Positions 1-64,000 of a stretch of DNA of 64,000 nucleotides are shown one piece after another (position 1 is the stretch's first letter; each line of letters opens with the position of its first letter). A program made the position numbers and the translations under genes. The DNA is taken from NCBI GenBank assembly GCA_001784175.1, contig MFPR01000004.1, forward strand, positions 186,001-250,000, read 5' to 3'. The notes below the pieces were generated by a model. The model did not search any database and was not told the DNA's origin. It worked only from the letters and a program-made list of their open reading frames with translations. Source of the stretch: Candidatus Lindowbacteria bacterium RIFCSPLOWO2_12_FULL_62_27 (GTDB taxonomy: Bacteria; Lindowbacteria; 2-12-FULL-62-27).

Positions 1-933
1 CAGCTCTCGAACCACCGTCTGGGTTTCGGTCCACGTCAGATGCAGAGCCGACCGCGCCTCCGGTTCGGCCGCCGGTTCCGGCGGCTGGGACTCTTCAGCG
101 ACCGTCGCCGATGCAGCCGGACCGGATCGGAGAATCCGCTTTTCATCGCGTTCCAGTTGCTGTTTCTTCTTCTGAAACTCCGCGCGACGGCGCTCCCATC
201 GCGCCTCCTCTTCCGATTCCGCCACGAGAACCCGGCGGTCGAGACTGCTCCGGATGGCGGCGATCTCCTGCTGAAGTTCCCCGACCCGCGGATGGGACGG
301 GGTGTAATGGTCGATCGCTTCCGCCAGCGTCATTTCAAGGTCGACCAGTTTCTGTTTCAACTCCCTGGATTCTTCATCCCGCTGCAGCAATTCTTCGGGG
401 TGCCGGTACTTCCGGCGTGACGCCATGACCCGCGCGTGGGATTTTTCCGCCTCGTCCCAGCCTTTCATCAAGCTCGCCTTCTTCTGCCGGATCTCGCGCG
501 CCTGTGCGCCGGCGGGTTTGCGGGATGCGGCGACCGCGCGGCCGCGGGCGCGGGGTTTTTGACGCGCCTTGGGCGGCGCCAATTCCTCGACCATTTTTTG
601 AGTCAAGTCTCTGAGCGGAAGCACCGACGCGGGCGGCAGCGTGGCGGAGAGGTCAATCCGTGTCACCGGCGAATCGTAGGCGTCCTTCCGGAGTTGACCG
701 TCAAACGGCGAGAGGAGCGACACGATCTGCCGGGCCACCGGCTCGATGGTGTCGAGGGACGCTCCAGAGAGGCTCGCGACGACGCGGGTCGCCGGTTTCT
801 CCAGCCACCTTTGTTCCTCCTTCATCCACTGGCCGCCGATCCATCCGGCCAGAGGTTTGCTCATGGACCAGAGCGCGTAAAATCCGCCGGCCAGGATGAG
901 AAGAACCAGCCCGACAGAAATCCAGCGGCGCAT
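1..933 (-). CDS. Polysaccharide co-polymerase / chain-length determinant (GumC/Wzc/Wzz-like), runs off the window
   Basis: Not in the ORF track. Read manually from ATG at 933 (TGATG overlap with the upstream stop): MRRWISVGLVLLILAGGFYALW (TM), coiled coil, and YTPSHPRV motif; follows a Wza-like gene. Confidence 0.65.
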   Translation of the reverse strand, partial: MRRWISVGLVLLILAGGFYALWSMSKPLAGWIGGQWMKEEQRWLEKPATRVVASLSGASLDTIEPVARQIVSLLSPFDGQLRKDAYDSPVTRIDLSATLPPASVLPLRDLTQKMVEELAPPKARQKPRARGRAVAASRKPAGAQAREIRQKKASLMKGWDEAEKSHARVMASRRKYRHPEELLQRDEESRELKQKLVDLEMTLAEAIDHYTPSHPRVGELQQEIAAIRSSLDRRVLVAESEEEARWERRRAEFQKKKQQLERDEKRILRSGPAASATVAEESQPPEPAAEPEARSALHLTWTETQTVVREL

Positions 934-2141
934 CAACGGGACTGGACGTTCTGGATATTCACCCGCACCAGCGGCCAGAATTTTTCCCAGAAGTCCCCCA
1001 GGTTGGAAATCACGCTCTTCGGAACAAAAATCACGTCGCCCTCCGACAGCTCCATGTCGTTCTGAACCTGGCGGTCCATGACCAGCCGCTCGAGGGCCAC
1101 GGTGAAAACCTGCGTCTGGCCCGTCGGCGAGACCCGCACGACGCGGGTCGAGTCGAGGACGGCGCCGGGAACATGATAGCCCGCGCGCGCCATGGCGGCG
1201 AGGACATGCGAGCCGGCGGGCAGGTCATAGGCGCCGGGGGACCGGACCATGCCGAGAACAAACACGCGGATGGAGAGTTTGGGCGGGACGAAGAGAAGGT
1301 CTCCGTCTTTGAGTTCCGGCGCGTCCGCGGGCGAGCGGCGGCCGTTGAGGATCTGGGACAAGTCGACCGGCAGGCGGCTTCCGTCCGGCCTCACCATGAA
1401 CGCGCGCGCCGGGTCCGCCTGGTCGGTCAATCCTCCGGCCGAGGTCAGAACGTCGGTCACCCAGGTCGGCGTGCGCTCGATCCAGACTTTCCCGGGAGCG
1501 CGGACCTCGCCCTGGACCCGGACCATGCCCTTTTCGCCGGAAGCGATCACATAGATGACATCGCCGGCGTGGAGGGAACGGTTCATGTCCATTTTGGCTT
1601 CGTTCAGGATGGCCGACAGCGAAATCGGCTCGCGCGCGCCGGCGCGCAAAAGAACGACCTGGTCGGCGCCTTCGACCGCCGGTTTCGACACCCAGCCGGC
1701 CCGGGCCAGCACATCGAGGATCCGGTCGTCGCCCATGAGCGGATACGTTCCGGGGATTTTGACGTTGCCGATCACGAGAACCTTCTGGCTGACAAAATCC
1801 TCGACGAAGACGGTGACGTCCGGCTGACGGTAATATTTTTTCAACCGGAGCTTGAGGACTTCGCTGATCTGGGTCGGCGTGAAATCGCGCACGTGGACGG
1901 ACCCGATCATGTCGAAACTGATTTTGCCGTCCGGCCGGACACGCACTTCACGCTCGCTGGTTTCCTTGCCGTCATAGAGGCGAATCCGCAACACGTCTCC
2001 GACGCCCACCCGGTATTCGCCGACATCGAGCGCGACCGGTCCCAGAATCGGCTCCGGTATCCCGACGGCCGGCCACGCCAGAACCGACGCGGCGGCCAAC
2101 CCCCACTTGCAGATAAATTTCACGCTTGATTTCTCTCTCAC
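933..2141 (-). CDS. Polysaccharide export protein (Wza/Poly_export + SLBB repeats)
   Basis: EYRVGVGDVLRI...VRPDGKISF..IG.V domain, then three SLBB-type repeats (V.G.V..PG.Y). Confidence 0.9.
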   Translation of the reverse strand: MREKSSVKFICKWGLAAASVLAWPAVGIPEPILGPVALDVGEYRVGVGDVLRIRLYDGKETSEREVRVRPDGKISFDMIGSVHVRDFTPTQISEVLKLRLKKYYRQPDVTVFVEDFVSQKVLVIGNVKIPGTYPLMGDDRILDVLARAGWVSKPAVEGADQVVLLRAGAREPISLSAILNEAKMDMNRSLHAGDVIYVIASGEKGMVRVQGEVRAPGKVWIERTPTWVTDVLTSAGGLTDQADPARAFMVRPDGSRLPVDLSQILNGRRSPADAPELKDGDLLFVPPKLSIRVFVLGMVRSPGAYDLPAGSHVLAAMARAGYHVPGAVLDSTRVVRVSPTGQTQVFTVALERLVMDRQVQNDMELSEGDVIFVPKSVISNLGDFWEKFWPLVRVNIQNVQSR

Positions 2142-2180
2142 ACCTCCGTCCCTGTCAATGCTGAAACGCAGGGATCTGGT

Positions 2181-2726
2181 TCAGGGAAGCAGGATATACG
2201 TCTTGCCCACACCCCTGGGCGCTTTGGGCTGCCGGGAGGCGGGCGGGTCCTGGGAGATCGGCGGAGCGATGCGCGGCAGATTCACGGACAGGGACGGCGA
2301 TACATCCAACCCGGCCGCCGTGGCCGGCATGCTCCAGGAGGAAATGGGCCGGGTGCGGGAGAATTCATAGGCGGCGGTGTATCGTTTGTCGTGCGCCGGC
2401 TCGTGATCGAGGGCTTTGGGAACCTGGATCTTGTCGAGCAGGGGCGGGATGAGAAGCTGCGGGACGACGTTCGGCGTCAGAAGTTCCTCCTGGTCCGGCA
2501 GGATCTTCTTGATCTGTTCCTCCCAGTTGACTTCCGCCGTCGTCTTCTGGGTTTCGGCCAGTTGACGGCGGCGCTCCTCCCGCTCACGCTCCTCCTTCTG
2601 CATCGCCTCGCGTTCGTGTTTGAAATACACGAGGACCAGCATGAGGAGCGACAGATACACGAGAAACTTGACGAGACGCCGGACCAGTTTCTTGGGATCT
2701 TCCTTCAGAAAGGCCGGAAGGTTCAT
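2181..2726 (-). CDS. Hypothetical membrane-anchored coiled-coil protein
   Basis: N-terminal TM helix and E/R-rich coil; in line between smc and the Wza-like gene. Confidence 0.6.
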   Translation of the reverse strand: MNLPAFLKEDPKKLVRRLVKFLVYLSLLMLVLVYFKHEREAMQKEEREREERRRQLAETQKTTAEVNWEEQIKKILPDQEELLTPNVVPQLLIPPLLDKIQVPKALDHEPAHDKRYTAAYEFSRTRPISSWSMPATAAGLDVSPSLSVNLPRIAPPISQDPPASRQPKAPRGVGKTYILLP

Positions 2727-2747
2727 TGGGATTCTCGCGGGCCGGTC

Positions 2748-5700
2748 TTAGGCGGAGGCGGCCAGGGCGGCCTCCTGCGCCCGCTTCATCCGGACCGAAA
2801 TCAGTTTCGTGATGCCGGCCTCCTCCATGGTCGCGCCGAAGAGGCAGTTGGCGATCTGCATGGTGACCTTGTTGTGGGTCACGATGACGAACTGGATTTT
2901 TTCCGAGAATTCCTCGATGAGCCTGGCGAGCCGGCCGACGTTGACGTCGTCCAGCGCGGCGTCGACCTCGTCCAGAATGCAGAAGGGCGAGGGTTTTTCC
3001 ATGAAGAGCGAAAAGAGGAGGCACAGGCCGGCCAGGGACTGCTCGCCGCCGGACCGCGACGCGATCGACGTGAATCCCTTGCCGGGCGGACGCAACTGGA
3101 TGTCCACGCCGCTTTCCATCATGTCCTCCGATTCGGTCAGAATGAGTTTCCCTTCGCCGCCCAGGAACAGTTTCTTCGTTACGTCCTGGAAATGCGCCGC
3201 GACGCGATGGAACACGTCCGCAAACCGGTCCCGGCAGACGCGGTCGGTGCGGCGGAGGGTTTCCTTGAGGTTGTCCCGGGCCAGGGTGAGGTCGGTGAGC
3301 TGTTTCGCGAGTTCCTCGTGTTTGGCGGCGACTTCGTTGTATTCCTCGATCGCGTGAACATTGACGGCGCCGATTTTCTGCATTTTGAACTGCAGGTCCT
3401 TCAGCCTGTCGGCGGCGGAGACACCGGTCGCGCTCGTGTCGGGATTCCAGTCGGCCGGCGGCGCCGGCGCCTCGGGGAGCGTCTCGAGATCGGTTTGCAT
3501 TTCGTTCAGCGCATTTTCCCGCAGGTTGTTCCGCTCGGCGTCGAGGGCGGTCCAGCGAAGTTCCATCTGGTGGACCGCATCCCGCCGCGACTGCTGTTCG
3601 GCCCGGCATTGCGCCGCGCTCGACCGCGCGGCTTCGATTTCACCCGAGATGCGGCCGAGTTCGGCCGCCATCCCTTTGACCGAAGCCGCCTGCGCGTCTG
3701 CGCGCCCTCTCGCCTCCTGAAGTTCCTGGCAGAGGACGGCCGCCTGAGTGTCGAGCGCCTGTTGCTCCTGCTCCGACTCCGCCCTGCGGCGGGTCAGGTC
3801 CTGGGATTCGGCATCGATGCGGACGCATTCCCTCATTTTTTCCTGCGCCGACCGCAACGACTCCACCGCCGACTCCATATCCCCTCGCAGCGACTGGACC
3901 TGGCGGCGCAGGTCCTCCAGAAGTTCGCGGAAAGACGCCGGAAGAATGCGTTCCGTTTCCCGGAGGCGCGCCTGCTCGGATTGAAGGCCGGCGATGGCCG
4001 ACGTTCTTTGCGCCAGTTGATCCGATTCGGCCGTAAGCCGCTGCCGCCGGTCTTCGGCCATGCGCGCCAGGGATTCGGCGGCCGCCGACACCCGCGCGTG
4101 CTCCGCGTCGGCTTCCTTGTAGCGCCGATACGCCGCTTCGATGGCCGACCGGGCCGCCACGACTTCCGAACAGGCGCGGGCGTGCGCCTGCTCTTCGGCG
4201 GCGATCAGGTCGATCAATTCCTTCAGCCGCGACTCCGTTTCGCATAGTTCCTGTTTCCGGCCCATCAAGATCGCGCCGGCGGTCGGGCCGGCCGTGATGG
4301 CGCCGGACCGGCAGTAGGCGCCTTCCAGCGTCACGATCGCGATCCCGCGGTGAAGTTTCGCCGCCGACAGGAGCGCTTCCATGTCCCGCACGACGAGGGT
4401 GCGGCCCAGCAGGTTCTCGAAGAGCCGCCGGAGCCGGTCATCAAAACGCAACAACTTGACGGCCCAGCCTACCCAGTCTTCCTGCCAGGGCAGTTCGGGC
4501 GCGGCCACCGGAGCGGGCAGAAGATCAAGCGCCCAAAACGTCACGCGGCCCCGCAGGTCCCCTTTTATTTCGTTCAGAATTTCTTTCACCGTCTCGCCCG
4601 TGCCCACCACGAGGTGCTGCAGCTTGGGTCCCAGGGCCGCCTCGACGGCTTTGGCGTAGGGCGCGTCGAAGGCCATCAAGTCCCGGACGGCGCCCAGAAG
4701 TTCATCCCGCTTGTCGAAACGCTCCAGCACGAGGCGCACGCTGGTCGAGAACCCCTGATAGGATTCCTCGGCCGCGCTGAGCGACCGGTACCGGCCTTCG
4801 ACCTCGGCCATTCCCCGGCGGAGCTGATTGAGTTTCTCCCGGGACTGGTCCATGCGCGCCTCGGCCTCTTTCACCGACAGTTCCGCCACCGTCTGGGTCT
4901 GACCGTAGTCAGCCCGGCGGCGCTCGTGTGTCTCCAATTCCGCCGTCAGCGCGGCCAGTTGCGCGTCATCCGCTGAAAGCTGTCCCGACAGGGCGTCAAT
5001 CCGGGCCTGCTGCTCTCCGGCGGCCGACTGCTGCGCCGACAGGGACGATTCCAGGGCCGCCAGGGCCTCATGGGCGGACAGAACATCGGCGCGGCTGACG
5101 TCCATCCGCGCTTCTTCGGCCTGAAGCTTCGATTCGGTTGACTGAAGCTCCGACCGCAAGAGGTCCGTCTCGTGTTCCGCGTGTTCCACGGACACCGTGA
5201 GTTCCTTGTTCAAGTCGGCCAGAAGCGCCGCGAGGTCCTGAGTTTCCTCCGGGGTCCCACCGCGCATATCCATGAGAGACCGCGACAATTTCAGCGCCGA
5301 AAAATCGATGTCGTTGCGCGCGCGTTTCAGGCTGTAGGTCTTTTCCTCCAGCGCCGCCTGCGCCTTGTCCCTCTCGGCGCAGAGCCGTTCCGCCTCCCGA
5401 AGCGACAACTCGGCGGCGGCCAGCTCCTCTGTAAGACCCGCGCGGCCCTGCGTCAGGCCGGTTTCTTTGGCGGACCAGTCGGCCGCCGATTCCTCGAGGC
5501 GCAGGAGGTCCGCCTTGTGCGAGTCCGCCTGTTGGGCGATATCGTCCACTTCGCGCCGGATGCCGTGGTATCTCCGGTACGCGGTGAAGAGATACAGCTC
5601 CCGGTAGGCGGTCTGGTACTCGAGATATTTCTGCGCGCGGCCGGCCTGGACTTTGAGGCCGTGCATGCGCGATTCGTATTCGGACGCGAACACGCCCGCC

Positions 5701-6269
5701 TGCTCCATGTTTTTTTGAACTTCGTCCAGCCGCCGCAGCGTCTCCTTCTTGCTCTGCCGGTAGGACACGATCCCGGCCGCCTCCTCGAAATACTGGCGGC
5801 GCTCCTCCGGCGAGGCCGATACGATCATCTGCACCTGGCCCTGGCCGATCACCGAATAGTGGCCCTTGTTCACGCCGACGTCCATGAACATTTTCTGGAT
5901 GTCCTTCAGCCGCACCGCGGCGCCGTTGAGGAAATACCGGGACTCGCCGTCCCGCTGAATCATCCGCCGGATCTCGACCTCCGGGTAATCGATGTCGAGC
6001 CAGCGGGTTGAATTGTCCAGCGTCAGGCCCACCTCGCCCATGGAAGTGGCCGGACGGCGGATGTTGCCGGCGAAAATCAGGTCGTCAATTTTTCTCGCTC
6101 TGAGCAGCCGCAGGCTCTGTTCGCCCAGGACAAAGCGGACGGCGTCCACGATATTCGATTTCCCGCACCCGTTCGGCCCGATGACGCCGACAATCCGGCC
6201 GGGAAACTGCACTTCGACGGGATCGGCGAAGGATTTGAAACCATGCAAGTTGAGACGCAGCAAGACCAT
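2748..6269 (-). CDS. smc: Chromosome segregation protein SMC
   Basis: GFKSF, Walker A GPNGCGKSN, hinge GRVTF, Walker B/D-loop LDEVDAALD; 1173 aa. Confidence 0.97.
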   Translation of the reverse strand: MVLLRLNLHGFKSFADPVEVQFPGRIVGVIGPNGCGKSNIVDAVRFVLGEQSLRLLRARKIDDLIFAGNIRRPATSMGEVGLTLDNSTRWLDIDYPEVEIRRMIQRDGESRYFLNGAAVRLKDIQKMFMDVGVNKGHYSVIGQGQVQMIVSASPEERRQYFEEAAGIVSYRQSKKETLRRLDEVQKNMEQAGVFASEYESRMHGLKVQAGRAQKYLEYQTAYRELYLFTAYRRYHGIRREVDDIAQQADSHKADLLRLEESAADWSAKETGLTQGRAGLTEELAAAELSLREAERLCAERDKAQAALEEKTYSLKRARNDIDFSALKLSRSLMDMRGGTPEETQDLAALLADLNKELTVSVEHAEHETDLLRSELQSTESKLQAEEARMDVSRADVLSAHEALAALESSLSAQQSAAGEQQARIDALSGQLSADDAQLAALTAELETHERRRADYGQTQTVAELSVKEAEARMDQSREKLNQLRRGMAEVEGRYRSLSAAEESYQGFSTSVRLVLERFDKRDELLGAVRDLMAFDAPYAKAVEAALGPKLQHLVVGTGETVKEILNEIKGDLRGRVTFWALDLLPAPVAAPELPWQEDWVGWAVKLLRFDDRLRRLFENLLGRTLVVRDMEALLSAAKLHRGIAIVTLEGAYCRSGAITAGPTAGAILMGRKQELCETESRLKELIDLIAAEEQAHARACSEVVAARSAIEAAYRRYKEADAEHARVSAAAESLARMAEDRRQRLTAESDQLAQRTSAIAGLQSEQARLRETERILPASFRELLEDLRRQVQSLRGDMESAVESLRSAQEKMRECVRIDAESQDLTRRRAESEQEQQALDTQAAVLCQELQEARGRADAQAASVKGMAAELGRISGEIEAARSSAAQCRAEQQSRRDAVHQMELRWTALDAERNNLRENALNEMQTDLETLPEAPAPPADWNPDTSATGVSAADRLKDLQFKMQKIGAVNVHAIEEYNEVAAKHEELAKQLTDLTLARDNLKETLRRTDRVCRDRFADVFHRVAAHFQDVTKKLFLGGEGKLILTESEDMMESGVDIQLRPPGKGFTSIASRSGGEQSLAGLCLLFSLFMEKPSPFCILDEVDAALDDVNVGRLARLIEEFSEKIQFVIVTHNKVTMQIANCLFGATMEEAGITKLISVRMKRAQEAALAASA

Positions 6270-6406
6270 GATGGGTCACCTCGTTTTATGATTCTGGATG
6301 ATTCGACTCTTCCTCCAACCTATCGGCACACATCCGCCCTGGTTTGAGTTCCAAGCGCGGCGGCGGGGTGGACAGAGGCGTGCGGCATGTAATAGTCTGA
6401 GGGCGC

Positions 6407-7033
6407 ATGAAAACCCTGAAACGGCTGGCGGAACAATTCGGAAAACTGCCCGGCGTCGGGCCCAAAACGGCCCTCCGGCTCGCCCATCACGTCCTGCTCA
6501 CGATGCCGGACCAGGACGTGGAGGAATTTTCGACGGTCCTGCGCGAATGTAAATCGAATCTTCGGTTGTGCCAGGCCTGTTTTTCGATTGCCGACGAGGA
6601 GACCTGCCCCATCTGCAGGAACCCCTCGCGGGACACACACACGATCCTGGTTGTGGCCGACGTGCGGGACCTTCTTGCGGTGGAGGAAACGGGCGTCTAC
6701 AAAGGCGTGTATCACGTCCTCGGAGGTCTCCTCTCCCCCCTTCAACGCATCGGCCCCGATCAGCTTCGCGTGCCCGAACTCCTCCAGCGCGTGCGAAGCG
6801 GGCCGGTCGAGGAAGTGATCCTCGGGACGGTGCCGACCGCCGAGGGAGAGGTGACGGCGCATTATCTGTCGGACCGGCTGAGGGACACGGGCGTGAAAAT
6901 CACGCGGATCGGGTCCGGCATCCCGGTCGGCGGGTCGCTGGAATACATGGACGCGCTGACCGTGTCGAAGGCCGTCCTGTACCGCCAGGAGATGGCGGCG
7001 GGGAGCGCCGGAGGGGCGGGAGGAAAATCATAA
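6407..7033 (+). CDS. recR: Recombination mediator RecR
   Basis: LPGVGPKTA.RLA HhH, C4 zinc finger, YHVLGG, EGEVTA Toprim. Confidence 0.97.
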   Translation: MKTLKRLAEQFGKLPGVGPKTALRLAHHVLLTMPDQDVEEFSTVLRECKSNLRLCQACFSIADEETCPICRNPSRDTHTILVVADVRDLLAVEETGVYKGVYHVLGGLLSPLQRIGPDQLRVPELLQRVRSGPVEEVILGTVPTAEGEVTAHYLSDRLRDTGVKITRIGSGIPVGGSLEYMDALTVSKAVLYRQEMAAGSAGGAGGKS

Positions 7034-7317
7034 GCGAGAAACTGCCGGACCCGGACATCGAATCGCGCCTGAGTCAACTGAACGGCTGGACCCGCGACGG
7101 GATCTGGATCAAAAAGACGTTCGTGCTGAAAGGATTCGTGGGCGCGGTCGAATTCGTGCAAAAAATCGTCCCGACAGCGGAGGCCATGGACCACCACCCG
7201 GACGTGCGGATCTTCTCGTACAAGCGCGTGGAGATTTCCATCTCGACGCACAGCGCGGGCGGGCTGACGGAAAAGGATTTCGAACTGGCCCGTAAGATTG
7301 ACGGCGCCGCGCCTTGA
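7030..7317 (+). CDS. phhB: Pterin-4a-carbinolamine dehydratase
   Basis: AEAMDHHPD and THSAGGLTEKDFELA motifs; likely start ATA at 7030 after GGAGG. Confidence 0.88.
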   Translation: MSEKLPDPDIESRLSQLNGWTRDGIWIKKTFVLKGFVGAVEFVQKIVPTAEAMDHHPDVRIFSYKRVEISISTHSAGGLTEKDFELARKIDGAAP

Positions 7318-7360
7318 CTTTCGTGAGCGTCTGAAACAGATTTCTCCATCGACGGATCAT

Positions 7361-7436
7361 TCCTCGGTAGCTCAGCCGGTAGAGCAGGCGGCTGTTAACC
7401 GCCGGGTCGGGGGTTCGAGTCCCTCCCGAGGAGCCA
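7361..7436 (+). tRNA. tRNA-Asn (GTT)
   Basis: TCCTCGG/CCGAGGA acceptor stem, anticodon arm GGCGG-CTGTTAA-CCGCC, GGTTCGAGTCC T-loop, encoded CCA. Confidence 0.97.
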
Positions 7437-7468
7437 TTGTTTAGAATGCGACGAAAGGCGTGTGACAG

Positions 7469-8314
7469 ATGAAAATCGTTCTGAATTTGTGGGATGGGGT
7501 TCGATATGACGCGATCTTCAAGGTCCATGAGTGGATGGGACTGCCCAACTTGTTTCGCATCATCAATCACGGGGTGCTCTACACCAACATCTATACCCTC
7601 GAGCCGGCCCTGACGCCCCAGTGCGTCGCACGGATCATGTGCAACCGGCAGGGCAAGTGGATCAGCCAGTCGCTGTGGGAGAAGATGAAAATCCGAAGTT
7701 GTTTTGTCGGATACCCGGAAGACTCGGTCCGGGGCTACCTGCGGCGGATTCCGTATTGCGATCTATTGGACGTGGTCTACAACCGGAAAACCGAGATGCG
7801 GATGAAACAGAGCGCCGCCGGCCGCAAGGTCCTCGAGAAACACCGGATATGCTTTCCGGACGAATTCCGCATGAAAGTCGCCTGTCAGATGATTCCCAAA
7901 TATGATTTCACCTTCGTCTATTTTCCCGGCCCCGATTCGGCGGCCCACGACTGCCGGGACCGCGGCAGGCACATCTACCACCACGGATCGCCGTACGTGC
8001 ACGCCATCAAGAAATGCGACCGCCTCCTCGGGCGGCTCCTCCGGACCCTCGACCGCTGCGCGCCGGACGATTACATCATCCTCATCGTGGCCGACCACGG
8101 CATGAGCGACGGCGGGCGGCATTCCATCGGGAAATGGACCGACAAGGAAATCATGCAGGTGCCGCTGGCGCTCATGGGCAAGGGCGTCCGCAACAACTGG
8201 TACGAACAGGGCGTTCACCACACCTACGACATCACCAGCGGCATCGTGGGCCTCTTCAAGGGCGACGCACACCGAACCCTCTTCAAATACGCGATCGATC
8301 ACGGGGGCCGCTGA
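7469..8314 (+). CDS. Alkaline phosphatase superfamily protein
   Basis: LWDGVR, YFPGPDSAAH, IVADHGM metal-ligand motifs. Confidence 0.75.
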   Translation: MKIVLNLWDGVRYDAIFKVHEWMGLPNLFRIINHGVLYTNIYTLEPALTPQCVARIMCNRQGKWISQSLWEKMKIRSCFVGYPEDSVRGYLRRIPYCDLLDVVYNRKTEMRMKQSAAGRKVLEKHRICFPDEFRMKVACQMIPKYDFTFVYFPGPDSAAHDCRDRGRHIYHHGSPYVHAIKKCDRLLGRLLRTLDRCAPDDYIILIVADHGMSDGGRHSIGKWTDKEIMQVPLALMGKGVRNNWYEQGVHHTYDITSGIVGLFKGDAHRTLFKYAIDHGGR

Positions 8315-8319
8315 AAATT

Positions 8320-8350
8320 AAAAAGAGGAGGCTGTCGAAGCCTCCTCTTC
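8320..8350 (-). terminator. Intrinsic terminator of the small RNA (possibly bidirectional)
   Basis: AAGAGGAGGC-7nt-GCCTCCTCTT stem followed by a T run on the minus strand. Confidence 0.8.
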
Positions 8351-8404
8351 CATCCATACTTGGCCTTGTTTCAGGCCGAGCTCACACGAGGTGAGCCCCC
8401 TTGT
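8320..8404 (-). ncRNA. Standalone ~85 nt sRNA, possibly Acido-Lenti-1-like
   Basis: Two hairpins (GGGCTCAC..GTGAGCTC; GGCC-TGAAACAA-GGCC) between a sigma70 promoter and a terminator, with no ORF. The family name is from memory only. Confidence 0.6.
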
Positions 8405-8410
8405 GAATTA

Positions 8411-8439
8411 GTTATACGGAAGAACCTTCTAAAAAGCAA
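8411..8439 (-). promoter_or_regulatory. Sigma70 promoter of the sRNA
   Basis: TTGCTT-17nt-TATAAC with an AT-rich upstream tract. Confidence 0.7.
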
Positions 8440-8480
8440 ATTTTTTATCACAAAAGTTGGGGTCGGTAGACAGAGGAACC

Positions 8481-8588
8481 CATTGGCCACGAACGACACG
8501 AACGACCACGAACAGACACGAAAAAACATTCTTCCCATGTAAAAATGTTCGTGTTCGTTCGTGTTCCAAGTTCGTGTTCGTTCGTGGT
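8481..8588. repeat. CACGAA-periodic palindromic element (MITE/REP-like)
   Basis: Four CACGAA units, a loop, then TTCGTG units. Near-identical copy at 37851-37958; left half at ~40308-40352. Confidence 0.85.
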
Positions 8589-8607
8589 GAATGTTAATCG
8601 CCGCGCT

Positions 8608-9630
8608 TTACCGAGGCGTTACCAAAAGTTCCTGCACGGCCCGCAGGACCCGGGCGGGCGAAATCGCGCTCATGCAGCTCGGCGCGATCTCGCATTTTCT
8701 CAAATAGCACGGCCCGCACGCGTACGGCGTCACGGCCTTGCGGCCCTCGGCCGGCGCGATCGGAATTTCCGCGTGGGCCGTCGGACCGAAGAGCGCCACG
8801 ACGGGGACACGCTGGGCCAGGGCCAGATGCATCGCGAGGGTGTCGCCGCACACGAGGACACGGCAGGCGGCCGCGAGTGACGCGAGGTCGTCCAGCGTAT
8901 GGACACACACCGACGGGATGTCTTTCGATCCCGGCCGGCTCTTCAGATTCTTGATCCGCACCTCCTCCGCCGGGCCGCCGAACAGAAAAATCGGCGACAC
9001 GGAAGTCCATGCGCGGAACGCGGAACAGAAATCGGCGATTTCGGGCTCCGACCAGAACTTGTTCGCGTACCGGTCCGATGCGCCGACGAACACGCCGACC
9101 CGGCCGGCGTCGGCCGAAACCTGAGCGCCCATCATCGAGAAAAGTCTTTCCTGCCGATCCTGCAAATCCGGCGGGGGACCGTACTCGTAGGATTCGCCGG
9201 ACCAGGAAAGACCGACCGCGCCGTAGACGATGGCTTGAAACGGCATCTGGTTTTCCCTGAATTTGAGCCGGTCGTCCCGCGCCAGCCGGACCAGCCATTC
9301 GGAATCGGCCGACAGCGGAATCAGCCGGCCCTCCGCGTCACGGCCCACACCGAATTTTTGACGGGCCGCCACGCGCCGCGCCAGCGCGGTCGCGCGCGGG
9401 TCCTCGTCCAGATTGATCAAGACATTCCATTCCGTGGACAGCGCTTCGAGGGACTCGATGCTGCAGAGGTCCGTCCCATCCGTTAGACGGCTGAGCAGGG
9501 GCCGCGCGGATTCCGACATCACCCACACCACGCGCGCGCCGGGCCATTTTTTTCGAAGCCCGGAGAGCAGGCAGGTGGTGCGAAGGACATCGCCGAGCGC
9601 GCCCAGCTTGATCAGAAGAATCTGCGTCAC
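8608..9630 (-). CDS. Glycosyltransferase family 9 (LPS heptosyltransferase-like)
   Basis: IKLGALGDVLRTT and GDTLAMHLALA..VPVVALFGPT; GTG start at 9630. Confidence 0.9.
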   Translation of the reverse strand: MTQILLIKLGALGDVLRTTCLLSGLRKKWPGARVVWVMSESARPLLSRLTDGTDLCSIESLEALSTEWNVLINLDEDPRATALARRVAARQKFGVGRDAEGRLIPLSADSEWLVRLARDDRLKFRENQMPFQAIVYGAVGLSWSGESYEYGPPPDLQDRQERLFSMMGAQVSADAGRVGVFVGASDRYANKFWSEPEIADFCSAFRAWTSVSPIFLFGGPAEEVRIKNLKSRPGSKDIPSVCVHTLDDLASLAAACRVLVCGDTLAMHLALAQRVPVVALFGPTAHAEIPIAPAEGRKAVTPYACGPCYLRKCEIAPSCMSAISPARVLRAVQELLVTPR

Positions 9631-10310
9631 TGCAGCCTCAGCTTCCAACAGCGCCACAGGACGCGAACGAGTTTGATCAACGTCAGTTTGCTCGCGCCGG
9701 CCGCGCGTTTGTGAAATACGATCGGCACTTCGACCATCCGCAGGCCTTTTTGGCGGGCCTTCCAGTAAACCTCTTCGACAATCTCCGGGCCCACCGACCG
9801 CAGGCTTCCCGGATCGATGGCCCACAGGCTTTCCCGCCGGAACGCGCGATAGCCCGACGTCGGATCGGCCAGCGGCAGGCCCAGTGTCCGGCGCAGAAAA
9901 AATTTCGCGGCGGCGCTCACCGCCCGCCGGATCGCCCCCCGCCGGTCGCCGCCGCCCGACGCGGCGGCTCTCGATCCCACGGCGATGTCCGCGCGGGACA
10001 GCGCCTCCAGAAGTTTCGGCGCGTCCGCCGGATCGTGCGACCCGTCCGCGTCCATTTCGAGGATGGCATCCACGCCGAGTTCCAGCGCGCGCCGGTACCC
10101 TTCGCGCCCGGACAGCCCCCGGCCCCGCGGCACGCCCTGCCGGAGAATCACGCGGGCGCCGTGGGATTCCGCAACCCGGGCCGTGCCATCCGGAGAATCG
10201 TCGTCCACCACCACGACCAGGAGGTCCGCCACCGCGGCCTTCAGGCGCGCCAGCACCTCCGGCAGCGCCGCCGATTCGTTGTAGGTGCACAATACCGCCG
10301 CCACCCGCAT
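9627..10310 (-). CDS. GT2 polyprenol-monophosphomannose synthase-like
   Basis: TYNE, VDDDSPDGT, EMDADGSHDP, EVPIVF..R..G.SK. Confidence 0.9.
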   Translation of the reverse strand: MRVAAVLCTYNESAALPEVLARLKAAVADLLVVVVDDDSPDGTARVAESHGARVILRQGVPRGRGLSGREGYRRALELGVDAILEMDADGSHDPADAPKLLEALSRADIAVGSRAAASGGGDRRGAIRRAVSAAAKFFLRRTLGLPLADPTSGYRAFRRESLWAIDPGSLRSVGPEIVEEVYWKARQKGLRMVEVPIVFHKRAAGASKLTLIKLVRVLWRCWKLRLQ

Positions 10311-10403
10311 ACCCTGACAATAGGAGAGGCCACCGGAAATAGGCAATAGGGAAACACCAAAAAAACTGTTGCCTGCGTTTCCGCAATGGGCTATTTTGAA
10401 GCC

Positions 10404-11507
10404 ATGCAGCAATCGACCAAGAAGCGTTATCGACTGGCCATTCTGCCCGGGGATGGAATCGGGCCCGAGGTGATGGAAGCGGCCCTGCGCGTGATGGAGC
10501 GGGTCGGCGAAGCCGAGGGCATCGCATTTGAATTCGAGGAATATCGAATCGGCGGCGCCGCCATCGACGCCTACGGAGAGCCGCTGCGCGACGCGGACCT
10601 CGACCGGATGCGCGCGTGCGACGCGGCGCTCATGGCGGCCATCGGCGGAACCCGGTGGGACCGGGGACCGGCGCATCTAAGGCCGGAGGCGGGCCTCTTG
10701 AAGATCCGCAAAGGTCTTGGGGTGTTCGCGAACCTCCGGCCGGCGAAAATTTTCCGGGAGCTCGTGGGTGCCTCGCGGTTGAAACCGGAGGTGGCGTCGC
10801 GGGTGGACCTGATCGTGTTCCGGGAACTGACCGGCGGCCTCTACTTTGGAGAACCGAGAGGCCGGACCGGCGCGCCGCCCGCGCGGGAAGCGCTGAATAC
10901 GATGCGGTACGGCGAATCAGAAGTTCGGCGGATCGCGGAGATGGCGTTCCGGGCCGCGCGGCTCCGGCGGCGGCGGGTCACGAGCGTCGACAAGGCCAAC
11001 GTGCTGGAGGTATCGCAGCTGTGGCGGGAGATTGTCGTGGAAACGCACCGCTCGTTTTCCGATGTGGAACTCACCCACCTCTACGTCGACAACGCCGCCA
11101 TGCAACTGGTCCGGGACCCCGGCCAGTTCGATGTCATCTTGACGGAAAATCTTTTTGGTGACATCCTCTCTGACCTCTGCGCTGAACTGGTCGGATCGAT
11201 CGGGCTCATGCCGTCCGCTTCCCTGGGCGCGGCAAATCCCGGACTCTTCGAGCCGGTTCATGGCAGCGCGCCGGACATCGCGGGGAAGGGGCTGGCCAAT
11301 CCGCTGGCCATGATTCTCACGGCGGCGATGATGTTCCGCCACGGCCTGTCGCTGCCCCGGTCGGCCGGCTGGATCGAATCGGCGGTCGAAAGTGCGCTCG
11401 AGGGCGGCGCCCGGACGACGGATCTGGGCGGACGGATGTCGACACAGGAAATGACGGCGTGCGTCCTAAAACATCTGGAAGGATCGGTGGCGAAAAGCCA
11501 TGTATAA
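10404..11507 (+). CDS. leuB: 3-isopropylmalate dehydrogenase
   Basis: [48 protein letters not shown]. Confidence 0.96.
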
Positions 11508-12513
11508 CGTCGCAGTGGTGGGCGCGACCGGCGCGGTCGGCCAGGAATTTCTCACCATTCTCGAGGAACGGGATTTCCCGATCAAACAGCTCAGGCTCTT
11601 CGCATCGGCCCGCTCCAAGGGCATGACCCTCGCGTTCCGCGGAACGGAACTGCCGGTTGAGGAGATGACCGAAGACGCGCGGGTCGAGGGCATCCAGATC
11701 GTGCTGGCCAGCCCCGGCGCGGCCGTGTCGAAAAAATTCGCGCCGCTTTTCGCCAAAGCCGGCGCCGTGATCATCGACAATACCAGCGCCTTCCGCATGG
11801 AACCCGACGTGCCGCTGGTGGTGCCCGAAGTCAACGGCGACGCGGCCAGAAACCATCCCCGGAACATCATCGCCAACCCCAATTGTTCCACCATCCAGAT
11901 GGTCGTCGCGCTCAAACCTATCCACGACGCCGCCCGCATCACCCGCGTGGTCGTGTCGACCTACCAGTCGGTCTCGGGCGCCGGAAGCCGGGCGATGTAT
12001 GAATTGGAGTCCCAGGTCAACGCGTTCGTCCAGGGCATGGAGGCGCCGCCGTACGAAAAATTTCCGCACCCGATCGCGTTCAACTGCATCCCGCAGATCG
12101 ACGCCTTTTTGGACAACGCCTTCACCAAGGAAGAAATGAAAATGGTCCACGAGACGCACAAGATTCTCGATCCTGCCATCCGCGTCACCGCCACCTGCGT
12201 CCGCGTGCCCGTGTTTCGCGGGCACGCCGAGTCGGTCTACGTCGAAACCGAGAAAAAATTGACCGCGGCCGCGGCCCGCGAGGCCCTGTCCAAAGCGCCG
12301 GGCGTGCAGGTCGTCGACCATCCATCCAACAAGGAATACCCGCTGCAGATATACGCCGAAGGGCGCGACCCCGTCTACATCGGCCGGCTCCGCGAGGATA
12401 CCGGAAACGACCGCGCGCTCAACATGTGGATCGTGTCGGACAACATCCGCAAGGGCGCCGCGCTGAACGCGGTCCAGATCGCGGAACTGCTGGTTGAAAA
12501 GAAATGGATATGA
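11500..12513 (+). CDS. asd: Aspartate-semialdehyde dehydrogenase
   Basis: GATGAVG, ANPNCST, TYQSVSGAG, DNIRKGAALNAVQ. Confidence 0.97.
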   Translation: MYNVAVVGATGAVGQEFLTILEERDFPIKQLRLFASARSKGMTLAFRGTELPVEEMTEDARVEGIQIVLASPGAAVSKKFAPLFAKAGAVIIDNTSAFRMEPDVPLVVPEVNGDAARNHPRNIIANPNCSTIQMVVALKPIHDAARITRVVVSTYQSVSGAGSRAMYELESQVNAFVQGMEAPPYEKFPHPIAFNCIPQIDAFLDNAFTKEEMKMVHETHKILDPAIRVTATCVRVPVFRGHAESVYVETEKKLTAAAAREALSKAPGVQVVDHPSNKEYPLQIYAEGRDPVYIGRLREDTGNDRALNMWIVSDNIRKGAALNAVQIAELLVEKKWI

Positions 12514-13385
12514 CGCTCCGGGTCGCCCTTGTTCAGGTCAGCGCCGGAACCGATGTCCGGCAGAACCAGCATAAGGCCGAACAGCTCATCCGAGAGGCGG
12601 CCAAAAACGGCGCGGAACTGGTGGCCCTCCCGGAAAATTTCCTGTTTCGCGGGCCTTCCCGCGAGATGCAGGAACTGTCGCTGAAACTCAAACCCATCAC
12701 CCTGAGCTTCTGCCGGCTCGCCCAAGAACTCAAAATCCGCCTCCTCCTCGGCAGCGTCCCGGAACCGACGGGAGAGCGCGGAAAGGTCTTCAACACGAGC
12801 ATCTTCATCCTGCCCACCGGCGAGGTGCCGGTCCGGTACAAGAAACTCCATCTCTTCGCCGCCACTTTGCCGGATGGAACCCAGATCGACGAAAGCCAGA
12901 GTTCCCGCGGCGGCAACCGCGTTCTGACGTTCAAGGACGGCGAATGGACGTTCGGATTCACGGTATGCTATGACCTGCGGTTTCCGGAATTGTTCCGCGT
13001 CCAGTCCCAGGCCGGCGTCAACGTTTTTTTCGTTCCGGCGAATTTCACGAAGGCCACCGGAACGGCGCACTGGCAGGTCCTCCTCAGGGCGCGCGCCATC
13101 GAGAACCTCGCCTATGTCCTCGCGCCGGCACAGTGCGGATTCGATCCCGGACATCGCATCGAAACATACGGACACAGCCTGGCCGTCTCCCCATGGGGCG
13201 AAATTATGGCCGAACTGGGAGACGCCGAAGGAACCGGCATCGCCGAACTGAACCTGCAGGCCCTGTCGGACGCCCGAAAGCGCCTGCCGGCGCTGACCCA
13301 TCGGCGGACGGACATGTTGAAAGTCGAAATACGGGACCGGCGCGCCGAAGCGTTTGCGGCACAGCAGCCGGATCCGCGAGGTTGA
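12504..13385 (+). CDS. Carbon-nitrogen hydrolase (Nit1/deaminated glutathione amidase-like)
   Basis: LPE, YKKLHLF, CYDLRFPE, LRARAIEN, YGHS. Confidence 0.9.
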   Translation: MDMTLRVALVQVSAGTDVRQNQHKAEQLIREAAKNGAELVALPENFLFRGPSREMQELSLKLKPITLSFCRLAQELKIRLLLGSVPEPTGERGKVFNTSIFILPTGEVPVRYKKLHLFAATLPDGTQIDESQSSRGGNRVLTFKDGEWTFGFTVCYDLRFPELFRVQSQAGVNVFFVPANFTKATGTAHWQVLLRARAIENLAYVLAPAQCGFDPGHRIETYGHSLAVSPWGEIMAELGDAEGTGIAELNLQALSDARKRLPALTHRRTDMLKVEIRDRRAEAFAAQQPDPRG

Positions 13386-13386
13386 G

Positions 13387-14022
13387 ATGATCGCCGAACG
13401 GACAGGACGGAGGCGGATCGTCTCTGCCCTGGCCGGCCTCCTCTGCCTCTCCGCCTGCGGCAAACCCGCGGCGGACCGGCCGGCGGCCGTGGCCTCCTGC
13501 GTGTCGGTGGAGGGCCGCGCGGCCAAATCCGGCGCGGGTCTTTCCGCGGGCGATGACATCCTGGAGGGAGAAACGATTATCGCGGAAGACGGCGGCGCGG
13601 CCGTCGTCAAAATCAGGGACCGGGCCTCCCTGAGACTGAAGAACGCCGGCAAGATCGTCTTTGACAAGGTGGGTGAAACGATCGCGCTGCAGCTCGACTA
13701 CGGCGCGCTCATGTCCGTCGTGTCAAAGGCCGACCGCACCTTTTCGATTCGCACGCCGGCCGCCACCGTCGGCGTGCGCGGCACCGCGTTCTATGTCGAA
13801 TCCCGCGCCGTCGATCAAACCTATGTGTGCCTTTGCGAAGGCGCCCTGTCGGTCACGACGCCCGACACCGTGCACGAAATCCGCACGCCGGCCCGGGACC
13901 ATCACAACGCCGTTCTGATTTCACCCTCACGTTCCGGCGCCCTCATGCCCGCGCCGGCGCCGATGCTCAATCACACCAACTCGGATATTTCGGATCTGGA
14001 GACGGTCTTAAGCCGGCGGTAG
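13387..14022 (+). CDS. FecR-domain lipoprotein
   Basis: Lipobox LSAC; TPAATVGVRGTAF motif. Confidence 0.75.
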   Translation: MIAERTGRRRIVSALAGLLCLSACGKPAADRPAAVASCVSVEGRAAKSGAGLSAGDDILEGETIIAEDGGAAVVKIRDRASLRLKNAGKIVFDKVGETIALQLDYGALMSVVSKADRTFSIRTPAATVGVRGTAFYVESRAVDQTYVCLCEGALSVTTPDTVHEIRTPARDHHNAVLISPSRSGALMPAPAPMLNHTNSDISDLETVLSRR

Positions 14023-14040
14023 GAAACCCCTGCTCTCAGG

Positions 14041-16506
14041 CTAGACTTTGTACTTCTTCACTCCCTGCCGGATGATGACGTACCGGTCTTGGCCCTTCTC
14101 CTGCGCCATCTGGAAATACAATCGCGCGTTGGGCATGTCGCCGAGCTTGTAGGAGAGAACCCCCATCGCGTAGGCGACGAGGGGCGACGCCGCCGGGCCG
14201 CCCTGGGTCTGCGAGAGCTGCTGGCGCAGGCCCGCCAGCATTTCGAAGGGAATCTGGCCCGGCTGGAGGTACTGCAGAATGTTGATCAAGAAAATGAGGT
14301 CCTCCTCCGGCTTCTGCATCGACATGAGGCTTCCCACGGCAAACTGCAGGAGGTTCGTGTTCGTCGGAACGTATGTGACCGACATCTTGATCGCGTACAT
14401 CAGCTCGTCCCGCGGCCGGCCCACCCGCCGAACGGTGTCGGTCCGGTACATCCAGTACTCGTGGATAAAATTGTCAAAGGTCCCGATGTAGGCGTCGTAC
14501 ATGTCGCGGGACTGCTTGGCGCTTTTGTCCGAATAGAGAAACCACGCCCGCCACAGCCGGGAATACATGAAGTAGGAGTCCTCGAGCGCCTGCCAGAAAA
14601 TGAACTCGTTGTGGTACCGGCCCCGGGAACTGTCGTTCAGGAGCTGGGTATAGAGCTGCAGGAGCTTGGTGTGATTCTCGAAATTGTTTTCGAGGGTCGT
14701 GGCCCACTCAAATTCCAATATGGACTGGTAAAGATGCTTTCGTCGGTTGGTGTTGTTCCAGAACCGGTAATGGATAAGCCCGGTGTTCTGGTGTGTCTGC
14801 GCGTAGTTGGGGGCGATCTGCAACAGGCGATGATAGTAGTCCAGCGCCTTCTGAACGTTGCCTTCGTTCAGATAATGGTAGGCGATCTTGTAGTAGGCCG
14901 AATGACTGTAGGGATTGTATTTGAGCGTGTCGGCGCCCCTCTCGATGGCCGCGGGGCCGTTGGTTTCCTCCGTGACTTTGAGCGACCAGTCGCCCCGGAA
15001 GACCCGGTACTGCGCGTAGATCATGAACACGAAGGCGGCGAGGAGCGGTGGAAAAAGCCCATAGCGCCGGCTGTCGGCCGCGATGGACTGCGCGATGGGA
15101 CGCCGGCGGGCATCTTTCTGGATCTGTTTCCTCGTCTCCGGCTCGTCGAACCCCATCATATAGCGAATCCCCAGGCCCATTTCGAACCAGAAGGCGAGCA
15201 TGCTGGAGGTCCAGCGGAGGTTGACGTTCATCGAATCGTGAACGATGGCCGCGAAAAACGACCCGACAATCCCAAAAAACATGTACCGTTCCGACATGTC
15301 GTCGATCGTTTTCAGTTTCTGGTAGGCCAGGTAGAAAAAGACGACCAGCATGGCCAGCCAGACGGAAAACCCCAGAATCCCCTGCTCGCATAAAAACTGC
15401 AGCTCCTCCGAGTGCACGTAATCCGTATTGTGCGACATCCCGATCCGGTGGTACCGGTCGGGCCGGAAGAACGGATAGGTGACGTGCGACGCGCCGAGTC
15501 CCTGGCCGAACATCGGGTTGTCCATGAGCAGGCGGGCGCCGGTCCACCACATGTAGACCCGGATGATGTTGGTGCCCCACTCGAATTGAAAAATGGACTT
15601 GAACGTGAGAAGCCGATGCTCGGACATGACGAACGGGGTCACGAGGAGAACCACGACCACAATGGCGCCCCACACCATCAACTGCCGGCGCCAACTCCCG
15701 ATCCACTGCCGAAACCGGCCGGCAAATCGCATTTCGAAAAGGAGCCACACGCCCGCCAGCGCCATGAGGCCCACCCAGGCGCCGCGGGTTTCGCCCACCC
15801 ACAAATTATAGAGACCCAGGAAGGCGAAAATCGCGTAGAGGACAATGTCGAAGGCGTTCCTCGCCCCGATCGCCATGAAAATCGCGATCGGCGCCGTGTA
15901 GGTCCAGAAGGACGCCGCGAAGTCCTTGTTGCCGAAGGTCGACACGTTGACGATCCGGCCCCAGTTCATGAAATCGTAGCCGTTGATCTGCAGGATGCAG
16001 TAGACGCAGGAAATCACCATCATGGCCAGAAACGTGTAGAGCGCCACGTTCCAGCGCTGCCGCGTGTTGATGAAATTGACGACCAGGTAAAACAGGATGA
16101 TCGAGGCGGCGTACCGCGAGCACCACTCGGCCGCATAATACCAGAAAATCCGGGGCGCCAGATACGCGCCGAGAATGCATATCCAGAAAAACATGAAGAC
16201 CGGAATGTTCAGGGGACACGCGACAAACCGGAACCCGTCCTTGTCGTACCAATGGCCCAGCCAGAGCAAGAGCAGCGTAAAATTGATGACCTGGTAGGCG
16301 GCGTCCTTGGTGATCACGATGTTGTTCATTCGCGCGGTGAAATGAAGGCTGACAAAGACCATTTCGAAGAGGAGGACAAAGTACGTGAACCGCGACAGCG
16401 CCAGCCGGGACTGGATCAGAAAATAGAGGACCGTGTAGATGAGACCGGTCGCGATCAGGGTGTAGTACATCGGCTTTTGAAAAAACCAGAAGAAAATTTC
16501 CATCAT
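14041..16506 (-). CDS. O-antigen ligase / O-oligosaccharyltransferase-like membrane protein with TPR-like C-terminus
   Basis: Many TMs; STFGNKDF, TRGAW, R...W, P.FGQG.G, HSE.LQ.L.E.G..G. Confidence 0.8.
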   Translation of the reverse strand: MMEIFFWFFQKPMYYTLIATGLIYTVLYFLIQSRLALSRFTYFVLLFEMVFVSLHFTARMNNIVITKDAAYQVINFTLLLLWLGHWYDKDGFRFVACPLNIPVFMFFWICILGAYLAPRIFWYYAAEWCSRYAASIILFYLVVNFINTRQRWNVALYTFLAMMVISCVYCILQINGYDFMNWGRIVNVSTFGNKDFAASFWTYTAPIAIFMAIGARNAFDIVLYAIFAFLGLYNLWVGETRGAWVGLMALAGVWLLFEMRFAGRFRQWIGSWRRQLMVWGAIVVVVLLVTPFVMSEHRLLTFKSIFQFEWGTNIIRVYMWWTGARLLMDNPMFGQGLGASHVTYPFFRPDRYHRIGMSHNTDYVHSEELQFLCEQGILGFSVWLAMLVVFFYLAYQKLKTIDDMSERYMFFGIVGSFFAAIVHDSMNVNLRWTSSMLAFWFEMGLGIRYMMGFDEPETRKQIQKDARRRPIAQSIAADSRRYGLFPPLLAAFVFMIYAQYRVFRGDWSLKVTEETNGPAAIERGADTLKYNPYSHSAYYKIAYHYLNEGNVQKALDYYHRLLQIAPNYAQTHQNTGLIHYRFWNNTNRRKHLYQSILEFEWATTLENNFENHTKLLQLYTQLLNDSSRGRYHNEFIFWQALEDSYFMYSRLWRAWFLYSDKSAKQSRDMYDAYIGTFDNFIHEYWMYRTDTVRRVGRPRDELMYAIKMSVTYVPTNTNLLQFAVGSLMSMQKPEEDLIFLINILQYLQPGQIPFEMLAGLRQQLSQTQGGPAASPLVAYAMGVLSYKLGDMPNARLYFQMAQEKGQDRYVIIRQGVKKYKV

Positions 16507-16513
16507 GGCACGT

Positions 16514-18913
16514 TCAGACCCCGTGTTTCTTGATGCCGGCTTCAATCGCGCGGAATCCCGCGCCACGCCGCCGGGCGGCTTCATAATATCCCCGCGCCGC
16601 CGGCCCATCCCCCAGACGCTCCGACACCAGCCCCATCGCGTAAGCCCAGAACGCGGCGTATTGGCCCTCGACCGGACGACGCGCCAGTTCCTCGCGAACC
16701 TGCTGGAGCACGGAGGCGGAATCCCAATCTGGCCGCACATGTTCCAATAGATTGCTCAAATATACAAGGTCTTCTGCTGGCTCCTTCCAGGCCGACAGCG
16801 TCAGGACCGCGTAAAGGCCGAGATTCGGATTCTCCGGCAGGTGCCCCGCGGCCAGCTTCAGGGCGTACCGCGTTTCCGCGCGCGAACGATCCGTTCGACC
16901 GGCGGTTTCGGCCCTGTACCGCCAGTACTGGCGGGCGAAATCGTCGAGTTCCTTGAGATACGCGTCATACTGGTCTTGCCGCTCCTTGACCGTTCTCGAT
17001 GAAAACAGGTAGTAGGCGCTCCAGAACCGGTCATTGCAAAACAGCGAATCCTCCTGCGCCTCCCACCACAAATACTGGTTGTGGTGCCGGGGCCGGCCGG
17101 AATCGTTCAGAAACTGGGTGTAGATCTGGACGAGTTTGCTGTGGTTCACGAAATGATTCTCCAGGTTCGTCGCCCACTCAAATTCGAGCATGGTCTGGTA
17201 CAGGTGCTTCCGCTCCTTTCGGACGGTGTAGTCCTGATACGCCAGAAGCGCGGTGTTCTGGTGCATCTGCGCGTAGTTGGGCGCGAGCGAAAACAGCGCG
17301 CCGTACATGCGCTTCGCGGAATCAAAGTCGTTTTCCTTCAAATAGGCGTAGGCCGACTTGTAGCAGGCCGAATGGTCGTACGGCACGAGCCGCAGGATCT
17401 GCCGGCCGGCGTCGATGCCCATCCGCCGGATCGCCGGGTTCTGGTGCTCGACCGTGCCTTCGACGATCCGCAGAAGATAATCCGTTCGAAGAACCAGGTA
17501 CTCCATCCAGAACATCAGCGCGAAGACCGCGAGAAGCCCTGCGACCAGCACGCGCGACCGCCAGGACCCGGCCGGCTGCGGGACTCGCTGCGGTTTTCCA
17601 ACGGGCGGCGGATCGAAGCCGATCATGTACCTCACCGCCAGGCCGAGCAGGAACCAGAACGTGAGGGCGCTGCTCATCCAGCGCAAATTCACGTTGATCG
17701 AATCGTGGATCAATCCCGCAAAAAGGCCGCCCACCAGCCCGTAAAATAAATACCGATCCCGGACGGAATCGATCGCCTTCAACTTTTTCACCGCGAGAAA
17801 AAAGAACACGGCCAGAAACGCCAGCCAGGCCGAAAACCCCAGCGCCCCCTGCTCCGACAGAATCTCCAGTTCCTCCGAATGCGCATGCCGCGTGTTGTGG
17901 GACATGCCGATCCGGTGATACCGGTCGTGGCGGAAATACGGATACGTCAGTTGATAGGTGCCCAGTCCCTGGCCGATGAGCGGCTCGTCCCACCACATCC
18001 GCATCGAGGTCCACCAGATGTAGACGCGGATGATGTTGGTCCCGCTGTGCGTCTGGAAGATCGACCGGAAGGTCCGCGCCTTCTGGGCCGGCAGGCTCTG
18101 GAAGATCAGCGCGGCGGTCAGCGCCACGGCGGCGGAAACGATCAGCGCGTTTCTCAGGCGTCTCATCTCGAACACGGCCGTCACCGCCGCCAGCGCCATG
18201 AGACCCAGCCACGCGCCGCGGGTTTCGCCGTACACGATGTTGAAGAGCGCAAGGCCCGCAAGGACCAGATACAGGACGACGTCGAAGGCGTTCCGGCGGC
18301 CGATCGCAAGAAACAGCGCGACCGGCATCGTGTAGGTCAGAAAGGACGCGAAAAAATCCTTGTTGCCGAACGTTGAAACGGTCGCCCGGAATCCCCACGT
18401 CATGAAGTCGTAGCCCAGGACCTGCAGAAGGCCGTAGAGCGACGTCAGGCCCATGCAGGCCATGAGCGTGATCAGGCCGGCGTTCCAACGGGAACGGGTG
18501 TTGAGGAACTGGACCACCATGAAGAAGGTCAGGACCACCGCGACCGTCCGCGCGATTTCCTCGAGCGAGTAGTACCACGTCCAGCGCGGGGCCAGGATCG
18601 CCGACAGAACGCCGGCCAGAAAATAGACGAGAACGGCGATGGTCAGCGGGGTTTTCACAAGAACAAAACCGTTCTTCCGGAAAAGATGGGACAGCCACAG
18701 CAGGAACAACCCGAACGCGATGACCTGCGCCGCGATGTCCTTGCCGAGAACGATGTTCTGGAAATACGGGGAGAAAAACAGCGAGACAAACACCAGCTCG
18801 ATCAAAAGGCCCGCATACATGATCGACGACAGCCGCGCGGCGCGCCTCGTAACCACGTACAGCCCCGCAAAGACCAGCGTCGCGGCGGCCGAAATCGCGA
18901 CCGCGTTGTCCAA
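16514..18913 (-). CDS. O-antigen ligase-like protein, tandem paralog
   Basis: Same motifs as its neighbour (GTNIIRVYIWWT, RYHRIGMSHNTRHAHSEEL). Confidence 0.8.
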   Translation of the reverse strand: MDNAVAISAAATLVFAGLYVVTRRAARLSSIMYAGLLIELVFVSLFFSPYFQNIVLGKDIAAQVIAFGLFLLWLSHLFRKNGFVLVKTPLTIAVLVYFLAGVLSAILAPRWTWYYSLEEIARTVAVVLTFFMVVQFLNTRSRWNAGLITLMACMGLTSLYGLLQVLGYDFMTWGFRATVSTFGNKDFFASFLTYTMPVALFLAIGRRNAFDVVLYLVLAGLALFNIVYGETRGAWLGLMALAAVTAVFEMRRLRNALIVSAAVALTAALIFQSLPAQKARTFRSIFQTHSGTNIIRVYIWWTSMRMWWDEPLIGQGLGTYQLTYPYFRHDRYHRIGMSHNTRHAHSEELEILSEQGALGFSAWLAFLAVFFFLAVKKLKAIDSVRDRYLFYGLVGGLFAGLIHDSINVNLRWMSSALTFWFLLGLAVRYMIGFDPPPVGKPQRVPQPAGSWRSRVLVAGLLAVFALMFWMEYLVLRTDYLLRIVEGTVEHQNPAIRRMGIDAGRQILRLVPYDHSACYKSAYAYLKENDFDSAKRMYGALFSLAPNYAQMHQNTALLAYQDYTVRKERKHLYQTMLEFEWATNLENHFVNHSKLVQIYTQFLNDSGRPRHHNQYLWWEAQEDSLFCNDRFWSAYYLFSSRTVKERQDQYDAYLKELDDFARQYWRYRAETAGRTDRSRAETRYALKLAAGHLPENPNLGLYAVLTLSAWKEPAEDLVYLSNLLEHVRPDWDSASVLQQVREELARRPVEGQYAAFWAYAMGLVSERLGDGPAARGYYEAARRRGAGFRAIEAGIKKHGV

Positions 18914-18919
18914 GATGCG

Positions 18920-19645
18920 CTAGAGGGCCGTCCGGCCGCCGTCGACGAAAAGCGTCGTGCCCGTGGTGTAGCGCGCGCCCTTCGCCAGAAACACCACCGC
19001 GCGCGCGACATCCTCCGGCGTGCCTTCGCGCTTCAGCAGCGTCCGGCGCACCGCCCTCTCCCGCTCCGCGCGCCGGTACCGGTCCGGCAGGAGGACGGGC
19101 CCGGGAGACACGCCGCAGACGCGGACGGCCGGCGCCAGTTCCAGGGCGAGGACGCGCGTGAGCATCGCAACGCCGGCCTTCGACACCAGGTACGGCGCAT
19201 GGCCGCGGTACGGCCGGACCACCGCGGCGTCCTCGATATTTACGATCACGCCGCCGCGCCGCTTCTGCATCCGCCGGCCGACCTCCCGGGACAGAAAGAA
19301 AACCGATTTCAGGTTCGCCGACATCTCGCGGTCCCACTGCCGCTCCGTCACGCGCGCAAACGGAATCGCGGTGAAAAGCGACGCCGAGTTTACCAGCAGT
19401 TGAATGGGACCCATCGTCCGCTCGATCCGCAGAACCAGCGCGGGGATCGACGCGACCTTCGACAGGTCCGCGCGGAATTTGTCCGCCGCGCCGCCCCCGG
19501 CCCGGAGGGCCGCCACCAGCCGCCCCGCATCGCGCGCGGACGTCCGGTAATGCACGGCCACGGCGTACCCGGCCGCGGCCAGATGCTCCGCCACCGACCT
19601 CCCGACGCGCCGCGCGGCGCCCGTCACCAACGCCACTGGTTGCAT
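18920..19645 (-). CDS. SDR oxidoreductase, pteridine reductase (FolM/PTR1)-like
   Basis: TGAARRVG, VHYRTS, LVNSAS, YLVSK, VDGG. Confidence 0.8.
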   Translation of the reverse strand: MQPVALVTGAARRVGRSVAEHLAAAGYAVAVHYRTSARDAGRLVAALRAGGGAADKFRADLSKVASIPALVLRIERTMGPIQLLVNSASLFTAIPFARVTERQWDREMSANLKSVFFLSREVGRRMQKRRGGVIVNIEDAAVVRPYRGHAPYLVSKAGVAMLTRVLALELAPAVRVCGVSPGPVLLPDRYRRAERERAVRRTLLKREGTPEDVARAVVFLAKGARYTTGTTLFVDGGRTAL

Positions 19646-19678
19646 GCGCAAACTCTACAATATAGGTTGGGGTTTGTC

Positions 19679-20860
19679 ATGGCTCCATCGACGGGGAAGG
19701 ACCGGCTGAAAGTTTGCGTGATCCACGGCCGCGGCGCCACGCCGCGCCGGCCGAACGACCGGGAAGAGGGCGGGGATCTCGATACGATCAGCGCCAACGT
19801 ATTTTACGGCGTGTGGGCGACGGCCCTTCGGGCGCCTCACGAGTTCGCGTTCGTCCAGTATCACGACGGCCTCTTGCGGACGCTCTGGGAATTCGAAAAC
19901 ACCGATTTCTACATCCCCGACCTGCCGCTCGATACGATCCCGGACATCGAAGGCGACATCCGCGAGATCGGGCGGCGCGGCGGGCGGGTCGTCCATTATC
20001 TGGATCACCACCCATGGGCCGACTGGCAGCTCGATCTTTTGACGCGGCTGAAATCGGAGGGACTCGTCGAACGGTTCGCGATGGCCGGCGCGCGCAAAGG
20101 CGAACAACTGCCGAAAGCGGCCCAGGCCTGCGGCGCGGAACTGGTCTACGACGCCGTCATCCGCGGGCAGCCGTGGGAAACCGAGGGCCTCAAGGAACTG
20201 AGGCGGATCACGAGACTCCAGGATTTGAACATCGAAGACGACCCGATGGGCGAGAACCTTTCCAAACTCATCGGATACGGATACCCGAAACACGATCTGG
20301 TGACCGCGCTGGGCTCGATCCGCGAGCCGGAGGATTTGTCCCGAGTGTTCCGCGGGATGGGATGGGACCACTACGTGGCCGAGCACGACGAAAAATTGTC
20401 CCGGGTCCTGCCGAGACTCAAACGCAACCTGTGCGAGATCCGGTTCCGCGCCGGCGAGGACCCCACCGTCTGGACCATTGTCTGCTGCCTCGTGCCGAAG
20501 ACCTGGCCCGGCGAACAGCTCCCCAACGTCTCGGCGGCCATCCGGTATCTCAAACACGCGCTCGAGATGGATTATTTCTTCTATTGCTACGGATCGCGCG
20601 CCCTGACCACGCGCAAGGTGACGCACCAGCCCAGCGTGATCAATCTGGGCGCGATGATCGAGAAAATCTGCTCCCCGCGCGACGGCGGACACCCCGAAGC
20701 CGCGTCCGGCCGGCCGCCGGGAAACCCCTTCTTCCCGCACGACCGGCTCGCCTATATCACCGGCCGCAACTTCATCTGGTACTGCCGGTATCTGGCCCAG
20801 CGGCTTCGCCATGCGACGGGCGTTCAGATCGAATCGGTTCACCCGCTGCGGATTTACTGA
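19679..20860 (+). CDS. Divergent DHH-family phosphoesterase-like protein
   Basis: YIPDL, YLDHHPW, CGAEL, and C-terminal GGHPEAAS (DHHA1-like). Confidence 0.65.
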   Translation: MAPSTGKDRLKVCVIHGRGATPRRPNDREEGGDLDTISANVFYGVWATALRAPHEFAFVQYHDGLLRTLWEFENTDFYIPDLPLDTIPDIEGDIREIGRRGGRVVHYLDHHPWADWQLDLLTRLKSEGLVERFAMAGARKGEQLPKAAQACGAELVYDAVIRGQPWETEGLKELRRITRLQDLNIEDDPMGENLSKLIGYGYPKHDLVTALGSIREPEDLSRVFRGMGWDHYVAEHDEKLSRVLPRLKRNLCEIRFRAGEDPTVWTIVCCLVPKTWPGEQLPNVSAAIRYLKHALEMDYFFYCYGSRALTTRKVTHQPSVINLGAMIEKICSPRDGGHPEAASGRPPGNPFFPHDRLAYITGRNFIWYCRYLAQRLRHATGVQIESVHPLRIY

Positions 20861-22847
20861 AAAAACTTTTCACTTCGGCCAGACCCGCCGCCCGCCGGGC
20901 CGGCGGGAGCGATTTCAGGAAAACCTGGCCATAGGCCCGCGTCCGGATTCTCGGATCCAGGATTGCGACCACGCCGCGGTCGTCGATCCGGCGGATCAGC
21001 CGGCCGAATCCCTGCCGCAGCATCAACACGGCGCTCGGCAGCGTGTGCCGCGTGAACGGATCAAAGCCCGCCGACCGCAGATACTCCACGCGCGCCTCCT
21101 CCAGCGGGTGGCTCGGCAGCGCGAACGGCAGGCGCGTCACGATCACCAGCCGGAGCGCCTCCCCCGGCACGTCCACGCCCTGCCAGAAGGTGTCGGTGCC
21201 GATCAGGACGGCGGCGGGCGTCCGGCGGAATTCGTCGAGCATACCGAAGGATTTCGGCCCGCCCTGTTTGAAGAATTTATGGTCCGCCAGTTTTTCCGAC
21301 AGATGGCAGAAGAGCCGGTTCACCCAGTCATGGCTCGTGCAGAGAATGAAGACGCCGCCGCCGGCCAGCTCGATCAGGCGCCGGCATTGATCCTCCACTG
21401 CCTGATAATAGGCCGCGTCCTCGCCCGGGTCCGGCATCTCCTTCGGAAGATACAACAGGCACTGCCGCTCGTAATTGAACGGCGAGCCAAGTTCCACGCC
21501 CAGAATGCCGGACGCGCCGATCCGCGACTGCACAAATTCAAAATCGTTCTGAACGGTCAGCGTCGCCGACGTCAGAATCGCCGGCGGCGCGTCTTCGCGA
21601 AACAGCGTGGCTTTCAGCGCCCGCGACAAATCCAGCGGCGATGCCCTGAGCTGCACCCGCGTGCCGCGCGGGCGCGACTCGATTTCGATCCAGTACACGA
21701 GCTGCCGGTCCGACTGGGTCAGAAAAGATTCCAGCGTGGCCGCAAGTCCGGTCAGCCGGTCCGCGTAGGCCTTCATCTCCTGCTTGTCTTCCGGCGCCTC
21801 CAGCTTGTCCCGGCCTTCGCGAAGGTGGCCCGACAGATCGTCGAGCGGTTGCGTCAGGGTGTTGGGGATCGGTTCGGGCTTGCGGACCCGGAACGCGTTC
21901 GATCCCGGGGCCGTCTTGAAGGCCTCGATCAGCCGCTCGAAAAATTCGTCCGTCTTCCGGCGCAACTGCCGGACCTGATCCATCGCGGCGCGGCGCCAGG
22001 CGGTGGTCAAAGTCTCAAACCGGCGCGCCAGTCCCTTTTCGGTCGATGGATTGTAAATCTGATCGAGCTGCCACTTGATCGAAAAATTCGTCACGTTGAG
22101 GCCCAGGTGCGACGCCGCCACCTCCTCGATCGAATGCGCCTCGTCCAGAATCACCGCGTCATAGGCCGGCAGGACTTTTCCGCCCGACGCGAGATTGGCG
22201 AAAAACAGCGCGTGGTTCACCACCAGAAGGTCCGAACCCTTCAGGCGCGAATACGCCGCGTGGTGATAGCAGTCCTGGTAATACGGCGAATGCGACGCCA
22301 TGCAGTTGTCGCTCTCCCGGTGAATGTTCCGCCAGAGATCGTCCGGCGCGTCCGGCAGGTCCATCCGGAGGCCGCTCTGGCCTTTTTTGGCGGTATGCCC
22401 CTCGACAAAGGTTTTGAGGCGGCCGAGCGTCTCGACGGAATGGGCGCTCGCAAAGAGCGCGTTGGCGTCGCGGATCGACTGGTAGAACCTTCGAAGGCAC
22501 AGGTAATTTTCGCTGCCCATGAAAAGCGCAAACGAGATCGGAATGCTTTCCCGCACGAGCACCCGCGACAAAAACGGCAGGTCCTTTCGGACGAGCTGCT
22601 CCTGCAGAGCCTTGGTGTGCGTCGACACCAGAATGTGGAGGCCCTCCGCGTGGGCCGCAAGCGCCGCCGGCAAAAGATAGGCCAAGCTCTTGCCGACGCC
22701 GGTGCCGGCTTCGATGAGAAGCGGCTTCGACGCCGACAGCGCCTCCTCCACGGCCTCGGCCATCTCCAGTTGCGGCCGGCGGAATTCCAGACCGTCCCGA
22801 ACCAGCACGCCCTTCGGGCCCAGAAAGTCCTTGACCGACGCGCTCAT
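20772..22847 (-). CDS. ATP-dependent helicase, DinG/YoaA family
   Basis: EAGTGVGKSLAYL, NYLC, DEAH, TSATL, FWQGVDVPG, QGFGRLIR. Confidence 0.93.
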   Translation of the reverse strand: MSASVKDFLGPKGVLVRDGLEFRRPQLEMAEAVEEALSASKPLLIEAGTGVGKSLAYLLPAALAAHAEGLHILVSTHTKALQEQLVRKDLPFLSRVLVRESIPISFALFMGSENYLCLRRFYQSIRDANALFASAHSVETLGRLKTFVEGHTAKKGQSGLRMDLPDAPDDLWRNIHRESDNCMASHSPYYQDCYHHAAYSRLKGSDLLVVNHALFFANLASGGKVLPAYDAVILDEAHSIEEVAASHLGLNVTNFSIKWQLDQIYNPSTEKGLARRFETLTTAWRRAAMDQVRQLRRKTDEFFERLIEAFKTAPGSNAFRVRKPEPIPNTLTQPLDDLSGHLREGRDKLEAPEDKQEMKAYADRLTGLAATLESFLTQSDRQLVYWIEIESRPRGTRVQLRASPLDLSRALKATLFREDAPPAILTSATLTVQNDFEFVQSRIGASGILGVELGSPFNYERQCLLYLPKEMPDPGEDAAYYQAVEDQCRRLIELAGGGVFILCTSHDWVNRLFCHLSEKLADHKFFKQGGPKSFGMLDEFRRTPAAVLIGTDTFWQGVDVPGEALRLVIVTRLPFALPSHPLEEARVEYLRSAGFDPFTRHTLPSAVLMLRQGFGRLIRRIDDRGVVAILDPRIRTRAYGQVFLKSLPPARRAAGLAEVKSFFSKSAAGEPIRSERPSHGEAAGPDTGSTR

Positions 22848-22897
22848 ATTTGTCAGGGTACCAGCGGCTGATAATCCAGTAAAGGAGGAGACGACCC

Positions 22898-23197
22898 ATG
22901 GGAGTCAGAATTGCGGGGAAAAAGGACGTGCCGGAAGGCGGATGCATCGCCGTCGACACGCCGGACGGACGGGCGGTGGCGCTGTTTAATGTCGCCGGTC
23001 AAATTTACGCGCTCGACAACACCTGCCCCCACGCCGGCGGGCCGCTCGGCGAAGGATACCTCGAAGACAAAACCGTGACGTGCCCCTGGCACGGCTGGTC
23101 CTTCGACGTCACGACCGGAGAATGTCAGAACAATCCGGACGCGGCCGCCCAGTGTTTGAAAACGACCGTCCAGGGCGAGGATGTGCTGATCGACTAA
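22898..23197 (+). CDS. Rieske 2Fe-2S ferredoxin
   Basis: CPHAG...CPWHGW; AGGAGG SD. Confidence 0.92.
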   Translation: MGVRIAGKKDVPEGGCIAVDTPDGRAVALFNVAGQIYALDNTCPHAGGPLGEGYLEDKTVTCPWHGWSFDVTTGECQNNPDAAAQCLKTTVQGEDVLID

Positions 23198-25185
23198 TCC
23201 CGGAACCGCCGCCACCGCGCGGCGTGCGTGCGCGGCTTGCCCGGCAACAGCGCCGGCACCGAGTACGCCTGCAAGACGCCGTCGCCGAAGGCGAGCAGTT
23301 GATAGTGGCATCCCGGCCGGAGCTTGTGGATGTACCAGTTGCCGGAGGAGGCCGCGCAGGGGACCTGCCGCTCGAAGACAGGCGGGGTGAGACACCGCAC
23401 CCGCAGGTCCGTCACGCGGCCCTTCAGGGTCTTGAAATCCCACCACACGAAGGCGAGGAAGGGACTGATCGGTTTGACCCCCAGCTCCTCCGCCGTTTCG
23501 CGGCGGATCAGCCGCTCCGCGGCCCCAAGTGCCGGCGTCTCCGGAACGATTCTTTTCCTCGGTCTGACCAGCGGCGCGCGGCGCGCGGCCAGCCACGGTT
23601 TCGCCGTGAGCCACGGAAACAGATTGTCGTCGGCTTCGAGCGATTCGAGCATCGCCGCCGAGACGCCGCCGTGCCGCAACGCGCGCAAAATTCCCCAGAA
23701 CCGCGTCAGAAATTTGTCCACCTTCTCATGCGCGTACGGCCGGATGCCCTGCGACGTCGTCGCGATGAACGGCCAGTCCGAACTTTGCGCCAGCAATAGT
23801 TCCCGGCCCATCTGCGCGAGCGCCCGGCGCTCCAGGTCCGACCGGCCGAATTCGCGGACCGCGCGCAGGTGCGCCGCGCCCGCCTTCGTCAGCTTCGATA
23901 CCATCTGGTCGTTCGTGCCGTTCAGCCAGACTCTGTAGTACCCGCCGTCGCCCCAGCTCGACGCCGCCGGCGTCGCCACGTGCCGCACCGGCTCGCGGCG
24001 CAGCCGGTCGGAGGGCGTCGAAAACCGGAACGGGAGCCGCATCTCGTGCGCCTTGCGGAAAATGTATTCGATGAATTTCGGGCCTTCATGCCACCAGTGG
24101 CCGAACAGCTCGGCGTCGTACGGCGCGACAATCACCGGCGTCTCGCCGCGGATGGCCGAAAGCAGCCCGTACGACTGCGCGGTCCGCTTTCGGAGAAAAT
24201 GCGTCGCATGGTACGCGGACCGCCGGAGCGCCATCCACGGCGCGTAGGGGCTTTTCCGCGCCGAGGACTTGCTCGTCACGCGAAAATACTTCAGCCCGAT
24301 GGGAATTCGGCCCGTCCGGTCCGGCCGAAACGGCCGGATTTGTTCCGCGTCCAGAAAATGACCCGCGTCCTTGTGATGCTCCGCATACCACGCGTCCCCC
24401 GGATACCCCTCGGTCGCGCTCCACACCTGCTTCGATGTCTCCGGGTCCCGGCCGAACACCGCCACGCCCGCGGGCGTGCGGATCGGCGCGTGGACTCCGT
24501 GCGGCGGGCGCGGACCGGCGCCCGTGATGCCGTGCGTGTCGAGGAAAAAATACCGGACACCCGAATCGGCCAGCCATTCATCGACGCCCGGCAGGCCGTC
24601 GTGCGCGGGCATGTAGGCGCACTCCGCCAGCCACATCCCCGCGGGCAGCCGGCCGAAAAATTTCCGGTGCGACTCGGCGCCCACCCGCACCTGCGCCCCC
24701 GCGCAGGCCGGCAGGTCCTGCAGGTGCGGGAGAAACCCGTGGGTGGCGGGCGTCGTGATGACTTCGATCCGGCCGGCGTCCTGCCAGTGGCGGAATCCGC
24801 GCGCGAGGTTCGAATCGAACCGCCGGTACACGTCGAGCGCCTGGCGGACATGATAATAAAAATGCGTGGCCGCGGCCTGAAACGGCCCGCCCTCCGTCCG
24901 CTCCCGCTCCCTGTCCGTCAGCACCGCCAGCCGCTTGAGGTGCCGCTCCAGACGCTCATTGAGAAGCCGGTCGCAAAACATCCCCAGAAGCGGCGCCGAA
25001 ATCGATACCGTCATCCGAAACGGCACGCCGTCCTGCTCCAACCGCTCAAACGCCGCCAACAGCGGCGCGTATACCTCCCAGCACGCCTCATAAAACCACC
25101 ACTCAAACCCGTGCTCCTCCACCTCCGGATGACGCACGTAGGGCAGGTGCGCATGAAGGACAAGACAGAGGTCGACCTGTCTCAT
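23194..25185 (-). CDS. GH57 1,4-alpha-glucan branching enzyme with C-terminal extension
   Basis: HAHLPYVRHPE, WLAEC, PYDAELFGHWW.EG, RELLLAQSSDW. Confidence 0.92.
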   Translation of the reverse strand: MRQVDLCLVLHAHLPYVRHPEVEEHGFEWWFYEACWEVYAPLLAAFERLEQDGVPFRMTVSISAPLLGMFCDRLLNERLERHLKRLAVLTDRERERTEGGPFQAAATHFYYHVRQALDVYRRFDSNLARGFRHWQDAGRIEVITTPATHGFLPHLQDLPACAGAQVRVGAESHRKFFGRLPAGMWLAECAYMPAHDGLPGVDEWLADSGVRYFFLDTHGITGAGPRPPHGVHAPIRTPAGVAVFGRDPETSKQVWSATEGYPGDAWYAEHHKDAGHFLDAEQIRPFRPDRTGRIPIGLKYFRVTSKSSARKSPYAPWMALRRSAYHATHFLRKRTAQSYGLLSAIRGETPVIVAPYDAELFGHWWHEGPKFIEYIFRKAHEMRLPFRFSTPSDRLRREPVRHVATPAASSWGDGGYYRVWLNGTNDQMVSKLTKAGAAHLRAVREFGRSDLERRALAQMGRELLLAQSSDWPFIATTSQGIRPYAHEKVDKFLTRFWGILRALRHGGVSAAMLESLEADDNLFPWLTAKPWLAARRAPLVRPRKRIVPETPALGAAERLIRRETAEELGVKPISPFLAFVWWDFKTLKGRVTDLRVRCLTPPVFERQVPCAASSGNWYIHKLRPGCHYQLLAFGDGVLQAYSVPALLPGKPRTHAARWRRFRD

Positions 25186-25994
25186 ACCGAGGCCTTCCGG
25201 TACCCATGGCTGAACGCCGGATCGTACAGTTTCGACCTCGTATGCTTCGCGCGATGGCCGCGCTCCCGCACGGCCTCGCCGACCAGGATCAGCGCGGTCT
25301 TCGTTATTTTTTCGCGCCGCAACGTTTCTTCAAGCTCGTCCAGCTTGCACCGCACGATCCGCTCGTCCGGCCACGTCACGCGCGCGGCGATCGCCACCGG
25401 GGTCTCGGGCGGATAGCCGCCCTCCAGAAGATCGCGCTGGACGTCTTTGCCCAGCGCGGCGGACAGAAACAGCGCGATGACGGCGCGGTGCCGCGCCAGC
25501 TCGCGCAGTTGTTCGTTCTCCGGCATGGGCGTTCGGCCGGCCGCGCGCGTGAGGATGATGGTCTGGCAGATTTCCGGCAGCGTCAGTTCCTGCCCGAGCG
25601 CGGCGGCCGCGGCGGTCACGGAACTGACGCCCGGCACCGTCTCCAGACGGATGCCCTCCTTCGCCAGCGCCTCTGACTGTTCCGCCGACGCGCCGAAAAT
25701 CGTCGGATCCCCGGAGGCCAGCCGCACCACCCGCTTGCCGGCGCGCGCCGCCTTCGCGATCACCTCGACGATCTGCTCGAGCGTCATCTTCGCGCTGTCA
25801 TGCTTCTCCGCATCGGCCGGCGCCATGTCGAGGACGGCGGGAGGGATGAGAGACCCCGCGTAAACCACGACATCGGCCTCTGACAACAGCCGCCGCCCCC
25901 GCAGAGTGATCAGCTCGGGATCGCCGGGACCGGCGCCCACCAGATAAACCGGAGATTTTAGATTTTCGATTTTAGATTTTCGATTTGAGTTCAT
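25182..25994 (-). CDS. cobM: Precorrin-4 / cobalt-precorrin-4 C11-methyltransferase
   Basis: GAGPGDPELIT, YAGSL, SGDP, ELTLPEICQTIILTR, SKLYDPAFSHGYR; ATGA overlap with the lpxK stop. Confidence 0.92.
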   Translation of the reverse strand: MNSNRKSKIENLKSPVYLVGAGPGDPELITLRGRRLLSEADVVVYAGSLIPPAVLDMAPADAEKHDSAKMTLEQIVEVIAKAARAGKRVVRLASGDPTIFGASAEQSEALAKEGIRLETVPGVSSVTAAAAALGQELTLPEICQTIILTRAAGRTPMPENEQLRELARHRAVIALFLSAALGKDVQRDLLEGGYPPETPVAIAARVTWPDERIVRCKLDELEETLRREKITKTALILVGEAVRERGHRAKHTRSKLYDPAFSHGYRKASV

Positions 25995-26920
25995 TTGGCC
26001 ATCGCCGCCTCGATCCGCTCCCAAAACAGTGTCTCGTTCGTTAAAAACTTGATGCCCGCACGGACAACATAAATCGGCGGGAGGTCCAACGCAAGCGGTT
26101 TGAGTTTGACGTGGTCCTTCGAGGTCGTCACGATCGCGCCGCATCCCCGGCTCGATTCAAACAGCTTCGCCTGAACATCCCCGCGCCGGTAGTCAACGTG
26201 ATCCGCAAACCGCAGCGTCCGATACGCGCCGGACAAGTACCGGCCCACATGCTCAAAAAAATCTGTTTCCGGCCCCAGACCTCCAACCACGAGTATATGT
26301 TTCTCGGATTTCAAATCCAAAATCCCGAGAATCTCTTTCACAAAATACACCGTATCCAAATCCGCACGCGGCGACCGCTCGCCATTCGGGACCAGCAGAA
26401 TCTCCGCCTCGCGCTCCGCGCTCCGAAAATCACGCAACACCGCACCTCGCTTCGGCCAGATCAGTATCCGCAAATCCTGATGAAGCCGGTGATGCTGAAA
26501 CGCGTCGTCCACCAGGATCACATCGAGGGCCGGCGCGGCCTCGATCAGCCGCCGCGCCGCCGCCGTCTTGTCCCGCCCACTCGCCACCGCAAAGCGTTCT
26601 GCGTAGCCGGCCGCCTCGTCTCCTACGCCGGCCGGATCCGCCGCCACGCCATCGACCAGAACATGCGGCCCGGCCAACGCCCCATACGACCGGCACACAA
26701 TCCCAACCTTCTTACCATCGGCCATCAACTTCTCTGCAATCCGACTGACCACAAGAGTCTTCCCACTCCCACCAAAAGAGAGATTGCCAACCCCAATAAC
26801 TGGCACATCCAAGCGCGTCTTGCGTAACATATTTAATTTATATAGATTACGATGAATCGCGGCGCCGGCTTTATACATAAGCTCTAATGGACAAAAGAGA
26901 TATGAACTATCCGCGCACAA
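25991..26920 (-). CDS. lpxK: Tetraacyldisaccharide 4'-kinase
   Basis: VGNLSFGGSGKT, GDE, DDAFQH, FADH, TTSKDHVK. Confidence 0.85.
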   Translation of the reverse strand: MCADSSYLFCPLELMYKAGAAIHRNLYKLNMLRKTRLDVPVIGVGNLSFGGSGKTLVVSRIAEKLMADGKKVGIVCRSYGALAGPHVLVDGVAADPAGVGDEAAGYAERFAVASGRDKTAAARRLIEAAPALDVILVDDAFQHHRLHQDLRILIWPKRGAVLRDFRSAEREAEILLVPNGERSPRADLDTVYFVKEILGILDLKSEKHILVVGGLGPETDFFEHVGRYLSGAYRTLRFADHVDYRRGDVQAKLFESSRGCGAIVTTSKDHVKLKPLALDLPPIYVVRAGIKFLTNETLFWERIEAAMAK

Positions 26921-26952
26921 AGGAGCGCCTCTCCATATATATATAGAGGGGC

Positions 26953-27140
26953 CTGACCTCCCTCATTCCCCCGAACGTATGAAAATATTGAACAAACCCC
27001 CTTTTATCCACGAAGGGACACGAAGCTGACACGAAGGGAATCGAGATATTCAATACGTTATAAAAGTTTTTCTTCGTGCTCCTTCGTGTCCCTTCGTGGA
27101 TAAACGATTTTTTCACGCGTTCGGGGGATAAAGGGGGGTC
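26953..27140. repeat. Nested palindromic repeats (outer CCCCCGAACG/CGTTCGGGGG; inner CACGAAG/CTTCGTG periodic)
   Basis: Inverted repeats visible; related halves at ~40241-40286 and ~46921-46955. Confidence 0.75.
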
Positions 27141-27154
27141 TTTCTCTGTTTCCA

Positions 27155-27742
27155 TCATCTGTCTCCCACCATCGCCCGGTACGGGTCTCTGACGGTCCGT
27201 ATCAGAAACCGGCTCAGCCGCTCAGCCCACGTCGGATTTTCAAGAAGAGTCTTTTGATCGGCCCGAAGCGTCTCCGGCTGATGATGCGCCCGCAGTTTGG
27301 CGGCGGCGGCCAAGTCCACCCGCCGGAAGGTTTCGTAGAGCCACTCGCCTTCAAGGAAGGCCGCGCCAAAATCCAGGATCACCGGCCGATCGCCGGCGAC
27401 CAGAATGTTCGCGCGCTTTTTAAGATCGGAATGGACCACGCCGCGGCTGTGAATGTCGAAGATCACGCGGTCCAGCTCGTCCAGAAAACCAACCGTGACC
27501 TGCCCTCTCCGAAACTCCGACAGCGGCCGGCCCTCCACCGCCTCGAGAAGCAACCCTTCTTCGCTGTATCCCAGGCTCTCCGCAATTCCCTGCACACCCT
27601 TCAGCCGCTGATACACCTTCCACTCCCGCCAAAGAAACCGCCGGCTGATGGGTTTCCAAACGCCGCCACGCGGCGACTTGAGCACGCACGCCCGGCCCTC
27701 ATGAATCACCGGCCGCACCACGGCCTGCGTTCCGGACCTCAT
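27155..27742 (-). CDS. Small RIO/Kdo-kinase-like protein kinase
   Basis: VLK, HSDLKKRANIL, LDFG. Confidence 0.75.
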   Translation of the reverse strand: MRSGTQAVVRPVIHEGRACVLKSPRGGVWKPISRRFLWREWKVYQRLKGVQGIAESLGYSEEGLLLEAVEGRPLSEFRRGQVTVGFLDELDRVIFDIHSRGVVHSDLKKRANILVAGDRPVILDFGAAFLEGEWLYETFRRVDLAAAAKLRAHHQPETLRADQKTLLENPTWAERLSRFLIRTVRDPYRAMVGDR

Positions 27743-27752
27743 CGACCCACGC

Positions 27753-28076
27753 CTATCTGAGCGCCGAGTCGATCTCGGCCTTCAACCGCTCCTTGCTCAC
27801 GGCGCCGATCACCTGCCCGGCAATCTGGCCGTTCTTGAAGATGAGCAGGGTCGGGATGGACCGTATCCCGAACTGAACGGCGGTCTCGTTGTTGTCGTCC
27901 ACGTTCACCTTGCAGAATTTCACCTTCCCCGCGTACTCCTTCGACAGCTCCTCCACCATCGGCGCGATCATCCGGCAGGGCCCGCACCACACGGCCCAAA
28001 AATCGACGAGCACCGGCGTATTCGATTTCGTCACCTCCGCCTCAAACGTGGCGTCGGTAATCTCCGTCACTGCCAT
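27753..28076 (-). CDS. trxA: Thioredoxin
   Basis: DFWAVWCGPC, SIPTL. Confidence 0.97.
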   Translation of the reverse strand: MAVTEITDATFEAEVTKSNTPVLVDFWAVWCGPCRMIAPMVEELSKEYAGKVKFCKVNVDDNNETAVQFGIRSIPTLLIFKNGQIAGQVIGAVSKERLKAEIDSALR

Positions 28077-28112
28077 GCGAATAAACCTCCTGATGGGATA
28101 TTGAAGAGGAGA

Positions 28113-28622
28113 CTAACAGGCCTTCCCGGGCGGGTCAACGCGGCCCTGCTCCGACTCCATGGCCTCGATCGTCTTCAGCGTCGCTTCCAGAATGGGCAGG
28201 GCCGCACGGTCCTTCGGACGGTTGGCCTTTTTCTTCGAATCGATGATGCTGGAAAGCGACGCCACCATCACGCTGATGTTGGATTCAACCTCGATGCGCC
28301 GGGACCGTGAACGGATTTGCTCGAGCGTTTTGCCGCCCATGGTAAACATGAAATCGATGTCCAAGTCCGGGCCGCTCAGCCGGATGATGTCGCTGGCCGG
28401 CAAAAACGGCTGCGAACAGGCGGCGCCGAGTTCTTTGGCCACCGCCTTTATTTTTTTGATATTGAGCGGAGTTTCCCGCACCAGGAAATCCACGTCCACG
28501 GTCGTCACCGGCGCCCCCTGCAGCGCCGCGCCCGCGTTGCCCACCAGGACGGCCTCCAGGCGATGTTTCTGAAACGCCCGGCAAATCCGGCCGAGAAGTC
28601 GCGCGTCCGGCGTGGAAGCCAC
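28113..28622 (-). CDS. Nucleotidyltransferase-fold protein (putative TA component)
   Basis: VLVGNAGAALQG...TVDVDF; C-terminal K..ANRPKD; GTG start just after the upstream stop. Confidence 0.75.
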   Translation of the reverse strand: MASTPDARLLGRICRAFQKHRLEAVLVGNAGAALQGAPVTTVDVDFLVRETPLNIKKIKAVAKELGAACSQPFLPASDIIRLSGPDLDIDFMFTMGGKTLEQIRSRSRRIEVESNISVMVASLSSIIDSKKKANRPKDRAALPILEATLKTIEAMESEQGRVDPPGKAC

Positions 28623-28624
28623 GA

Positions 28625-28999
28625 TCAGAGGGAATATCCCAAGGACGGTGTCCGACGCAGCAGGAATCTTCTCTGCGACACCGGACGGTGGATATGGGTC
28701 AGAATCATATGAAGATCGTGGGGATCGACGTCCGCCAGCCGGCGGCGCAGGGCCGGATACTGCGCGTCCACCTCCGCCAGCCACCCCAGCGCCGGCGGGT
28801 ACTTCGGCGCCGCCACCTCCACGCGGAGCGCCTTGAGAAGCCGGTCGATTTTCCGAAGGCCCACCTGCGGCGACCGGCCCTTCTTCCGCAGAAACCTCGA
28901 CAGGTTCCCCTTGTCGATCCCGCACTCGCGCGCGACCGCCGACAAAGATTTCCCGGACACCAGAAAGGCCCGGGCCAGGACGTCCCGCAGATTTTCCAT
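28625..28999 (-). CDS. HTH protein, partner of the nucleotidyltransferase
   Basis: SLSAVARECGIDKGNLSRFL; promoter TTGACG-17-TACAAT upstream. Confidence 0.7.
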   Translation of the reverse strand: MENLRDVLARAFLVSGKSLSAVARECGIDKGNLSRFLRKKGRSPQVGLRKIDRLLKALRVEVAAPKYPPALGWLAEVDAQYPALRRRLADVDPHDLHMILTHIHRPVSQRRFLLRRTPSLGYSL

Positions 29000-29039
29000 G
29001 CTGTTGTGTATTGTACAACTTATACTGGAACCCGTCAAA

Positions 29040-29220
29040 TGGGAAGAAGACAGAAGACAGAAGACAGGAGACAGAAGAAAACCGACCCACGTGAACGTAC
29101 ACATGCACATGCCCGAGAAGACGGCTCCCGATGATGTGCGCCGACGCCATCCCGGCCTCCATCTGATTTTCCGGTTTTCTGTGTTTCTTCTGTCTCCTGT
29201 CTTCTGTCTTCTGTCTTCTC
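29040..29220 (+). mobile_element. Internally deleted four-helix-bundle element (both ends plus the last codons of the gene)
   Basis: Left (GACAGAA)n arm and right CCGACGCCATCC..TGATTTTCCGG..(TTCTGTC)n arm match 31252-31733. Confidence 0.75.
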
Positions 29221-29282
29221 TCCACGGTCCACGGTCCATCGCTCTTGCGGGCGCCATCGCTCTCAGGGATAATAGTCGGGAC

Positions 29283-29802
29283 ATGTATTACGAGGCGCTC
29301 TTTCAGCGGCTGAATGGACACCGGGTAAAGTATCTGGTCTGCGGCGGCGTGGCCGTGAATCTCCACGGAGTCCCGCGATACACCAAGGACACCGACCTCC
29401 TGGCCGATTTGGGGCCGAAGAACCTCGGGCGACTCTGGGATGCGTTGATCTCCCTCGGATACAAACCGGTCCGGCCCGTCACGAGGGCGCAGTTTACGGC
29501 CAAGGACGCTGTCCGGTGGCTCAGGGAGGAAAAGAACGCGGGGGTGTTCAGTTTCGTCATTCCGGACCATCCGTTCTCGCTGGTGGATGTCCTGCTGGAG
29601 TCGCCGGTCCAGTTTCAGGATGCGAGGAAGAATTTCAAGAAAGCCTGGATTGGCGACCTGATGATTCCCTTCATTTCGATGCCGGATCTGATTAAAATGA
29701 AAAAAAAAAGCGGGGCGCAACCAGGATGTATCCGACATCCGGGCGCTCCGGAAGGCGGCGAAGTATGTCCAGAAACTCCAAAAAATCCGCCCGGCGCCCT
29801 GA
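29283..29802 (+). pseudogene. Nucleotidyltransferase with a one-base frameshift in an A10 tract
   Basis: GGVAVNLHG.PRYTKDTD. Removing one A at 29700-29709 restores MKKKAGRNQDVSD, ending at TGA 29802. Confidence 0.75.
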
Positions 29803-29974
29803 CCGCCGGCGCGGCTTTTCCTACTCGGTCACGGACGCCCAGATCCGCGAGTGGCTCAGGTTCCCCGTCCGGGAGAAACTCCTCTGGCTGGAGGAGGCGA
29901 ACCGATTCAATGAGAAGGCCCTCCGCGGCGGAACGCTCCGGGTCTGGGAGGCGTTCCGGGCGGGGAGGATCTGA
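29765..29974 (+). CDS. Small partner protein of the nucleotidyltransferase
   Basis: 69 aa, overlaps the upstream gene end. Confidence 0.6.
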   Translation: MSRNSKKSARRPDRRRGFSYSVTDAQIREWLRFPVREKLLWLEEANRFNEKALRGGTLRVWEAFRAGRI

Positions 29975-29975
29975 C

Positions 29976-30029
29976 GCCTGGGAAGAAGACAGAATACAGA
30001 ATACAGGAGACAGAAGAAAACCAACCCAT
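29976..30029 (+). repeat. Solo left arm of the four-helix-bundle element
   Basis: GCCTGGGAAGAAGACAGAATACAGAATACAGGAGACAGAAGAAAACC. Confidence 0.85.
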
Positions 30030-30082
30030 ACGCGGATGATGGACTCCTTGATCGCCCAGCGCCGGCGTGGCAGAATTTCCAC

Positions 30083-30367
30083 ATGGACTCGCGCGATGAG
30101 GTTGTATTCTGGGATGAACCCATGACCCGGCGCCAACTCCGGGAAATTCTCGGATCGACGGCACACCCGCAATGGGCCTATTACGCCGGCAAAATCCTCC
30201 GGGAATTTCGCCCAGACCGCGTCTGGTCCTACCTCTCCCCGCAGGAGGTGGCCGATCGCTGGCCGGACCTGCGCCGATACCTCGGCCGCAGCCGGCCGTT
30301 GTGGTCGCTTCTTTTCGCCAAATGGATCGAGTTCGGCTATGTCCGATCTTCTGCTCCCATCGCATAA
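30083..30367 (+). CDS. Putative antitoxin of the AbiEii-type module
   Basis: FWD motif; small; leaderless; overlaps the AbiEii gene. Confidence 0.65.
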   Translation: MDSRDEVVFWDEPMTRRQLREILGSTAHPQWAYYAGKILREFRPDRVWSYLSPQEVADRWPDLRRYLGRSRPLWSLLFAKWIEFGYVRSSAPIA

Positions 30368-30992
30368 ACGGTTCCTGGACGTTTTCTTTTCCAAAACCGG
30401 CGGGTTTTTTCTGACGGGCGGAACCGCTCTGAGCGTCTTCTATCTGCAGCACAGGCGTTCGGACGACTTGGACCTCTTCACGCTGAGCGGCGACCGGTTT
30501 TCGGAAGTCCGGGGCATTCTGCAGGCGGTCATTCACGAGACGGGCGGAACCTGGGAGGCGGACCGGACGGCGCCCCATTTCCACCGGGGAGTATGGCGGC
30601 CGGTCGGAGACCCCGCCGGCGTCAAAATTGATATGGTGTGGGAAACGGCGGTCCAGGCCGTGGAAAAGAAAAAGATGTTCGGCCCATACGCCGTCGACGG
30701 GCCGGAAGACATCTGCGCCAACAAATTCTGCACCCTTCTGTCCCGATCCGAACTCCGTGACGCCATTGACCTGTTCTTTCTCGACCGCTCCGGCCTCCGA
30801 ATCCTCGACCATTTTCCGGCCGCGCAGAAAAAGGACGCAGGCCTGACGCGGGAGATCCTCTGCCAGATCTGCTCCGACATCCGCCTGGACTCTTGGCCGC
30901 CCTACATGATCCAAAAACCCGACCTCCAAAACTTCAATCGCTTCTTCGCCGACCTCACCGACCTCCTGGCCCGCGAAACATTTCCGCGGTAG
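30339..30992 (+). CDS. AbiEii/AbiGii-family nucleotidyltransferase toxin
   Basis: FLTGGTALS.FYLQHRRSDDLDLF, NK...R...RD.IDL. Confidence 0.88.
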   Translation: MSDLLLPSHKRFLDVFFSKTGGFFLTGGTALSVFYLQHRRSDDLDLFTLSGDRFSEVRGILQAVIHETGGTWEADRTAPHFHRGVWRPVGDPAGVKIDMVWETAVQAVEKKKMFGPYAVDGPEDICANKFCTLLSRSELRDAIDLFFLDRSGLRILDHFPAAQKKDAGLTREILCQICSDIRLDSWPPYMIQKPDLQNFNRFFADLTDLLARETFPR

Positions 30993-31003
30993 CCCCGAAG
31001 CAG

Positions 31004-31342
31004 ATGGAGACGGAGAACTTGGCGGATGGATGCCGGCGCTGGAAACGGGGGTTTGAGGCTGCGGAGGCGGCGCTGCGGGCGGAGAAAATCGAATGGCTGA
31101 CCCGAATGTCCGCCGCCGAATCCCGCCGCGTCTATGACGGGCTCTGCGGACTCTATTACGCGCGCGGAGCGGCAGCCGCCAACCGCACGGAAGACCCCGC
31201 CAAATTGGCGCAGGTTAGGGTCAGACGCCGGTTGAATCTCATGGCCCTCTCGCTTGGGAAGAAGACAGAAGACAGAATACAGGAGACAGAAGAAAATCGA
31301 CCCACAAAAGGAGAAAAGCATGGAAAAGGCGAAAACATTTGA
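31004..31342 (+). CDS. Small hypothetical protein; 3' end probably replaced by the repeat arm
   Basis: ORF reads into the (GACAGAA)n repeat at 31252. Confidence 0.4.
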   Translation: METENLADGCRRWKRGFEAAEAALRAEKIEWLTRMSAAESRRVYDGLCGLYYARGAAAANRTEDPAKLAQVRVRRRLNLMALSLGKKTEDRIQETEENRPTKGEKHGKGENI

Positions 31343-31733
31343 GGAGCTGACGGTCTGGCAGAAGGCGCATCGGGTGGTGCTCGGGATTTATCGCGCGACG
31401 GCCGGGTTTCCGAAACATGAAATCTACGGTCTGACGTCCCAATTCCGAAGGTCGGCCGTGTCCATCCCGGCCAATATCGCCGAAGGATTCAAAAAACGGG
31501 GCAAGCCGGACAAGGCGCGATTCATGAACACGGCCCAGGGATCCCTGGAGGAGACCCGCTACTATCTGATCCTTTCACGGGACCTGGGCTACATGAACTC
31601 GTCCGCATTGTTGGACGACGTGGACGAGGTCGGCCGGCTCCTCTCAGCCTACACCGACGCCATCCTGTCCTCTATTTGATTTTCCGGTTTTCTGTGTTTC
31701 TTCTGTCTCCTGTATTCTGTCTTCTGTCTTCTC
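31252..31733 (+). mobile_element. Four-helix-bundle element bounded by 7-nt-periodic inverted repeats
   Basis: The left arm (31252-31295) and right arm (~31697-31733) are reverse complements enclosing one gene. Confidence 0.75.
31320..31679 (+). CDS. Four helix bundle protein (23S rRNA IVP / Avd-like)
   Basis: FEELTVWQKAH, FPKHEIYGLTSQFRRSAVSIPANIAEG, AQGSLEE. Confidence 0.93.
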   Translation: MEKAKTFEELTVWQKAHRVVLGIYRATAGFPKHEIYGLTSQFRRSAVSIPANIAEGFKKRGKPDKARFMNTAQGSLEETRYYLILSRDLGYMNSSALLDDVDEVGRLLSAYTDAILSSI

Positions 31734-31785
31734 GCAGAAAGAGGCCGAACTTGATCTCCCCGGCCGGCAGTTGTATAAAGGACAT

Positions 31786-32046
31786 ATGAGAAAGAAACCG
31801 GAGCGGATCGAGACCATTCGGCGGCGGCATCGGGGCAGAAAGCTGTGGCTGCTCATCGCGGTGGATACACTGGACCCGGAAACGGGGCTGGGACTGACCG
31901 GGCGGCTTTTGGCCAAAGACCCCGACCCCCATGCGCTGACCCCGGTGGCCCTGAAAACCAAACACCGGCATCTGGCGGTCGAGTGTTCCGAGGACATGCC
32001 CAAAGACACCGTCTGCATCTTCCTTCATGTCAGTCCAGCGGCTTGA
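31786..32046 (+). CDS. Small hypothetical protein coupled to the aspartic protease
   Basis: Leaderless start after TTGATC-17-TATAAA; overlaps the next gene. Confidence 0.6.
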   Translation: MRKKPERIETIRRRHRGRKLWLLIAVDTLDPETGLGLTGRLLAKDPDPHALTPVALKTKHRHLAVECSEDMPKDTVCIFLHVSPAA

Positions 32047-32425
32047 TCCAAAGCCGGACGTCATTGTCGTCAAGGCGACCGTGTACGGTGCGCGGGAGCG
32101 GGTCGAAACCCGCCTGATCCTTGACACCGGGGCCGCCACCACGTTGATCGATCCCGACATCCTGCTGGTGGCGGGGTATGATCCCGCAAAGGCTGTTCGT
32201 CGACAGGCCATGACCACGGCCAGCGGCCATGCCTATGCGCCTCTACTCGCGGTGCGTCGTCTTGTGGTCCTCGGGCATGCCGTCGGGACCATTGACGTGG
32301 TCGCCCATTCCCTGCCTCCGAACGTCCCCGTCCGGGGACTTTTGGGCATGAATTTCCTTCGGCATTTCAACCTCCACCTCGAATTCCCGGCGCGCCGGCT
32401 GCGGATGGAAGGGGGGAGAAGCTGA
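32027..32425 (+). CDS. Retropepsin-like (clan AA) aspartic protease
   Basis: LILDTGA and GLLGMNFL. Confidence 0.88.
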   Translation: MSVQRLDPKPDVIVVKATVYGARERVETRLILDTGAATTLIDPDILLVAGYDPAKAVRRQAMTTASGHAYAPLLAVRRLVVLGHAVGTIDVVAHSLPPNVPVRGLLGMNFLRHFNLHLEFPARRLRMEGGRS

Positions 32426-32494
32426 GGCTTGGGAAGAAGACAGAAGACAGAATACAGGAGACAGAAGAAAATCGACCCACAAAAGGAGAAAAGC

Positions 32495-32695
32495 ATGGAA
32501 AAGGCGAAAACATTTGAGGAGTTGACGGTCTGGCAGAAGGCGCATCGGGTGGTGCTCGGGATTTATCGCGCGACGGCCGGGTTTCCGAAACATGAAATCT
32601 ACGGCCTGACGTCCCAATTCCGAAGGTCGGCCGTGTCCATCCCGGCCAACATCGCCGAAGGATTCAAAAAGCGAGGCAAGCCGGATCATGAATGA
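32495..32695 (+). pseudogene. Truncated four helix bundle gene
   Basis: Near-identical to the 31320 copy up to GKPD, then stops. Confidence 0.88.
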
Positions 32696-32920
32696 TTATT
32701 TGTCATTTCTTATTGGTTATTGGTCAGTTCCAAATAACAAATAGAAAACAACAAATGACCAATAACAAATAATCCTTGATGGGTCTCTTGTGCCTCTTGT
32801 GTAAAAAATGCGTAACTCGTGTTACCTGGTGTCTGGTGAAAAAGGGTTCGAGGATTCGAGGGGTCGAGGGTTCAAGTGAAATTCTCCCTCTGTGTGAGTA
32901 CAAATTAGAGAGCAGAACGG

Positions 32921-33019
32921 TTACTGCTGTTCTGTCTTTTTCGCCAAATACAGCGCAACTACACCGTAGAGCAGACCAAAAATCGAAAATACCAAAAGCG
33001 CGGTTTCTCGTGCGTCCAT
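32921..33019 (-). CDS. 32-aa single-TM peptide
   Basis: Manual translation MDARETALLVFSIFGLLYGVVALYLAKKTEQQ. Confidence 0.55.
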   Translation of the reverse strand: MDARETALLVFSIFGLLYGVVALYLAKKTEQQ

Positions 33020-33033
33020 GTGTGAATCATCCC

Positions 33034-33216
33034 CTAACTTTTCTTTTTTGTCAACGCGACGGCCATCATAAGAAGCGCCACGCCCGTCAGCCACCCGATG
33101 AACTGAACGGGCCGGAGACTTTCGCGCGTTATCCAGTCCGCAAAACTGCCGATGATCGCCGCAAGGCCAAAACTGCGGACGTGGATTTTTATTTCCTCGA
33201 TGCGTTCCGGCGTCAT
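33034..33216 (-). CDS. 60-aa two-TM membrane protein
   Basis: MTPERIEEIK...GLAAIIGSF...WLTGVALLMMAVALTKKKS. Confidence 0.55.
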   Translation of the reverse strand: MTPERIEEIKIHVRSFGLAAIIGSFADWITRESLRPVQFIGWLTGVALLMMAVALTKKKS

Positions 33217-33399
33217 ATCAGCGCCGCCGCCGCGGCCGGAATGTCCGATTGGAACGATGCCGTGTCCATGCTCTGCATTATCGGCATCAGCGTGATTCCT
33301 CGTGAGGGCCGACGCCATCCCGGCCTCTATTTGATTTTCCGGTTTTCTATGTTTCTTCTGTCTCCTGTATTCTGTCTCCTGTCTTCTTCCCAAGCCCCC

Positions 33400-33702
33400 A
33401 AAAAAATATTTTGAAAAAATACTTGACTTGCACGCTTTTTTTGGTACCTTTGCACAATTACCCCTTCGTGTTCACGCACCTTTCGAGCCGAAGGGATAAG
33501 GCCTTACCCCGCTTGGCGGGGGGGGCGAAAAACGGCTAACATACCTGCCCATAACTGTTATGGCAGGTTTCAGAGCGGGCGCCTCAAGCGTTCCGGTCTG
33601 ATAGGCTTTAGTGAATATAGAGCAATACCCAAGAATGCTCCATTGTTTGACAGGCAACGAGGATTCGCAACAAGGAGCAGAACTTCAAAGGGGGGTTACA
33701 TC
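33400..33702 (+). promoter_or_regulatory. Promoter and long structured 5' leader of the surface-protein gene
   Basis: A-rich UP tract, TTGACT-16-(TG)TACCTT, then ~245 nt with at least 4 hairpins. Confidence 0.55.
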
Positions 33703-35397
33703 TTGAAGCACGGATTAATCTTTTTTGCGGCGCTGGTCGCGGTGGCGCTGGTTGTCAGTCCCGCAGCTTGGGCGGATACGAAGCAAGTAGACAGCCTCAG
33801 TAACACGACCACAGATGCAGGCGCTGATATTGCTGTTGGTGCTAATGGCGATATCTACGTGAGCGCCAAAGTTAGCGCGCAGCAGTTACAAGTCCAAAAG
33901 GGCACCAATGGGGGGACGTTTACAGATTTTTTACCCGCCACTGTTGTTGATACCAACTCGACGGCGGCCAGTGTTTCTACGCAGAGAACTGCCATTGCTC
34001 TTTATGGTCCTACCGACTCACCGATCGTGGCAATCGATTCGGTTATAGCGGGGCCAGGAGGGGGCACCGACACAAGTCGCGGGATCGCCATCTATGTGAA
34101 TGACACGGGTACCTCAACCATGCGGCGGCTTACGACAGTAGATTTGCGTGGTGCTTCCCTCGAAACACAGACTCAGAGGATAACAGCATTTGACTTGCTG
34201 GCTAATGACAGTTATGTCATCCTTTGTGTCAATTATGGATCGCCAAGCAGCGCTTCTGGCTCCGTTAGGCAGGCGGACACGCTTGCGTTGTTTATCTGGC
34301 GTGTAGCTGGGAACGGAGCTGCGTTGGCGTCTCTCGAGTATACACGGTACGTGCTTGATACTGACCCCGGTTTGGGCGCCGATTTGCAGATCGCAGAAGG
34401 ACCTGCCGGGGGTCTGAAAGTTGCGACGGATACGGCGTTCAGGTTTTACGTTATGCTCAATGTGACCGAAGACACCGAGGCCAATGCTGGTGAGGGTGTT
34501 ACTATTGAAGACAGAGACACTGGTATATCTGTATATCGTGTGACGTTGGCAGATTCTTCGTCAGGAGGCCCTGGTTTATGGTCTGCCAAGTTGCGATTCA
34601 GCTCGTCCAGATACGGAGTTATTTCGGCTGGTGGCGGTGACACATTTGTTGACGCGGCCATGGCGCTGGATCAGGAAGACGCGGGTGACACGATTGATCG
34701 TGTGACCATTATTGTGTCGCCCCATACGCAGCAAAAGGGGGCAGACACGCTGTTCATCCTCGTGATTGATGATGACTCGGCATCAATCCCTCCTGCCAAT
34801 TCAAACGCTGGGGATAGTGCGGCTAATGGATCGCCATTCCAGTGGTCCGATACGTTCTCACAGCTTGATACAGGCCTTGCAAACGTGGCACAGACTGTTG
34901 CGGCGAGACCGGCGTCTCTGGCATTCAACAGATCAGGCAACGCGCTGACTCTGTACTACATTTCGAACGCCGGTAATCTCTACAAGGCGACGGCATCCCT
35001 TGACGCGACCTCGCGGGGGTACGACACTTCATTTGCAGCGTCGATCTCGTGGAGCGTGGATACCCTCAACCAAAATCTCGGATACGCGCACAACGATCCC
35101 GTTATGGACATTGCTGCTAATCTTCCGAACACTCGAAGTTATCTAGAACTGTCGCAGACCGTGGTGAATAACGTGCTTTATGTGGTCGGCCACGACAGGA
35201 CGAGCGGAAGGATTTGGTATGTGACCTCCAGCGCCGCCGCGGAGTCAAAGAAGAAAGAGAGCGCGGTGTGTTTGATGGACCGTTTGTTAGGGAAGACAGG
35301 ATTGCGGGCGGCGTTTCCAGCGCTCAAGACGTTCCGTGACACCCTCCTCGGGACGGATTTGGGCCGGAAGGCTGTCAGTCTGTATTACGGGTTCTAA
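33703..35397 (+). CDS. Secreted surface protein with a CFI-box-CTERM-like C-terminus
   Basis: TTG start after a G-rich SD; signal peptide ending AWA; S/T/A/G/D-rich body; tail CLMDR..LKTFRD.LL....GRKAV.LYY. Confidence 0.75.
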   Translation: MKHGLIFFAALVAVALVVSPAAWADTKQVDSLSNTTTDAGADIAVGANGDIYVSAKVSAQQLQVQKGTNGGTFTDFLPATVVDTNSTAASVSTQRTAIALYGPTDSPIVAIDSVIAGPGGGTDTSRGIAIYVNDTGTSTMRRLTTVDLRGASLETQTQRITAFDLLANDSYVILCVNYGSPSSASGSVRQADTLALFIWRVAGNGAALASLEYTRYVLDTDPGLGADLQIAEGPAGGLKVATDTAFRFYVMLNVTEDTEANAGEGVTIEDRDTGISVYRVTLADSSSGGPGLWSAKLRFSSSRYGVISAGGGDTFVDAAMALDQEDAGDTIDRVTIIVSPHTQQKGADTLFILVIDDDSASIPPANSNAGDSAANGSPFQWSDTFSQLDTGLANVAQTVAARPASLAFNRSGNALTLYYISNAGNLYKATASLDATSRGYDTSFAASISWSVDTLNQNLGYAHNDPVMDIAANLPNTRSYLELSQTVVNNVLYVVGHDRTSGRIWYVTSSAAAESKKKESAVCLMDRLLGKTGLRAAFPALKTFRDTLLGTDLGRKAVSLYYGF

Positions 35398-35448
35398 GTC
35401 AGTCAACCAAGTATCATCGGCGCTTCTAAACCTTTAAGAAGCCCTTTC

Positions 35449-35490
35449 AACCCTGTTGTGGCGAACCAACGCCGCAACAGGGTTTTTTAT
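35449..35490 (+). terminator. Intrinsic terminator (repeated at ~36128, ~40681, ~45119; variant at ~41506)
   Basis: AACCCTGTTGTGGCG-AACCAA-CGCCGCAACAGGGTT followed by a T run. Confidence 0.88.
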
Positions 35491-35521
35491 TTGGTAACTA
35501 CTCGGGAGGAACGAACCACGA

Positions 35522-35583
35522 ATGAACACGAATGGACACGAATTGTTGTTGAAGGAGGAAGTGTACGAGGTCGTGGGATGTTG
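35522..35583 (+). pseudogene. 5' fragment of a GxxExxY protein gene
   Basis: MNTNGHELLLKEEVYEVVGC overlapping CACGAAT repeats; cut at the TCATGGTGTCATT motif. Confidence 0.6.
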
Positions 35584-36171
35584 TCATGGTGTCATTCTTC
35601 TACTTTGCTACTTTCGAGCGCAGTGTGCTTGATGGACCGGCTGTTCGGGAAGACAGGATTGCGGGCGGTGCTTGCAGGCGCTCAAGACGTTCCGTGACAC
35701 CCTCCTCGGAACGGATTTGGGGCGGAAGGCCGTCGGTCTGTATTACCCAGGGGTTTTTATTTTCGGGTCTTCCGGTTTTCCTGTGGGTAAAAGAGAGGCA
35801 TTTTATCGGGAGACGCGCCCCCTCTCCCGAACCCTCTACCCCACATTCCCCCTTCTCGAATGTCGTCAACGTCATGGATCTGGGATGAACGATGTGAGTG
35901 GTTTCATGGTGTCATTCTTCTACTTTGCTACTTTCGGGCGCGGTGTGTTTGATGGACCGTTTGTTCGGGAAGACAGGATTGCGGGCGGTGCTTGCAGGCG
36001 CTCAAGACGTTCCGTGACACCCTCCTCGGGACGGATTTGGGTCGGAAGGCTGTCAGTCTGTATTACGGGTTCTAAGTCAGTCAACCAAGTATCATCGGCG
36101 CTTCTAAACCTTTCAGAAGCCCTTTCAACCCTGTTGTGGCGAACCAACGCCGCAACAGGGTTTTTTATTTT

Positions 36172-36200
36172 TTGACAGACCGTATTTTTCTGACTATACT
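36172..36200 (+). promoter_or_regulatory. Sigma70 promoter of hicAB
   Basis: TTGACA-17-TATACT immediately after the repeat's terminator. Confidence 0.8.
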
Positions 36201-36238
36201 GATGGGGTGAGGAGGACGTGTTTTTCTAGAATAACCAC

Positions 36239-36490
36239 ATGAGCAAATATGAGAAACTTCTGTTGCGGATATTGAGTGGAACGTCGGATGCAAATATCCG
36301 TTTCGCGGCCCTGTGCCATCTTCTGAAGCGATTTGGCTTTGATGAACGAACAGAGGGGGGCCACCATGTTTTCAGAAAGGCGGGCGTAGAAGAGAAAATC
36401 AATTTGCAAAGAGATGGCAGCAAAGCAAAGCCCTATCAAGTTCGGCAGGTACGCGCCGTCATTTTGAAATACAGAATAGGAGACGAGTAG
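36239..36490 (+). CDS. hicA: HicA family toxin
   Basis: GF.ER..GGHHVF...INLQ..G.KAKPYQVRQV. Confidence 0.88.
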   Translation: MSKYEKLLLRILSGTSDANIRFAALCHLLKRFGFDERTEGGHHVFRKAGVEEKINLQRDGSKAKPYQVRQVRAVILKYRIGDE

Positions 36491-36492
36491 AT

Positions 36493-36705
36493 ATGGAACG
36501 CTATGAGATCATTATTTTTTGGAGCGACGAAGATCGTGCATTTGTCGCGGATGTCCCGGAGCTTCCCGGATGCATGGCGCACGGCAGCACGTATGAAGAT
36601 GCCTTGAGAAACGCGCGCAAGGCAATCAAACTGTGGCTAAAAACGGCCAGGGAATTCAATGATCCCATCCCTGTACCGAAGGGCCGGCGCCTCGTTCTTG
36701 CGTAG
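36493..36705 (+). CDS. hicB: HicB family antitoxin
   Basis: WSDED.AFVA.VPELPGCMAHG.TYE.AL. Confidence 0.9.
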   Translation: MERYEIIIFWSDEDRAFVADVPELPGCMAHGSTYEDALRNARKAIKLWLKTAREFNDPIPVPKGRRLVLA

Positions 36706-36789
36706 CCGGCCCCGAGTCCCGGTCGACGGCTGTTCGGCAAGGCGAGGAGATCGATGATCGGGGTCGGGCGTACGTTTATTCGTTAATGC

Positions 36790-36929
36790 TTATCGGGTTG
36801 AGACACCACATCCGTCTTTACCCGAAATGGATAGCCACAAAAGGCACAAAAGTCACAGAAAACATTAAAAATTTTGTGCCTTCTGTGCTTTTTGTGGCTA
36901 AAATGCGGTGCAGGTGTGTCAACCCGATA
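36790..36929. repeat. Nested palindromes (outer TATCGGGTTGA/TCAACCCGATA; inner CACAAAA/TTTTGTG periodic)
   Basis: Inverted repeats read directly from the sequence. Confidence 0.75.
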
Positions 36930-37200
36930 TGCATTTATTCGTTTTCTGTTGGTCCAACCATGCCTGTAAGACTTTGAGGGGTTGTCATGGTGTCATTCTT
37001 CTACTTTGCTACTTTCGAGCGCAGTGTGCTTGATGGACCGGCTGTTCGGGAAGACAGGATTGCGGGCGGTGCTTGCAGGCGCTCAAGACGTTCCGTGACA
37101 CCCTCCTCGGAACGGATTTGGGGCGGAAGGCCGTCGGTCTGTATTACCCAGGGGTTTTTATTTTCTTGACATCTCCCTGTGGCCGTCGTACATTTTCTAC

Positions 37201-37434
37201 ATGAAACTTCTGACAGGCAGGATTACGGTCGATTCAAAGACGGTTGGCGGGAAACCGTTTTTCAGAGGCACGCGTATTCCGGTTTATGTTGTGCTGGAGA
37301 TGCTTGCCAACCGGGAAAGGTCAGAAGATATTTTCAGAGCATATCCCAATCTGACGGAAGACGACCTTCGAGACGCATTGATTTATGCCCGTAATCTTGC
37401 CGAGGTTCCCGCCGCCCCCCCTGCCGCCGCTTGA
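37201..37434 (+). CDS. DUF433 antitoxin-like protein
   Basis: RIT.D....GGKP..RGTRIPV...YPNLT. Confidence 0.9.
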   Translation: MKLLTGRITVDSKTVGGKPFFRGTRIPVYVVLEMLANRERSEDIFRAYPNLTEDDLRDALIYARNLAEVPAAPPAAA

Positions 37435-37805
37435 AAATCCTGATCGACAACAACCTCCCTTTCTGGTGGGCAGCGAAGCTGAGGAAGGACGGTCTCGAAG
37501 CGTCACATGTCATTGACTGTGGATTGGCCGATCGACCGGATGACGATGTCCGTCAGGCCTTCAAATCCGAACCGATTCTTCTGATTTCTCGCGATTCCGA
37601 TTTCTGGAATGACTGTCCGGCCGGTTGGTCATTGATCTGGGTCTGTATCCATAACCCCCGCCTGGCCGATCTTCAATCCCGGATATACGACACCATCCGT
37701 CAAGCCATCCGCAACGCCAAGCCCGGCGTACGATGTCTGGTCACGGACGACGGCATCATCCGATTCGGGGAAGGCGCTGTTTCCGGCGCTCAAGACGTTC
37801 CGTGA
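37431..37805 (+). CDS. DUF5615 / PIN-like toxin
   Basis: MKILIDNNLP, HV..GL, LISRDSDF; last codons supplied by a repeat copy. Confidence 0.85.
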   Translation: MKILIDNNLPFWWAAKLRKDGLEASHVIDCGLADRPDDDVRQAFKSEPILLISRDSDFWNDCPAGWSLIWVCIHNPRLADLQSRIYDTIRQAIRNAKPGVRCLVTDDGIIRFGEGAVSGAQDVP

Positions 37806-38055
37806 CACTCGCTCCTCGGAACGGATTTGGGGCGGAAGGCCGGGGGAAAACATTGGCCACAAACGAACACGAACGATCACGAACAGACACGAAAAAACAT
37901 TCTTCCCATGTAAAAATGTTCGAGTTCGTTCGTGTTCCATGTTCGTTTCCGTTCGTGGAATATGTTGAATGGTTCTCCTCCCCCTTCTACCGACCCCTTA
38001 CCGGGCAACCGGATTTTTTATTGACAGTCCCTTGGACGTGGGATAGAATTTCAGT

Positions 38056-38238
38056 GTGAGATTGACGGAGAAGCAGCATTCAAATGCGGCAAAGATTATG
38101 ATCAACATAGGAACGATTTGGTTTGCCACCGGAGTTATCGGCGGCGCTTTTAAAACGCCTTTTTCACCAACAGAATTTTGGTCTGGTATCGTCGTATCCC
38201 TGCTCTGTTTTCTCGGAGCGATCCTGATGGAGAGGTGA
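38056..38238 (+). CDS. 60-aa two-TM membrane protein
   Basis: Leaderless after TTGACA-17-TAGAAT; two hydrophobic segments. Confidence 0.65.
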   Translation: MRLTEKQHSNAAKIMINIGTIWFATGVIGGAFKTPFSPTEFWSGIVVSLLCFLGAILMER

Positions 38239-38245
38239 TCGAATC

Positions 38246-38347
38246 ATGACCCCATTAATATTGATGTCTTTAACGACCGCCATCGTGGTCACCCTATTTG
38301 TCTCTTGGGTGCTCATTTCCGACCATAGGCCTAAAAAACCCCAGTGA
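38246..38347 (+). CDS. 33-aa single-TM peptide
   Basis: MTPLILMSLTTAIVVTLFVSWVLISDHRPKKPQ; SD GAGGTGA contains the upstream stop. Confidence 0.6.
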   Translation: MTPLILMSLTTAIVVTLFVSWVLISDHRPKKPQ

Positions 38348-38702
38348 CAACGGACAACGAGCGGCGCCGTCGCGGAGTCGAAGAAGAAAGACAGCGTGGT
38401 GTGTTTGATGGACCGGCTGTTCGGGAAGACGAGTTTGCGGGCGGCGTTTCCGGTTAATCGGTATCATGTGTCATGGTCATGGTCATGTGTCATGTGTCAT
38501 GGTGTCATTCTTCTACTTTGCTACTTTCGGGCGCAGTGTGCTTGATGGACTGGCTGTTCGGAGAGACGACTTTTGCGGGCGATGTTTCCGGCGCTCAAGA
38601 CGTTCCGTGACACTCGCTCCTCGGGACGGATTTGGGTCGGAAGGCTGTCAGTCTGTATTACTGGTTCCAATGCTGAAGATTCGGCCGCGGCGGACCCGCC
38701 CT

Positions 38703-38876
38703 TCACGCGCGCGCGGCGGCATTCCGGGAGATGATCTTCCTCTTTGGGCGCCGGACACGGTACCGACTTTCGAGTCCTTTCAAATACTCGACAATCTTGA
38801 CGGGGTCATGCCCATATTCCCGTGAAATGACGCTTCGAATGCGCCGGATGGCGCCGATGACCGGATCTGTTTTCAT
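38703..38876 (-). CDS. Antitoxin-like partner of the PIN protein
   Basis: MKTDPVI..IR.IR..IS..YGHDP; ATGA overlap; homologous to 40726-40899. Confidence 0.7.
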   Translation of the reverse strand: MKTDPVIGAIRRIRSVISREYGHDPVKIVEYLKGLESRYRVRRPKRKIISRNAAARA

Positions 38877-39358
38877 GGCATCTCCTCCTTTCCTGACATC
38901 AATTCCAGCGGCGTAACCAACTCCGAGACATCCAATCCCAGAATCGTATTCACGGCTCGAATGTGCGCAAACTTGCGGGCATTGGCCAGATGCTGACAAT
39001 TCAACGTAAGCAAGTAATCGCAGCGATGGAATGACGCAACCGCCAAATGAAGCGCATCCCCTGCGGGATCCACGGGCATCACGCGCCGCGCGATGTAAAC
39101 TCGGGTAATGTCGGCAATTTCGTCCGTCAGTTCCAATATCTCGACGGAATTCATAAGACGCATTGCCCGGGTACGGTTCGGCCAGTTCCCGCGTTCGAGT
39201 TCGGCCCATACGGCCACACTGGTCACAAGTTCGAACTGGTGACGATTCTCATGCCACCATTTTCTTGTCCAGAGCCGCCGCGCCATCATTTCCGGCTGCG
39301 GCCGGGTATCAAAGTAAAAGCTGGGTATGGACGTTTCAATGTACACGCGCCTTTTCAC
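38873..39358 (-). CDS. PIN domain (VapC-like) toxin
   Basis: VYIETSIPS, DALHLA.AS...CDYLLT.NC.HLANA. Confidence 0.88.
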   Translation of the reverse strand: MKRRVYIETSIPSFYFDTRPQPEMMARRLWTRKWWHENRHQFELVTSVAVWAELERGNWPNRTRAMRLMNSVEILELTDEIADITRVYIARRVMPVDPAGDALHLAVASFHRCDYLLTLNCQHLANARKFAHIRAVNTILGLDVSELVTPLELMSGKEEMP

Positions 39359-39472
39359 ATCGACAGCCTACCACAGCATACCGCCAAAAACAAAAACCGC
39401 CCACAGCGATTCCGCAAATAAAGAATCCGAAGTGATCCAAGTCCTACAAAGATAGGCCAAAACAGGAAAAGC

Positions 39473-39667
39473 GAGGTTGTCCCCCGTTTAGTTGAAAATG
39501 AAGAGGCGGTTCTCCCCTCCCGGATGTTAATCTGGGAGTGCAGATTTTCAAAAACAGAAAGGAGAACCGCCATGAAGAGAAAGTACCAGAGGATTCAGAC
39601 GAAAAGCAACGAGGACATGATGTTGCCTGCGGGGGTCAAGCTGGACGACATCATCGACGGAGTTTGG
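39473..39667 (+). mobile_element. Possible IS left end with truncated transposase start (IS256-like?)
   Basis: GAGGTTGTCC end; SD sequestered in a GGCGGTTCTCC/GGAGAACCGCC hairpin; ORF MKRKYQ... cut after ~32 codons by the repeat. Confidence 0.35.
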
Positions 39668-39823
39668 TCATGGTGTCATTCTTCTACTTTGCTACTTTCG
39701 GGGGCGGTGTGTTTGATGGACCGGCTGTTCGGGAAGACAGGTTTGCGGGCGGCGTTTCCGGCGTTCAAGACGTTCCGTGACACTCGCTCCTTGGGACGGA
39801 TTTGGAGCGGAAGCTGAAGCCAA

Positions 39824-40019
39824 ATGAAGGTACGGGATATAATCAAGAAAATTGGGGCCGATGGCTGGTACTTGGTCGAGACGAAAGGCAGCCATCAACA
39901 GTACAAGCACCCGTCCAAACCGGGGCGGGTCACCGTTGCCGGACATCCCGGCGGATGATCTGGCGCCTGGAACGCTCAACAGCATTTTAAAGCAGGCGGC
40001 CCTCAAGGAGGCAAAATAG
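39824..40019 (+). pseudogene. hicA: HicA toxin with a one-base frameshift
   Basis: DGW.....KGSH.QYKHP.KPGRVTVAGHPG, then an extra G; DDLAPGTLNSILKQA continues in another frame. Confidence 0.85.
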
Positions 40020-40020
40020 G

Positions 40021-40236
40021 ATGTACCGATTCTTGATTGTCATCGAAAAAGCAAACGGAAACTACTCGGCGTACTCTCCCGATCTGGCCAGCTGCATCGC
40101 GACAGGTCGCACGCGCGAAGAGGCCGAGCGCAATATGCACGGGGCGATTGAAATGCATATCAAGGGACTCCGGGAGGACAATCTCCCGATCCCCGAATCC
40201 TCCTCCTTCGCCGAATACGTGGCCGTCGGTTTTTGA
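40021..40236 (+). CDS. hicB: HicB family antitoxin
   Basis: YSAYSPDL..C.ATG.T.EEA...M..AI..H..GL. Confidence 0.88.
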   Translation: MYRFLIVIEKANGNYSAYSPDLASCIATGRTREEAERNMHGAIEMHIKGLREDNLPIPESSSFAEYVAVGF

Positions 40237-40479
40237 CCGAGAACGTGTGAATAAATCCTTTATCCACGAAGTGGCACGAAGGAGCATCGGACGACAGAAG
40301 GCGGAAACCATTGGCCACGAACGGCACGAACGATCACGAACAGACACGAAAGAACAAATTTCCCGGTTCAGTGACGGAAACGGAACTCGATACCTGCAGG
40401 ACGTCCTGGGTGTAACCATCGCCAGCATGGCGCTGGTATCAGGATTTATCTTGACGAAGAGGCTGAACGGCGATAAACT

Positions 40480-40593
40480 ATGAGCGAAATGAACAATGTG
40501 AATTTCGGGTTTCTGCTTTTGTATATCGTCACCATCGGGTGGACGCTGTTTGCGTGGTGGGCTTCAGGCAAGTATAAGCCATCAGAAAAGTAG
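40480..40593 (+). CDS. 37-aa single-TM peptide (upstream partner survives only as a 3' remnant)
   Basis: MSEMNNVNFGFLLLYIVTIGWTLFAWWASGKYKPSEK; ATGA overlap with a hydrophobic ORF tail. Confidence 0.6.
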   Translation: MSEMNNVNFGFLLLYIVTIGWTLFAWWASGKYKPSEK

Positions 40594-40725
40594 GCGTCCA
40601 CCTGCGGGACCACCCTCCATCGGCCGGAAGGCTGACAAATTCGGATCATCGGCGCTTCTAAACCTTTAAGAAGCCCTATCAACCCTGTTGTGGCGAACCA
40701 ACGCCGCAACAGGGTTTTTTTTTCA

Positions 40726-40899
40726 TTATTTTGTCCCGCCGACCGGTCCGGCCGGCGAAGGCTCTTTGTAAATCCGTTCAGGATGCCTTTGTTCAAGTTG
40801 GCGCAGATGCTCGATCATTTTAAGCGGGTCGTGCCCAAACTGCGCAGAAATTTTTCTCCGGGCTTCTCTCACTTTCTCGACCCCTGGATCATCTTTCAT
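40726..40899 (-). CDS. Antitoxin-like partner of the PIN protein
   Basis: Manual translation MKDDPGVEKVREARRKISAQFGHDPLKMIEHL... Confidence 0.7.
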   Translation of the reverse strand: MKDDPGVEKVREARRKISAQFGHDPLKMIEHLRQLEQRHPERIYKEPSPAGPVGGTK

Positions 40900-41380
40900 C
40901 GGATTCCTCCTCGCTTAAAAGCTCCAATGGCGTCACCAGATTCGGGACGAAAAGGCCCAACATGGCATTGACGATGCGAATATGCTCGAACTTGTTGGCA
41001 TTTGCCAGGTGGCGACAGTTCCACGTCACCAAATAATCACACCGATAATATGAAGCGAACGCCAGATGCAGAGCGTCGCCTACCGGATCGGCCGGCATCA
41101 CACGGTGACGGACATAGGCCGTGACGATCTCTGACAGACGCTCTGTTGCCGGCAACACGGAAACTTTTTCGATCAACCTCAGGCACTCATCCCGCGCCGG
41201 GTGATTCCCGCTTTGCAGTTCATCTATCACCGCCTCGCTTGTGACCAACTCATATTTTTCCCCAAGCCGATCCCACCACTGCACCGTCCAATCACGGCGC
41301 GAGACCATGTCCGACTCCGTACGGGTCTCAAAATAAAAGCTCGGGATCGTCGTCTCAACATATATTCGTTTCTTCATCAC
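40889..41380 (-). CDS. PIN domain toxin, paralog of 38873-39358
   Basis: IYVETTIPS, DALHLA, TWNCRHLANA. Confidence 0.88.
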   Translation of the reverse strand: MMKKRIYVETTIPSFYFETRTESDMVSRRDWTVQWWDRLGEKYELVTSEAVIDELQSGNHPARDECLRLIEKVSVLPATERLSEIVTAYVRHRVMPADPVGDALHLAFASYYRCDYLVTWNCRHLANANKFEHIRIVNAMLGLFVPNLVTPLELLSEEESDER

Positions 41381-41789
41381 ACACCCATTCTATCCCAATC
41401 CTCATTCCTTTTCCACTATCTTGGGTTGCAGTGTCAGGTATTGAGTTATTGCCGTATAAGGAATGCGGCGGTTCCGGCGCTTCTAAACCTTTCAGAAGCC
41501 CTTTCAACCCTGTCGGGGTTAACCAAACCCCCGGCAGGGGTTTTTATTTTGACGGAGAAGCTGAAGTCCATTAACTACGAATCGAACGGTAAACCGAAAG
41601 AGCGCGAAAAATTTCATAGAGAGTTTTTATGTGTTTCTCGAAATTTTGCGTCATTTCGTAGTTAAAGTTTCCTCGATTTTTGCAGCCGGGTTTTTTGACA
41701 TTTGAATCTGTCTTGAATACAATCTGATTGGTTTTGTGAGGCCGATAGGCTGGATGGCATGATGAACAGACAGATGATAGGGTTCCGCC

Positions 41790-42062
41790 ATGCCGGTGGT
41801 ATTCAGATACAAGGGATATCGATTTTTGTTCTATTCGAATGAAGGGGACCCGAGGGAACCTCTTCATATACATATTCAGAAAGGGAGCGCGGTCGCAAAG
41901 GTTTGGCTGATCCCCATACCCTGTGTGGCTGAGAGCTACGGCCTGACGGCGCATGAATTGAACGAGCTTCTGACGATTGCCGTTGAAAACAGAGAGAAAA
42001 TTGAGAGGTGCTGGCATGAGTACTTTGATGACCAATCCCATGGCAAAAAGCCTGCGGTTTGA
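41790..42062 (+). CDS. DUF4160 protein
   Basis: MP.....GYRF.FYSNE...EPLHIH...AKVW. Confidence 0.88.
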   Translation: MPVVFRYKGYRFLFYSNEGDPREPLHIHIQKGSAVAKVWLIPIPCVAESYGLTAHELNELLTIAVENREKIERCWHEYFDDQSHGKKPAV

Positions 42063-42288
42063 TGATGATACCCTGTGGGTCGACTTGGAGGATGGCCGAC
42101 GGCTGGGTGTGCCCCTCGCTTATTTCCCCCGCCTCCTAAGGGCATCGCCCGAACAAAGAAACGGGTTTGTGATCAGTGGCGGCGGGACGGGCCTTCATTG
42201 GGACGCAATTGATGAAGACATTTCCGTTCCCGCCTTGATGATGGGCATTGGGGATCGCACCACCCGTTCAACCCCGAAGAAATCGTAA
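42016..42288 (+). CDS. DUF2442 protein
   Basis: L.DGR.L.VPL..FPRL..A...G.GLHW..IDEDISV. Confidence 0.88.
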   Translation: MSTLMTNPMAKSLRFDDDTLWVDLEDGRRLGVPLAYFPRLLRASPEQRNGFVISGGGTGLHWDAIDEDISVPALMMGIGDRTTRSTPKKS

Positions 42289-42566
42289 CCCGGGAAGAGG
42301 AGTGTGTCCCTCCGATGCCTGCCAACTTCTCGATCTTCATATATAATCAGAAGCCCTTTCAACCTTGGTGTGGCGAACCAACGCCGTAAGGCGGAAACCG
42401 CATAACACGAATGGTCACGAATGTGTTCGAATGGACACGAAGGGAGAACCCACAAAGCGCTTTCTTCTACTTGACACCCCTACTGGAAACCCCTTAACTT
42501 CCGACCCCTTACGTTCACCGACGCTTTTTGTTTGACATTCCCAGAGGCCGCGGCTAAACTGTACAC

Positions 42567-42848
42567 ATGAAAATAGAGGAGCTGACCGAGGCGTTTCGAA
42601 AGGCCATGGTGGACACGTTCATCCCGGAAATTCGACAGCTCCGGGAGGAAATATGCGGGCTGCGGGGGGAAATGCAGGCGCAAAACGCCGCGCTGCGGGG
42701 GGAAATGCAGGCGCAAAACGCCGCGCTGCGGGAGGAAATGAAAGAAATCAAAGGCGCTTTGAATGTCATCCTTCACCGTCTGGATGTGGCCGATCGGGTG
42801 GCCAAGCTTGAAGGTCAGATGGAATATCTCCTCAAGAAGGCCAGTTGA
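42567..42848 (+). CDS. Small coiled-coil protein with an 11-aa tandem repeat
   Basis: LRGEMQAQNAA twice (33 bp); leaderless promoter TTGACA-17-TAAACT. Confidence 0.7.
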   Translation: MKIEELTEAFRKAMVDTFIPEIRQLREEICGLRGEMQAQNAALRGEMQAQNAALREEMKEIKGALNVILHRLDVADRVAKLEGQMEYLLKKAS

Positions 42849-42897
42849 GGCTCAGGTGTTTGAACGGTGGAATCCATGTGCGACCTATAACGATTGG

Positions 42898-43685
42898 GTA
42901 GAGTCGAGGTGAGGCGCGGTAACAGCGGGTAAGCTGTCCCGTTTCCTCACCCCGCTCATCGAACCGGACGTGCGGATTTGCCGCATCCGGCTCTCGGACT
43001 GATTTCACGCAGGGCATGCGAGACGTTCCTTCTTCAGGTTCATCAGACTGGTCATCCCCAGTTCGCCGTAAATCGCGTCACGGCCAAACCGGCGATATCC
43101 CTGTCCGGCGATCTTGTGTCTCTTGCGCAGAAATCGACGCACACTATCCTCAACGTAACGATCCGTACGTAGATATCCCTTCGAACAGCTCCCGTAACTG
43201 AAATAGTTCGCCCAGCCAGTCAGCAGTCGATTCAATCTCTGACACAGATTCGGCCACGGTGTCGGGTTGCCTCGATAGAGCAACCCCTTCAGACGCTCTC
43301 GAAGCCGTTTCTCCGCCTTCCGGCTCGGACACGCTCCCAAATATCGTGCGCCGTTCTTCGGCCAGATCATCGGACCGAACGTGTAACCCAGAAAGTTGAA
43401 ACTCTCCCGGCGTCCATCCCTCACACAGGTCTTGCTCTCGTTGAGCTTGAGGCCAAGCCGTTCCGTCACCCGCTTCGTCCACTCCAAGGCTTTCCGCCCT
43501 TCTTGCCGACACAAAATCACAAAGTCGTCGGCGTAGTTTACGATTCGGGCTTGAAACCGCTCCGCCGCTCCGCTCGTCCGAAAATACAACAGCAGTCTCC
43601 GCATGTAGATGTTCGCCAATAACGGCGAGAGAACTCCTCCCTGCGGCATCCCTCGCGTACTTCGTTTCCCGCCGGTAAGTCGGTG
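42898..43685 (-). mobile_element. 5'-truncated group II intron (RT4-7, X domain, DV, DVI)
   Basis: DV GAGAGCCGGATGCGGCAAATCCGCACGTCCGGTTC; DVI ending CTCGACTCTAC. Confidence 0.92.
43005..43685 (-). pseudogene. ltrA: Group II intron RT/maturase, N-terminal half missing
   Basis: GMPQGGVLSPLLANIYM, YADD, FNFLGY, GWANYF. Confidence 0.9.
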
Positions 43686-44029
43686 TTGCGACACTGTCAT
43701 TCTTCTACTTTGCTACTTTCGGGCGCAGTGTGCCTGATGGACTGGCTGTTCGGCAAGACGAGTTTGGGGGCGATGTTACCGGGTCTGACGACGTTCCGTT
43801 GTGCGGGAAGTCCCGTGCATGGAGCAGGCGCATCGGGCAGGTTCACGGGCACGTTTACGATCACGTTTCCAACTGATAGGATGAACCTCTTGCATGAGGT
43901 TGTGGGTTCGAATTTGAACGTGAACCTGCACGTGCCCGTGAACGTGCCCGAATTGGGCGCCCTCATGAATGGTGACGGGAGTGAGGAAGTCCTCTCCCCC
44001 CAAGCAAGGGGGATTAAGGAGGGTGTGAC

Positions 44030-44491
44030 ATGGCGGCGGTGAAGCCTCGCGTGTATTTGGACACAACGGTTCCGAGCGCCTATCTGGATGCGCGTTCGCC
44101 TGACCGTCAGCGTTTGACGGCGCATTTTTGGAATTTTCGTCTGCCTGAATTTGTGCCGATGATTTCAACGATTGTTCTTTCGGAGATTCGCGATACGCCG
44201 GATATTGACAAACGCGGAAAAATCGAGAAACTTGTAGAAGAATTCGACGTGGTAGAGTTTGACGTCCGGGCGGATGATCTGGCTCAGCGGTACGTCCAAA
44301 ACGGGATATTCCCGGACAAATACGAATCGGACGCGCGCCACGTGGCCGTGGCTGTCGTGAACGGCATTGCCTATTTTGCAAGCTGGAATTTCAGGCATCT
44401 GGTCAAAGTAAAAACGCGGCGTGAGATCAATTCGGTCAATGCCCTTCAGGGCTACGGCCCCATCGAGATCGTGGCGCCCCCTGAATTATAG
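44030..44491 (+). CDS. PIN domain toxin
   Basis: VYLDTTVPS, DARHVA, SWNFRHLV. Confidence 0.88.
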   Translation: MAAVKPRVYLDTTVPSAYLDARSPDRQRLTAHFWNFRLPEFVPMISTIVLSEIRDTPDIDKRGKIEKLVEEFDVVEFDVRADDLAQRYVQNGIFPDKYESDARHVAVAVVNGIAYFASWNFRHLVKVKTRREINSVNALQGYGPIEIVAPPEL

Positions 44492-44500
44492 GAGACGAAC

Positions 44501-44707
44501 ATGAAGAAGTTGAGCAACACTGAAACGCGGGAAGCATGGCGGGTGGTTCGAAGGGATTTTCCCGACGATGAAATGATGCAGGAAATTCATTTCGTCCGCA
44601 TCCTTCACCGGCGTCAGACCCGCCGCCTGTCCCAAAGAGAGCGTATCCGCTTTTACCAGCGAGCAAAGCAGGGCAGAGTGCAAAAACACTCCATAGCCGG
44701 CCTTTAA
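44501..44707 (+). CDS. Antitoxin-like partner
   Basis: 68 aa, follows the PIN gene with an AGGAG SD. Confidence 0.6.
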   Translation: MKKLSNTETREAWRVVRRDFPDDEMMQEIHFVRILHRRQTRRLSQRERIRFYQRAKQGRVQKHSIAGL

Positions 44708-44835
44708 AGGTCGGCCTGCCCCGTCAGACCGGCGGTTTTGGCAGGATTACGGGTAATAGTCCCTGCTGGTCCTGACCGTCGGACTCTGGTTGACAAGAGG
44801 CTTGAACGGGGATAAAACATAGGCAGGTGATACGC

Positions 44836-44937
44836 ATGGAAAATGGAGAATACGGATTTTTGTTGATGTATGCGGTCCTGATCGCGCTGTCGGTTTTTGG
44901 ACTTTACGTAGGCGCACACGCCCGACCGATCGACTGA
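44836..44937 (+). CDS. 33-aa single-TM peptide
   Basis: MENGEYGFLLMYAVLIALSVFGLYVGAHARPID; TTGACA upstream; SD AGGTGA. Confidence 0.6.
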   Translation: MENGEYGFLLMYAVLIALSVFGLYVGAHARPID

Positions 44938-45046
44938 CCTTGGGATGGTGGGCGGTCACGGAGGGTCCGGAAGCCGTTCCATGACACTCGGTCCTCGGGA
45001 CGGATTTGGGGCGGAAGGCTGTCGGTCTGTATTACGGGTTCTAACC

Positions 45047-45074
45047 GTAGGGGCGATGCATGCATCGCCCGTAC
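45047..45074. repeat. GTAG-type REP
   Basis: GTAGGGGCGATGCATGCATCGCCCGTAC, located just after the stop codon inside a repeat copy. Confidence 0.8.
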
Positions 45075-45191
45075 AAATTCGGATCATCGGCGCTTCTAAA
45101 CCTTTCAGAAGCCCTTTCAACCCTGTTGTGGCGAACCAACGCCGCGACAGGGTTTTTTATTTTCGAATGGAGGAAAAGGAGGCAAAATAGG

Positions 45192-45407
45192 ATGTACCGG
45201 TTTTTGATTGTCATCGAAAAAGCAAACGGCAACTGCTCGGCGTACTCCCCCGATCTGGCGGGTTGCGCAGCGACGGGTCGCACGCGCGAGGAGGCCGAGC
45301 GCAATATGCACGGGGCGATTGAAATGCATATCAAGGGACTCCGGGAGGACAATCTCCCGATCCCCGAATCCTCCTGCTTCGCCGAATACGTGGCCATCGG
45401 ATTTTGA
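45192..45407 (+). CDS. hicB: Orphan HicB, near-duplicate of 40021-40236
   Basis: Near-identical DNA; preceded only by AAGGAGGCAAAATAG, the last codons of hicA. Confidence 0.85.
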   Translation: MYRFLIVIEKANGNCSAYSPDLAGCAATGRTREEAERNMHGAIEMHIKGLREDNLPIPESSCFAEYVAIGF

Positions 45408-45569
45408 CCGATGGATCGTCGGCTCTTCGGCCTTCGGTAAGTTCCAGTTGTCATAAGCCAAGAAGAGCTTGTATGATATGGGCTGTAAGGTTGAGCGTGT
45501 CATGGGGTCGACGGGAACGGAGGTCGCTGGATTGCCGGATTGGCGCGGTAGACGTATGAACCAAACGAT

Positions 45570-46157
45570 ATGAAAAAGAGACGGATCGTCCACGTGATAG
45601 CCGGGGCTAATGGGTCCGGCAAGACAACGTTCGCCATGCGGTATCTGCCGCGGATGGCCGGTTGCAGGAATTTCGTCAATGCCGACCTCATCGCTTCCGG
45701 TCTTTCCCCCTTGAATGTCGACGCGGGGGCCATGCGGGCGGGAAAGCTTTTTCTGCAGAGGATCGAAGAGGAAATCCGAAGTAAAAGAGATTTTGCGTTT
45801 GAGACCACTTTGTCCGGACGCCGATTACAGCGTCTTTTCAATCGCTTGCGGAATAAAGGATATCGGATTCGTCTGTATTTTCTGTGGATATCCACGGTGG
45901 AATTGGCATTGAAGCGCGTCTCGGATCGTGTGCGGATGGGCGGGCACTCCGTTCCGGCGCGGGTCATCCGCAGACGTTATGGAAGAGGTATCCAGAACCT
46001 TTTCAAAATCCATGTCCATTTGGCCGACTACTGCGCCATTTTTGACAACTCCTCGACAGAACCAGTCCTGATATGTGAATATATAAAGGGGCGGGAGCGC
46101 ATCGTAAGATCCTCGTTGTTTGACGATATCCGGAAACGCGCGGAGGGAATATCATGA
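45570..46157 (+). CDS. Zeta-toxin-like P-loop ATPase
   Basis: AGANGSGKTT, NADLIA, ETTLSG, RV..GGH.VP, DNS. Confidence 0.88.
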   Translation: MKKRRIVHVIAGANGSGKTTFAMRYLPRMAGCRNFVNADLIASGLSPLNVDAGAMRAGKLFLQRIEEEIRSKRDFAFETTLSGRRLQRLFNRLRNKGYRIRLYFLWISTVELALKRVSDRVRMGGHSVPARVIRRRYGRGIQNLFKIHVHLADYCAIFDNSSTEPVLICEYIKGRERIVRSSLFDDIRKRAEGIS

Positions 46158-46351
46158 AGAACGTCGGCCGGCGGCCAACACCGATCGGCAAAAAAGCCGA
46201 ACGGGCACTTCGTGAGGCTGTGGCGGAGGTGGTTGAAGGACATCGCCGCCGAAATCTGCCGCTGGCGGTCATGCGGAACGGGAAGGCCGTATTCGTGCCG
46301 CCCGACAAACTCATTCTGAAGCCACGCCGACCACGCCGGTCATTCCGTTAG
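46154..46351 (+). CDS. Small partner of the zeta-like ATPase
   Basis: ATGA overlap; A...H...NLP..V.RNGK.V. Confidence 0.7.
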   Translation: MKNVGRRPTPIGKKAERALREAVAEVVEGHRRRNLPLAVMRNGKAVFVPPDKLILKPRRPRRSFR

Positions 46352-46540
46352 TTTTGTCAGTTTATAGGGCGTACGGTGTCCACTGACCGAATACTGTGAC
46401 CGGATTTTTTATTTTATGAACATGGCGCCATGCGTTGTTGAGCGACTGGCGATCGGGTGCGGCACGATGCACCTGTGCTTTCCCGTCGGGATTTTTCATT
46501 CATCTTGACTTCCTGGACTCGAACGGGATAATGGGACCGT

Positions 46541-46738
46541 GTGAATGAGGGAAGACGCCGAGAGGTGGGAAAGCTCTTTTTTGACATTGCCAAATATTTT
46601 GCGACGATCGTGGGAGGGACGTTCTTGGTCAAGCCTGAGGTGGTGACGCCGGCACTCGGCATCAAGACGGGGATATTGGTTTTGCTGGTTCTGCTCATCG
46701 GTTGGTTTATGTACCCGAAAGGAGGGAAGGAAAAATGA
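46541..46738 (+). CDS. 65-aa two-TM membrane protein (DUF6722-like)
   Basis: EVGKLFFDIAKY motif; two hydrophobic segments. Confidence 0.65.
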   Translation: MNEGRRREVGKLFFDIAKYFATIVGGTFLVKPEVVTPALGIKTGILVLLVLLIGWFMYPKGGKEK

Positions 46739-46851
46739 TGGAGACGATTGAACCAGGGAATGGTCTGTTGCTTTTCTATGGGATCATCTGTGTGGGTGGC
46801 GCGCTATTAGGCGCATGGGGAGCGTGGCAGGATTCAAGGAAAAAACCATGA
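46735..46851 (+). CDS. 38-aa single-TM peptide
   Basis: MMETIEPGNGLLLFYGIICVGGALLGAWGAWQDSRKKP; ATGA overlap. Confidence 0.6.
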   Translation: MMETIEPGNGLLLFYGIICVGGALLGAWGAWQDSRKKP

Positions 46852-47039
46852 ACGAGAACGGTGTCAGGCCTTGAGTTACTACTCGGAGCATAAATACTTG
46901 ACACATGACCATGACTGAAATTTCTTCGTGTTCCTTCGTGTTCCTTCGTGGATGAATGATTTTCCCCGTCTACCAACCGTAAAACTTGACATATGACCAC
47001 AATGGTATATACTTTTTGAGGGTCCAGAATGAGGATTGA

Positions 47040-47354
47040 ATGAAGGAACAACGGACATACGAACTGGCCGGCGATGCTCGGGGACAACTGGAACATTTCG
47101 ACGTTTATGTCCAGAGGATCATCGTCGATAGCCTTCGTCAACAGCTTGTCGATGCCGACCCGGCGACGGAGACGGTCCACAAGGGAATACTGAAGGAACC
47201 GGTGGGCGATGCAACGCATAAAATTGAAATTAGAGCCTGGCGCGCATATTACAAGATCGAACGCGCCGCAGACGTCATTCGGTCCGTGGTTCTGATCATC
47301 GGCGAAAAACGCGGCAATAAATTATTTGTCGAGGGAAAGGAATATCCGACGTGA
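47040..47354 (+). CDS. RelE/ParE-like toxin
   Basis: EIRAWRAYYKI...IGEKRGNKL; promoter with an imperfect palindrome upstream. Confidence 0.7.
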   Translation: MKEQRTYELAGDARGQLEHFDVYVQRIIVDSLRQQLVDADPATETVHKGILKEPVGDATHKIEIRAWRAYYKIERAADVIRSVVLIIGEKRGNKLFVEGKEYPT

Positions 47355-47644
47355 AAAGGGCAAGCATACGGGAGCTCAAACAGAAATTGAGCACGCGATT
47401 TCTGGACAGTCTGAACGGCGATGTCTGCACCATCACCACCCATGGCCGGGTCTGCGGGGTAATCACACAGATGACGGACGGCAGTGACGAACTCCTGGAA
47501 TACCTCCTCGCGCGCGATCAAAAATTTATCGAACTGGTCCGAAAGAGCGATAAGAGCGGCCGGGTATCAAGCGCCGAGATCGAACGCGGGCTGGCCGACC
47601 GCGAGCGCTCCGAGGCGCGAAAAAAACGGCGGCGCGCCGCCTGA
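47351..47644 (+). CDS. Phd/YefM-like antitoxin
   Basis: SIRELK..LS...ITTHGR; GTGA overlap. Confidence 0.75.
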   Translation: MKRASIRELKQKLSTRFLDSLNGDVCTITTHGRVCGVITQMTDGSDELLEYLLARDQKFIELVRKSDKSGRVSSAEIERGLADRERSEARKKRRRAA

Positions 47645-47655
47645 GAAACCAGGAT

Positions 47656-50025
47656 TCAGGAGTTTGAACGCTTGAAGGTGCCATGCAAGAACGCGAGCCC
47701 GTAAAAGGCTCCGGCCAAAATTGTCAGGAATTTGATTCCGAACACCAGCGAGCAGTATTCCGCGATGGCGCCCAGGGTGGCGCCGATCAGGTTGGAACCG
47801 AGCGCGACTCCGATCAGGGCGCGCGGAACGGCTTGCAGTTTCAGCGCGAAGATCAAAGCGGCGAAATAGAACGGCAGGCCCAGGGTGACGGCCGACACGG
47901 CATGGCGCCAGAATCCCTCCAGGTTCAACATCTGGTTCACTTTCAGAAGATAGCCCATGATCAACGCCACGCACAGCAGCACGTAGAGGCGGCTCTCGGG
48001 AAGCGCGCCATGGTGAGACGCGAGGCGGTTCGCGAGCAGGATGACGGCGAGGATCACCGAGAAGACCACCGTGTTTACGAACCAGGTGCTGCCGTAGAGC
48101 AGGGACATCTGGGTGACGGACTTGGTTTCGAGGAGCATGAATCCGGCGCCCAGAAACAGAAAGCCATAGTCGATCTGTTTGATCTGGCCCATTCCCCGGT
48201 AGGCCAGCCACAGGGTCAGGGCGATGAGGACAAACGCCAGGTAGAAAAATACGCCGGGAATGTGCCGGCTCTGCAGATACAAAAAGGGCCAGTTGTCCGT
48301 CGGCACCGTCAGATCGTCCACCGTTCCCTCGATCCGGTCCGACGGCGGCAGGCGGTCCCTGTACTGTTTCACCTGCGGGCCCGCCGCGTACAGCACGCCC
48401 TTTCTCCACACCTGATCCTCCGGGAAACTGGCTCTCAGCATCTGCTCGAACCGGTCGAAGATAAAAGGCGACTGGCCCCAGTAGATGATCACGAGGAGGC
48501 CGTCCGGCCGGAGCCGCGCCTTGGCGGCGCGGATCGCCTCTTTGGTGTAAATGAAATTGTCCAGCCGGATGCTGGACATGCCGCTGAGGAGGGTCTGCGC
48601 GTCGAGCGACGCGAACAGGATGTAATCGTATTGTTTCTGCGTGCTCTGCAGGAAACTTCGGGCATCATCCACGTAAACGGAGACCCGCGGATCGGCGTAC
48701 GGCTGCTGGGGATGGAGTTTCTTTCCCAGTTCGATGATGACGGGATCGATGTCCACGGCGTCGACGCTCCGGGCGCCGCGGTTCAGCGCCACGGCGATGT
48801 CATTGCCGGGCCCGGAGGCGACGATCAGGAGGTCCTGGCCGCGAGGGGAAAAGGTATCGAGGGCCATCAGATTGTGCGCGATCATCCTGTCCCGGCATGA
48901 CCGGTATTCCGGGGAAACCTCCGAAACGAATTCCTGTGATGTGTTCAGCGCGTTGATGTAGTAGATTTCATTGTAGGCGAGCGCATATCCGAACGGGATT
49001 TTCCCGCTCCCCAGTTCCTTGTAATACTTTCCCCCGTAGTCCTCGCCGCAGACCACGTCCAGATACCAGGGGACAGCCTCGATCTTGTAATAAGGACTCC
49101 ATATCGCACCGGCATCGCCCCAGATCACGGACAAGAGCGTGAGGCCGCACACGATCCCTTCCGTCACGAACAGTCTCAGCCGGTGAACCGAAAACGACAC
49201 GGCCAGGTAGATCCCCAGCCCGCAAGCAAACCAGCTCCAGGATGGCAGGGAGAAATGCGACAGCGCTGAAAACAGCCATAGGCCCGACAAACTGCCGGCG
49301 ATGTTGATGCTGTAGGCCCGGAGCGGCGGCAGGGGTTCCATCCATCGCGCGATCACCTGTCCGAACGGCAAAAACAGGATGACCTGGACGGCGATCATGC
49401 CGGTGATGAACACGAAAAACGCGAGCCCCCGCACGGCGAGGTTGCCCGTCGAGGTTTGAAACAGAAACAGAACACTGGAACTTGGAATGTCCAGCCGGCC
49501 CAAGAGCTTCCCCAAGGGAGACACGCCGAGATACGTCACGAGGCCGAAGAGGACGGCAAAATAGGGGAGCAGGGAAATCGACTTGTCCTTCATCAGCATG
49601 CCGGCGCCCAGGCCGAGAAAGGCGCAGATCAGCGTCAGATTTTTGAAATATGTCAGCGCCCGCATTTCCGAGGACAGCCACCGGATCAGCAGGATCTCGA
49701 AATACAGCGCCAGCAGGCTCGCCAGAAACACGCCCCACGCCGGGCTGAAGAGCGGCGCGGGCCGGTCCGAATCCGCCAAGAGGTCCGGGAACCGCCGCAA
49801 AAGACCGGCCAACACCAGCGCCACGACTCCGAGGATGAGCGTGGGCCAGGCCATGCGGGAGAGATAGTACGGAAAGAGCGCCACACGATGGCCGGGGGGC
49901 GAGGACGAAAACAGCCGGTACACCGCGTCCACGGGCGCCGGGTGCAGGCTCCAGAAGGCGAACAGGATGAGACTAGACACGGCCAGCCCCAAGAGCAGCG
50001 CAGACATGGTCCTCTGCAGGTTCAT
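47656..50025 (-). CDS. Polytopic membrane protein with a spermidine synthase-like SAM-binding domain
   Basis: LYFEILLIRW, WSPYYKI, SGPGND, VDIDP, DDARSFL, TDNWPFLYL. Confidence 0.8.
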   Translation of the reverse strand: MNLQRTMSALLLGLAVSSLILFAFWSLHPAPVDAVYRLFSSSPPGHRVALFPYYLSRMAWPTLILGVVALVLAGLLRRFPDLLADSDRPAPLFSPAWGVFLASLLALYFEILLIRWLSSEMRALTYFKNLTLICAFLGLGAGMLMKDKSISLLPYFAVLFGLVTYLGVSPLGKLLGRLDIPSSSVLFLFQTSTGNLAVRGLAFFVFITGMIAVQVILFLPFGQVIARWMEPLPPLRAYSINIAGSLSGLWLFSALSHFSLPSWSWFACGLGIYLAVSFSVHRLRLFVTEGIVCGLTLLSVIWGDAGAIWSPYYKIEAVPWYLDVVCGEDYGGKYYKELGSGKIPFGYALAYNEIYYINALNTSQEFVSEVSPEYRSCRDRMIAHNLMALDTFSPRGQDLLIVASGPGNDIAVALNRGARSVDAVDIDPVIIELGKKLHPQQPYADPRVSVYVDDARSFLQSTQKQYDYILFASLDAQTLLSGMSSIRLDNFIYTKEAIRAAKARLRPDGLLVIIYWGQSPFIFDRFEQMLRASFPEDQVWRKGVLYAAGPQVKQYRDRLPPSDRIEGTVDDLTVPTDNWPFLYLQSRHIPGVFFYLAFVLIALTLWLAYRGMGQIKQIDYGFLFLGAGFMLLETKSVTQMSLLYGSTWFVNTVVFSVILAVILLANRLASHHGALPESRLYVLLCVALIMGYLLKVNQMLNLEGFWRHAVSAVTLGLPFYFAALIFALKLQAVPRALIGVALGSNLIGATLGAIAEYCSLVFGIKFLTILAGAFYGLAFLHGTFKRSNS

Positions 50026-50292
50026 ACCAATGGCTTTCGTAGCCGAAATTGCGTGTCCTGTCAATCGGCCGTCCGACAATCCCTGTATATAAATTCCCCC
50101 CGGCGCTTGCGCGCCGGGGGGCACCTTTTAATTACGGTGGAGTGGGGGTGAGGTATGTCTCTCCCTTTTCTATTCGGCGTTGAGGGGAAAAACTTTAGTG
50201 GATAAGGCTCAATGTTCAAGTCTCAAGTTTGAATACTTGGAAATTGAGAATTGAGTGTTGAATATTGAGCCTTGAATTGCTAGAGTCGCTGT

Positions 50293-51081
50293 ATGAGCCT
50301 GCTGGTTGGCGAGAGGGTATGGCTGGACGAGGAGGAAGCGCTCCGGGAGCAGCTCATGCTACTTCGAGAGGAATGCGGAGCGACATCCCTCAAGGTATCG
50401 ACCGAGGACGCCGGGATGGGCTACGACGAGATCCGGACGGTCCACCGGTTGTTCCACGACATTCTTGCGATCCAGGCCAAGATCGGCGGGCCGGAGGCCC
50501 GGCAGGACATGCGGTCCGTGGTCGACATCGGCTGCCGGTCGGTGGTCGGGCCCATGATCGAATCCGGATATTCCCTGCAAAAGTTCATCGAGAGCCTCAA
50601 GGAGGAGTTGGGGGAGAAAGTCTACGGATTTATCGGCAAGCAGATCAACATAGAAACCGAAGTCGCCTGCCGGAACCTTGACGAGATTTTCGCCCGGCCC
50701 GAGATTTCCGAGCTCGACCAGATCACCGTCGGCCGCACCGATCTTTGCCGGTCCCTGGGCCGGGAGCCCAACCATCCCGAGGTCCAGCGGCGGGTGGTGG
50801 ACGTGGTGAACGCGGCCAAATCCCACGGGATCGCGGTATCGGTGGGCGGGCGGATCACGCCGAAGGACGCCGTGCATCTCATGGAGAGGTGCGCGCCCAC
50901 GCTTCTGAACACCCGCGAAGTGGGGTTTGATCCCGCCGCCTGCGGGGATCCGGAAGAGGCGGTGCGGCGGATCGTGGATTTCGAGATCGCCGTCCTCGAG
51001 CATCAAAAACTTTTCGGCCGCCGCGCCGTCACGGCGCTCCAGAACCGCATCGCGAAACTTCGCGGCCGGAAAAACCGCTAG
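50293..51081 (+). CDS. HpcH/HpaI aldolase / citrate lyase family protein
   Basis: KIGGPEA, PMIES, INIET, VGRTDL. Confidence 0.75.
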   Translation: MSLLVGERVWLDEEEALREQLMLLREECGATSLKVSTEDAGMGYDEIRTVHRLFHDILAIQAKIGGPEARQDMRSVVDIGCRSVVGPMIESGYSLQKFIESLKEELGEKVYGFIGKQINIETEVACRNLDEIFARPEISELDQITVGRTDLCRSLGREPNHPEVQRRVVDVVNAAKSHGIAVSVGGRITPKDAVHLMERCAPTLLNTREVGFDPAACGDPEEAVRRIVDFEIAVLEHQKLFGRRAVTALQNRIAKLRGRKNR

Positions 51082-51092
51082 AGGCGACACGG

Positions 51093-51186
51093 CCCCCTCA
51101 CCCCAACCCTCTCCCCCTGCGGGGGAGAGGGGGATAAAGAGCGTGTCGGGGGAGAGGGGATAAACAGCGTGTCGGGGGAGAGGGGG
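51093..51186. repeat. CCCTCTCCC/GGGAGAGGG palindromic repeat with a tandemly amplified right arm
   Basis: GGGGGAGAGGGG occurs three times at ~27-nt spacing. Confidence 0.8.
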
Positions 51187-51199
51187 CGGAAATAAATAC

Positions 51200-53431
51200 A
51201 TGGACACGCTTCTCATTATAGGCGCCGGCGTCATGCAGGCGCCGGCCATTCGGATCGCCCGCGAGATGGGGCTCAGGACGGTCGTTACCGACTACAATCC
51301 GCACGCGCCCGGCATGACCATGGCCGACGTGCCCGTCGTCATGAGCACCCGCGACGTTCAGGGAACGGTCCGCGTCGCCCGGGACATGCACCGCACCTAT
51401 CCCATCCGCGGGTGCCTGACGGTGGGCACGGACGCGTCGGTGACGGTCGCGGCGGTCTGCGAAGCGCTGGGCCTGCCGGGCATCCGGACGGACGCGGCGG
51501 AACGGGCGACGGACAAGATCAAGATGCGAAGCGCGTTCAAGGCCGCCGGTGTTCCGTCCCCGCGTTTTTGCGGTATCTGGACGATGGCGGAAGCGGAGGA
51601 GGCGTTGAAGGACATCGGCCTCCCGGCGGTCATCAAGCCGGCGGACAACATGGGGGCGCGCGGTGTCAGGACGATTGCGAAGGAGTGGGAACTCGAAGCG
51701 GGATTTCGTGACGCGAAGGCCGCGTCGACCTCGGGGGGCGTGATTCTTGAGGAGTTCATGCCCGGCGACGAGCTGTCGATTGATATGCTTTTGGTTTCTG
51801 GAAAACCGTTCTTCAGCGTCGTCGCGGACCGCCTGATCCGGTATCCACCCTACTTCATCGAAATCGGCCACGTCCTGCCGTCGGCCAAACCGAAGGACCA
51901 GCAGGACGCGGCGGTGGCGCTGACGCTTCAAGGGTGCCGCGCGCTGGGGATCACGATGGGCGCCGCCAAATCGGACATCAAGCTCACGCCGAGCGGTCCC
52001 ATGATCGGCGAGCTGGCCGCGCGGCTGTCCGGCGGGTTCATGTCGGGATACACGTGCCCGCTGGCCACCGGCGTCGAGATCATCCGGTCGGCCATCGAAA
52101 TCTCTCTCGGCCGCGCGCCCACGCCGCTTCGGCCCACCAATCACCGGGTCGCGATGGAACGCGCGCTGATTCCGAATCCGGGCCGGGTCCAATCGGTGAC
52201 CGGCGTGGAGGACGCGCGGAAAACGCGCGGCGTGGCGGCGCTGTTTGTGGACGTCAAGGAAGGCGACATCATCGTCCCGCCGAAATCGAACATGGACAAG
52301 GCCGGCCACGTGATCGTGGTGTCGGACAGCCGGGATGCGGCGCAGAAACTGGCCGAGGAAGTCATCTCGAAGATCCGGTTTGAAATCGGCGCGCCCGGCG
52401 TTTCCAGTTGGGGGGACGTGCGGGCCTCGGCCCGGGACAAATTCGGGCAGGTATGCGTGGCCTGCAAGGAATGCGACGGCGGTTTTTGCGCCGGCCAGGT
52501 CCCGGGCGTGGGCGGGGTTGGAACGGGGGAGACCTTCAAGGAGAATTTCCGCGCCTGGCGCCGGATTCTTCTGCGGCTTCGGACCATCCATTCCGTCAAG
52601 GAAGTCGAAACGTCGATGGACCTGTTCGGCCGGAGTTTGAGGCACCCGATTCTGGCGGCGCCGATGACCGGCACCGGCACGAACATGGGAGGGATTCTGA
52701 CCGAGGAGGAATTCACCGACCATTTCATCCGCGGCATGGCCGACACCGGAGGGATCCCGATGGTGGGCGACGGCGCGTCGATCAACAAATACCAGATCAT
52801 CCTCGACGTCGCCGCGAGGTACGACGGCTGGGCCATCCCCATCTTCAAACCGCGCGCGGACGAGGAGGAGTTGCGCCGCCGGTTTGACCTCGCGCGGGAA
52901 GTCGGCTGTCCGGCGATCGGGATGGACATCGACGCCGCGAATTTCATCACGATGCAGAAAAAGGGCGTGGCCGTCGAGGCCAAGACCCCCGCCCAGCTCA
53001 GAGACTACATCGGATACTCCGGAAAGCCATTTATCCTCAAAGGCATCATGACGCCGGACCAGGCGGAACTGGCGGCCGACGTGGGCGCGGCGGCCATCGT
53101 GGTCTCAAACCACGGCGGCCGCGTCCTAGATTTCATGCCGTCGACCGCCTCCGTTCTGCCCGAGATCGCGATCGCCGTGAAGGGCCGCCTGACGGTGTTT
53201 GTGGACGGCGGGATCCGGACGGGCGACGACGTATTGAAGGCGCTGGCGCTGGGCGCCGACGCCGTCCTGGTCGGCCGGCCGCTCATGATCGCCGCCGTCG
53301 GCGCGAAGGCCGAGGGCGTAAGCATGTACGTGCGGAGGATGGAGAAGGAACTGCGCAAGGCGATGCTGCTGACGGGCTGCGGCCGGCTGTCGGACGCGTC
53401 GGAGACGATTCTTCAGAAGCCTATCCCTTAA
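51200..53431 (+). CDS. ATP-grasp + FMN-dependent alpha-hydroxy acid dehydrogenase fusion
   Basis: N-terminal DK..MR, IKP.D..GARGV, EEF, ELAARL; C-terminal CVACKECDG, LKGI, SNHGGR, DGGIR.G.D. Confidence 0.85.
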   Translation: MDTLLIIGAGVMQAPAIRIAREMGLRTVVTDYNPHAPGMTMADVPVVMSTRDVQGTVRVARDMHRTYPIRGCLTVGTDASVTVAAVCEALGLPGIRTDAAERATDKIKMRSAFKAAGVPSPRFCGIWTMAEAEEALKDIGLPAVIKPADNMGARGVRTIAKEWELEAGFRDAKAASTSGGVILEEFMPGDELSIDMLLVSGKPFFSVVADRLIRYPPYFIEIGHVLPSAKPKDQQDAAVALTLQGCRALGITMGAAKSDIKLTPSGPMIGELAARLSGGFMSGYTCPLATGVEIIRSAIEISLGRAPTPLRPTNHRVAMERALIPNPGRVQSVTGVEDARKTRGVAALFVDVKEGDIIVPPKSNMDKAGHVIVVSDSRDAAQKLAEEVISKIRFEIGAPGVSSWGDVRASARDKFGQVCVACKECDGGFCAGQVPGVGGVGTGETFKENFRAWRRILLRLRTIHSVKEVETSMDLFGRSLRHPILAAPMTGTGTNMGGILTEEEFTDHFIRGMADTGGIPMVGDGASINKYQIILDVAARYDGWAIPIFKPRADEEELRRRFDLAREVGCPAIGMDIDAANFITMQKKGVAVEAKTPAQLRDYIGYSGKPFILKGIMTPDQAELAADVGAAAIVVSNHGGRVLDFMPSTASVLPEIAIAVKGRLTVFVDGGIRTGDDVLKALALGADAVLVGRPLMIAAVGAKAEGVSMYVRRMEKELRKAMLLTGCGRLSDASETILQKPIP

Positions 53432-54047
53432 AATTCAGAAAATCCTCCATCGACCGGCACCGGATCGCCCGGTTATGTTTTTTCTCGTACTCGAGCGCCG
53501 TCGTGTCGTGCGCGCCGTATTTGTGTCCTGAGCAAACGATGAGGGAATCGGGCAGCGCCCGGATTTTCTGAAGGGACGCGAACATCTCCCTGGGACCGTC
53601 GGCGTAAAAATCGACCCGGCCGCAGTCTTCGCCCGCAAACAGCGTGTCTCCGAAAAACGCGTATTCATCGCCCGCCACGTACGTGACGCTTCCCGGCGTA
53701 TGGCCCGGCGTGTGCATGCACCGGACAGTGATGTCACCCACCGTGAGCGACGCCCCATCCGCCACGCGGACCGTGCGATCGTGCGGGGCGGGGATGCGTT
53801 CGCGTTCGTGGCAAACCGCGCGGGCCTCGGGAAAGCGCTCGAGAAACTCCGGCACCCCATTGACGTGATCGTCGTGCCCGTGGGTGCAGAGCAAATACCG
53901 GAGCGCGCCGCCGGTTTCGCGTAGCGCCGCGAGAATCTTTTCCGGCTCCCACGCCGGATCGACCACCGCCGCCTCGCCGGTCCGGCCGCAGACGACGAGA
54001 TAAGCGCGATTGCGCATCGGTCCCACGGCGATTTGTTTGAAGGTCAT
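53421..54047 (-). CDS. MBL-fold hydrolase (glyoxalase II-like)
   Basis: THGHDDH, TPGHTPGS, GDTLF, GH. Confidence 0.9.
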   Translation of the reverse strand: MTFKQIAVGPMRNRAYLVVCGRTGEAAVVDPAWEPEKILAALRETGGALRYLLCTHGHDDHVNGVPEFLERFPEARAVCHERERIPAPHDRTVRVADGASLTVGDITVRCMHTPGHTPGSVTYVAGDEYAFFGDTLFAGEDCGRVDFYADGPREMFASLQKIRALPDSLIVCSGHKYGAHDTTALEYEKKHNRAIRCRSMEDFLNFKG

Positions 54048-54087
54048 GCTTCAACGCTAACACGCGGAGTGCTAATGTGACAGTCTC

Positions 54088-55410
54088 ATGAATGACCTGT
54101 TCGAGAAACTGCTGGACGAGACAGAGCGCCGCGCGCGGCGGATCGAGGCGGTCCGCGGCCCGGCGCCGGGGAGCGAGGGGGCGCTGAACGACCCGCTGGA
54201 CGCGATTACCGCCCTGCGCGGGCGGCCGCTCTTTTATCCGTTCATCGGGTCCGGCGCCGGGCGCGGCGCGCTGGTGGAACTGCTGGACGGCAGCGTCAAG
54301 TGGGATTTCATCACGGGGATCGGAACGAATTTTTTCGGCCATGCCGACCGGCAGATTCTGCGGACCTGCCTGAACGCGGCGCTTTCCGACATCCCGATCC
54401 AGGGGCACCTAGAGCCGAACGCGGAGTACGCCGAATTTTTGTCCGCCGTGTCCCGGATCGCTCCCGGCCGGTGCAAGCTCGTGTGGCCGTCGATGAGCGG
54501 GACCCTGGCGAACGAAAACGCGCTGAAGATCATTCGCGCCAAAAAGCGGCCGGCCTTTCGCGTCCTCGCCTTTGATGGCGCCTTTGCCGGCCGGTCCACG
54601 ACGCTGTCCGAAATCACGGACAGCGAGTTGAACAAACAGGGCCAGGCCGATCTTGGCCAGGCGCTCCGCATTCCCTTCCATGATCCTCGGGACCCGCGGT
54701 CGGCCGAGAGGACGCTGGAGGCGATGGACCGGCATTTCGAGAAATTCCCCGGAGAAATCTGCGCGATCCATGTGGAGCTGGTCCAAGGCGAGGCCGGGTT
54801 CAGGCCGGCGCCGGCGGATTTTTTTTCCGCCGTGTTTGACCGGTGCCGCCGGGAGAACGTTGCGGTCTGGGTCGACGAGATCCAGACCTTCGGCCGGACC
54901 GGCGAGTATTTCATGCTCGACCGGCTGGGATTGGCGGAACGCGCGGATGTTGTTACGATAGGGAAGTTGTTGTGCGGGAGCGCGGCGTGTTTCGCCCCGG
55001 AGTTCAACCCGCCCGCCGGGCTGATTTCGGGCACGTACGCGGGCTATACGGCGGGTCTGGCGCTCGGGTGCCTCGTCATCCGGCGCCTGTCGGAGGAAGG
55101 GCATCTTGGAGAAAAAGGAAAGACCCGCGCGCTGGAGCGGGCGGTGACGGAGAAAATGGAGACATGGAAAGAAAATGGCTTGATCACAGATTACACCGCC
55201 CTCGGCGCCATGGCCGCCCTGACGCCGCGCCGGTCCGACCTGGACTCCATCCGCGCGCTCGTCCGGAGGCTGTTCGATCTGGGCCTCTGCGCCTACTACG
55301 CGGGCCACGGACCGTACCGGCTGAGGATGCTGCTGCCCGGCGGCTGCCTGACGCCGTCGGACCTGGCGGCGCCGTTCGACATTCTGGAGCGGGGGTTGGC
55401 GCCGGCATGA
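54088..55410 (+). CDS. Class III PLP aminotransferase (ArgD/AstC-like)
   Basis: SGTLANENALK, ELVQGE, DEIQTFGRTG, TIGK. Confidence 0.85.
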   Translation: MNDLFEKLLDETERRARRIEAVRGPAPGSEGALNDPLDAITALRGRPLFYPFIGSGAGRGALVELLDGSVKWDFITGIGTNFFGHADRQILRTCLNAALSDIPIQGHLEPNAEYAEFLSAVSRIAPGRCKLVWPSMSGTLANENALKIIRAKKRPAFRVLAFDGAFAGRSTTLSEITDSELNKQGQADLGQALRIPFHDPRDPRSAERTLEAMDRHFEKFPGEICAIHVELVQGEAGFRPAPADFFSAVFDRCRRENVAVWVDEIQTFGRTGEYFMLDRLGLAERADVVTIGKLLCGSAACFAPEFNPPAGLISGTYAGYTAGLALGCLVIRRLSEEGHLGEKGKTRALERAVTEKMETWKENGLITDYTALGAMAALTPRRSDLDSIRALVRRLFDLGLCAYYAGHGPYRLRMLLPGGCLTPSDLAAPFDILERGLAPA

Positions 55411-56723
55411 GCGGTTTTGATTTCTGGGAGGCGTGCCGTGCGGCCATCGCGATCGACTCGACGTCGACGCACGGCAACCGCGAGTATGTTGAGTTTTTGA
55501 AGAAACTTCTGGCGCCGATGGACTTTTCCGTGCGGACCCAGGAAATTCACGAGGGCGAATACAGAGGCGTCAACCTCATAGCCGAAAAAGGCGGGGGCCC
55601 GGACGTGATCCTCTTCGATACGCATCTGGACACGGTCTCGCCCGGCAACGCGGCCTTGTGGACAGAAACCGGCGGCGATCCGTTTCGGGCGACGTTCAAG
55701 AACGGGAAAATATTCGGTCTCGGCGTGGCGGACGTCAAACTGGATTTTCTGTGCAAGTTGAAAGCGCTGGAGCCGTTCATCGGCCGGCGGTTTCGAAACC
55801 GCTTCATTCTTCTTGGCACGTTCGGCGAGGAAGTCGGCCTGATCGGCGCGAAGGCGTTCCTCGACGACTATCACGGCCAGCTCGATTTTGCCCTGATCGG
55901 CGAACCGACCAGCCTTAAACTGGTCAACCGCCACAAGGGCCGCGCCTGTTACGAATTTCGCCTGCCGGCCGCGCCCGCCGCGCCGGCGGGGGAGCTTGTG
56001 ACACTGGACGTCAAGGGCGAAGCCGCGCACTCGAGCACGCCGGAACGGGGCCGGAACGCGATCGAGGCGGCTCTTGAATTTCTATCGGCCCTGTCAGACC
56101 CGCCGACCGGTGTTTGCCTGGAAGGCGGCACCCTCCTGAACGTCGTTCCGGAATCCTGCGCCGTGACGATGCCGGCTTCGGAGCGCGCGCTTGCAGGCGT
56201 GCGGCCTGCGCGGGACCGCCCGCCGCTTCTTGATCCGGCGCCGCTTCTTTCATTCTGGGACGCCATCCGGTCGATCCAGCGGTCTCTTCCGAAAGACACC
56301 ACCTGGGTCTGCGCGACCGTGCGGACGGAGTCCGACGCTTACGTGTTCGAATTTGACAGCCGGTTCTGGGAGGATTCCGAATCGGTCAGTGACGAGATGC
56401 TGACCCATTTGAAGCCGGCCGCTTGCCGGATATTGAGGAAAAACGCGTCGTTTTACGAGACCAGCGACGCCTGGCACGTCGAAGGTCTCTGCGGCGCGCT
56501 GTCGGACATCGGCCTGAAAGCCGAATTCACCGCCAAGACCGCATCGACCGAGGCTGCGCTCTTCGGCCAGCGCTGCACCTCCCTGGTTTTCGGTCCCGGC
56601 CCCTCGGAGGGCAATGTCCATCGGCCGAACGAATACAATCTTGTTTCCGAGCTTGAGACGGCGATCCGCGCTTACGAATCGATCCTGCGCCGTCTGGTGG
56701 CGGTGCCCGATGTTCAAGGTTAA
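55407..56723 (+). CDS. M20 family metallopeptidase (ArgE/DapE-like)
   Basis: HLDTV, GVADVK, GEE, GEPT, AHSS, H.PNE. Confidence 0.85.
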   Translation: MSGFDFWEACRAAIAIDSTSTHGNREYVEFLKKLLAPMDFSVRTQEIHEGEYRGVNLIAEKGGGPDVILFDTHLDTVSPGNAALWTETGGDPFRATFKNGKIFGLGVADVKLDFLCKLKALEPFIGRRFRNRFILLGTFGEEVGLIGAKAFLDDYHGQLDFALIGEPTSLKLVNRHKGRACYEFRLPAAPAAPAGELVTLDVKGEAAHSSTPERGRNAIEAALEFLSALSDPPTGVCLEGGTLLNVVPESCAVTMPASERALAGVRPARDRPPLLDPAPLLSFWDAIRSIQRSLPKDTTWVCATVRTESDAYVFEFDSRFWEDSESVSDEMLTHLKPAACRILRKNASFYETSDAWHVEGLCGALSDIGLKAEFTAKTASTEAALFGQRCTSLVFGPGPSEGNVHRPNEYNLVSELETAIRAYESILRRLVAVPDVQG

Positions 56724-57438
56724 TATTTTTTCTCCACAGCTCGGCCATCTCGTTCATGTCGAAGTCGCGTTTCCGCCCGGATACCGCGGGCTGCGCGGCC
56801 CGTTTCCGGCGCTCGTCCTCAATGACGCGCAAAACCAGTGGACGAACCGCGGCGCCTACGGCGGCTGGCACACCGATTCCATCGCCGCCGACCTGTTTCG
56901 CAAGGGCCGCATCCGGCCCATCCTTCTGGTAGGGATCCTTTCGCCTCCGGACCGCGACCACGTCTTCGGGCCGCCGCCGGGCGGCCGGGCCGACCGGTAC
57001 GCGGATTTCATCGCGGAGACGCTGTTGGCGACGCTCCGGCGCAACATGCCGATTTCGCGGAACCCCGCGGACGTCGGGATTCTGGGCGCGTCCTTCGGCT
57101 CGAACGCCGCCCTCTTCGCCGGCCTCCACCGGCCCGACGCCATCGGTCTGGTCGCGGCGATGTCCGGCGCGCCGCATTTCGGAAAGCCGCTGGACGCGAT
57201 CCTGGCGGGATACCGGCAGCTTCCGATGCGGAAACTCTACATCGACTGCGGCACGCGCTGGGCCTATGACCAGCCGCGGCAGGACGACAGCACGGCGTTC
57301 AACCGCGCCCTCATGTCGATCGCGCGCGCGCGGATGCCGCGCGGCCGGTTTCTCGGCATCGTGGCCCGGGGTCATTTCCATAACGAGGAATTCTGGCGAA
57401 AGCGGGTCGGCCGGGTTCTCAGGTTTTTGTATGGATGA
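56710..57438 (+). CDS. Alpha/beta hydrolase (putative esterase)
   Basis: NDAQN, GASFG nucleophile elbow, YIDCG, HNE..W. Confidence 0.8.
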   Translation: MFKVNIFSPQLGHLVHVEVAFPPGYRGLRGPFPALVLNDAQNQWTNRGAYGGWHTDSIAADLFRKGRIRPILLVGILSPPDRDHVFGPPPGGRADRYADFIAETLLATLRRNMPISRNPADVGILGASFGSNAALFAGLHRPDAIGLVAAMSGAPHFGKPLDAILAGYRQLPMRKLYIDCGTRWAYDQPRQDDSTAFNRALMSIARARMPRGRFLGIVARGHFHNEEFWRKRVGRVLRFLYG

Positions 57439-58525
57439 AGAACTGACGGCGCTCCTCGGCGCCGCGCTGAATAAGAAAATCGGCGCGTGGGGGAACGCCG
57501 TGACCTATTCCCGAAAAGTGTTCATTCCGCTTACCAACCTGTGCCGGGACACCTGCGGGTACTGCGTTTTCGCCCAGCCGCCGGACTCGCCGGCGGCGCG
57601 GTACATGACGCCGGACGAAGTTCTGGCGGTGGCAGAGGCCGGCAAACGCGTGGGGTGCAAGGAGGCGCTGTTCAGCCTGGGCGAGAAACCCGAGCTTCGC
57701 CATCCCGAAGCCCGCGCGGCGCTTGCGCGGCTGGGCTACCGCCGGACCATCGATTACCTGCGGGACATGTGCGAGCGCGTGCTGAAGGAAACGGGCCTTC
57801 TGCCGCACGCCAATCCCGGGACCCTGACGGAGGACGACCTGCGGCTGCTTCAGCCGGTGACCGCCAGCATGGGCATGATGCTGGAGACCACGAGCCTGCG
57901 GCTTCTCGAGAAGGGCCAGGCCCATCATGCCTGCCCGGACAAACATCCGGACGCGCGACTGAGGACGCTGGCCAACGCGGGTCGGATCCATGCGCCGTTT
58001 ACGACCGGCCTACTCGTCGGCATCGGCGAGACGTGGGAGGATCGGGTAAATTCGTTGCAGGCGATCCATGACATTCACCGGCAATACGGGCACATTCAGG
58101 AAGTCATCATCCAGAATTTCCGCGCCAAGCCCGGCATCCGGATGGCCGGCCGGCCCGAGCCGGATCTCGAGGACATGCTGCGAACGCTGGCCACGGCGCG
58201 CCTGATGCTGGACCCCGAGATCAGTCTCCAAGCGCCGCCGAATCTTCAGCCGGAAAGTTACGCGCAGTACATATCCGCGGGCCTGAACGACTGGGGCGGA
58301 GTATCGCCGCTGACGCCGGACCACATCAATCCGGAAAAGGCCTGGCCGAAGATCGCGGAGCTGAAGGCTGCAACGGAATCGATGGGCGCGGTTCTGCGGG
58401 AGCGGCTGACGATTTATCCGCGTCCCCTGGCGGCCGCGGACCGATTTTTGTCGCCGGCCCTCCGAGAGCCTGTCGCGGCCCTTGCGGCCGAAGACGGCCT
58501 GGCGAAGGTCGAGTGTTTGTCATGA
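57431..58525 (+). CDS. cofG: FO synthase subunit 1
   Basis: TYSRKVFIPLTNLCRDTCGYC, GCKEALF, QAPPNL, DWGGVSP.T.DH.NPE. Confidence 0.93.
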   Translation: MDEELTALLGAALNKKIGAWGNAVTYSRKVFIPLTNLCRDTCGYCVFAQPPDSPAARYMTPDEVLAVAEAGKRVGCKEALFSLGEKPELRHPEARAALARLGYRRTIDYLRDMCERVLKETGLLPHANPGTLTEDDLRLLQPVTASMGMMLETTSLRLLEKGQAHHACPDKHPDARLRTLANAGRIHAPFTTGLLVGIGETWEDRVNSLQAIHDIHRQYGHIQEVIIQNFRAKPGIRMAGRPEPDLEDMLRTLATARLMLDPEISLQAPPNLQPESYAQYISAGLNDWGGVSPLTPDHINPEKAWPKIAELKAATESMGAVLRERLTIYPRPLAAADRFLSPALREPVAALAAEDGLAKVECLS

Positions 58526-59718
58526 GCGACCGAGAAATCGGGCGCATCCTTGACCGGACACTTTCCGGCAAGGAACTCACGCCCGGCGAGGCACTGCGGC
58601 TGTTTCAGGCCGAGGGGAAAGAACTCCGCGCGATCCTCCAGACGGCCGACGCCGTGCGGCGGGCGGCCGTCGGAGACACGGTGACGTTTGTGATCGTGCG
58701 GAACGTGAACTTCACCAACATCTGTTACACCGGCTGCAAATTTTGCGGGTTCGCGAAACGCAAAGGGGACCCGGAGGCGGAGTTTTTGTCGCTGGACGAA
58801 ATCGCGCGTCGCGTGGAGGAGGCGCAGGAGCGAGGCGCCACCGAAGTCTGCATTCAGGGCGGGCTCCATCCGAACATTGAAGGCACCTACTACGGGGACA
58901 TCCTGACCGCGATCAAGGACCGTGCGCCCGATATTCACATCCACGCCTTTTCTCCGTTTGAGATCAAGTACGGCGCCGGCCGAATGGGCGTTTCGACGCG
59001 GGACTTTCTCCTGTATCTCAAGGATTGCGGACTCGGCACGATTCCGGGAACCGCCGCGGAGATTCTGGATGTCGAAATCCGCCAGCAACTCACGCGCGAC
59101 AAGCTGACGGCGGCCGAATGGATCGACATCGTGAAAACCGCGCACCGCCTGGGGATCCGTTCGACCGCCACCATGATGTACGGACACATCGACCGGCCGG
59201 AACACTGGGTCGCGCACTTCAACATTTTGAGGGAAATCCAAAAAGAAACCGGCGGGTTCACGGAGTTCGTCCCGCTCGGATTCATCCACTGGGACGCGCC
59301 CCTTTACTTCGCGGGCGGCGCGCGGCCCGGCCCGACGCGGGACGAGAACCTGAAGGTGCATGCGATCGCGCGCCTGTTTTTCAACGGGTGGATCAACCAC
59401 ATCCAGGTTTCCTGGGTCAAACTCGGCCCGCGATTCGCGCAATACGTTCTGAAAAACGGCGGCGCCAACGATTTTGGCGGCACCCTGATGAACGAAAGCA
59501 TCTCGCGATCCGCAGGCGCGCCCTACGGCCAGGAGGTGACGCCGCTCGAAATGTGCCGGATGATCCGCGAGATCGGCCGAAGGCCGGCCCGGAGAAATAC
59601 GCTCTACCAGATCGCTGAGCCGTACGACGACCACGACCCGCCCGACATGGAGCCGCTGGTCCCGCGCACAGCGGAACAATCAAGCCTGTTTGCGGATTTC
59701 GCCCGACAGCCCGGCTAG
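58522..59718 (+). CDS. cofH: FO synthase subunit 2
   Basis: NFTNICYTGCKFC, ATEVCIQGG, PGTAAEIL, NDFGGTLMNESISR.AG; next to cofG. Confidence 0.92.
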   Translation: MSDREIGRILDRTLSGKELTPGEALRLFQAEGKELRAILQTADAVRRAAVGDTVTFVIVRNVNFTNICYTGCKFCGFAKRKGDPEAEFLSLDEIARRVEEAQERGATEVCIQGGLHPNIEGTYYGDILTAIKDRAPDIHIHAFSPFEIKYGAGRMGVSTRDFLLYLKDCGLGTIPGTAAEILDVEIRQQLTRDKLTAAEWIDIVKTAHRLGIRSTATMMYGHIDRPEHWVAHFNILREIQKETGGFTEFVPLGFIHWDAPLYFAGGARPGPTRDENLKVHAIARLFFNGWINHIQVSWVKLGPRFAQYVLKNGGANDFGGTLMNESISRSAGAPYGQEVTPLEMCRMIREIGRRPARRNTLYQIAEPYDDHDPPDMEPLVPRTAEQSSLFADFARQPG

Positions 59719-60368
59719 TCGCCGGTCCATATCTTCACGCCCGCGTGTTTGAGTTTGTATCGGATGTTCAGGCCGATGAGGACCGCGGTCATCGCTTCGA
59801 CCGCCCGCGCGCTCTGCGCGTCGCCGGCGTCGTAGGCCTTGACGCCGAGCTTCTCGAGCAGGCCGATCGTTTCGAGTTTCGCGTCCTTATCCGCGCCGCA
59901 GACGAGAATATCGCAGTGGATGGGGTGACTCAACTCGCCGAGGGACCCGGACGAGACGTTCTGCAGGGCCGCGACGACTTTGACGCCGTCCCCGAGGAAC
60001 GCGACCGCCTCCTCCGTGGCTGAGCCTTCCGGCGGCATGATCACGTGCCTCGGATTTTTCGGGTCGAGGGGAACGGTGACGTCCACCAGAATTTTTCCCG
60101 GCAGCGCGGGTTTAATGTCATTCAACGTGGATTTATGGGCCGAATAGGGCACGGTAAGGACGACGAGCCGTTCGGCGTCCCGGGCGGCGTCGAGGTTGGA
60201 TTTCCCCGCGATGGGATGTCCCTGATGTTGCCGGTTTAACTCTTCCGAAACACGCGCCGCCTTGGACTCATCGCGCGATCCGATCACCACATCCACTCCG
60301 GCCTGGGCCCAGCGCACCGCCAAGCCCGCGCCTTCCTTGCCTGTGCCCCCCACAATCGCGATTTTCAT
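59715..60368 (-). CDS. npdG: F420H2:NADP+ oxidoreductase
   Basis: GGTGKEG.GLA.RW, IGSR, NVS, LIGLN..YK. Confidence 0.92.
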   Translation of the reverse strand: MKIAIVGGTGKEGAGLAVRWAQAGVDVVIGSRDESKAARVSEELNRQHQGHPIAGKSNLDAARDAERLVVLTVPYSAHKSTLNDIKPALPGKILVDVTVPLDPKNPRHVIMPPEGSATEEAVAFLGDGVKVVAALQNVSSGSLGELSHPIHCDILVCGADKDAKLETIGLLEKLGVKAYDAGDAQSARAVEAMTAVLIGLNIRYKLKHAGVKIWTGD

Positions 60369-60383
60369 CGTCGCCTCCTCAGT

Positions 60384-61178
60384 TTATCGAAACAAGTCTT
60401 CGGCCGCCGGCCGGATCAAGTCCGCGGCCCGGCCCGGCGCGCCGTCGAACCGCCAGCCCCGGACCAGCGCCGCAGGGATCAGTTCTAGCTTGCCCATCAC
60501 CAGACCCGCAATAGCGGCGAGTTCGTCCGCGACCGCGATGCGGGTCACGGAGAGCGGATGCCCTGAATAATCCGCGCTGCCTCGAAGATCGACCAGCGCC
60601 GGACCGCCCGCGATTCCGATCGCCACGTTGACCAGCCCCATCCGCCACGGCCGGCCGAACGAATCGGTGATGATGACCGCAAGATCAACCCCCAGCGCCG
60701 CGCGGACCGCCGACCGGATCCGCTCCGCGCTCGCGTCCGGGTCCGCCGGCAGGCACAGGACCGTATCGGGGTCGGAGAGATTGGATTCGTCGACGCCGGC
60801 GTTGGCGCACACGAGGCCGTGCCGGGTTTCACAGATCAGAACGCCGATCCCCGTCGAGGCGGGCCGTTCGGCCTTGAGGACGCGCCGGCTCTCGCGCAAA
60901 ATCACTTCGACCTTGCGGGGATCCTTGCCGACCCGCTGCGCCAGCTCAACGGCGCGTTCGGACGGCGTCACCTCCGACAGCCGGACCAGCCGGCCTTCGG
61001 CTTTGGAAACGATCTTCTGCGTGACGAGGAGCACGTCCCCGGTTCCGGCGGCGAGTCCGGTGTTTTGAATCGCGCGAACAAGCATGCCCGCAAGGTCGTC
61101 TCCGGGCTGGACGAGGGGCAGTCCCTCCAAGCCGTGGATACGGATGTCCCGCGTCTTCAAGTCAGTTGAAGATTCCAT
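60384..61178 (-). CDS. cofE: F420-0:gamma-glutamyl ligase (no nitroreductase domain)
   Basis: QKIVSKAEGR, CANAGVDESN, DSFGRPWR, ADELAA. Confidence 0.93.
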   Translation of the reverse strand: MESSTDLKTRDIRIHGLEGLPLVQPGDDLAGMLVRAIQNTGLAAGTGDVLLVTQKIVSKAEGRLVRLSEVTPSERAVELAQRVGKDPRKVEVILRESRRVLKAERPASTGIGVLICETRHGLVCANAGVDESNLSDPDTVLCLPADPDASAERIRSAVRAALGVDLAVIITDSFGRPWRMGLVNVAIGIAGGPALVDLRGSADYSGHPLSVTRIAVADELAAIAGLVMGKLELIPAALVRGWRFDGAPGRAADLIRPAAEDLFR

Positions 61179-61828
61179 CCGGTGACCAGCCTGTAGGGCT
61201 CGCCTTCTTTGGGTTCTTCGATAAACGTCAGCAGGTCCTCCGGCGTGTCCAGGTCCAGAGCCATGCGCGGCAGCCGGATCACGCGGCAGGTCACGCCCCG
61301 CGCCCGGGCCTGGTTCAGATAGTCCGGAAAACTGCGCTTGCCGAACCGGAACTTCAGAGCGTCCGGCGGCGTCGTGAGGATGGCATTGGTTCCGTCGTCC
61401 CCCGTGGCCGGGCAGAGCAGGGCCGCGGGTGGTGTCAACGGCTCGTCCATGAGCTTCTCGATGTCCTCCGGCCGGACACACGGCAAGTCGGCGGGAATGA
61501 CGATCTGCCGGTCGAAGCCCATTTCGATCGACCAGCGGGCCGCGTCCTCGACGGCCGCCGTCTCTCCCCGCGCCGCGGTTTCCCGGAGCACCGTGACGGT
61601 TCGCTGAAACTCCGTGCCGGCCCTGCGCCGGACGCGGTCCTCGATCTCGCTTGAATCCGTCACGACGAGGACGTGCCGCGCGCCGGCGCCAACCGGCAAA
61701 ACGACGGAGAGCACATGATCAAACACCGCGATGGCCAGATCGCGGCGCCGGTCGGCGCTCAGGACATCGCTCAACCGCTGTTTAGCAGCGGATGGATTCT
61801 TGACGGGAATGACGATGTTTATGGCCAT
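61157..61828 (-). CDS. cofC: 2-phospho-L-lactate/PEP guanylyltransferase
   Basis: IPVK...AKQRL, ADLP, GTNA, FG..SF, DLDTPEDL. Confidence 0.92.
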   Translation of the reverse strand: MAINIVIPVKNPSAAKQRLSDVLSADRRRDLAIAVFDHVLSVVLPVGAGARHVLVVTDSSEIEDRVRRRAGTEFQRTVTVLRETAARGETAAVEDAARWSIEMGFDRQIVIPADLPCVRPEDIEKLMDEPLTPPAALLCPATGDDGTNAILTTPPDALKFRFGKRSFPDYLNQARARGVTCRVIRLPRMALDLDTPEDLLTFIEEPKEGEPYRLVTGWNLQLT

Positions 61829-62774
61829 GCATTCGCTCCGCAACCCGGAGCGCGGTCCGGGCCAGATTCATTTTTTGCTCCACCGACGACATGAGGGTGT
61901 CCGTGATTTCGGGTTCGATGCCCGCGTCCCGCACGGCGTCCTGCGCCGCTGCGTCGGTCCTGTCGAACACCAGGCCGTCGATCAATCTGCGGTAGAATTT
62001 CGCCACGCCCGGGACGCTGGACTCAAAGCCCAACGCCCGCATCATGCGGTCGCTCGGACCCTTGAGCGACCGGCCGCCGATGAGCGGACAGATCGCGATG
62101 CGGGGCGCGCGCAGGTCCGCCAGCGTCTCGCGCACGCCCGGGACCGACAGAATGGGCCCGATGCTGGCGACGGGATTGCTGGGCGCGATGAAGACCACAT
62201 CTGCCTCCCGCAACGCGACCAGAACCTCGCGCGCCGGCGCGCTGCGCTCCGCGCCCCGATAGGCGACGCCTAGAATTTCGGGCGCGCAGGCGCGCCTCAC
62301 GAAAAATTCCTGAAAGTGCATCCACCCCTCCGGCGTCGACACTTCGGTCCAGATCACATCGTCTGTCACCGGCAATATCCGCGTGCGGACGAAGAGATGC
62401 CGGCAGAGCCGTTCCGTGATCTCCGTGAGGGACCGCCCCTCCCGGCGGAGGGTGGTCCGGATCAGATGCGTGGCGAGGTCGCGGTCGCCGATCTGGAACC
62501 ATGCGGCCGTGCCCCACCGCCGAAGTTCCGCGAGCGCCTGGAAGGTGTCTCCGGCGATCCCCCATCCGCGCTCCGGGTCGGCGATTCCGGCGAGCGTGTA
62601 CATCATGGTGTCGAGGTCGGGGCTGATCCAAAGGCCATGCCGTTCGATGTCGTCCGCCGTATTGCCGATCACGGTCAGGTGCGCCGGATCGACCACGCGG
62701 GCCAGGCCATCGACAAATTTCGCGGCGCCGACGCCGCCGGCGAGAACGGTGAATCGGGCTTGATGAATCTCCAT
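61782..62774 (-). CDS. cofD: LPPG:FO 2-phospho-L-lactate transferase
   Basis: LAGGVGAAKF, ISPDLDT, GDRDLATH, HFQE, PSNP..SIGPIL. Confidence 0.95.
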   Translation of the reverse strand: MEIHQARFTVLAGGVGAAKFVDGLARVVDPAHLTVIGNTADDIERHGLWISPDLDTMMYTLAGIADPERGWGIAGDTFQALAELRRWGTAAWFQIGDRDLATHLIRTTLRREGRSLTEITERLCRHLFVRTRILPVTDDVIWTEVSTPEGWMHFQEFFVRRACAPEILGVAYRGAERSAPAREVLVALREADVVFIAPSNPVASIGPILSVPGVRETLADLRAPRIAICPLIGGRSLKGPSDRMMRALGFESSVPGVAKFYRRLIDGLVFDRTDAAAQDAVRDAGIEPEITDTLMSSVEQKMNLARTALRVAERMHGHKHRHSRQESIRC

Positions 62775-62789
62775 GGGCCGAGCGTATCT

Positions 62790-63359
62790 TTATTTTTTGT
62801 CCGTGAACACTTCCGCCGTGAAAATCCAGAATCGGGCGCCGGGAAGCCGCCATGCGTTGACGGGCAGGCCGGCTTTTTTGCAGAGCGCCGACAGCGTTTC
62901 CTCCCGGCCCCATTTCATGTCCGTGGCGACTTTCGGCAGAAACACGGCCTGACGGCTGTCCTTGGCAAGGAGGATACCGTGATCGCCGGGCAAGAACTCG
63001 TTCCAAGATGGGATTTCTTTCATCGGCGAGAGCACTGAGATTTCGATATCGATTTCGCCGCATTCCGATTCGCCGACCGGCGGGAACCGGTTGTCCTCGC
63101 AGGCGCTCGACCATGCGGCGTCGCGAACCGCCTCCCACAAGGGCGACTCCGGCTTGAGCGTGCCGACGCATCCGCGGAGCCGGCCGGCCAAGTGCAGCGT
63201 CACGAATGCGCCGCGCTTTTCGTCCAGGACCGGCGATCGATCGGCGGGCGGCGGCACGGAGTCGGGCGGCCGGCGGCGCGCGGCCGCCCGCATTGATGCC
63301 CGCGCCAGCGCCAGGAGGGCCGCGCGGCCGGCCGGGTCAATCCGATCTTCGGCGGTCAC
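62790..63359 (-). CDS. amrA: AmmeMemoRadiSam system protein A (AMMECR1)
   Basis: GAFVTL, LRGCVG, D.RF, EISVLS, FLP.VA. Confidence 0.92.
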   Translation of the reverse strand: MTAEDRIDPAGRAALLALARASMRAAARRRPPDSVPPPADRSPVLDEKRGAFVTLHLAGRLRGCVGTLKPESPLWEAVRDAAWSSACEDNRFPPVGESECGEIDIEISVLSPMKEIPSWNEFLPGDHGILLAKDSRQAVFLPKVATDMKWGREETLSALCKKAGLPVNAWRLPGARFWIFTAEVFTDKK

Positions 63360-64000
63360 GATTGAAAAAACGCCAGCGCAGCGTAGCTCACCATGTGATC
63401 GGTTTCGCCCGTCACCTCCGCGCTCTGGCTGTAATCAAGAAGTTCCGCCGTGGTCCCGTGCGGCAGCGTATCAAGGAGAACGGCGATCGGCATGATCCCG
63501 CAGATCGTGGCGCCCGTCGTGCGGCGATACGACAAAAGCCCCGCGGCATTCAGTGCGCGGATCCGCTTCACCGCGCCCTCGTCGATCTCGCGGACACCGG
63601 CCTGCACGTCAGGCCCGACCGGCGGGAGGTAATCGAAATCGGCGCCGTAGTGCACGAAATCCGAGCTTGCGACGAGGAGCGTCCGATCGTCGACGATGTC
63701 CCGCAGTCCGGCCGCGAGCCGCCGCCGGTCCGTGTCGGAGAGTTTTCCGAGAAGGAGGGGCACGATTTGAAAGGGTTTGAACGCGACCTGGAAAAACGGC
63801 AGAAGAATTTCGAGACAGTGTTCCTTCTCGTGGGGTCCGTCCGCGCACGAAACGCCGGACGCCATCAGCTTCGCGACAGCCGCCCGGTCCACGGGAACCC
63901 GGCCCAGCGGCGTTTCAAAGAAACTTGCGCCGGCCAGAACCGCGCCCTGAACGAACGCGCGGTGCGAAGGCCCCATGAGGATGATGCGAGACCATGCCGC
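63356..64000 (-). CDS. amrB: AmmeMemoRadiSam system protein B (MEMO1), start outside the window
   Basis: GPSH, TPLG, EHCLE..LPF, SSDFVHYG, TICG, VSYA. Confidence 0.9.
   Translation of the reverse strand, partial: AAWSRIILMGPSHRAFVQGAVLAGASFFETPLGRVPVDRAAVAKLMASGVSCADGPHEKEHCLEILLPFFQVAFKPFQIVPLLLGKLSDTDRRRLAAGLRDIVDDRTLLVASSDFVHYGADFDYLPPVGPDVQAGVREIDEGAVKRIRALNAAGLLSYRRTTGATICGIMPIAVLLDTLPHGTTAELLDYSQSAEVTGETDHMVSYAALAFFQS

Follow-up and report, generated by a model that had tools for sequence, protein, structure and literature searches.

A toxin-antitoxin island punctuated by copies of a neighboring gene's 3′ end in Candidatus Lindowbacteria points to repeated recombination at one spot

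The genome analyzed here (G000) comes from an uncultured groundwater member of Candidatus Lindowbacteria and is assembled in 44 contigs (4,388,263 bases). The window, i.e., the whole 64,000-nucleotide stretch that was studied, lies on its 507-kb contig C4. At 33643 to 35397 on the plus strand, a gene encodes a secreted protein of 584 amino acids with a signal peptide, a probable beta-propeller body (beta-propeller/BNR-like by its Atlas structure, taken as a lead only), and a conserved C-terminal tail, ESKKK..C.MDR..FRDTLLG..GRK.V.LYY.F. The same tail occurs in the orthologs of three relatives (G001 to G003). No Pfam family was found for the protein, and a match to CFI-box-CTERM was weak and under the cut-off. 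The native coding tail of ~167 nt (35231 to 35397), termed B, is followed by a two-hairpin terminator or 3′ UTR element, termed C (35398 to 35495). No folding was detected for B. The fold z-score of C was −5.5, and 13 of its 23 pairs showed compensatory changes; none of 500 shuffles was equally good.

When these two segments were used as blastn queries against the whole assembly, all 10 matches of B and all six of C fell on C4 within 35231 to 45162 of the window, on the plus strand (E values from 6e-7 to 6e-83), and no copy was found elsewhere in the 4.39 Mb. After overlapping pieces were merged, the native end was followed by another 12 units, complete or fragmentary, which lie from 35.5 to 45.2 kb and all share the orientation of the gene, as the original prediction of about 12 copies in 10 kb had it. 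Among the local direct-repeat clusters of the genome, this one ranks first (44 pairs). The genome-wide search revealed confinement to one locus and not the scatter of a MITE. Across the four genomes (G000 to G003), the covariance model of C matched this locus alone, apart from two weak matches on contig C292 of G001, which were unrelated on checking.

The boundary between modules is a non-coding composite of a short microsatellite and a 26-nt prefix, A, then a copy of B (the last 140 to 170 nt of the gene) and then a copy of C. The order is therefore gene (native linker-B-C), cargo, A-B-C, cargo, A-B, and so on. Unit U1 (35579 to 35764) consists of A, B, and the tail of C, most of which is deleted; U2 (35895 to 36171) has A, B, and a full C; and U3 (36975 to 37165) is the same as U1 across 185 nt. 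A middle piece of B forms U4 (37773 to 37840), and U5 (38364 to 38451) keeps the native linker with the 5′ half of B but carries no A. Next to it, U6 (38452 to 38670) is made of a (TGTCATG)n microsatellite, A, and B, and in U7 (39650 to 39813), A and the first ~140 nt of B are fused directly to hicA. U8 (40618 to 40725) is a short remnant of B with a full C; in U9 (41465 to 41550), B joins C through the shared CGGCGCT, and the terminator stem has compensatory changes; U10 (42347 to 42389) is a partial C. The most diverged unit, U11 (43695 to 43799), has a 5′-truncated A and the 5′ half of B, while U12 (44943 to 45163) has the 3′ part of B, a ~30-nt palindromic insert, and a full C. Frameshifting indels split the units into two subfamilies, one with +1 nt (U1 to U3) and one with +2 nt (U4, U6, U7, and U12). 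The spacing ranges from 0.1 to 3.9 kb and is below 1.6 kb in all intervals but one.

Pfam and the open reading frames bore out the predicted cargo of two hicAB operons, a DUF433/PIN pair, three PIN modules, a DUF4160/DUF2442 pair, and membrane mini-ORFs. On the plus strand lie hicA/hicB operon 1 (36239 to 36705), with a sigma-70-like promoter (36172 to 36200) immediately 3′ of U2; a DUF433 and DUF5615/PIN_10 (PIN-like) pair (37201 to 37805), with a promoter-like site at 37166 to 37194 and the end of its toxin ORF within U4; small membrane ORF(s) (38056 to 38341); hicA/hicB operon 2 (39824 to 40236); the DUF4160/DUF2442 pair (41790 to 42288); and a PIN toxin with a 68-aa partner (44030 to 44707). 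Two paralogous pairs of a PIN toxin and a 57-aa partner occupy the minus strand (38703 to 39358 and 40726 to 41380). Pfam also adds a third, lone hicB (45176 to 45411, plus strand; 93% identical to 40005 to 40240) and a zeta-like ATPase to the list. The latter, with its partner, DUF6722-like membrane ORFs, and an unnamed pair, belongs to small modules without B or C units (45570 to 47644, plus strand). The toxin-antitoxin (TA) operons between units are self-contained and have promoters of their own. Strong sigma-70-like promoters of the cassettes lie directly 3′ of the unit terminators, at 19 sites against 8.3 ± 3.5 in shuffles.

The units have exchanged segments with one another and with the gene by gene conversion and have also lost parts by microhomology deletion. 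Three observations show the exchange. U1 and U3 (35580 to 35764 and 36981 to 37165), although non-adjacent and set in unrelated flanks, agree at every position of a 185-nt stretch; U2 changes at least three times from sites of the gene type to sites of the U1 type or back and is thus a mosaic; and in the relative G001, the copies are 100% identical to that genome's own gene over 78 nt. The original prediction had described most of this correctly, with coordinates a few bases off: identical copies of ~185 bp at 35584 and 36985, a mosaic copy at 35904 (the unit at 35900), a copy at 38358 with a substituted native linker (U5, 89% identity), and the junction at 41465. The 7-nt microhomology at that last junction was also counted for recombination among units, as were the two frameshift subfamilies and a scar within the B units of G001. 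The 13 units, counting the native end, have no one segment in common, and their breakpoints differ, which leaves no defined crossover site. These varying breakpoints fit passive decay too. The farther a unit lies from the gene, the lower its identity to the gene (Spearman −0.70, n = 9, p = 0.04; the units are not independent of one another).

The relatives G001 to G003, which come from other genera, are represented by incomplete MAGs (81 to 91% complete); the G002 contig ends after 2.7 kb. G001, also a Candidatus Lindowbacteria, has the same architecture with four copies of A, four of C, and at least three of B, and a hicA-start scar of 21 nt lies within its B units. No array was found in G003. 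The arrays of G000 and G001 have a membrane mini-ORF (38056 to 38341 in the window) and hicAB (operon 2) in common, in the same order, and the remaining cargo differs. The original reading is thus supported in that cassette content differs between genera, although two cassettes keep their order. Since another genus has the same architecture and these two cassettes in shared order, the array is old. The hicAB operons are 72% identical in nucleotides and the flanking orthologs 70 to 78%, and this ortholog-like divergence of hicAB and the membrane mini-protein indicates slow cassette turnover. Between G000 and G001, the gene tails are only ~70% alike, whereas the G001 copies equal their own gene over 78 nt; the units thus evolve in concert with the gene of their own genome.

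The array might instead be a passive by-product, in which a single illegitimate A-B-C duplication was multiplied locally by unequal crossing-over, the repeats merely decay, and the TA operons came separately and were kept by addiction. Such an origin would account for the varying breakpoints and the frameshifted, truncated units, for the age of the shared cassettes, and for an arrangement identical in every other sample examined; one recent segmental duplication has indeed taken cargo along (hicB, 93%, 236 nt). Neutral repeats should decay, however, whereas the architecture and the A junction are kept in another genus and the units remain near their own genome's gene. Furthermore, the A variants track the resident Y1 elements, and cargo differing at nearly every unit would require many independent insertions, each placed exactly between units. 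We therefore consider this origin unlikely, but by no means negligible.

The prefix A was overlooked in the original prediction. It is no part of the gene, occurs on six units, and corresponds to the terminal inverted repeat of an element resident in the genome that encodes a Y1 (IS200/RAYT-like) transposase (contig C44, 3783 to 4863). The native gene end is without A, and A sits at one identical junction in all six units that keep the 5′ start of B, a count that sets aside the native end and U5, both with the native linker. A consists of two tandem octamers after a heptamer microsatellite; it is not palindromic and contains no hairpin of the type recognized by IS200/IS605 enzymes. Eight of the nine Y1 genes (~300 aa each) have A-like ends, and A is also dispersed as solo copies. 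The arrays hold six (G000), four (G001), and two (G002) copies, all gene-oriented, and A is integral to the punctuation in three genera. In all three array-bearing genomes, the array variant matches the inverted repeat of a resident Y1 element, an agreement of little weight because it covers three genomes and each has more than one A type.

These features raise the possibility of a Y1 (HUH) cassette system, in which the transposase would cut one strand at directly repeated A copies and join the neighboring ends, so that single-stranded A-B-C-cargo circles are excised and integrated with B-C as a passenger insulator. The sharp 5′ boundary of the units at A with variable 3′ ends, the uniform orientation of A, and its absence from the locus in G003, the genome without an array, agree with this proposal. 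On the other hand, none of the nine Y1-transposase matches lies on the 507-kb contig, the A-B segment is not predicted to fold (z > 0), U4, U8, U9, U10, and U12 have no 5′ end able to bear A, U5 has the native linker in its place, and the Logan contigs examined contained no excision joints at A. With the missing hairpin and the several A types per genome, we regard such a system as unlikely.

The absence of a recombinase from the window, as predicted, was upheld: no recombinase family occurs among the 35 larger ORFs outside the array, and none of the 14 tyrosine-recombinase matches of the assembly is on the 507-kb contig. The sole such feature is a 5′-truncated group II intron on the minus strand (42924 to 43700; domains 5/6 and the C-terminal part of an RT/maturase), cut exactly at U11. 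TA modules are typical stabilizing cargo. One could accordingly picture a decayed pile-up of elements whose tyrosine integrases used an attachment site in the gene's 3′ end and brought replacement tails, the integrases and most cargo having since been deleted; gene-oriented, displaced 3′-end copies are the residue expected from the e14/icd/icdC case, as excerpted in PMC13626634. But 12 units are crowded into 10 kb, the only interval of at least 1.6 kb is free of integrase genes, neither the window nor the contig yielded a remnant of one, and a core sequence common to all units is absent. Such a pile-up is very unlikely.

Segments 35798 to 37165, 37137 to 41362, and 38123 to 44744 of the window recur with 100% identity in three metagenome contigs that were assembled independently from other samples, which argues against misassembly of these parts; the placement of U1 comes from the window's own assembly only. 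The same arrangement occurs in Logan contigs from four of the eight listed runs. The only joint within B occurs in run X6 and links 38397 to 39706. Its 33 shared nt come close to the assembler word length, and its depth equals that of the skipped part; for these reasons it is indistinguishable from a graph artefact. The cassette gain, loss, or reordering envisaged in the original prediction, or a circle, was not seen in any of these contigs. An assembly artefact or an ordinary genome-wide MITE could be argued from contigs of other assemblies that break at the repeats and from the path through U1 and U3, ambiguous because their identity exceeds short reads. Given the exact reproduction by three assemblies, the lack of B or C outside the locus, and the layout repeated in a related genus, this explanation is hardly credible.

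The explanation we prefer, though tentatively and short of calling it probable, is an old, chromosomal, locus-bound island of TA operons 3′ of a conserved secreted-protein gene, in which modules accrete by recombination in B-C and then decay. Modules of the type B-C-cargo-A, circular or from unequal exchange, would recombine with the B-C segment at the end of the gene or with that of a different unit. Every event would restore the gene tail and shift the displaced tail, now with A at its 5′ side, downstream; gene conversion and microhomology deletion would follow. Homologous recombination of the RecA type would be enough for entry, and a Y1 transposase that nicks or transfers strands at A may assist. 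The terminator copies possibly insulate individual autoregulated TA operons, and these operons may be the kind of cargo that survives between direct repeats, since losing them is penalized. The predicted recombination platform is thus partly supported, by the mosaic unit, the U1/U3 identity, and the confinement to the locus; no cassette turnover was seen, and the breakpoints are not constant. Scars of surface-allele replacement, the other predicted route, are not evident: U5 is the one unit with any of the native linker, and fragments of the gene body were not found.

Neisseria minimal mobile elements likewise occupy a site between conserved genes with different cassettes per lineage, exchanged, it is held, by homologous recombination. 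Unlike the present array, they have no internal punctuating repeats, and their exchange is documented within species, whereas ours is inferred between genera only. Sedentary chromosomal integrons and CALINs, in the excerpted accounts (PMC5371416, PMC3856429, PMC7923331), are also chromosomal, TA-rich arrays of small modules punctuated by repeats in one orientation; their content varies among relatives, and TA modules plausibly stabilize them. However, our array is not an integron or a CALIN, since B is unfolded, no integrase lies on the 507-kb contig, and the units are mosaic, frameshifted, and variably broken. As predicted, it has neither IntI nor an attC-like imperfect hairpin. It also has no constant crossover point, its modules are self-promoted, two are on the opposite strand, and the repeat derives from an adjacent gene's coding end.

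In the orphan toxin/immunity modules of rhs/cdiA, as far as the excerpted source describes them (PMC3967940), large surface-gene fragments are also repeated downstream, and homologous recombination with the main gene rearranges the locus. There, the repeat is the conserved region 5′ of a toxin domain that varies, and the C-terminus of the protein is exchanged by recombination; here, it is the invariant extreme C-terminus with the terminator, and the operons carried as cargo are independent. REP/REPIN-RAYT and IS200/IS605 systems, in the portion of PMC3337134 available, share the inverted copies flanking a Y1 gene and the dispersed solo copies. In contrast, A is non-palindromic and accompanies nine Y1 genes of ~300 aa and not one short RAYT. 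No description of A copies in direct repeat, each joined to a gene tail, was found in the literature searched. The precedent for a displaced C-terminal gene fragment is prophage e14 at icd/icdC of E. coli K-12, where, according to the excerpted account (PMC13626634), the element brings a replacement 3′ end, the displaced fragment remains as a downstream pseudogene in the same orientation, and both gene-end copies are able to recombine. The process proposed here would be that of e14, iterated. Where e14 acted once, however, our locus has about 12 iterations with inserts of 0.1 to 3.9 kb and no integrase or phage genes, and here the copies also include the terminator, and a transposon end (A) is fused to the displaced tails.

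The 3' end of one gene recurs throughout the array. The anchor ORF called at 33643 to 35397 encodes a 584-aa protein with a signal peptide; its last 167 nt are referred to as B (35231 to 35397), and the two-hairpin terminator behind it as C (35398 to 35495, 98 nt). The window corresponds to positions 186001-250000 of contig C4. In blastn searches of the whole assembly (4.39 Mb, 44 contigs), B gave 10 matches and C gave 6, all on the plus strand between 35231 and 45162 of the window and none outside these limits. A more permissive search with a multiple alignment resolved the native end and 12 whole or partial units downstream (U1 to U12). Thus, the original prediction that copies of tail and terminator follow the gene in its own orientation is confirmed, and the genome-wide search for B copies that it called for found every match in the array. 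As all 16 blastn matches of B and C and all 6 covariance-model matches of C fall within 10 kb, a MITE or REP-type dispersed repeat is ruled out. The region is also the strongest local direct-repeat cluster in the source genome (G000).

The finer features that had been predicted withstood alignment as well: the identical pair U1 and U3 (35580 to 35764 and 36981 to 37165, 100% over 185 nt), the mosaic copy at 35900 (U2), the copy retaining the native linker at 38364 (U5), and the fusion of B to C via CGGCGCT at 41465. A 1-nt insertion is common to U1-U3, and a 2-nt insertion to U4, U6, U7, and U12; such shared frameshifts imply that units copied one another rather than each being derived from the gene. 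In the related genome G001, the B copies match that genome's own gene at every position over 78 nt, while the gene tails of G000 and G001 share only 70% identity. Mosaic U2, the identical pair, and this genome-specific homogenization demonstrate, at the level of sequence comparison, that the units recombine by homology.

The units evidently also decay by microhomology deletion. The B units of G001 hold a 21-nt remnant of a hicA start, a scar left where a CCTC microhomology mediated a deletion. Unit ends vary in nearly every copy, and identity to the gene falls with distance (rho -0.70, n=9, p=0.04), a weak gradient that fits either accretion beside the gene or distance-dependent conversion. 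Passive duplication and decay of the units is kept as a serious rival, although we judge it unlikely. B within the units is non-coding; a coding potential was rejected, as the ORFs opening at the ATG ahead of the upstream motif A lack conservation in G001 and differ in frame from unit to unit.

Orthologs of the anchor gene in three relatives of the same family, each from another genus (G001, G002, and G003), all encode the same tail, intact. The anchor protein matched no Pfam family in a profile search of the window ORFs; its body is probably a beta-propeller, judging from a structural look-alike in the Atlas that serves as a lead only. Against CFI-box-CTERM (NF041770), the tail scored 18.5 bits over positions 17 to 42 of the 69 in the model, below the curated cut-off of 40 bits, and the 13 matches to this family in the genome are all weak, with none above the cut-off. 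A similar C-terminal tail (C..DR...FRD..L.....GR..V..YY) closes at least seven other large ORFs of 792 to 1222 aa in G000 (contig positions C43:187441, C11:8996, C20:136428, C1:262822, C41:90085, C20:74504, and C43:34900), and the same kind of tail is found on many more ORFs in G001-G003. The tail probably acts as a sorting or anchoring signal specific to the lineage, lying below the CFI-box-CTERM cut-off.

The element C has the form of a terminator, a nearly perfect G+C hairpin with a run of T behind it. Of the 23 pairs in its two hairpins, 13 show compensatory changes, a covariation matched by none of 500 shuffles; the 9-nt linker (CCCTTTCAA) and the hairpin loop (AACCAA) are invariant. Its covariance model gave 6, 4, 1, and 1 clear matches in G000, G001, G002, and G003, respectively, only behind the anchor gene and in arrays. 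Sites in four genera are represented by window 35398 to 35495, positions 1615 to 1712 of the G001 stretch L011, positions 165 to 262 of the fetched stretch L013, and G003:C75:5041-5132. Weak matches on G001:C292, considered as a second array, proved to be unrelated sequence. The exact pattern of C is absent from every other species in a collection of 185,579 genomes, and DNA resembling B or C occurs in 3 genomes of the same family only and in none of 37 more distant ones. Since an Rfam search with A, B, and C (E up to 1) returned nothing, a known RNA family was rejected. C is a structured motif of RNA or DNA that is restricted to this lineage, possibly a 3' UTR element that has its own partner.

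Between the units lie adjacent small genes from paired toxin and antitoxin families, predicted to form type II toxin-antitoxin (TA) modules. Pfam identified HicA/HicB at 36239 to 36705 and 39824 to 40236, a lone HicB at 45176 to 45411, DUF433 with a DUF5615/PIN-like toxin (DUF5615/PIN_10) at 37201 to 37805, and DUF4160/DUF2442 at 41790 to 42288. It also identified PIN toxins with small partners at 38703 to 39358 and 40726 to 41380 (both minus strand) and at 44030 to 44707, and a zeta-like ATPase (Zeta_toxin-like) at 45570 to 46157; NCBIfam added nothing on the array ORFs. Sigma-70-like sites number 19, compared with 8.3 ± 3.5 in shuffles, and strong matches at 36172, 37166, 38021, 41695, and 42532 directly follow unit terminators and precede cassette starts. 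This arrangement suggests that the modules are self-contained operons, each fenced by a terminator copy. The DUF5615/PIN-like ORF of G000 (37431 to 37805) and a HepT ORF of G001 (L011 4008 to 4418) run into a B fragment in a different frame from the gene; the two share one TGA within B as stop codon, which leaves each protein with VP at its C-terminus.

On either side of the array, the window is conserved in G001 and G002 (26.6 to 35.4 kb, and 50.1 kb onward); the interval between these flanks measures ~15 kb in G000 versus 4.7 kb in G001, and most of its cargo differs. In G001, a 4.7-kb array of the same design lies between the anchor gene and a conserved HpcH-like gene, with four C, at least three B, and four A copies in the gene's orientation and an A-B junction within about a codon of that in G000. 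A membrane mini-ORF and hicAB are common to both genomes in the same order (hicAB 72% identical in nucleotides, flanking orthologs 70 to 78%); the remaining G001 cargo differs (DUF4258-DUF2283, MNT/HepT, a second HicA/HicB, and CopG). Thus, the comparison with relatives supports the expected change of cargo within a constant design, although these two cassettes have kept their order. In G002, a single B-C precedes an AAA/DUF4143 gene that has an A copy on either side, after which the contig ends. In G003, B and C occur once each, with neither A nor an array at the locus.

Several known kinds of array were considered. No recombinase was found among the scanned window ORFs, as had been predicted, and none of the 14 matches to the tyrosine recombinase family PF00589 in the genome lies on the 507-kb contig; for modules of the XerCD/dif type, we know of no dif consensus in this phylum. 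On both strands, the A-B segments are no better folded than shuffled sequence (z +0.5 to +1.6) and form no attC-like fold by these scores, R and L boxes being judged by eye. An IntI next to the array is not required for a CALIN. Integron cassettes share one crossover point, are mostly promoterless, and lie in one orientation; here the minus strand carries two PIN operons. With no tyrosine recombinase on the contig, no attC-like fold, cassettes that carry promoters, and variable unit ends in contrast to the constant cassette boundary of integrons, both integron and CALIN are ruled out. A DGR was rejected since the copy differences are not adenine-specific in the alignment as read, and since the nearby reverse transcriptase has a group II intron maturase domain with an intron D5/D6 match. 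A tRNA-anchored island was likewise rejected, no tRNA lying between 25 and 55 kb.

A misassembly is very unlikely. Three contigs assembled independently from other metagenomes match 35798 to 37165, 37137 to 41362, and 38123 to 44744 at 100% identity and with unchanged order, although contigs this short cannot verify how the assembly passes through the identical pair U1 and U3. A metagenome scan for population variants returned only these identical contigs and four chance matches in unrelated genes (L022 to L025). Logan contigs from four of the eight runs listed with the stretch, from different studies, agree with the window, and the listed runs include no RNA run containing it. In run X6, one Logan contig joins 38397 (U5) to 39706 (U7), skipping 1308 nt, a joint that would remove U6 and a PIN operon by U5/U7 recombination. 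As its 33 shared nt are near the assembler word size and its depth (8.6) equals that of the contig over the skipped part (9.1), a deletion variant and a graph artefact are indistinguishable. Other Logan joints (35536/42406, 40350/37894, and 40131/45283) were discarded, involving other small repeats or sides of only ~20 nt. The metagenome contigs and the four runs examined thus contain no direct sign of activity. The view of tail and terminator as a recombination platform gains from the homologous recombination among units and the mostly different cargo of G001, but not from cassette turnover in these contigs and runs.

Other repeats surround the units. A 5'-truncated group II intron (D5/D6, RT C-terminus, and maturase; 42924 to 43700, minus strand) ends exactly at the start of U11, and the very high depth of intron contigs in other samples suggests that this intron family is abundant there. 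A CACGAA-rich inverted-repeat mini-element of ~125 nt occurs, whole or in part, several times in the array, elsewhere, and in G003 (37841-37966, 8475-8595, 40300-40364, 35517-35556, and 42381-42414; L012 557-688). Between U1 and U2, at 35763 to 35859, lies a palindromic repeat of the GGGAGAGG type whose reverse complement forms the start of contig C44 (C44:1-97). Upstream of the anchor gene, a second variable stretch (30000 to 33400), missing in G002 and G003, contains an AbiEii-like toxin gene, a clan AA aspartic protease gene, and two copies of a four-helix-bundle (TIGR02436) gene that are 98% identical and have heptamer microsatellites on their flanks. ORFs were scanned in seven of the eight fetched regions with other local repeat clusters of G000 (all but L035); most had no Pfam match, and TA genes were found only at 43.5 to 52.4 kb of contig C43. 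That region (C43:43436-52393, L033) holds MNT/HepT and DUF433/DUF5615 together with six direct copies, over 8.8 kb, of a different 96-nt repeat, which seem to overlap gene starts.

Six units (U1, U2, U3, U6, U7, and U11) open with the 26-nt motif A, joined to B at the identical base and preceded by at least one TGTCATG microsatellite unit; at this position, the anchor gene and U5 carry the native linker instead. With up to 6 mismatches, A has 15 sites in the genome; the 9 that lie beyond the array each follow a heptamer microsatellite specific to the locus. One such copy (G000:C41:106410) is in frame within an apparent signal peptide (..GHSDTLTLS..), and the array units likewise have this frame open across A. 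A is also contained in a 37-nt inverted repeat at C44:3783 and C44:4827 that encloses a Y1_Tnp match (C44:3871-4194) in the transposase gene at C44:3838-4800. Inverted copies around a Y1 gene together with dispersed solo copies are what is expected of an IS200/RAYT end. The Y1 family comprises nine genes of ~300 aa (C1, C22, C24 (two), C36, C41, C43, and C44), eight of which have ends built like those of the C44 element, inverted, ~1 kb apart, and composed of a GGGGTCA-like sequence and two tandem octamers. Outside its ends, the C44 element has G-rich heptamer microsatellites (G3N4, possibly quadruplex-forming), as do the solo A copies. A itself consists of two tandem octamers with no hairpin in the A-B folds; not being palindromic, it is the end of an element and no classical REP.

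In all three genomes with an array, the variant of A found there is identical to the inverted repeat of a Y1 element that the genome itself carries: the C44 element in G000, C15:4681/5715 around a Y1 gene at 5405-5662 in G001, and C20:23462/24496 around a Y1 gene at 24177-24440 in G002. That A follows the resident Y1 element is suggestive only, since each genome holds more than one A variant; the A end may nevertheless be more than a passenger. A site-specific system driven by Y1 is kept as a serious rival because every one of the three arrays contains A, the locus without an array lacks it, and A tracks the resident element, although we judge it distinctly improbable. Still more doubtful is an integron analogue, conserved across Candidatus Lindowbacteria genera and served by an IS200/RAYT-type HUH enzyme. 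Here, A-B-C-promoter-TA modules would leave and enter as single-stranded circles, through strand transfer that joins A ends in direct repeat, with the surface-gene tail and terminator as landing pad and module insulator.

We favor exchange by homology. The array runs from the gene (native linker-B-C) through cargo, A-B-C, cargo, A-B, and so on, the order expected if B-C-cargo-A modules recombine with B-C, whether that of the gene or that of a unit. Such modules might do so as circles or by unequal exchange, whereby the gene would regain its tail and the displaced tail, now behind A, would shift downstream. We infer homology for the entry step too. The terminator copies may insulate the modules, and TA operons may survive because their deletion is penalized.

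For the question of how TA and defence genes collect in chromosomal hotspots that have no dedicated recombinase, this locus is an unusually readable record. Its punctuation derives from the coding end and terminator of the neighboring gene, stays similar to that gene in two genera, and tracks the variant of the resident Y1 transposon to whose end it is joined. If modules enter via B-C homology, this would be a homology-based route to integron-like arrays; if a Y1 enzyme is involved, it would be a new job for IS200/RAYT-type enzymes. Our literature searches yielded no description of such an array, nor of repeats in Lindowbacteria. RAYTs are described with cognate repeats on their flanks (PMC3337134); A likewise flanks a Y1 gene in inverted copies, but is non-palindromic. 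This link to a Y1 transposon end is the unexplained part of the locus, and it is testable. Neither an e14-type integrase nor a short att core common to all junctions was found. As at icd, displaced 3' fragments lie downstream in the gene's orientation while the gene is intact, and prophage e14 at icd/icdC (PMC13626634) is a one-step precedent for a displaced gene tail. As in hotspots of the minimal-mobile-element type, conserved flanking genes enclose content that differs between relatives. Thus, the locus combines known kinds, a TA hotspot and the displaced 3' ends of a target gene.
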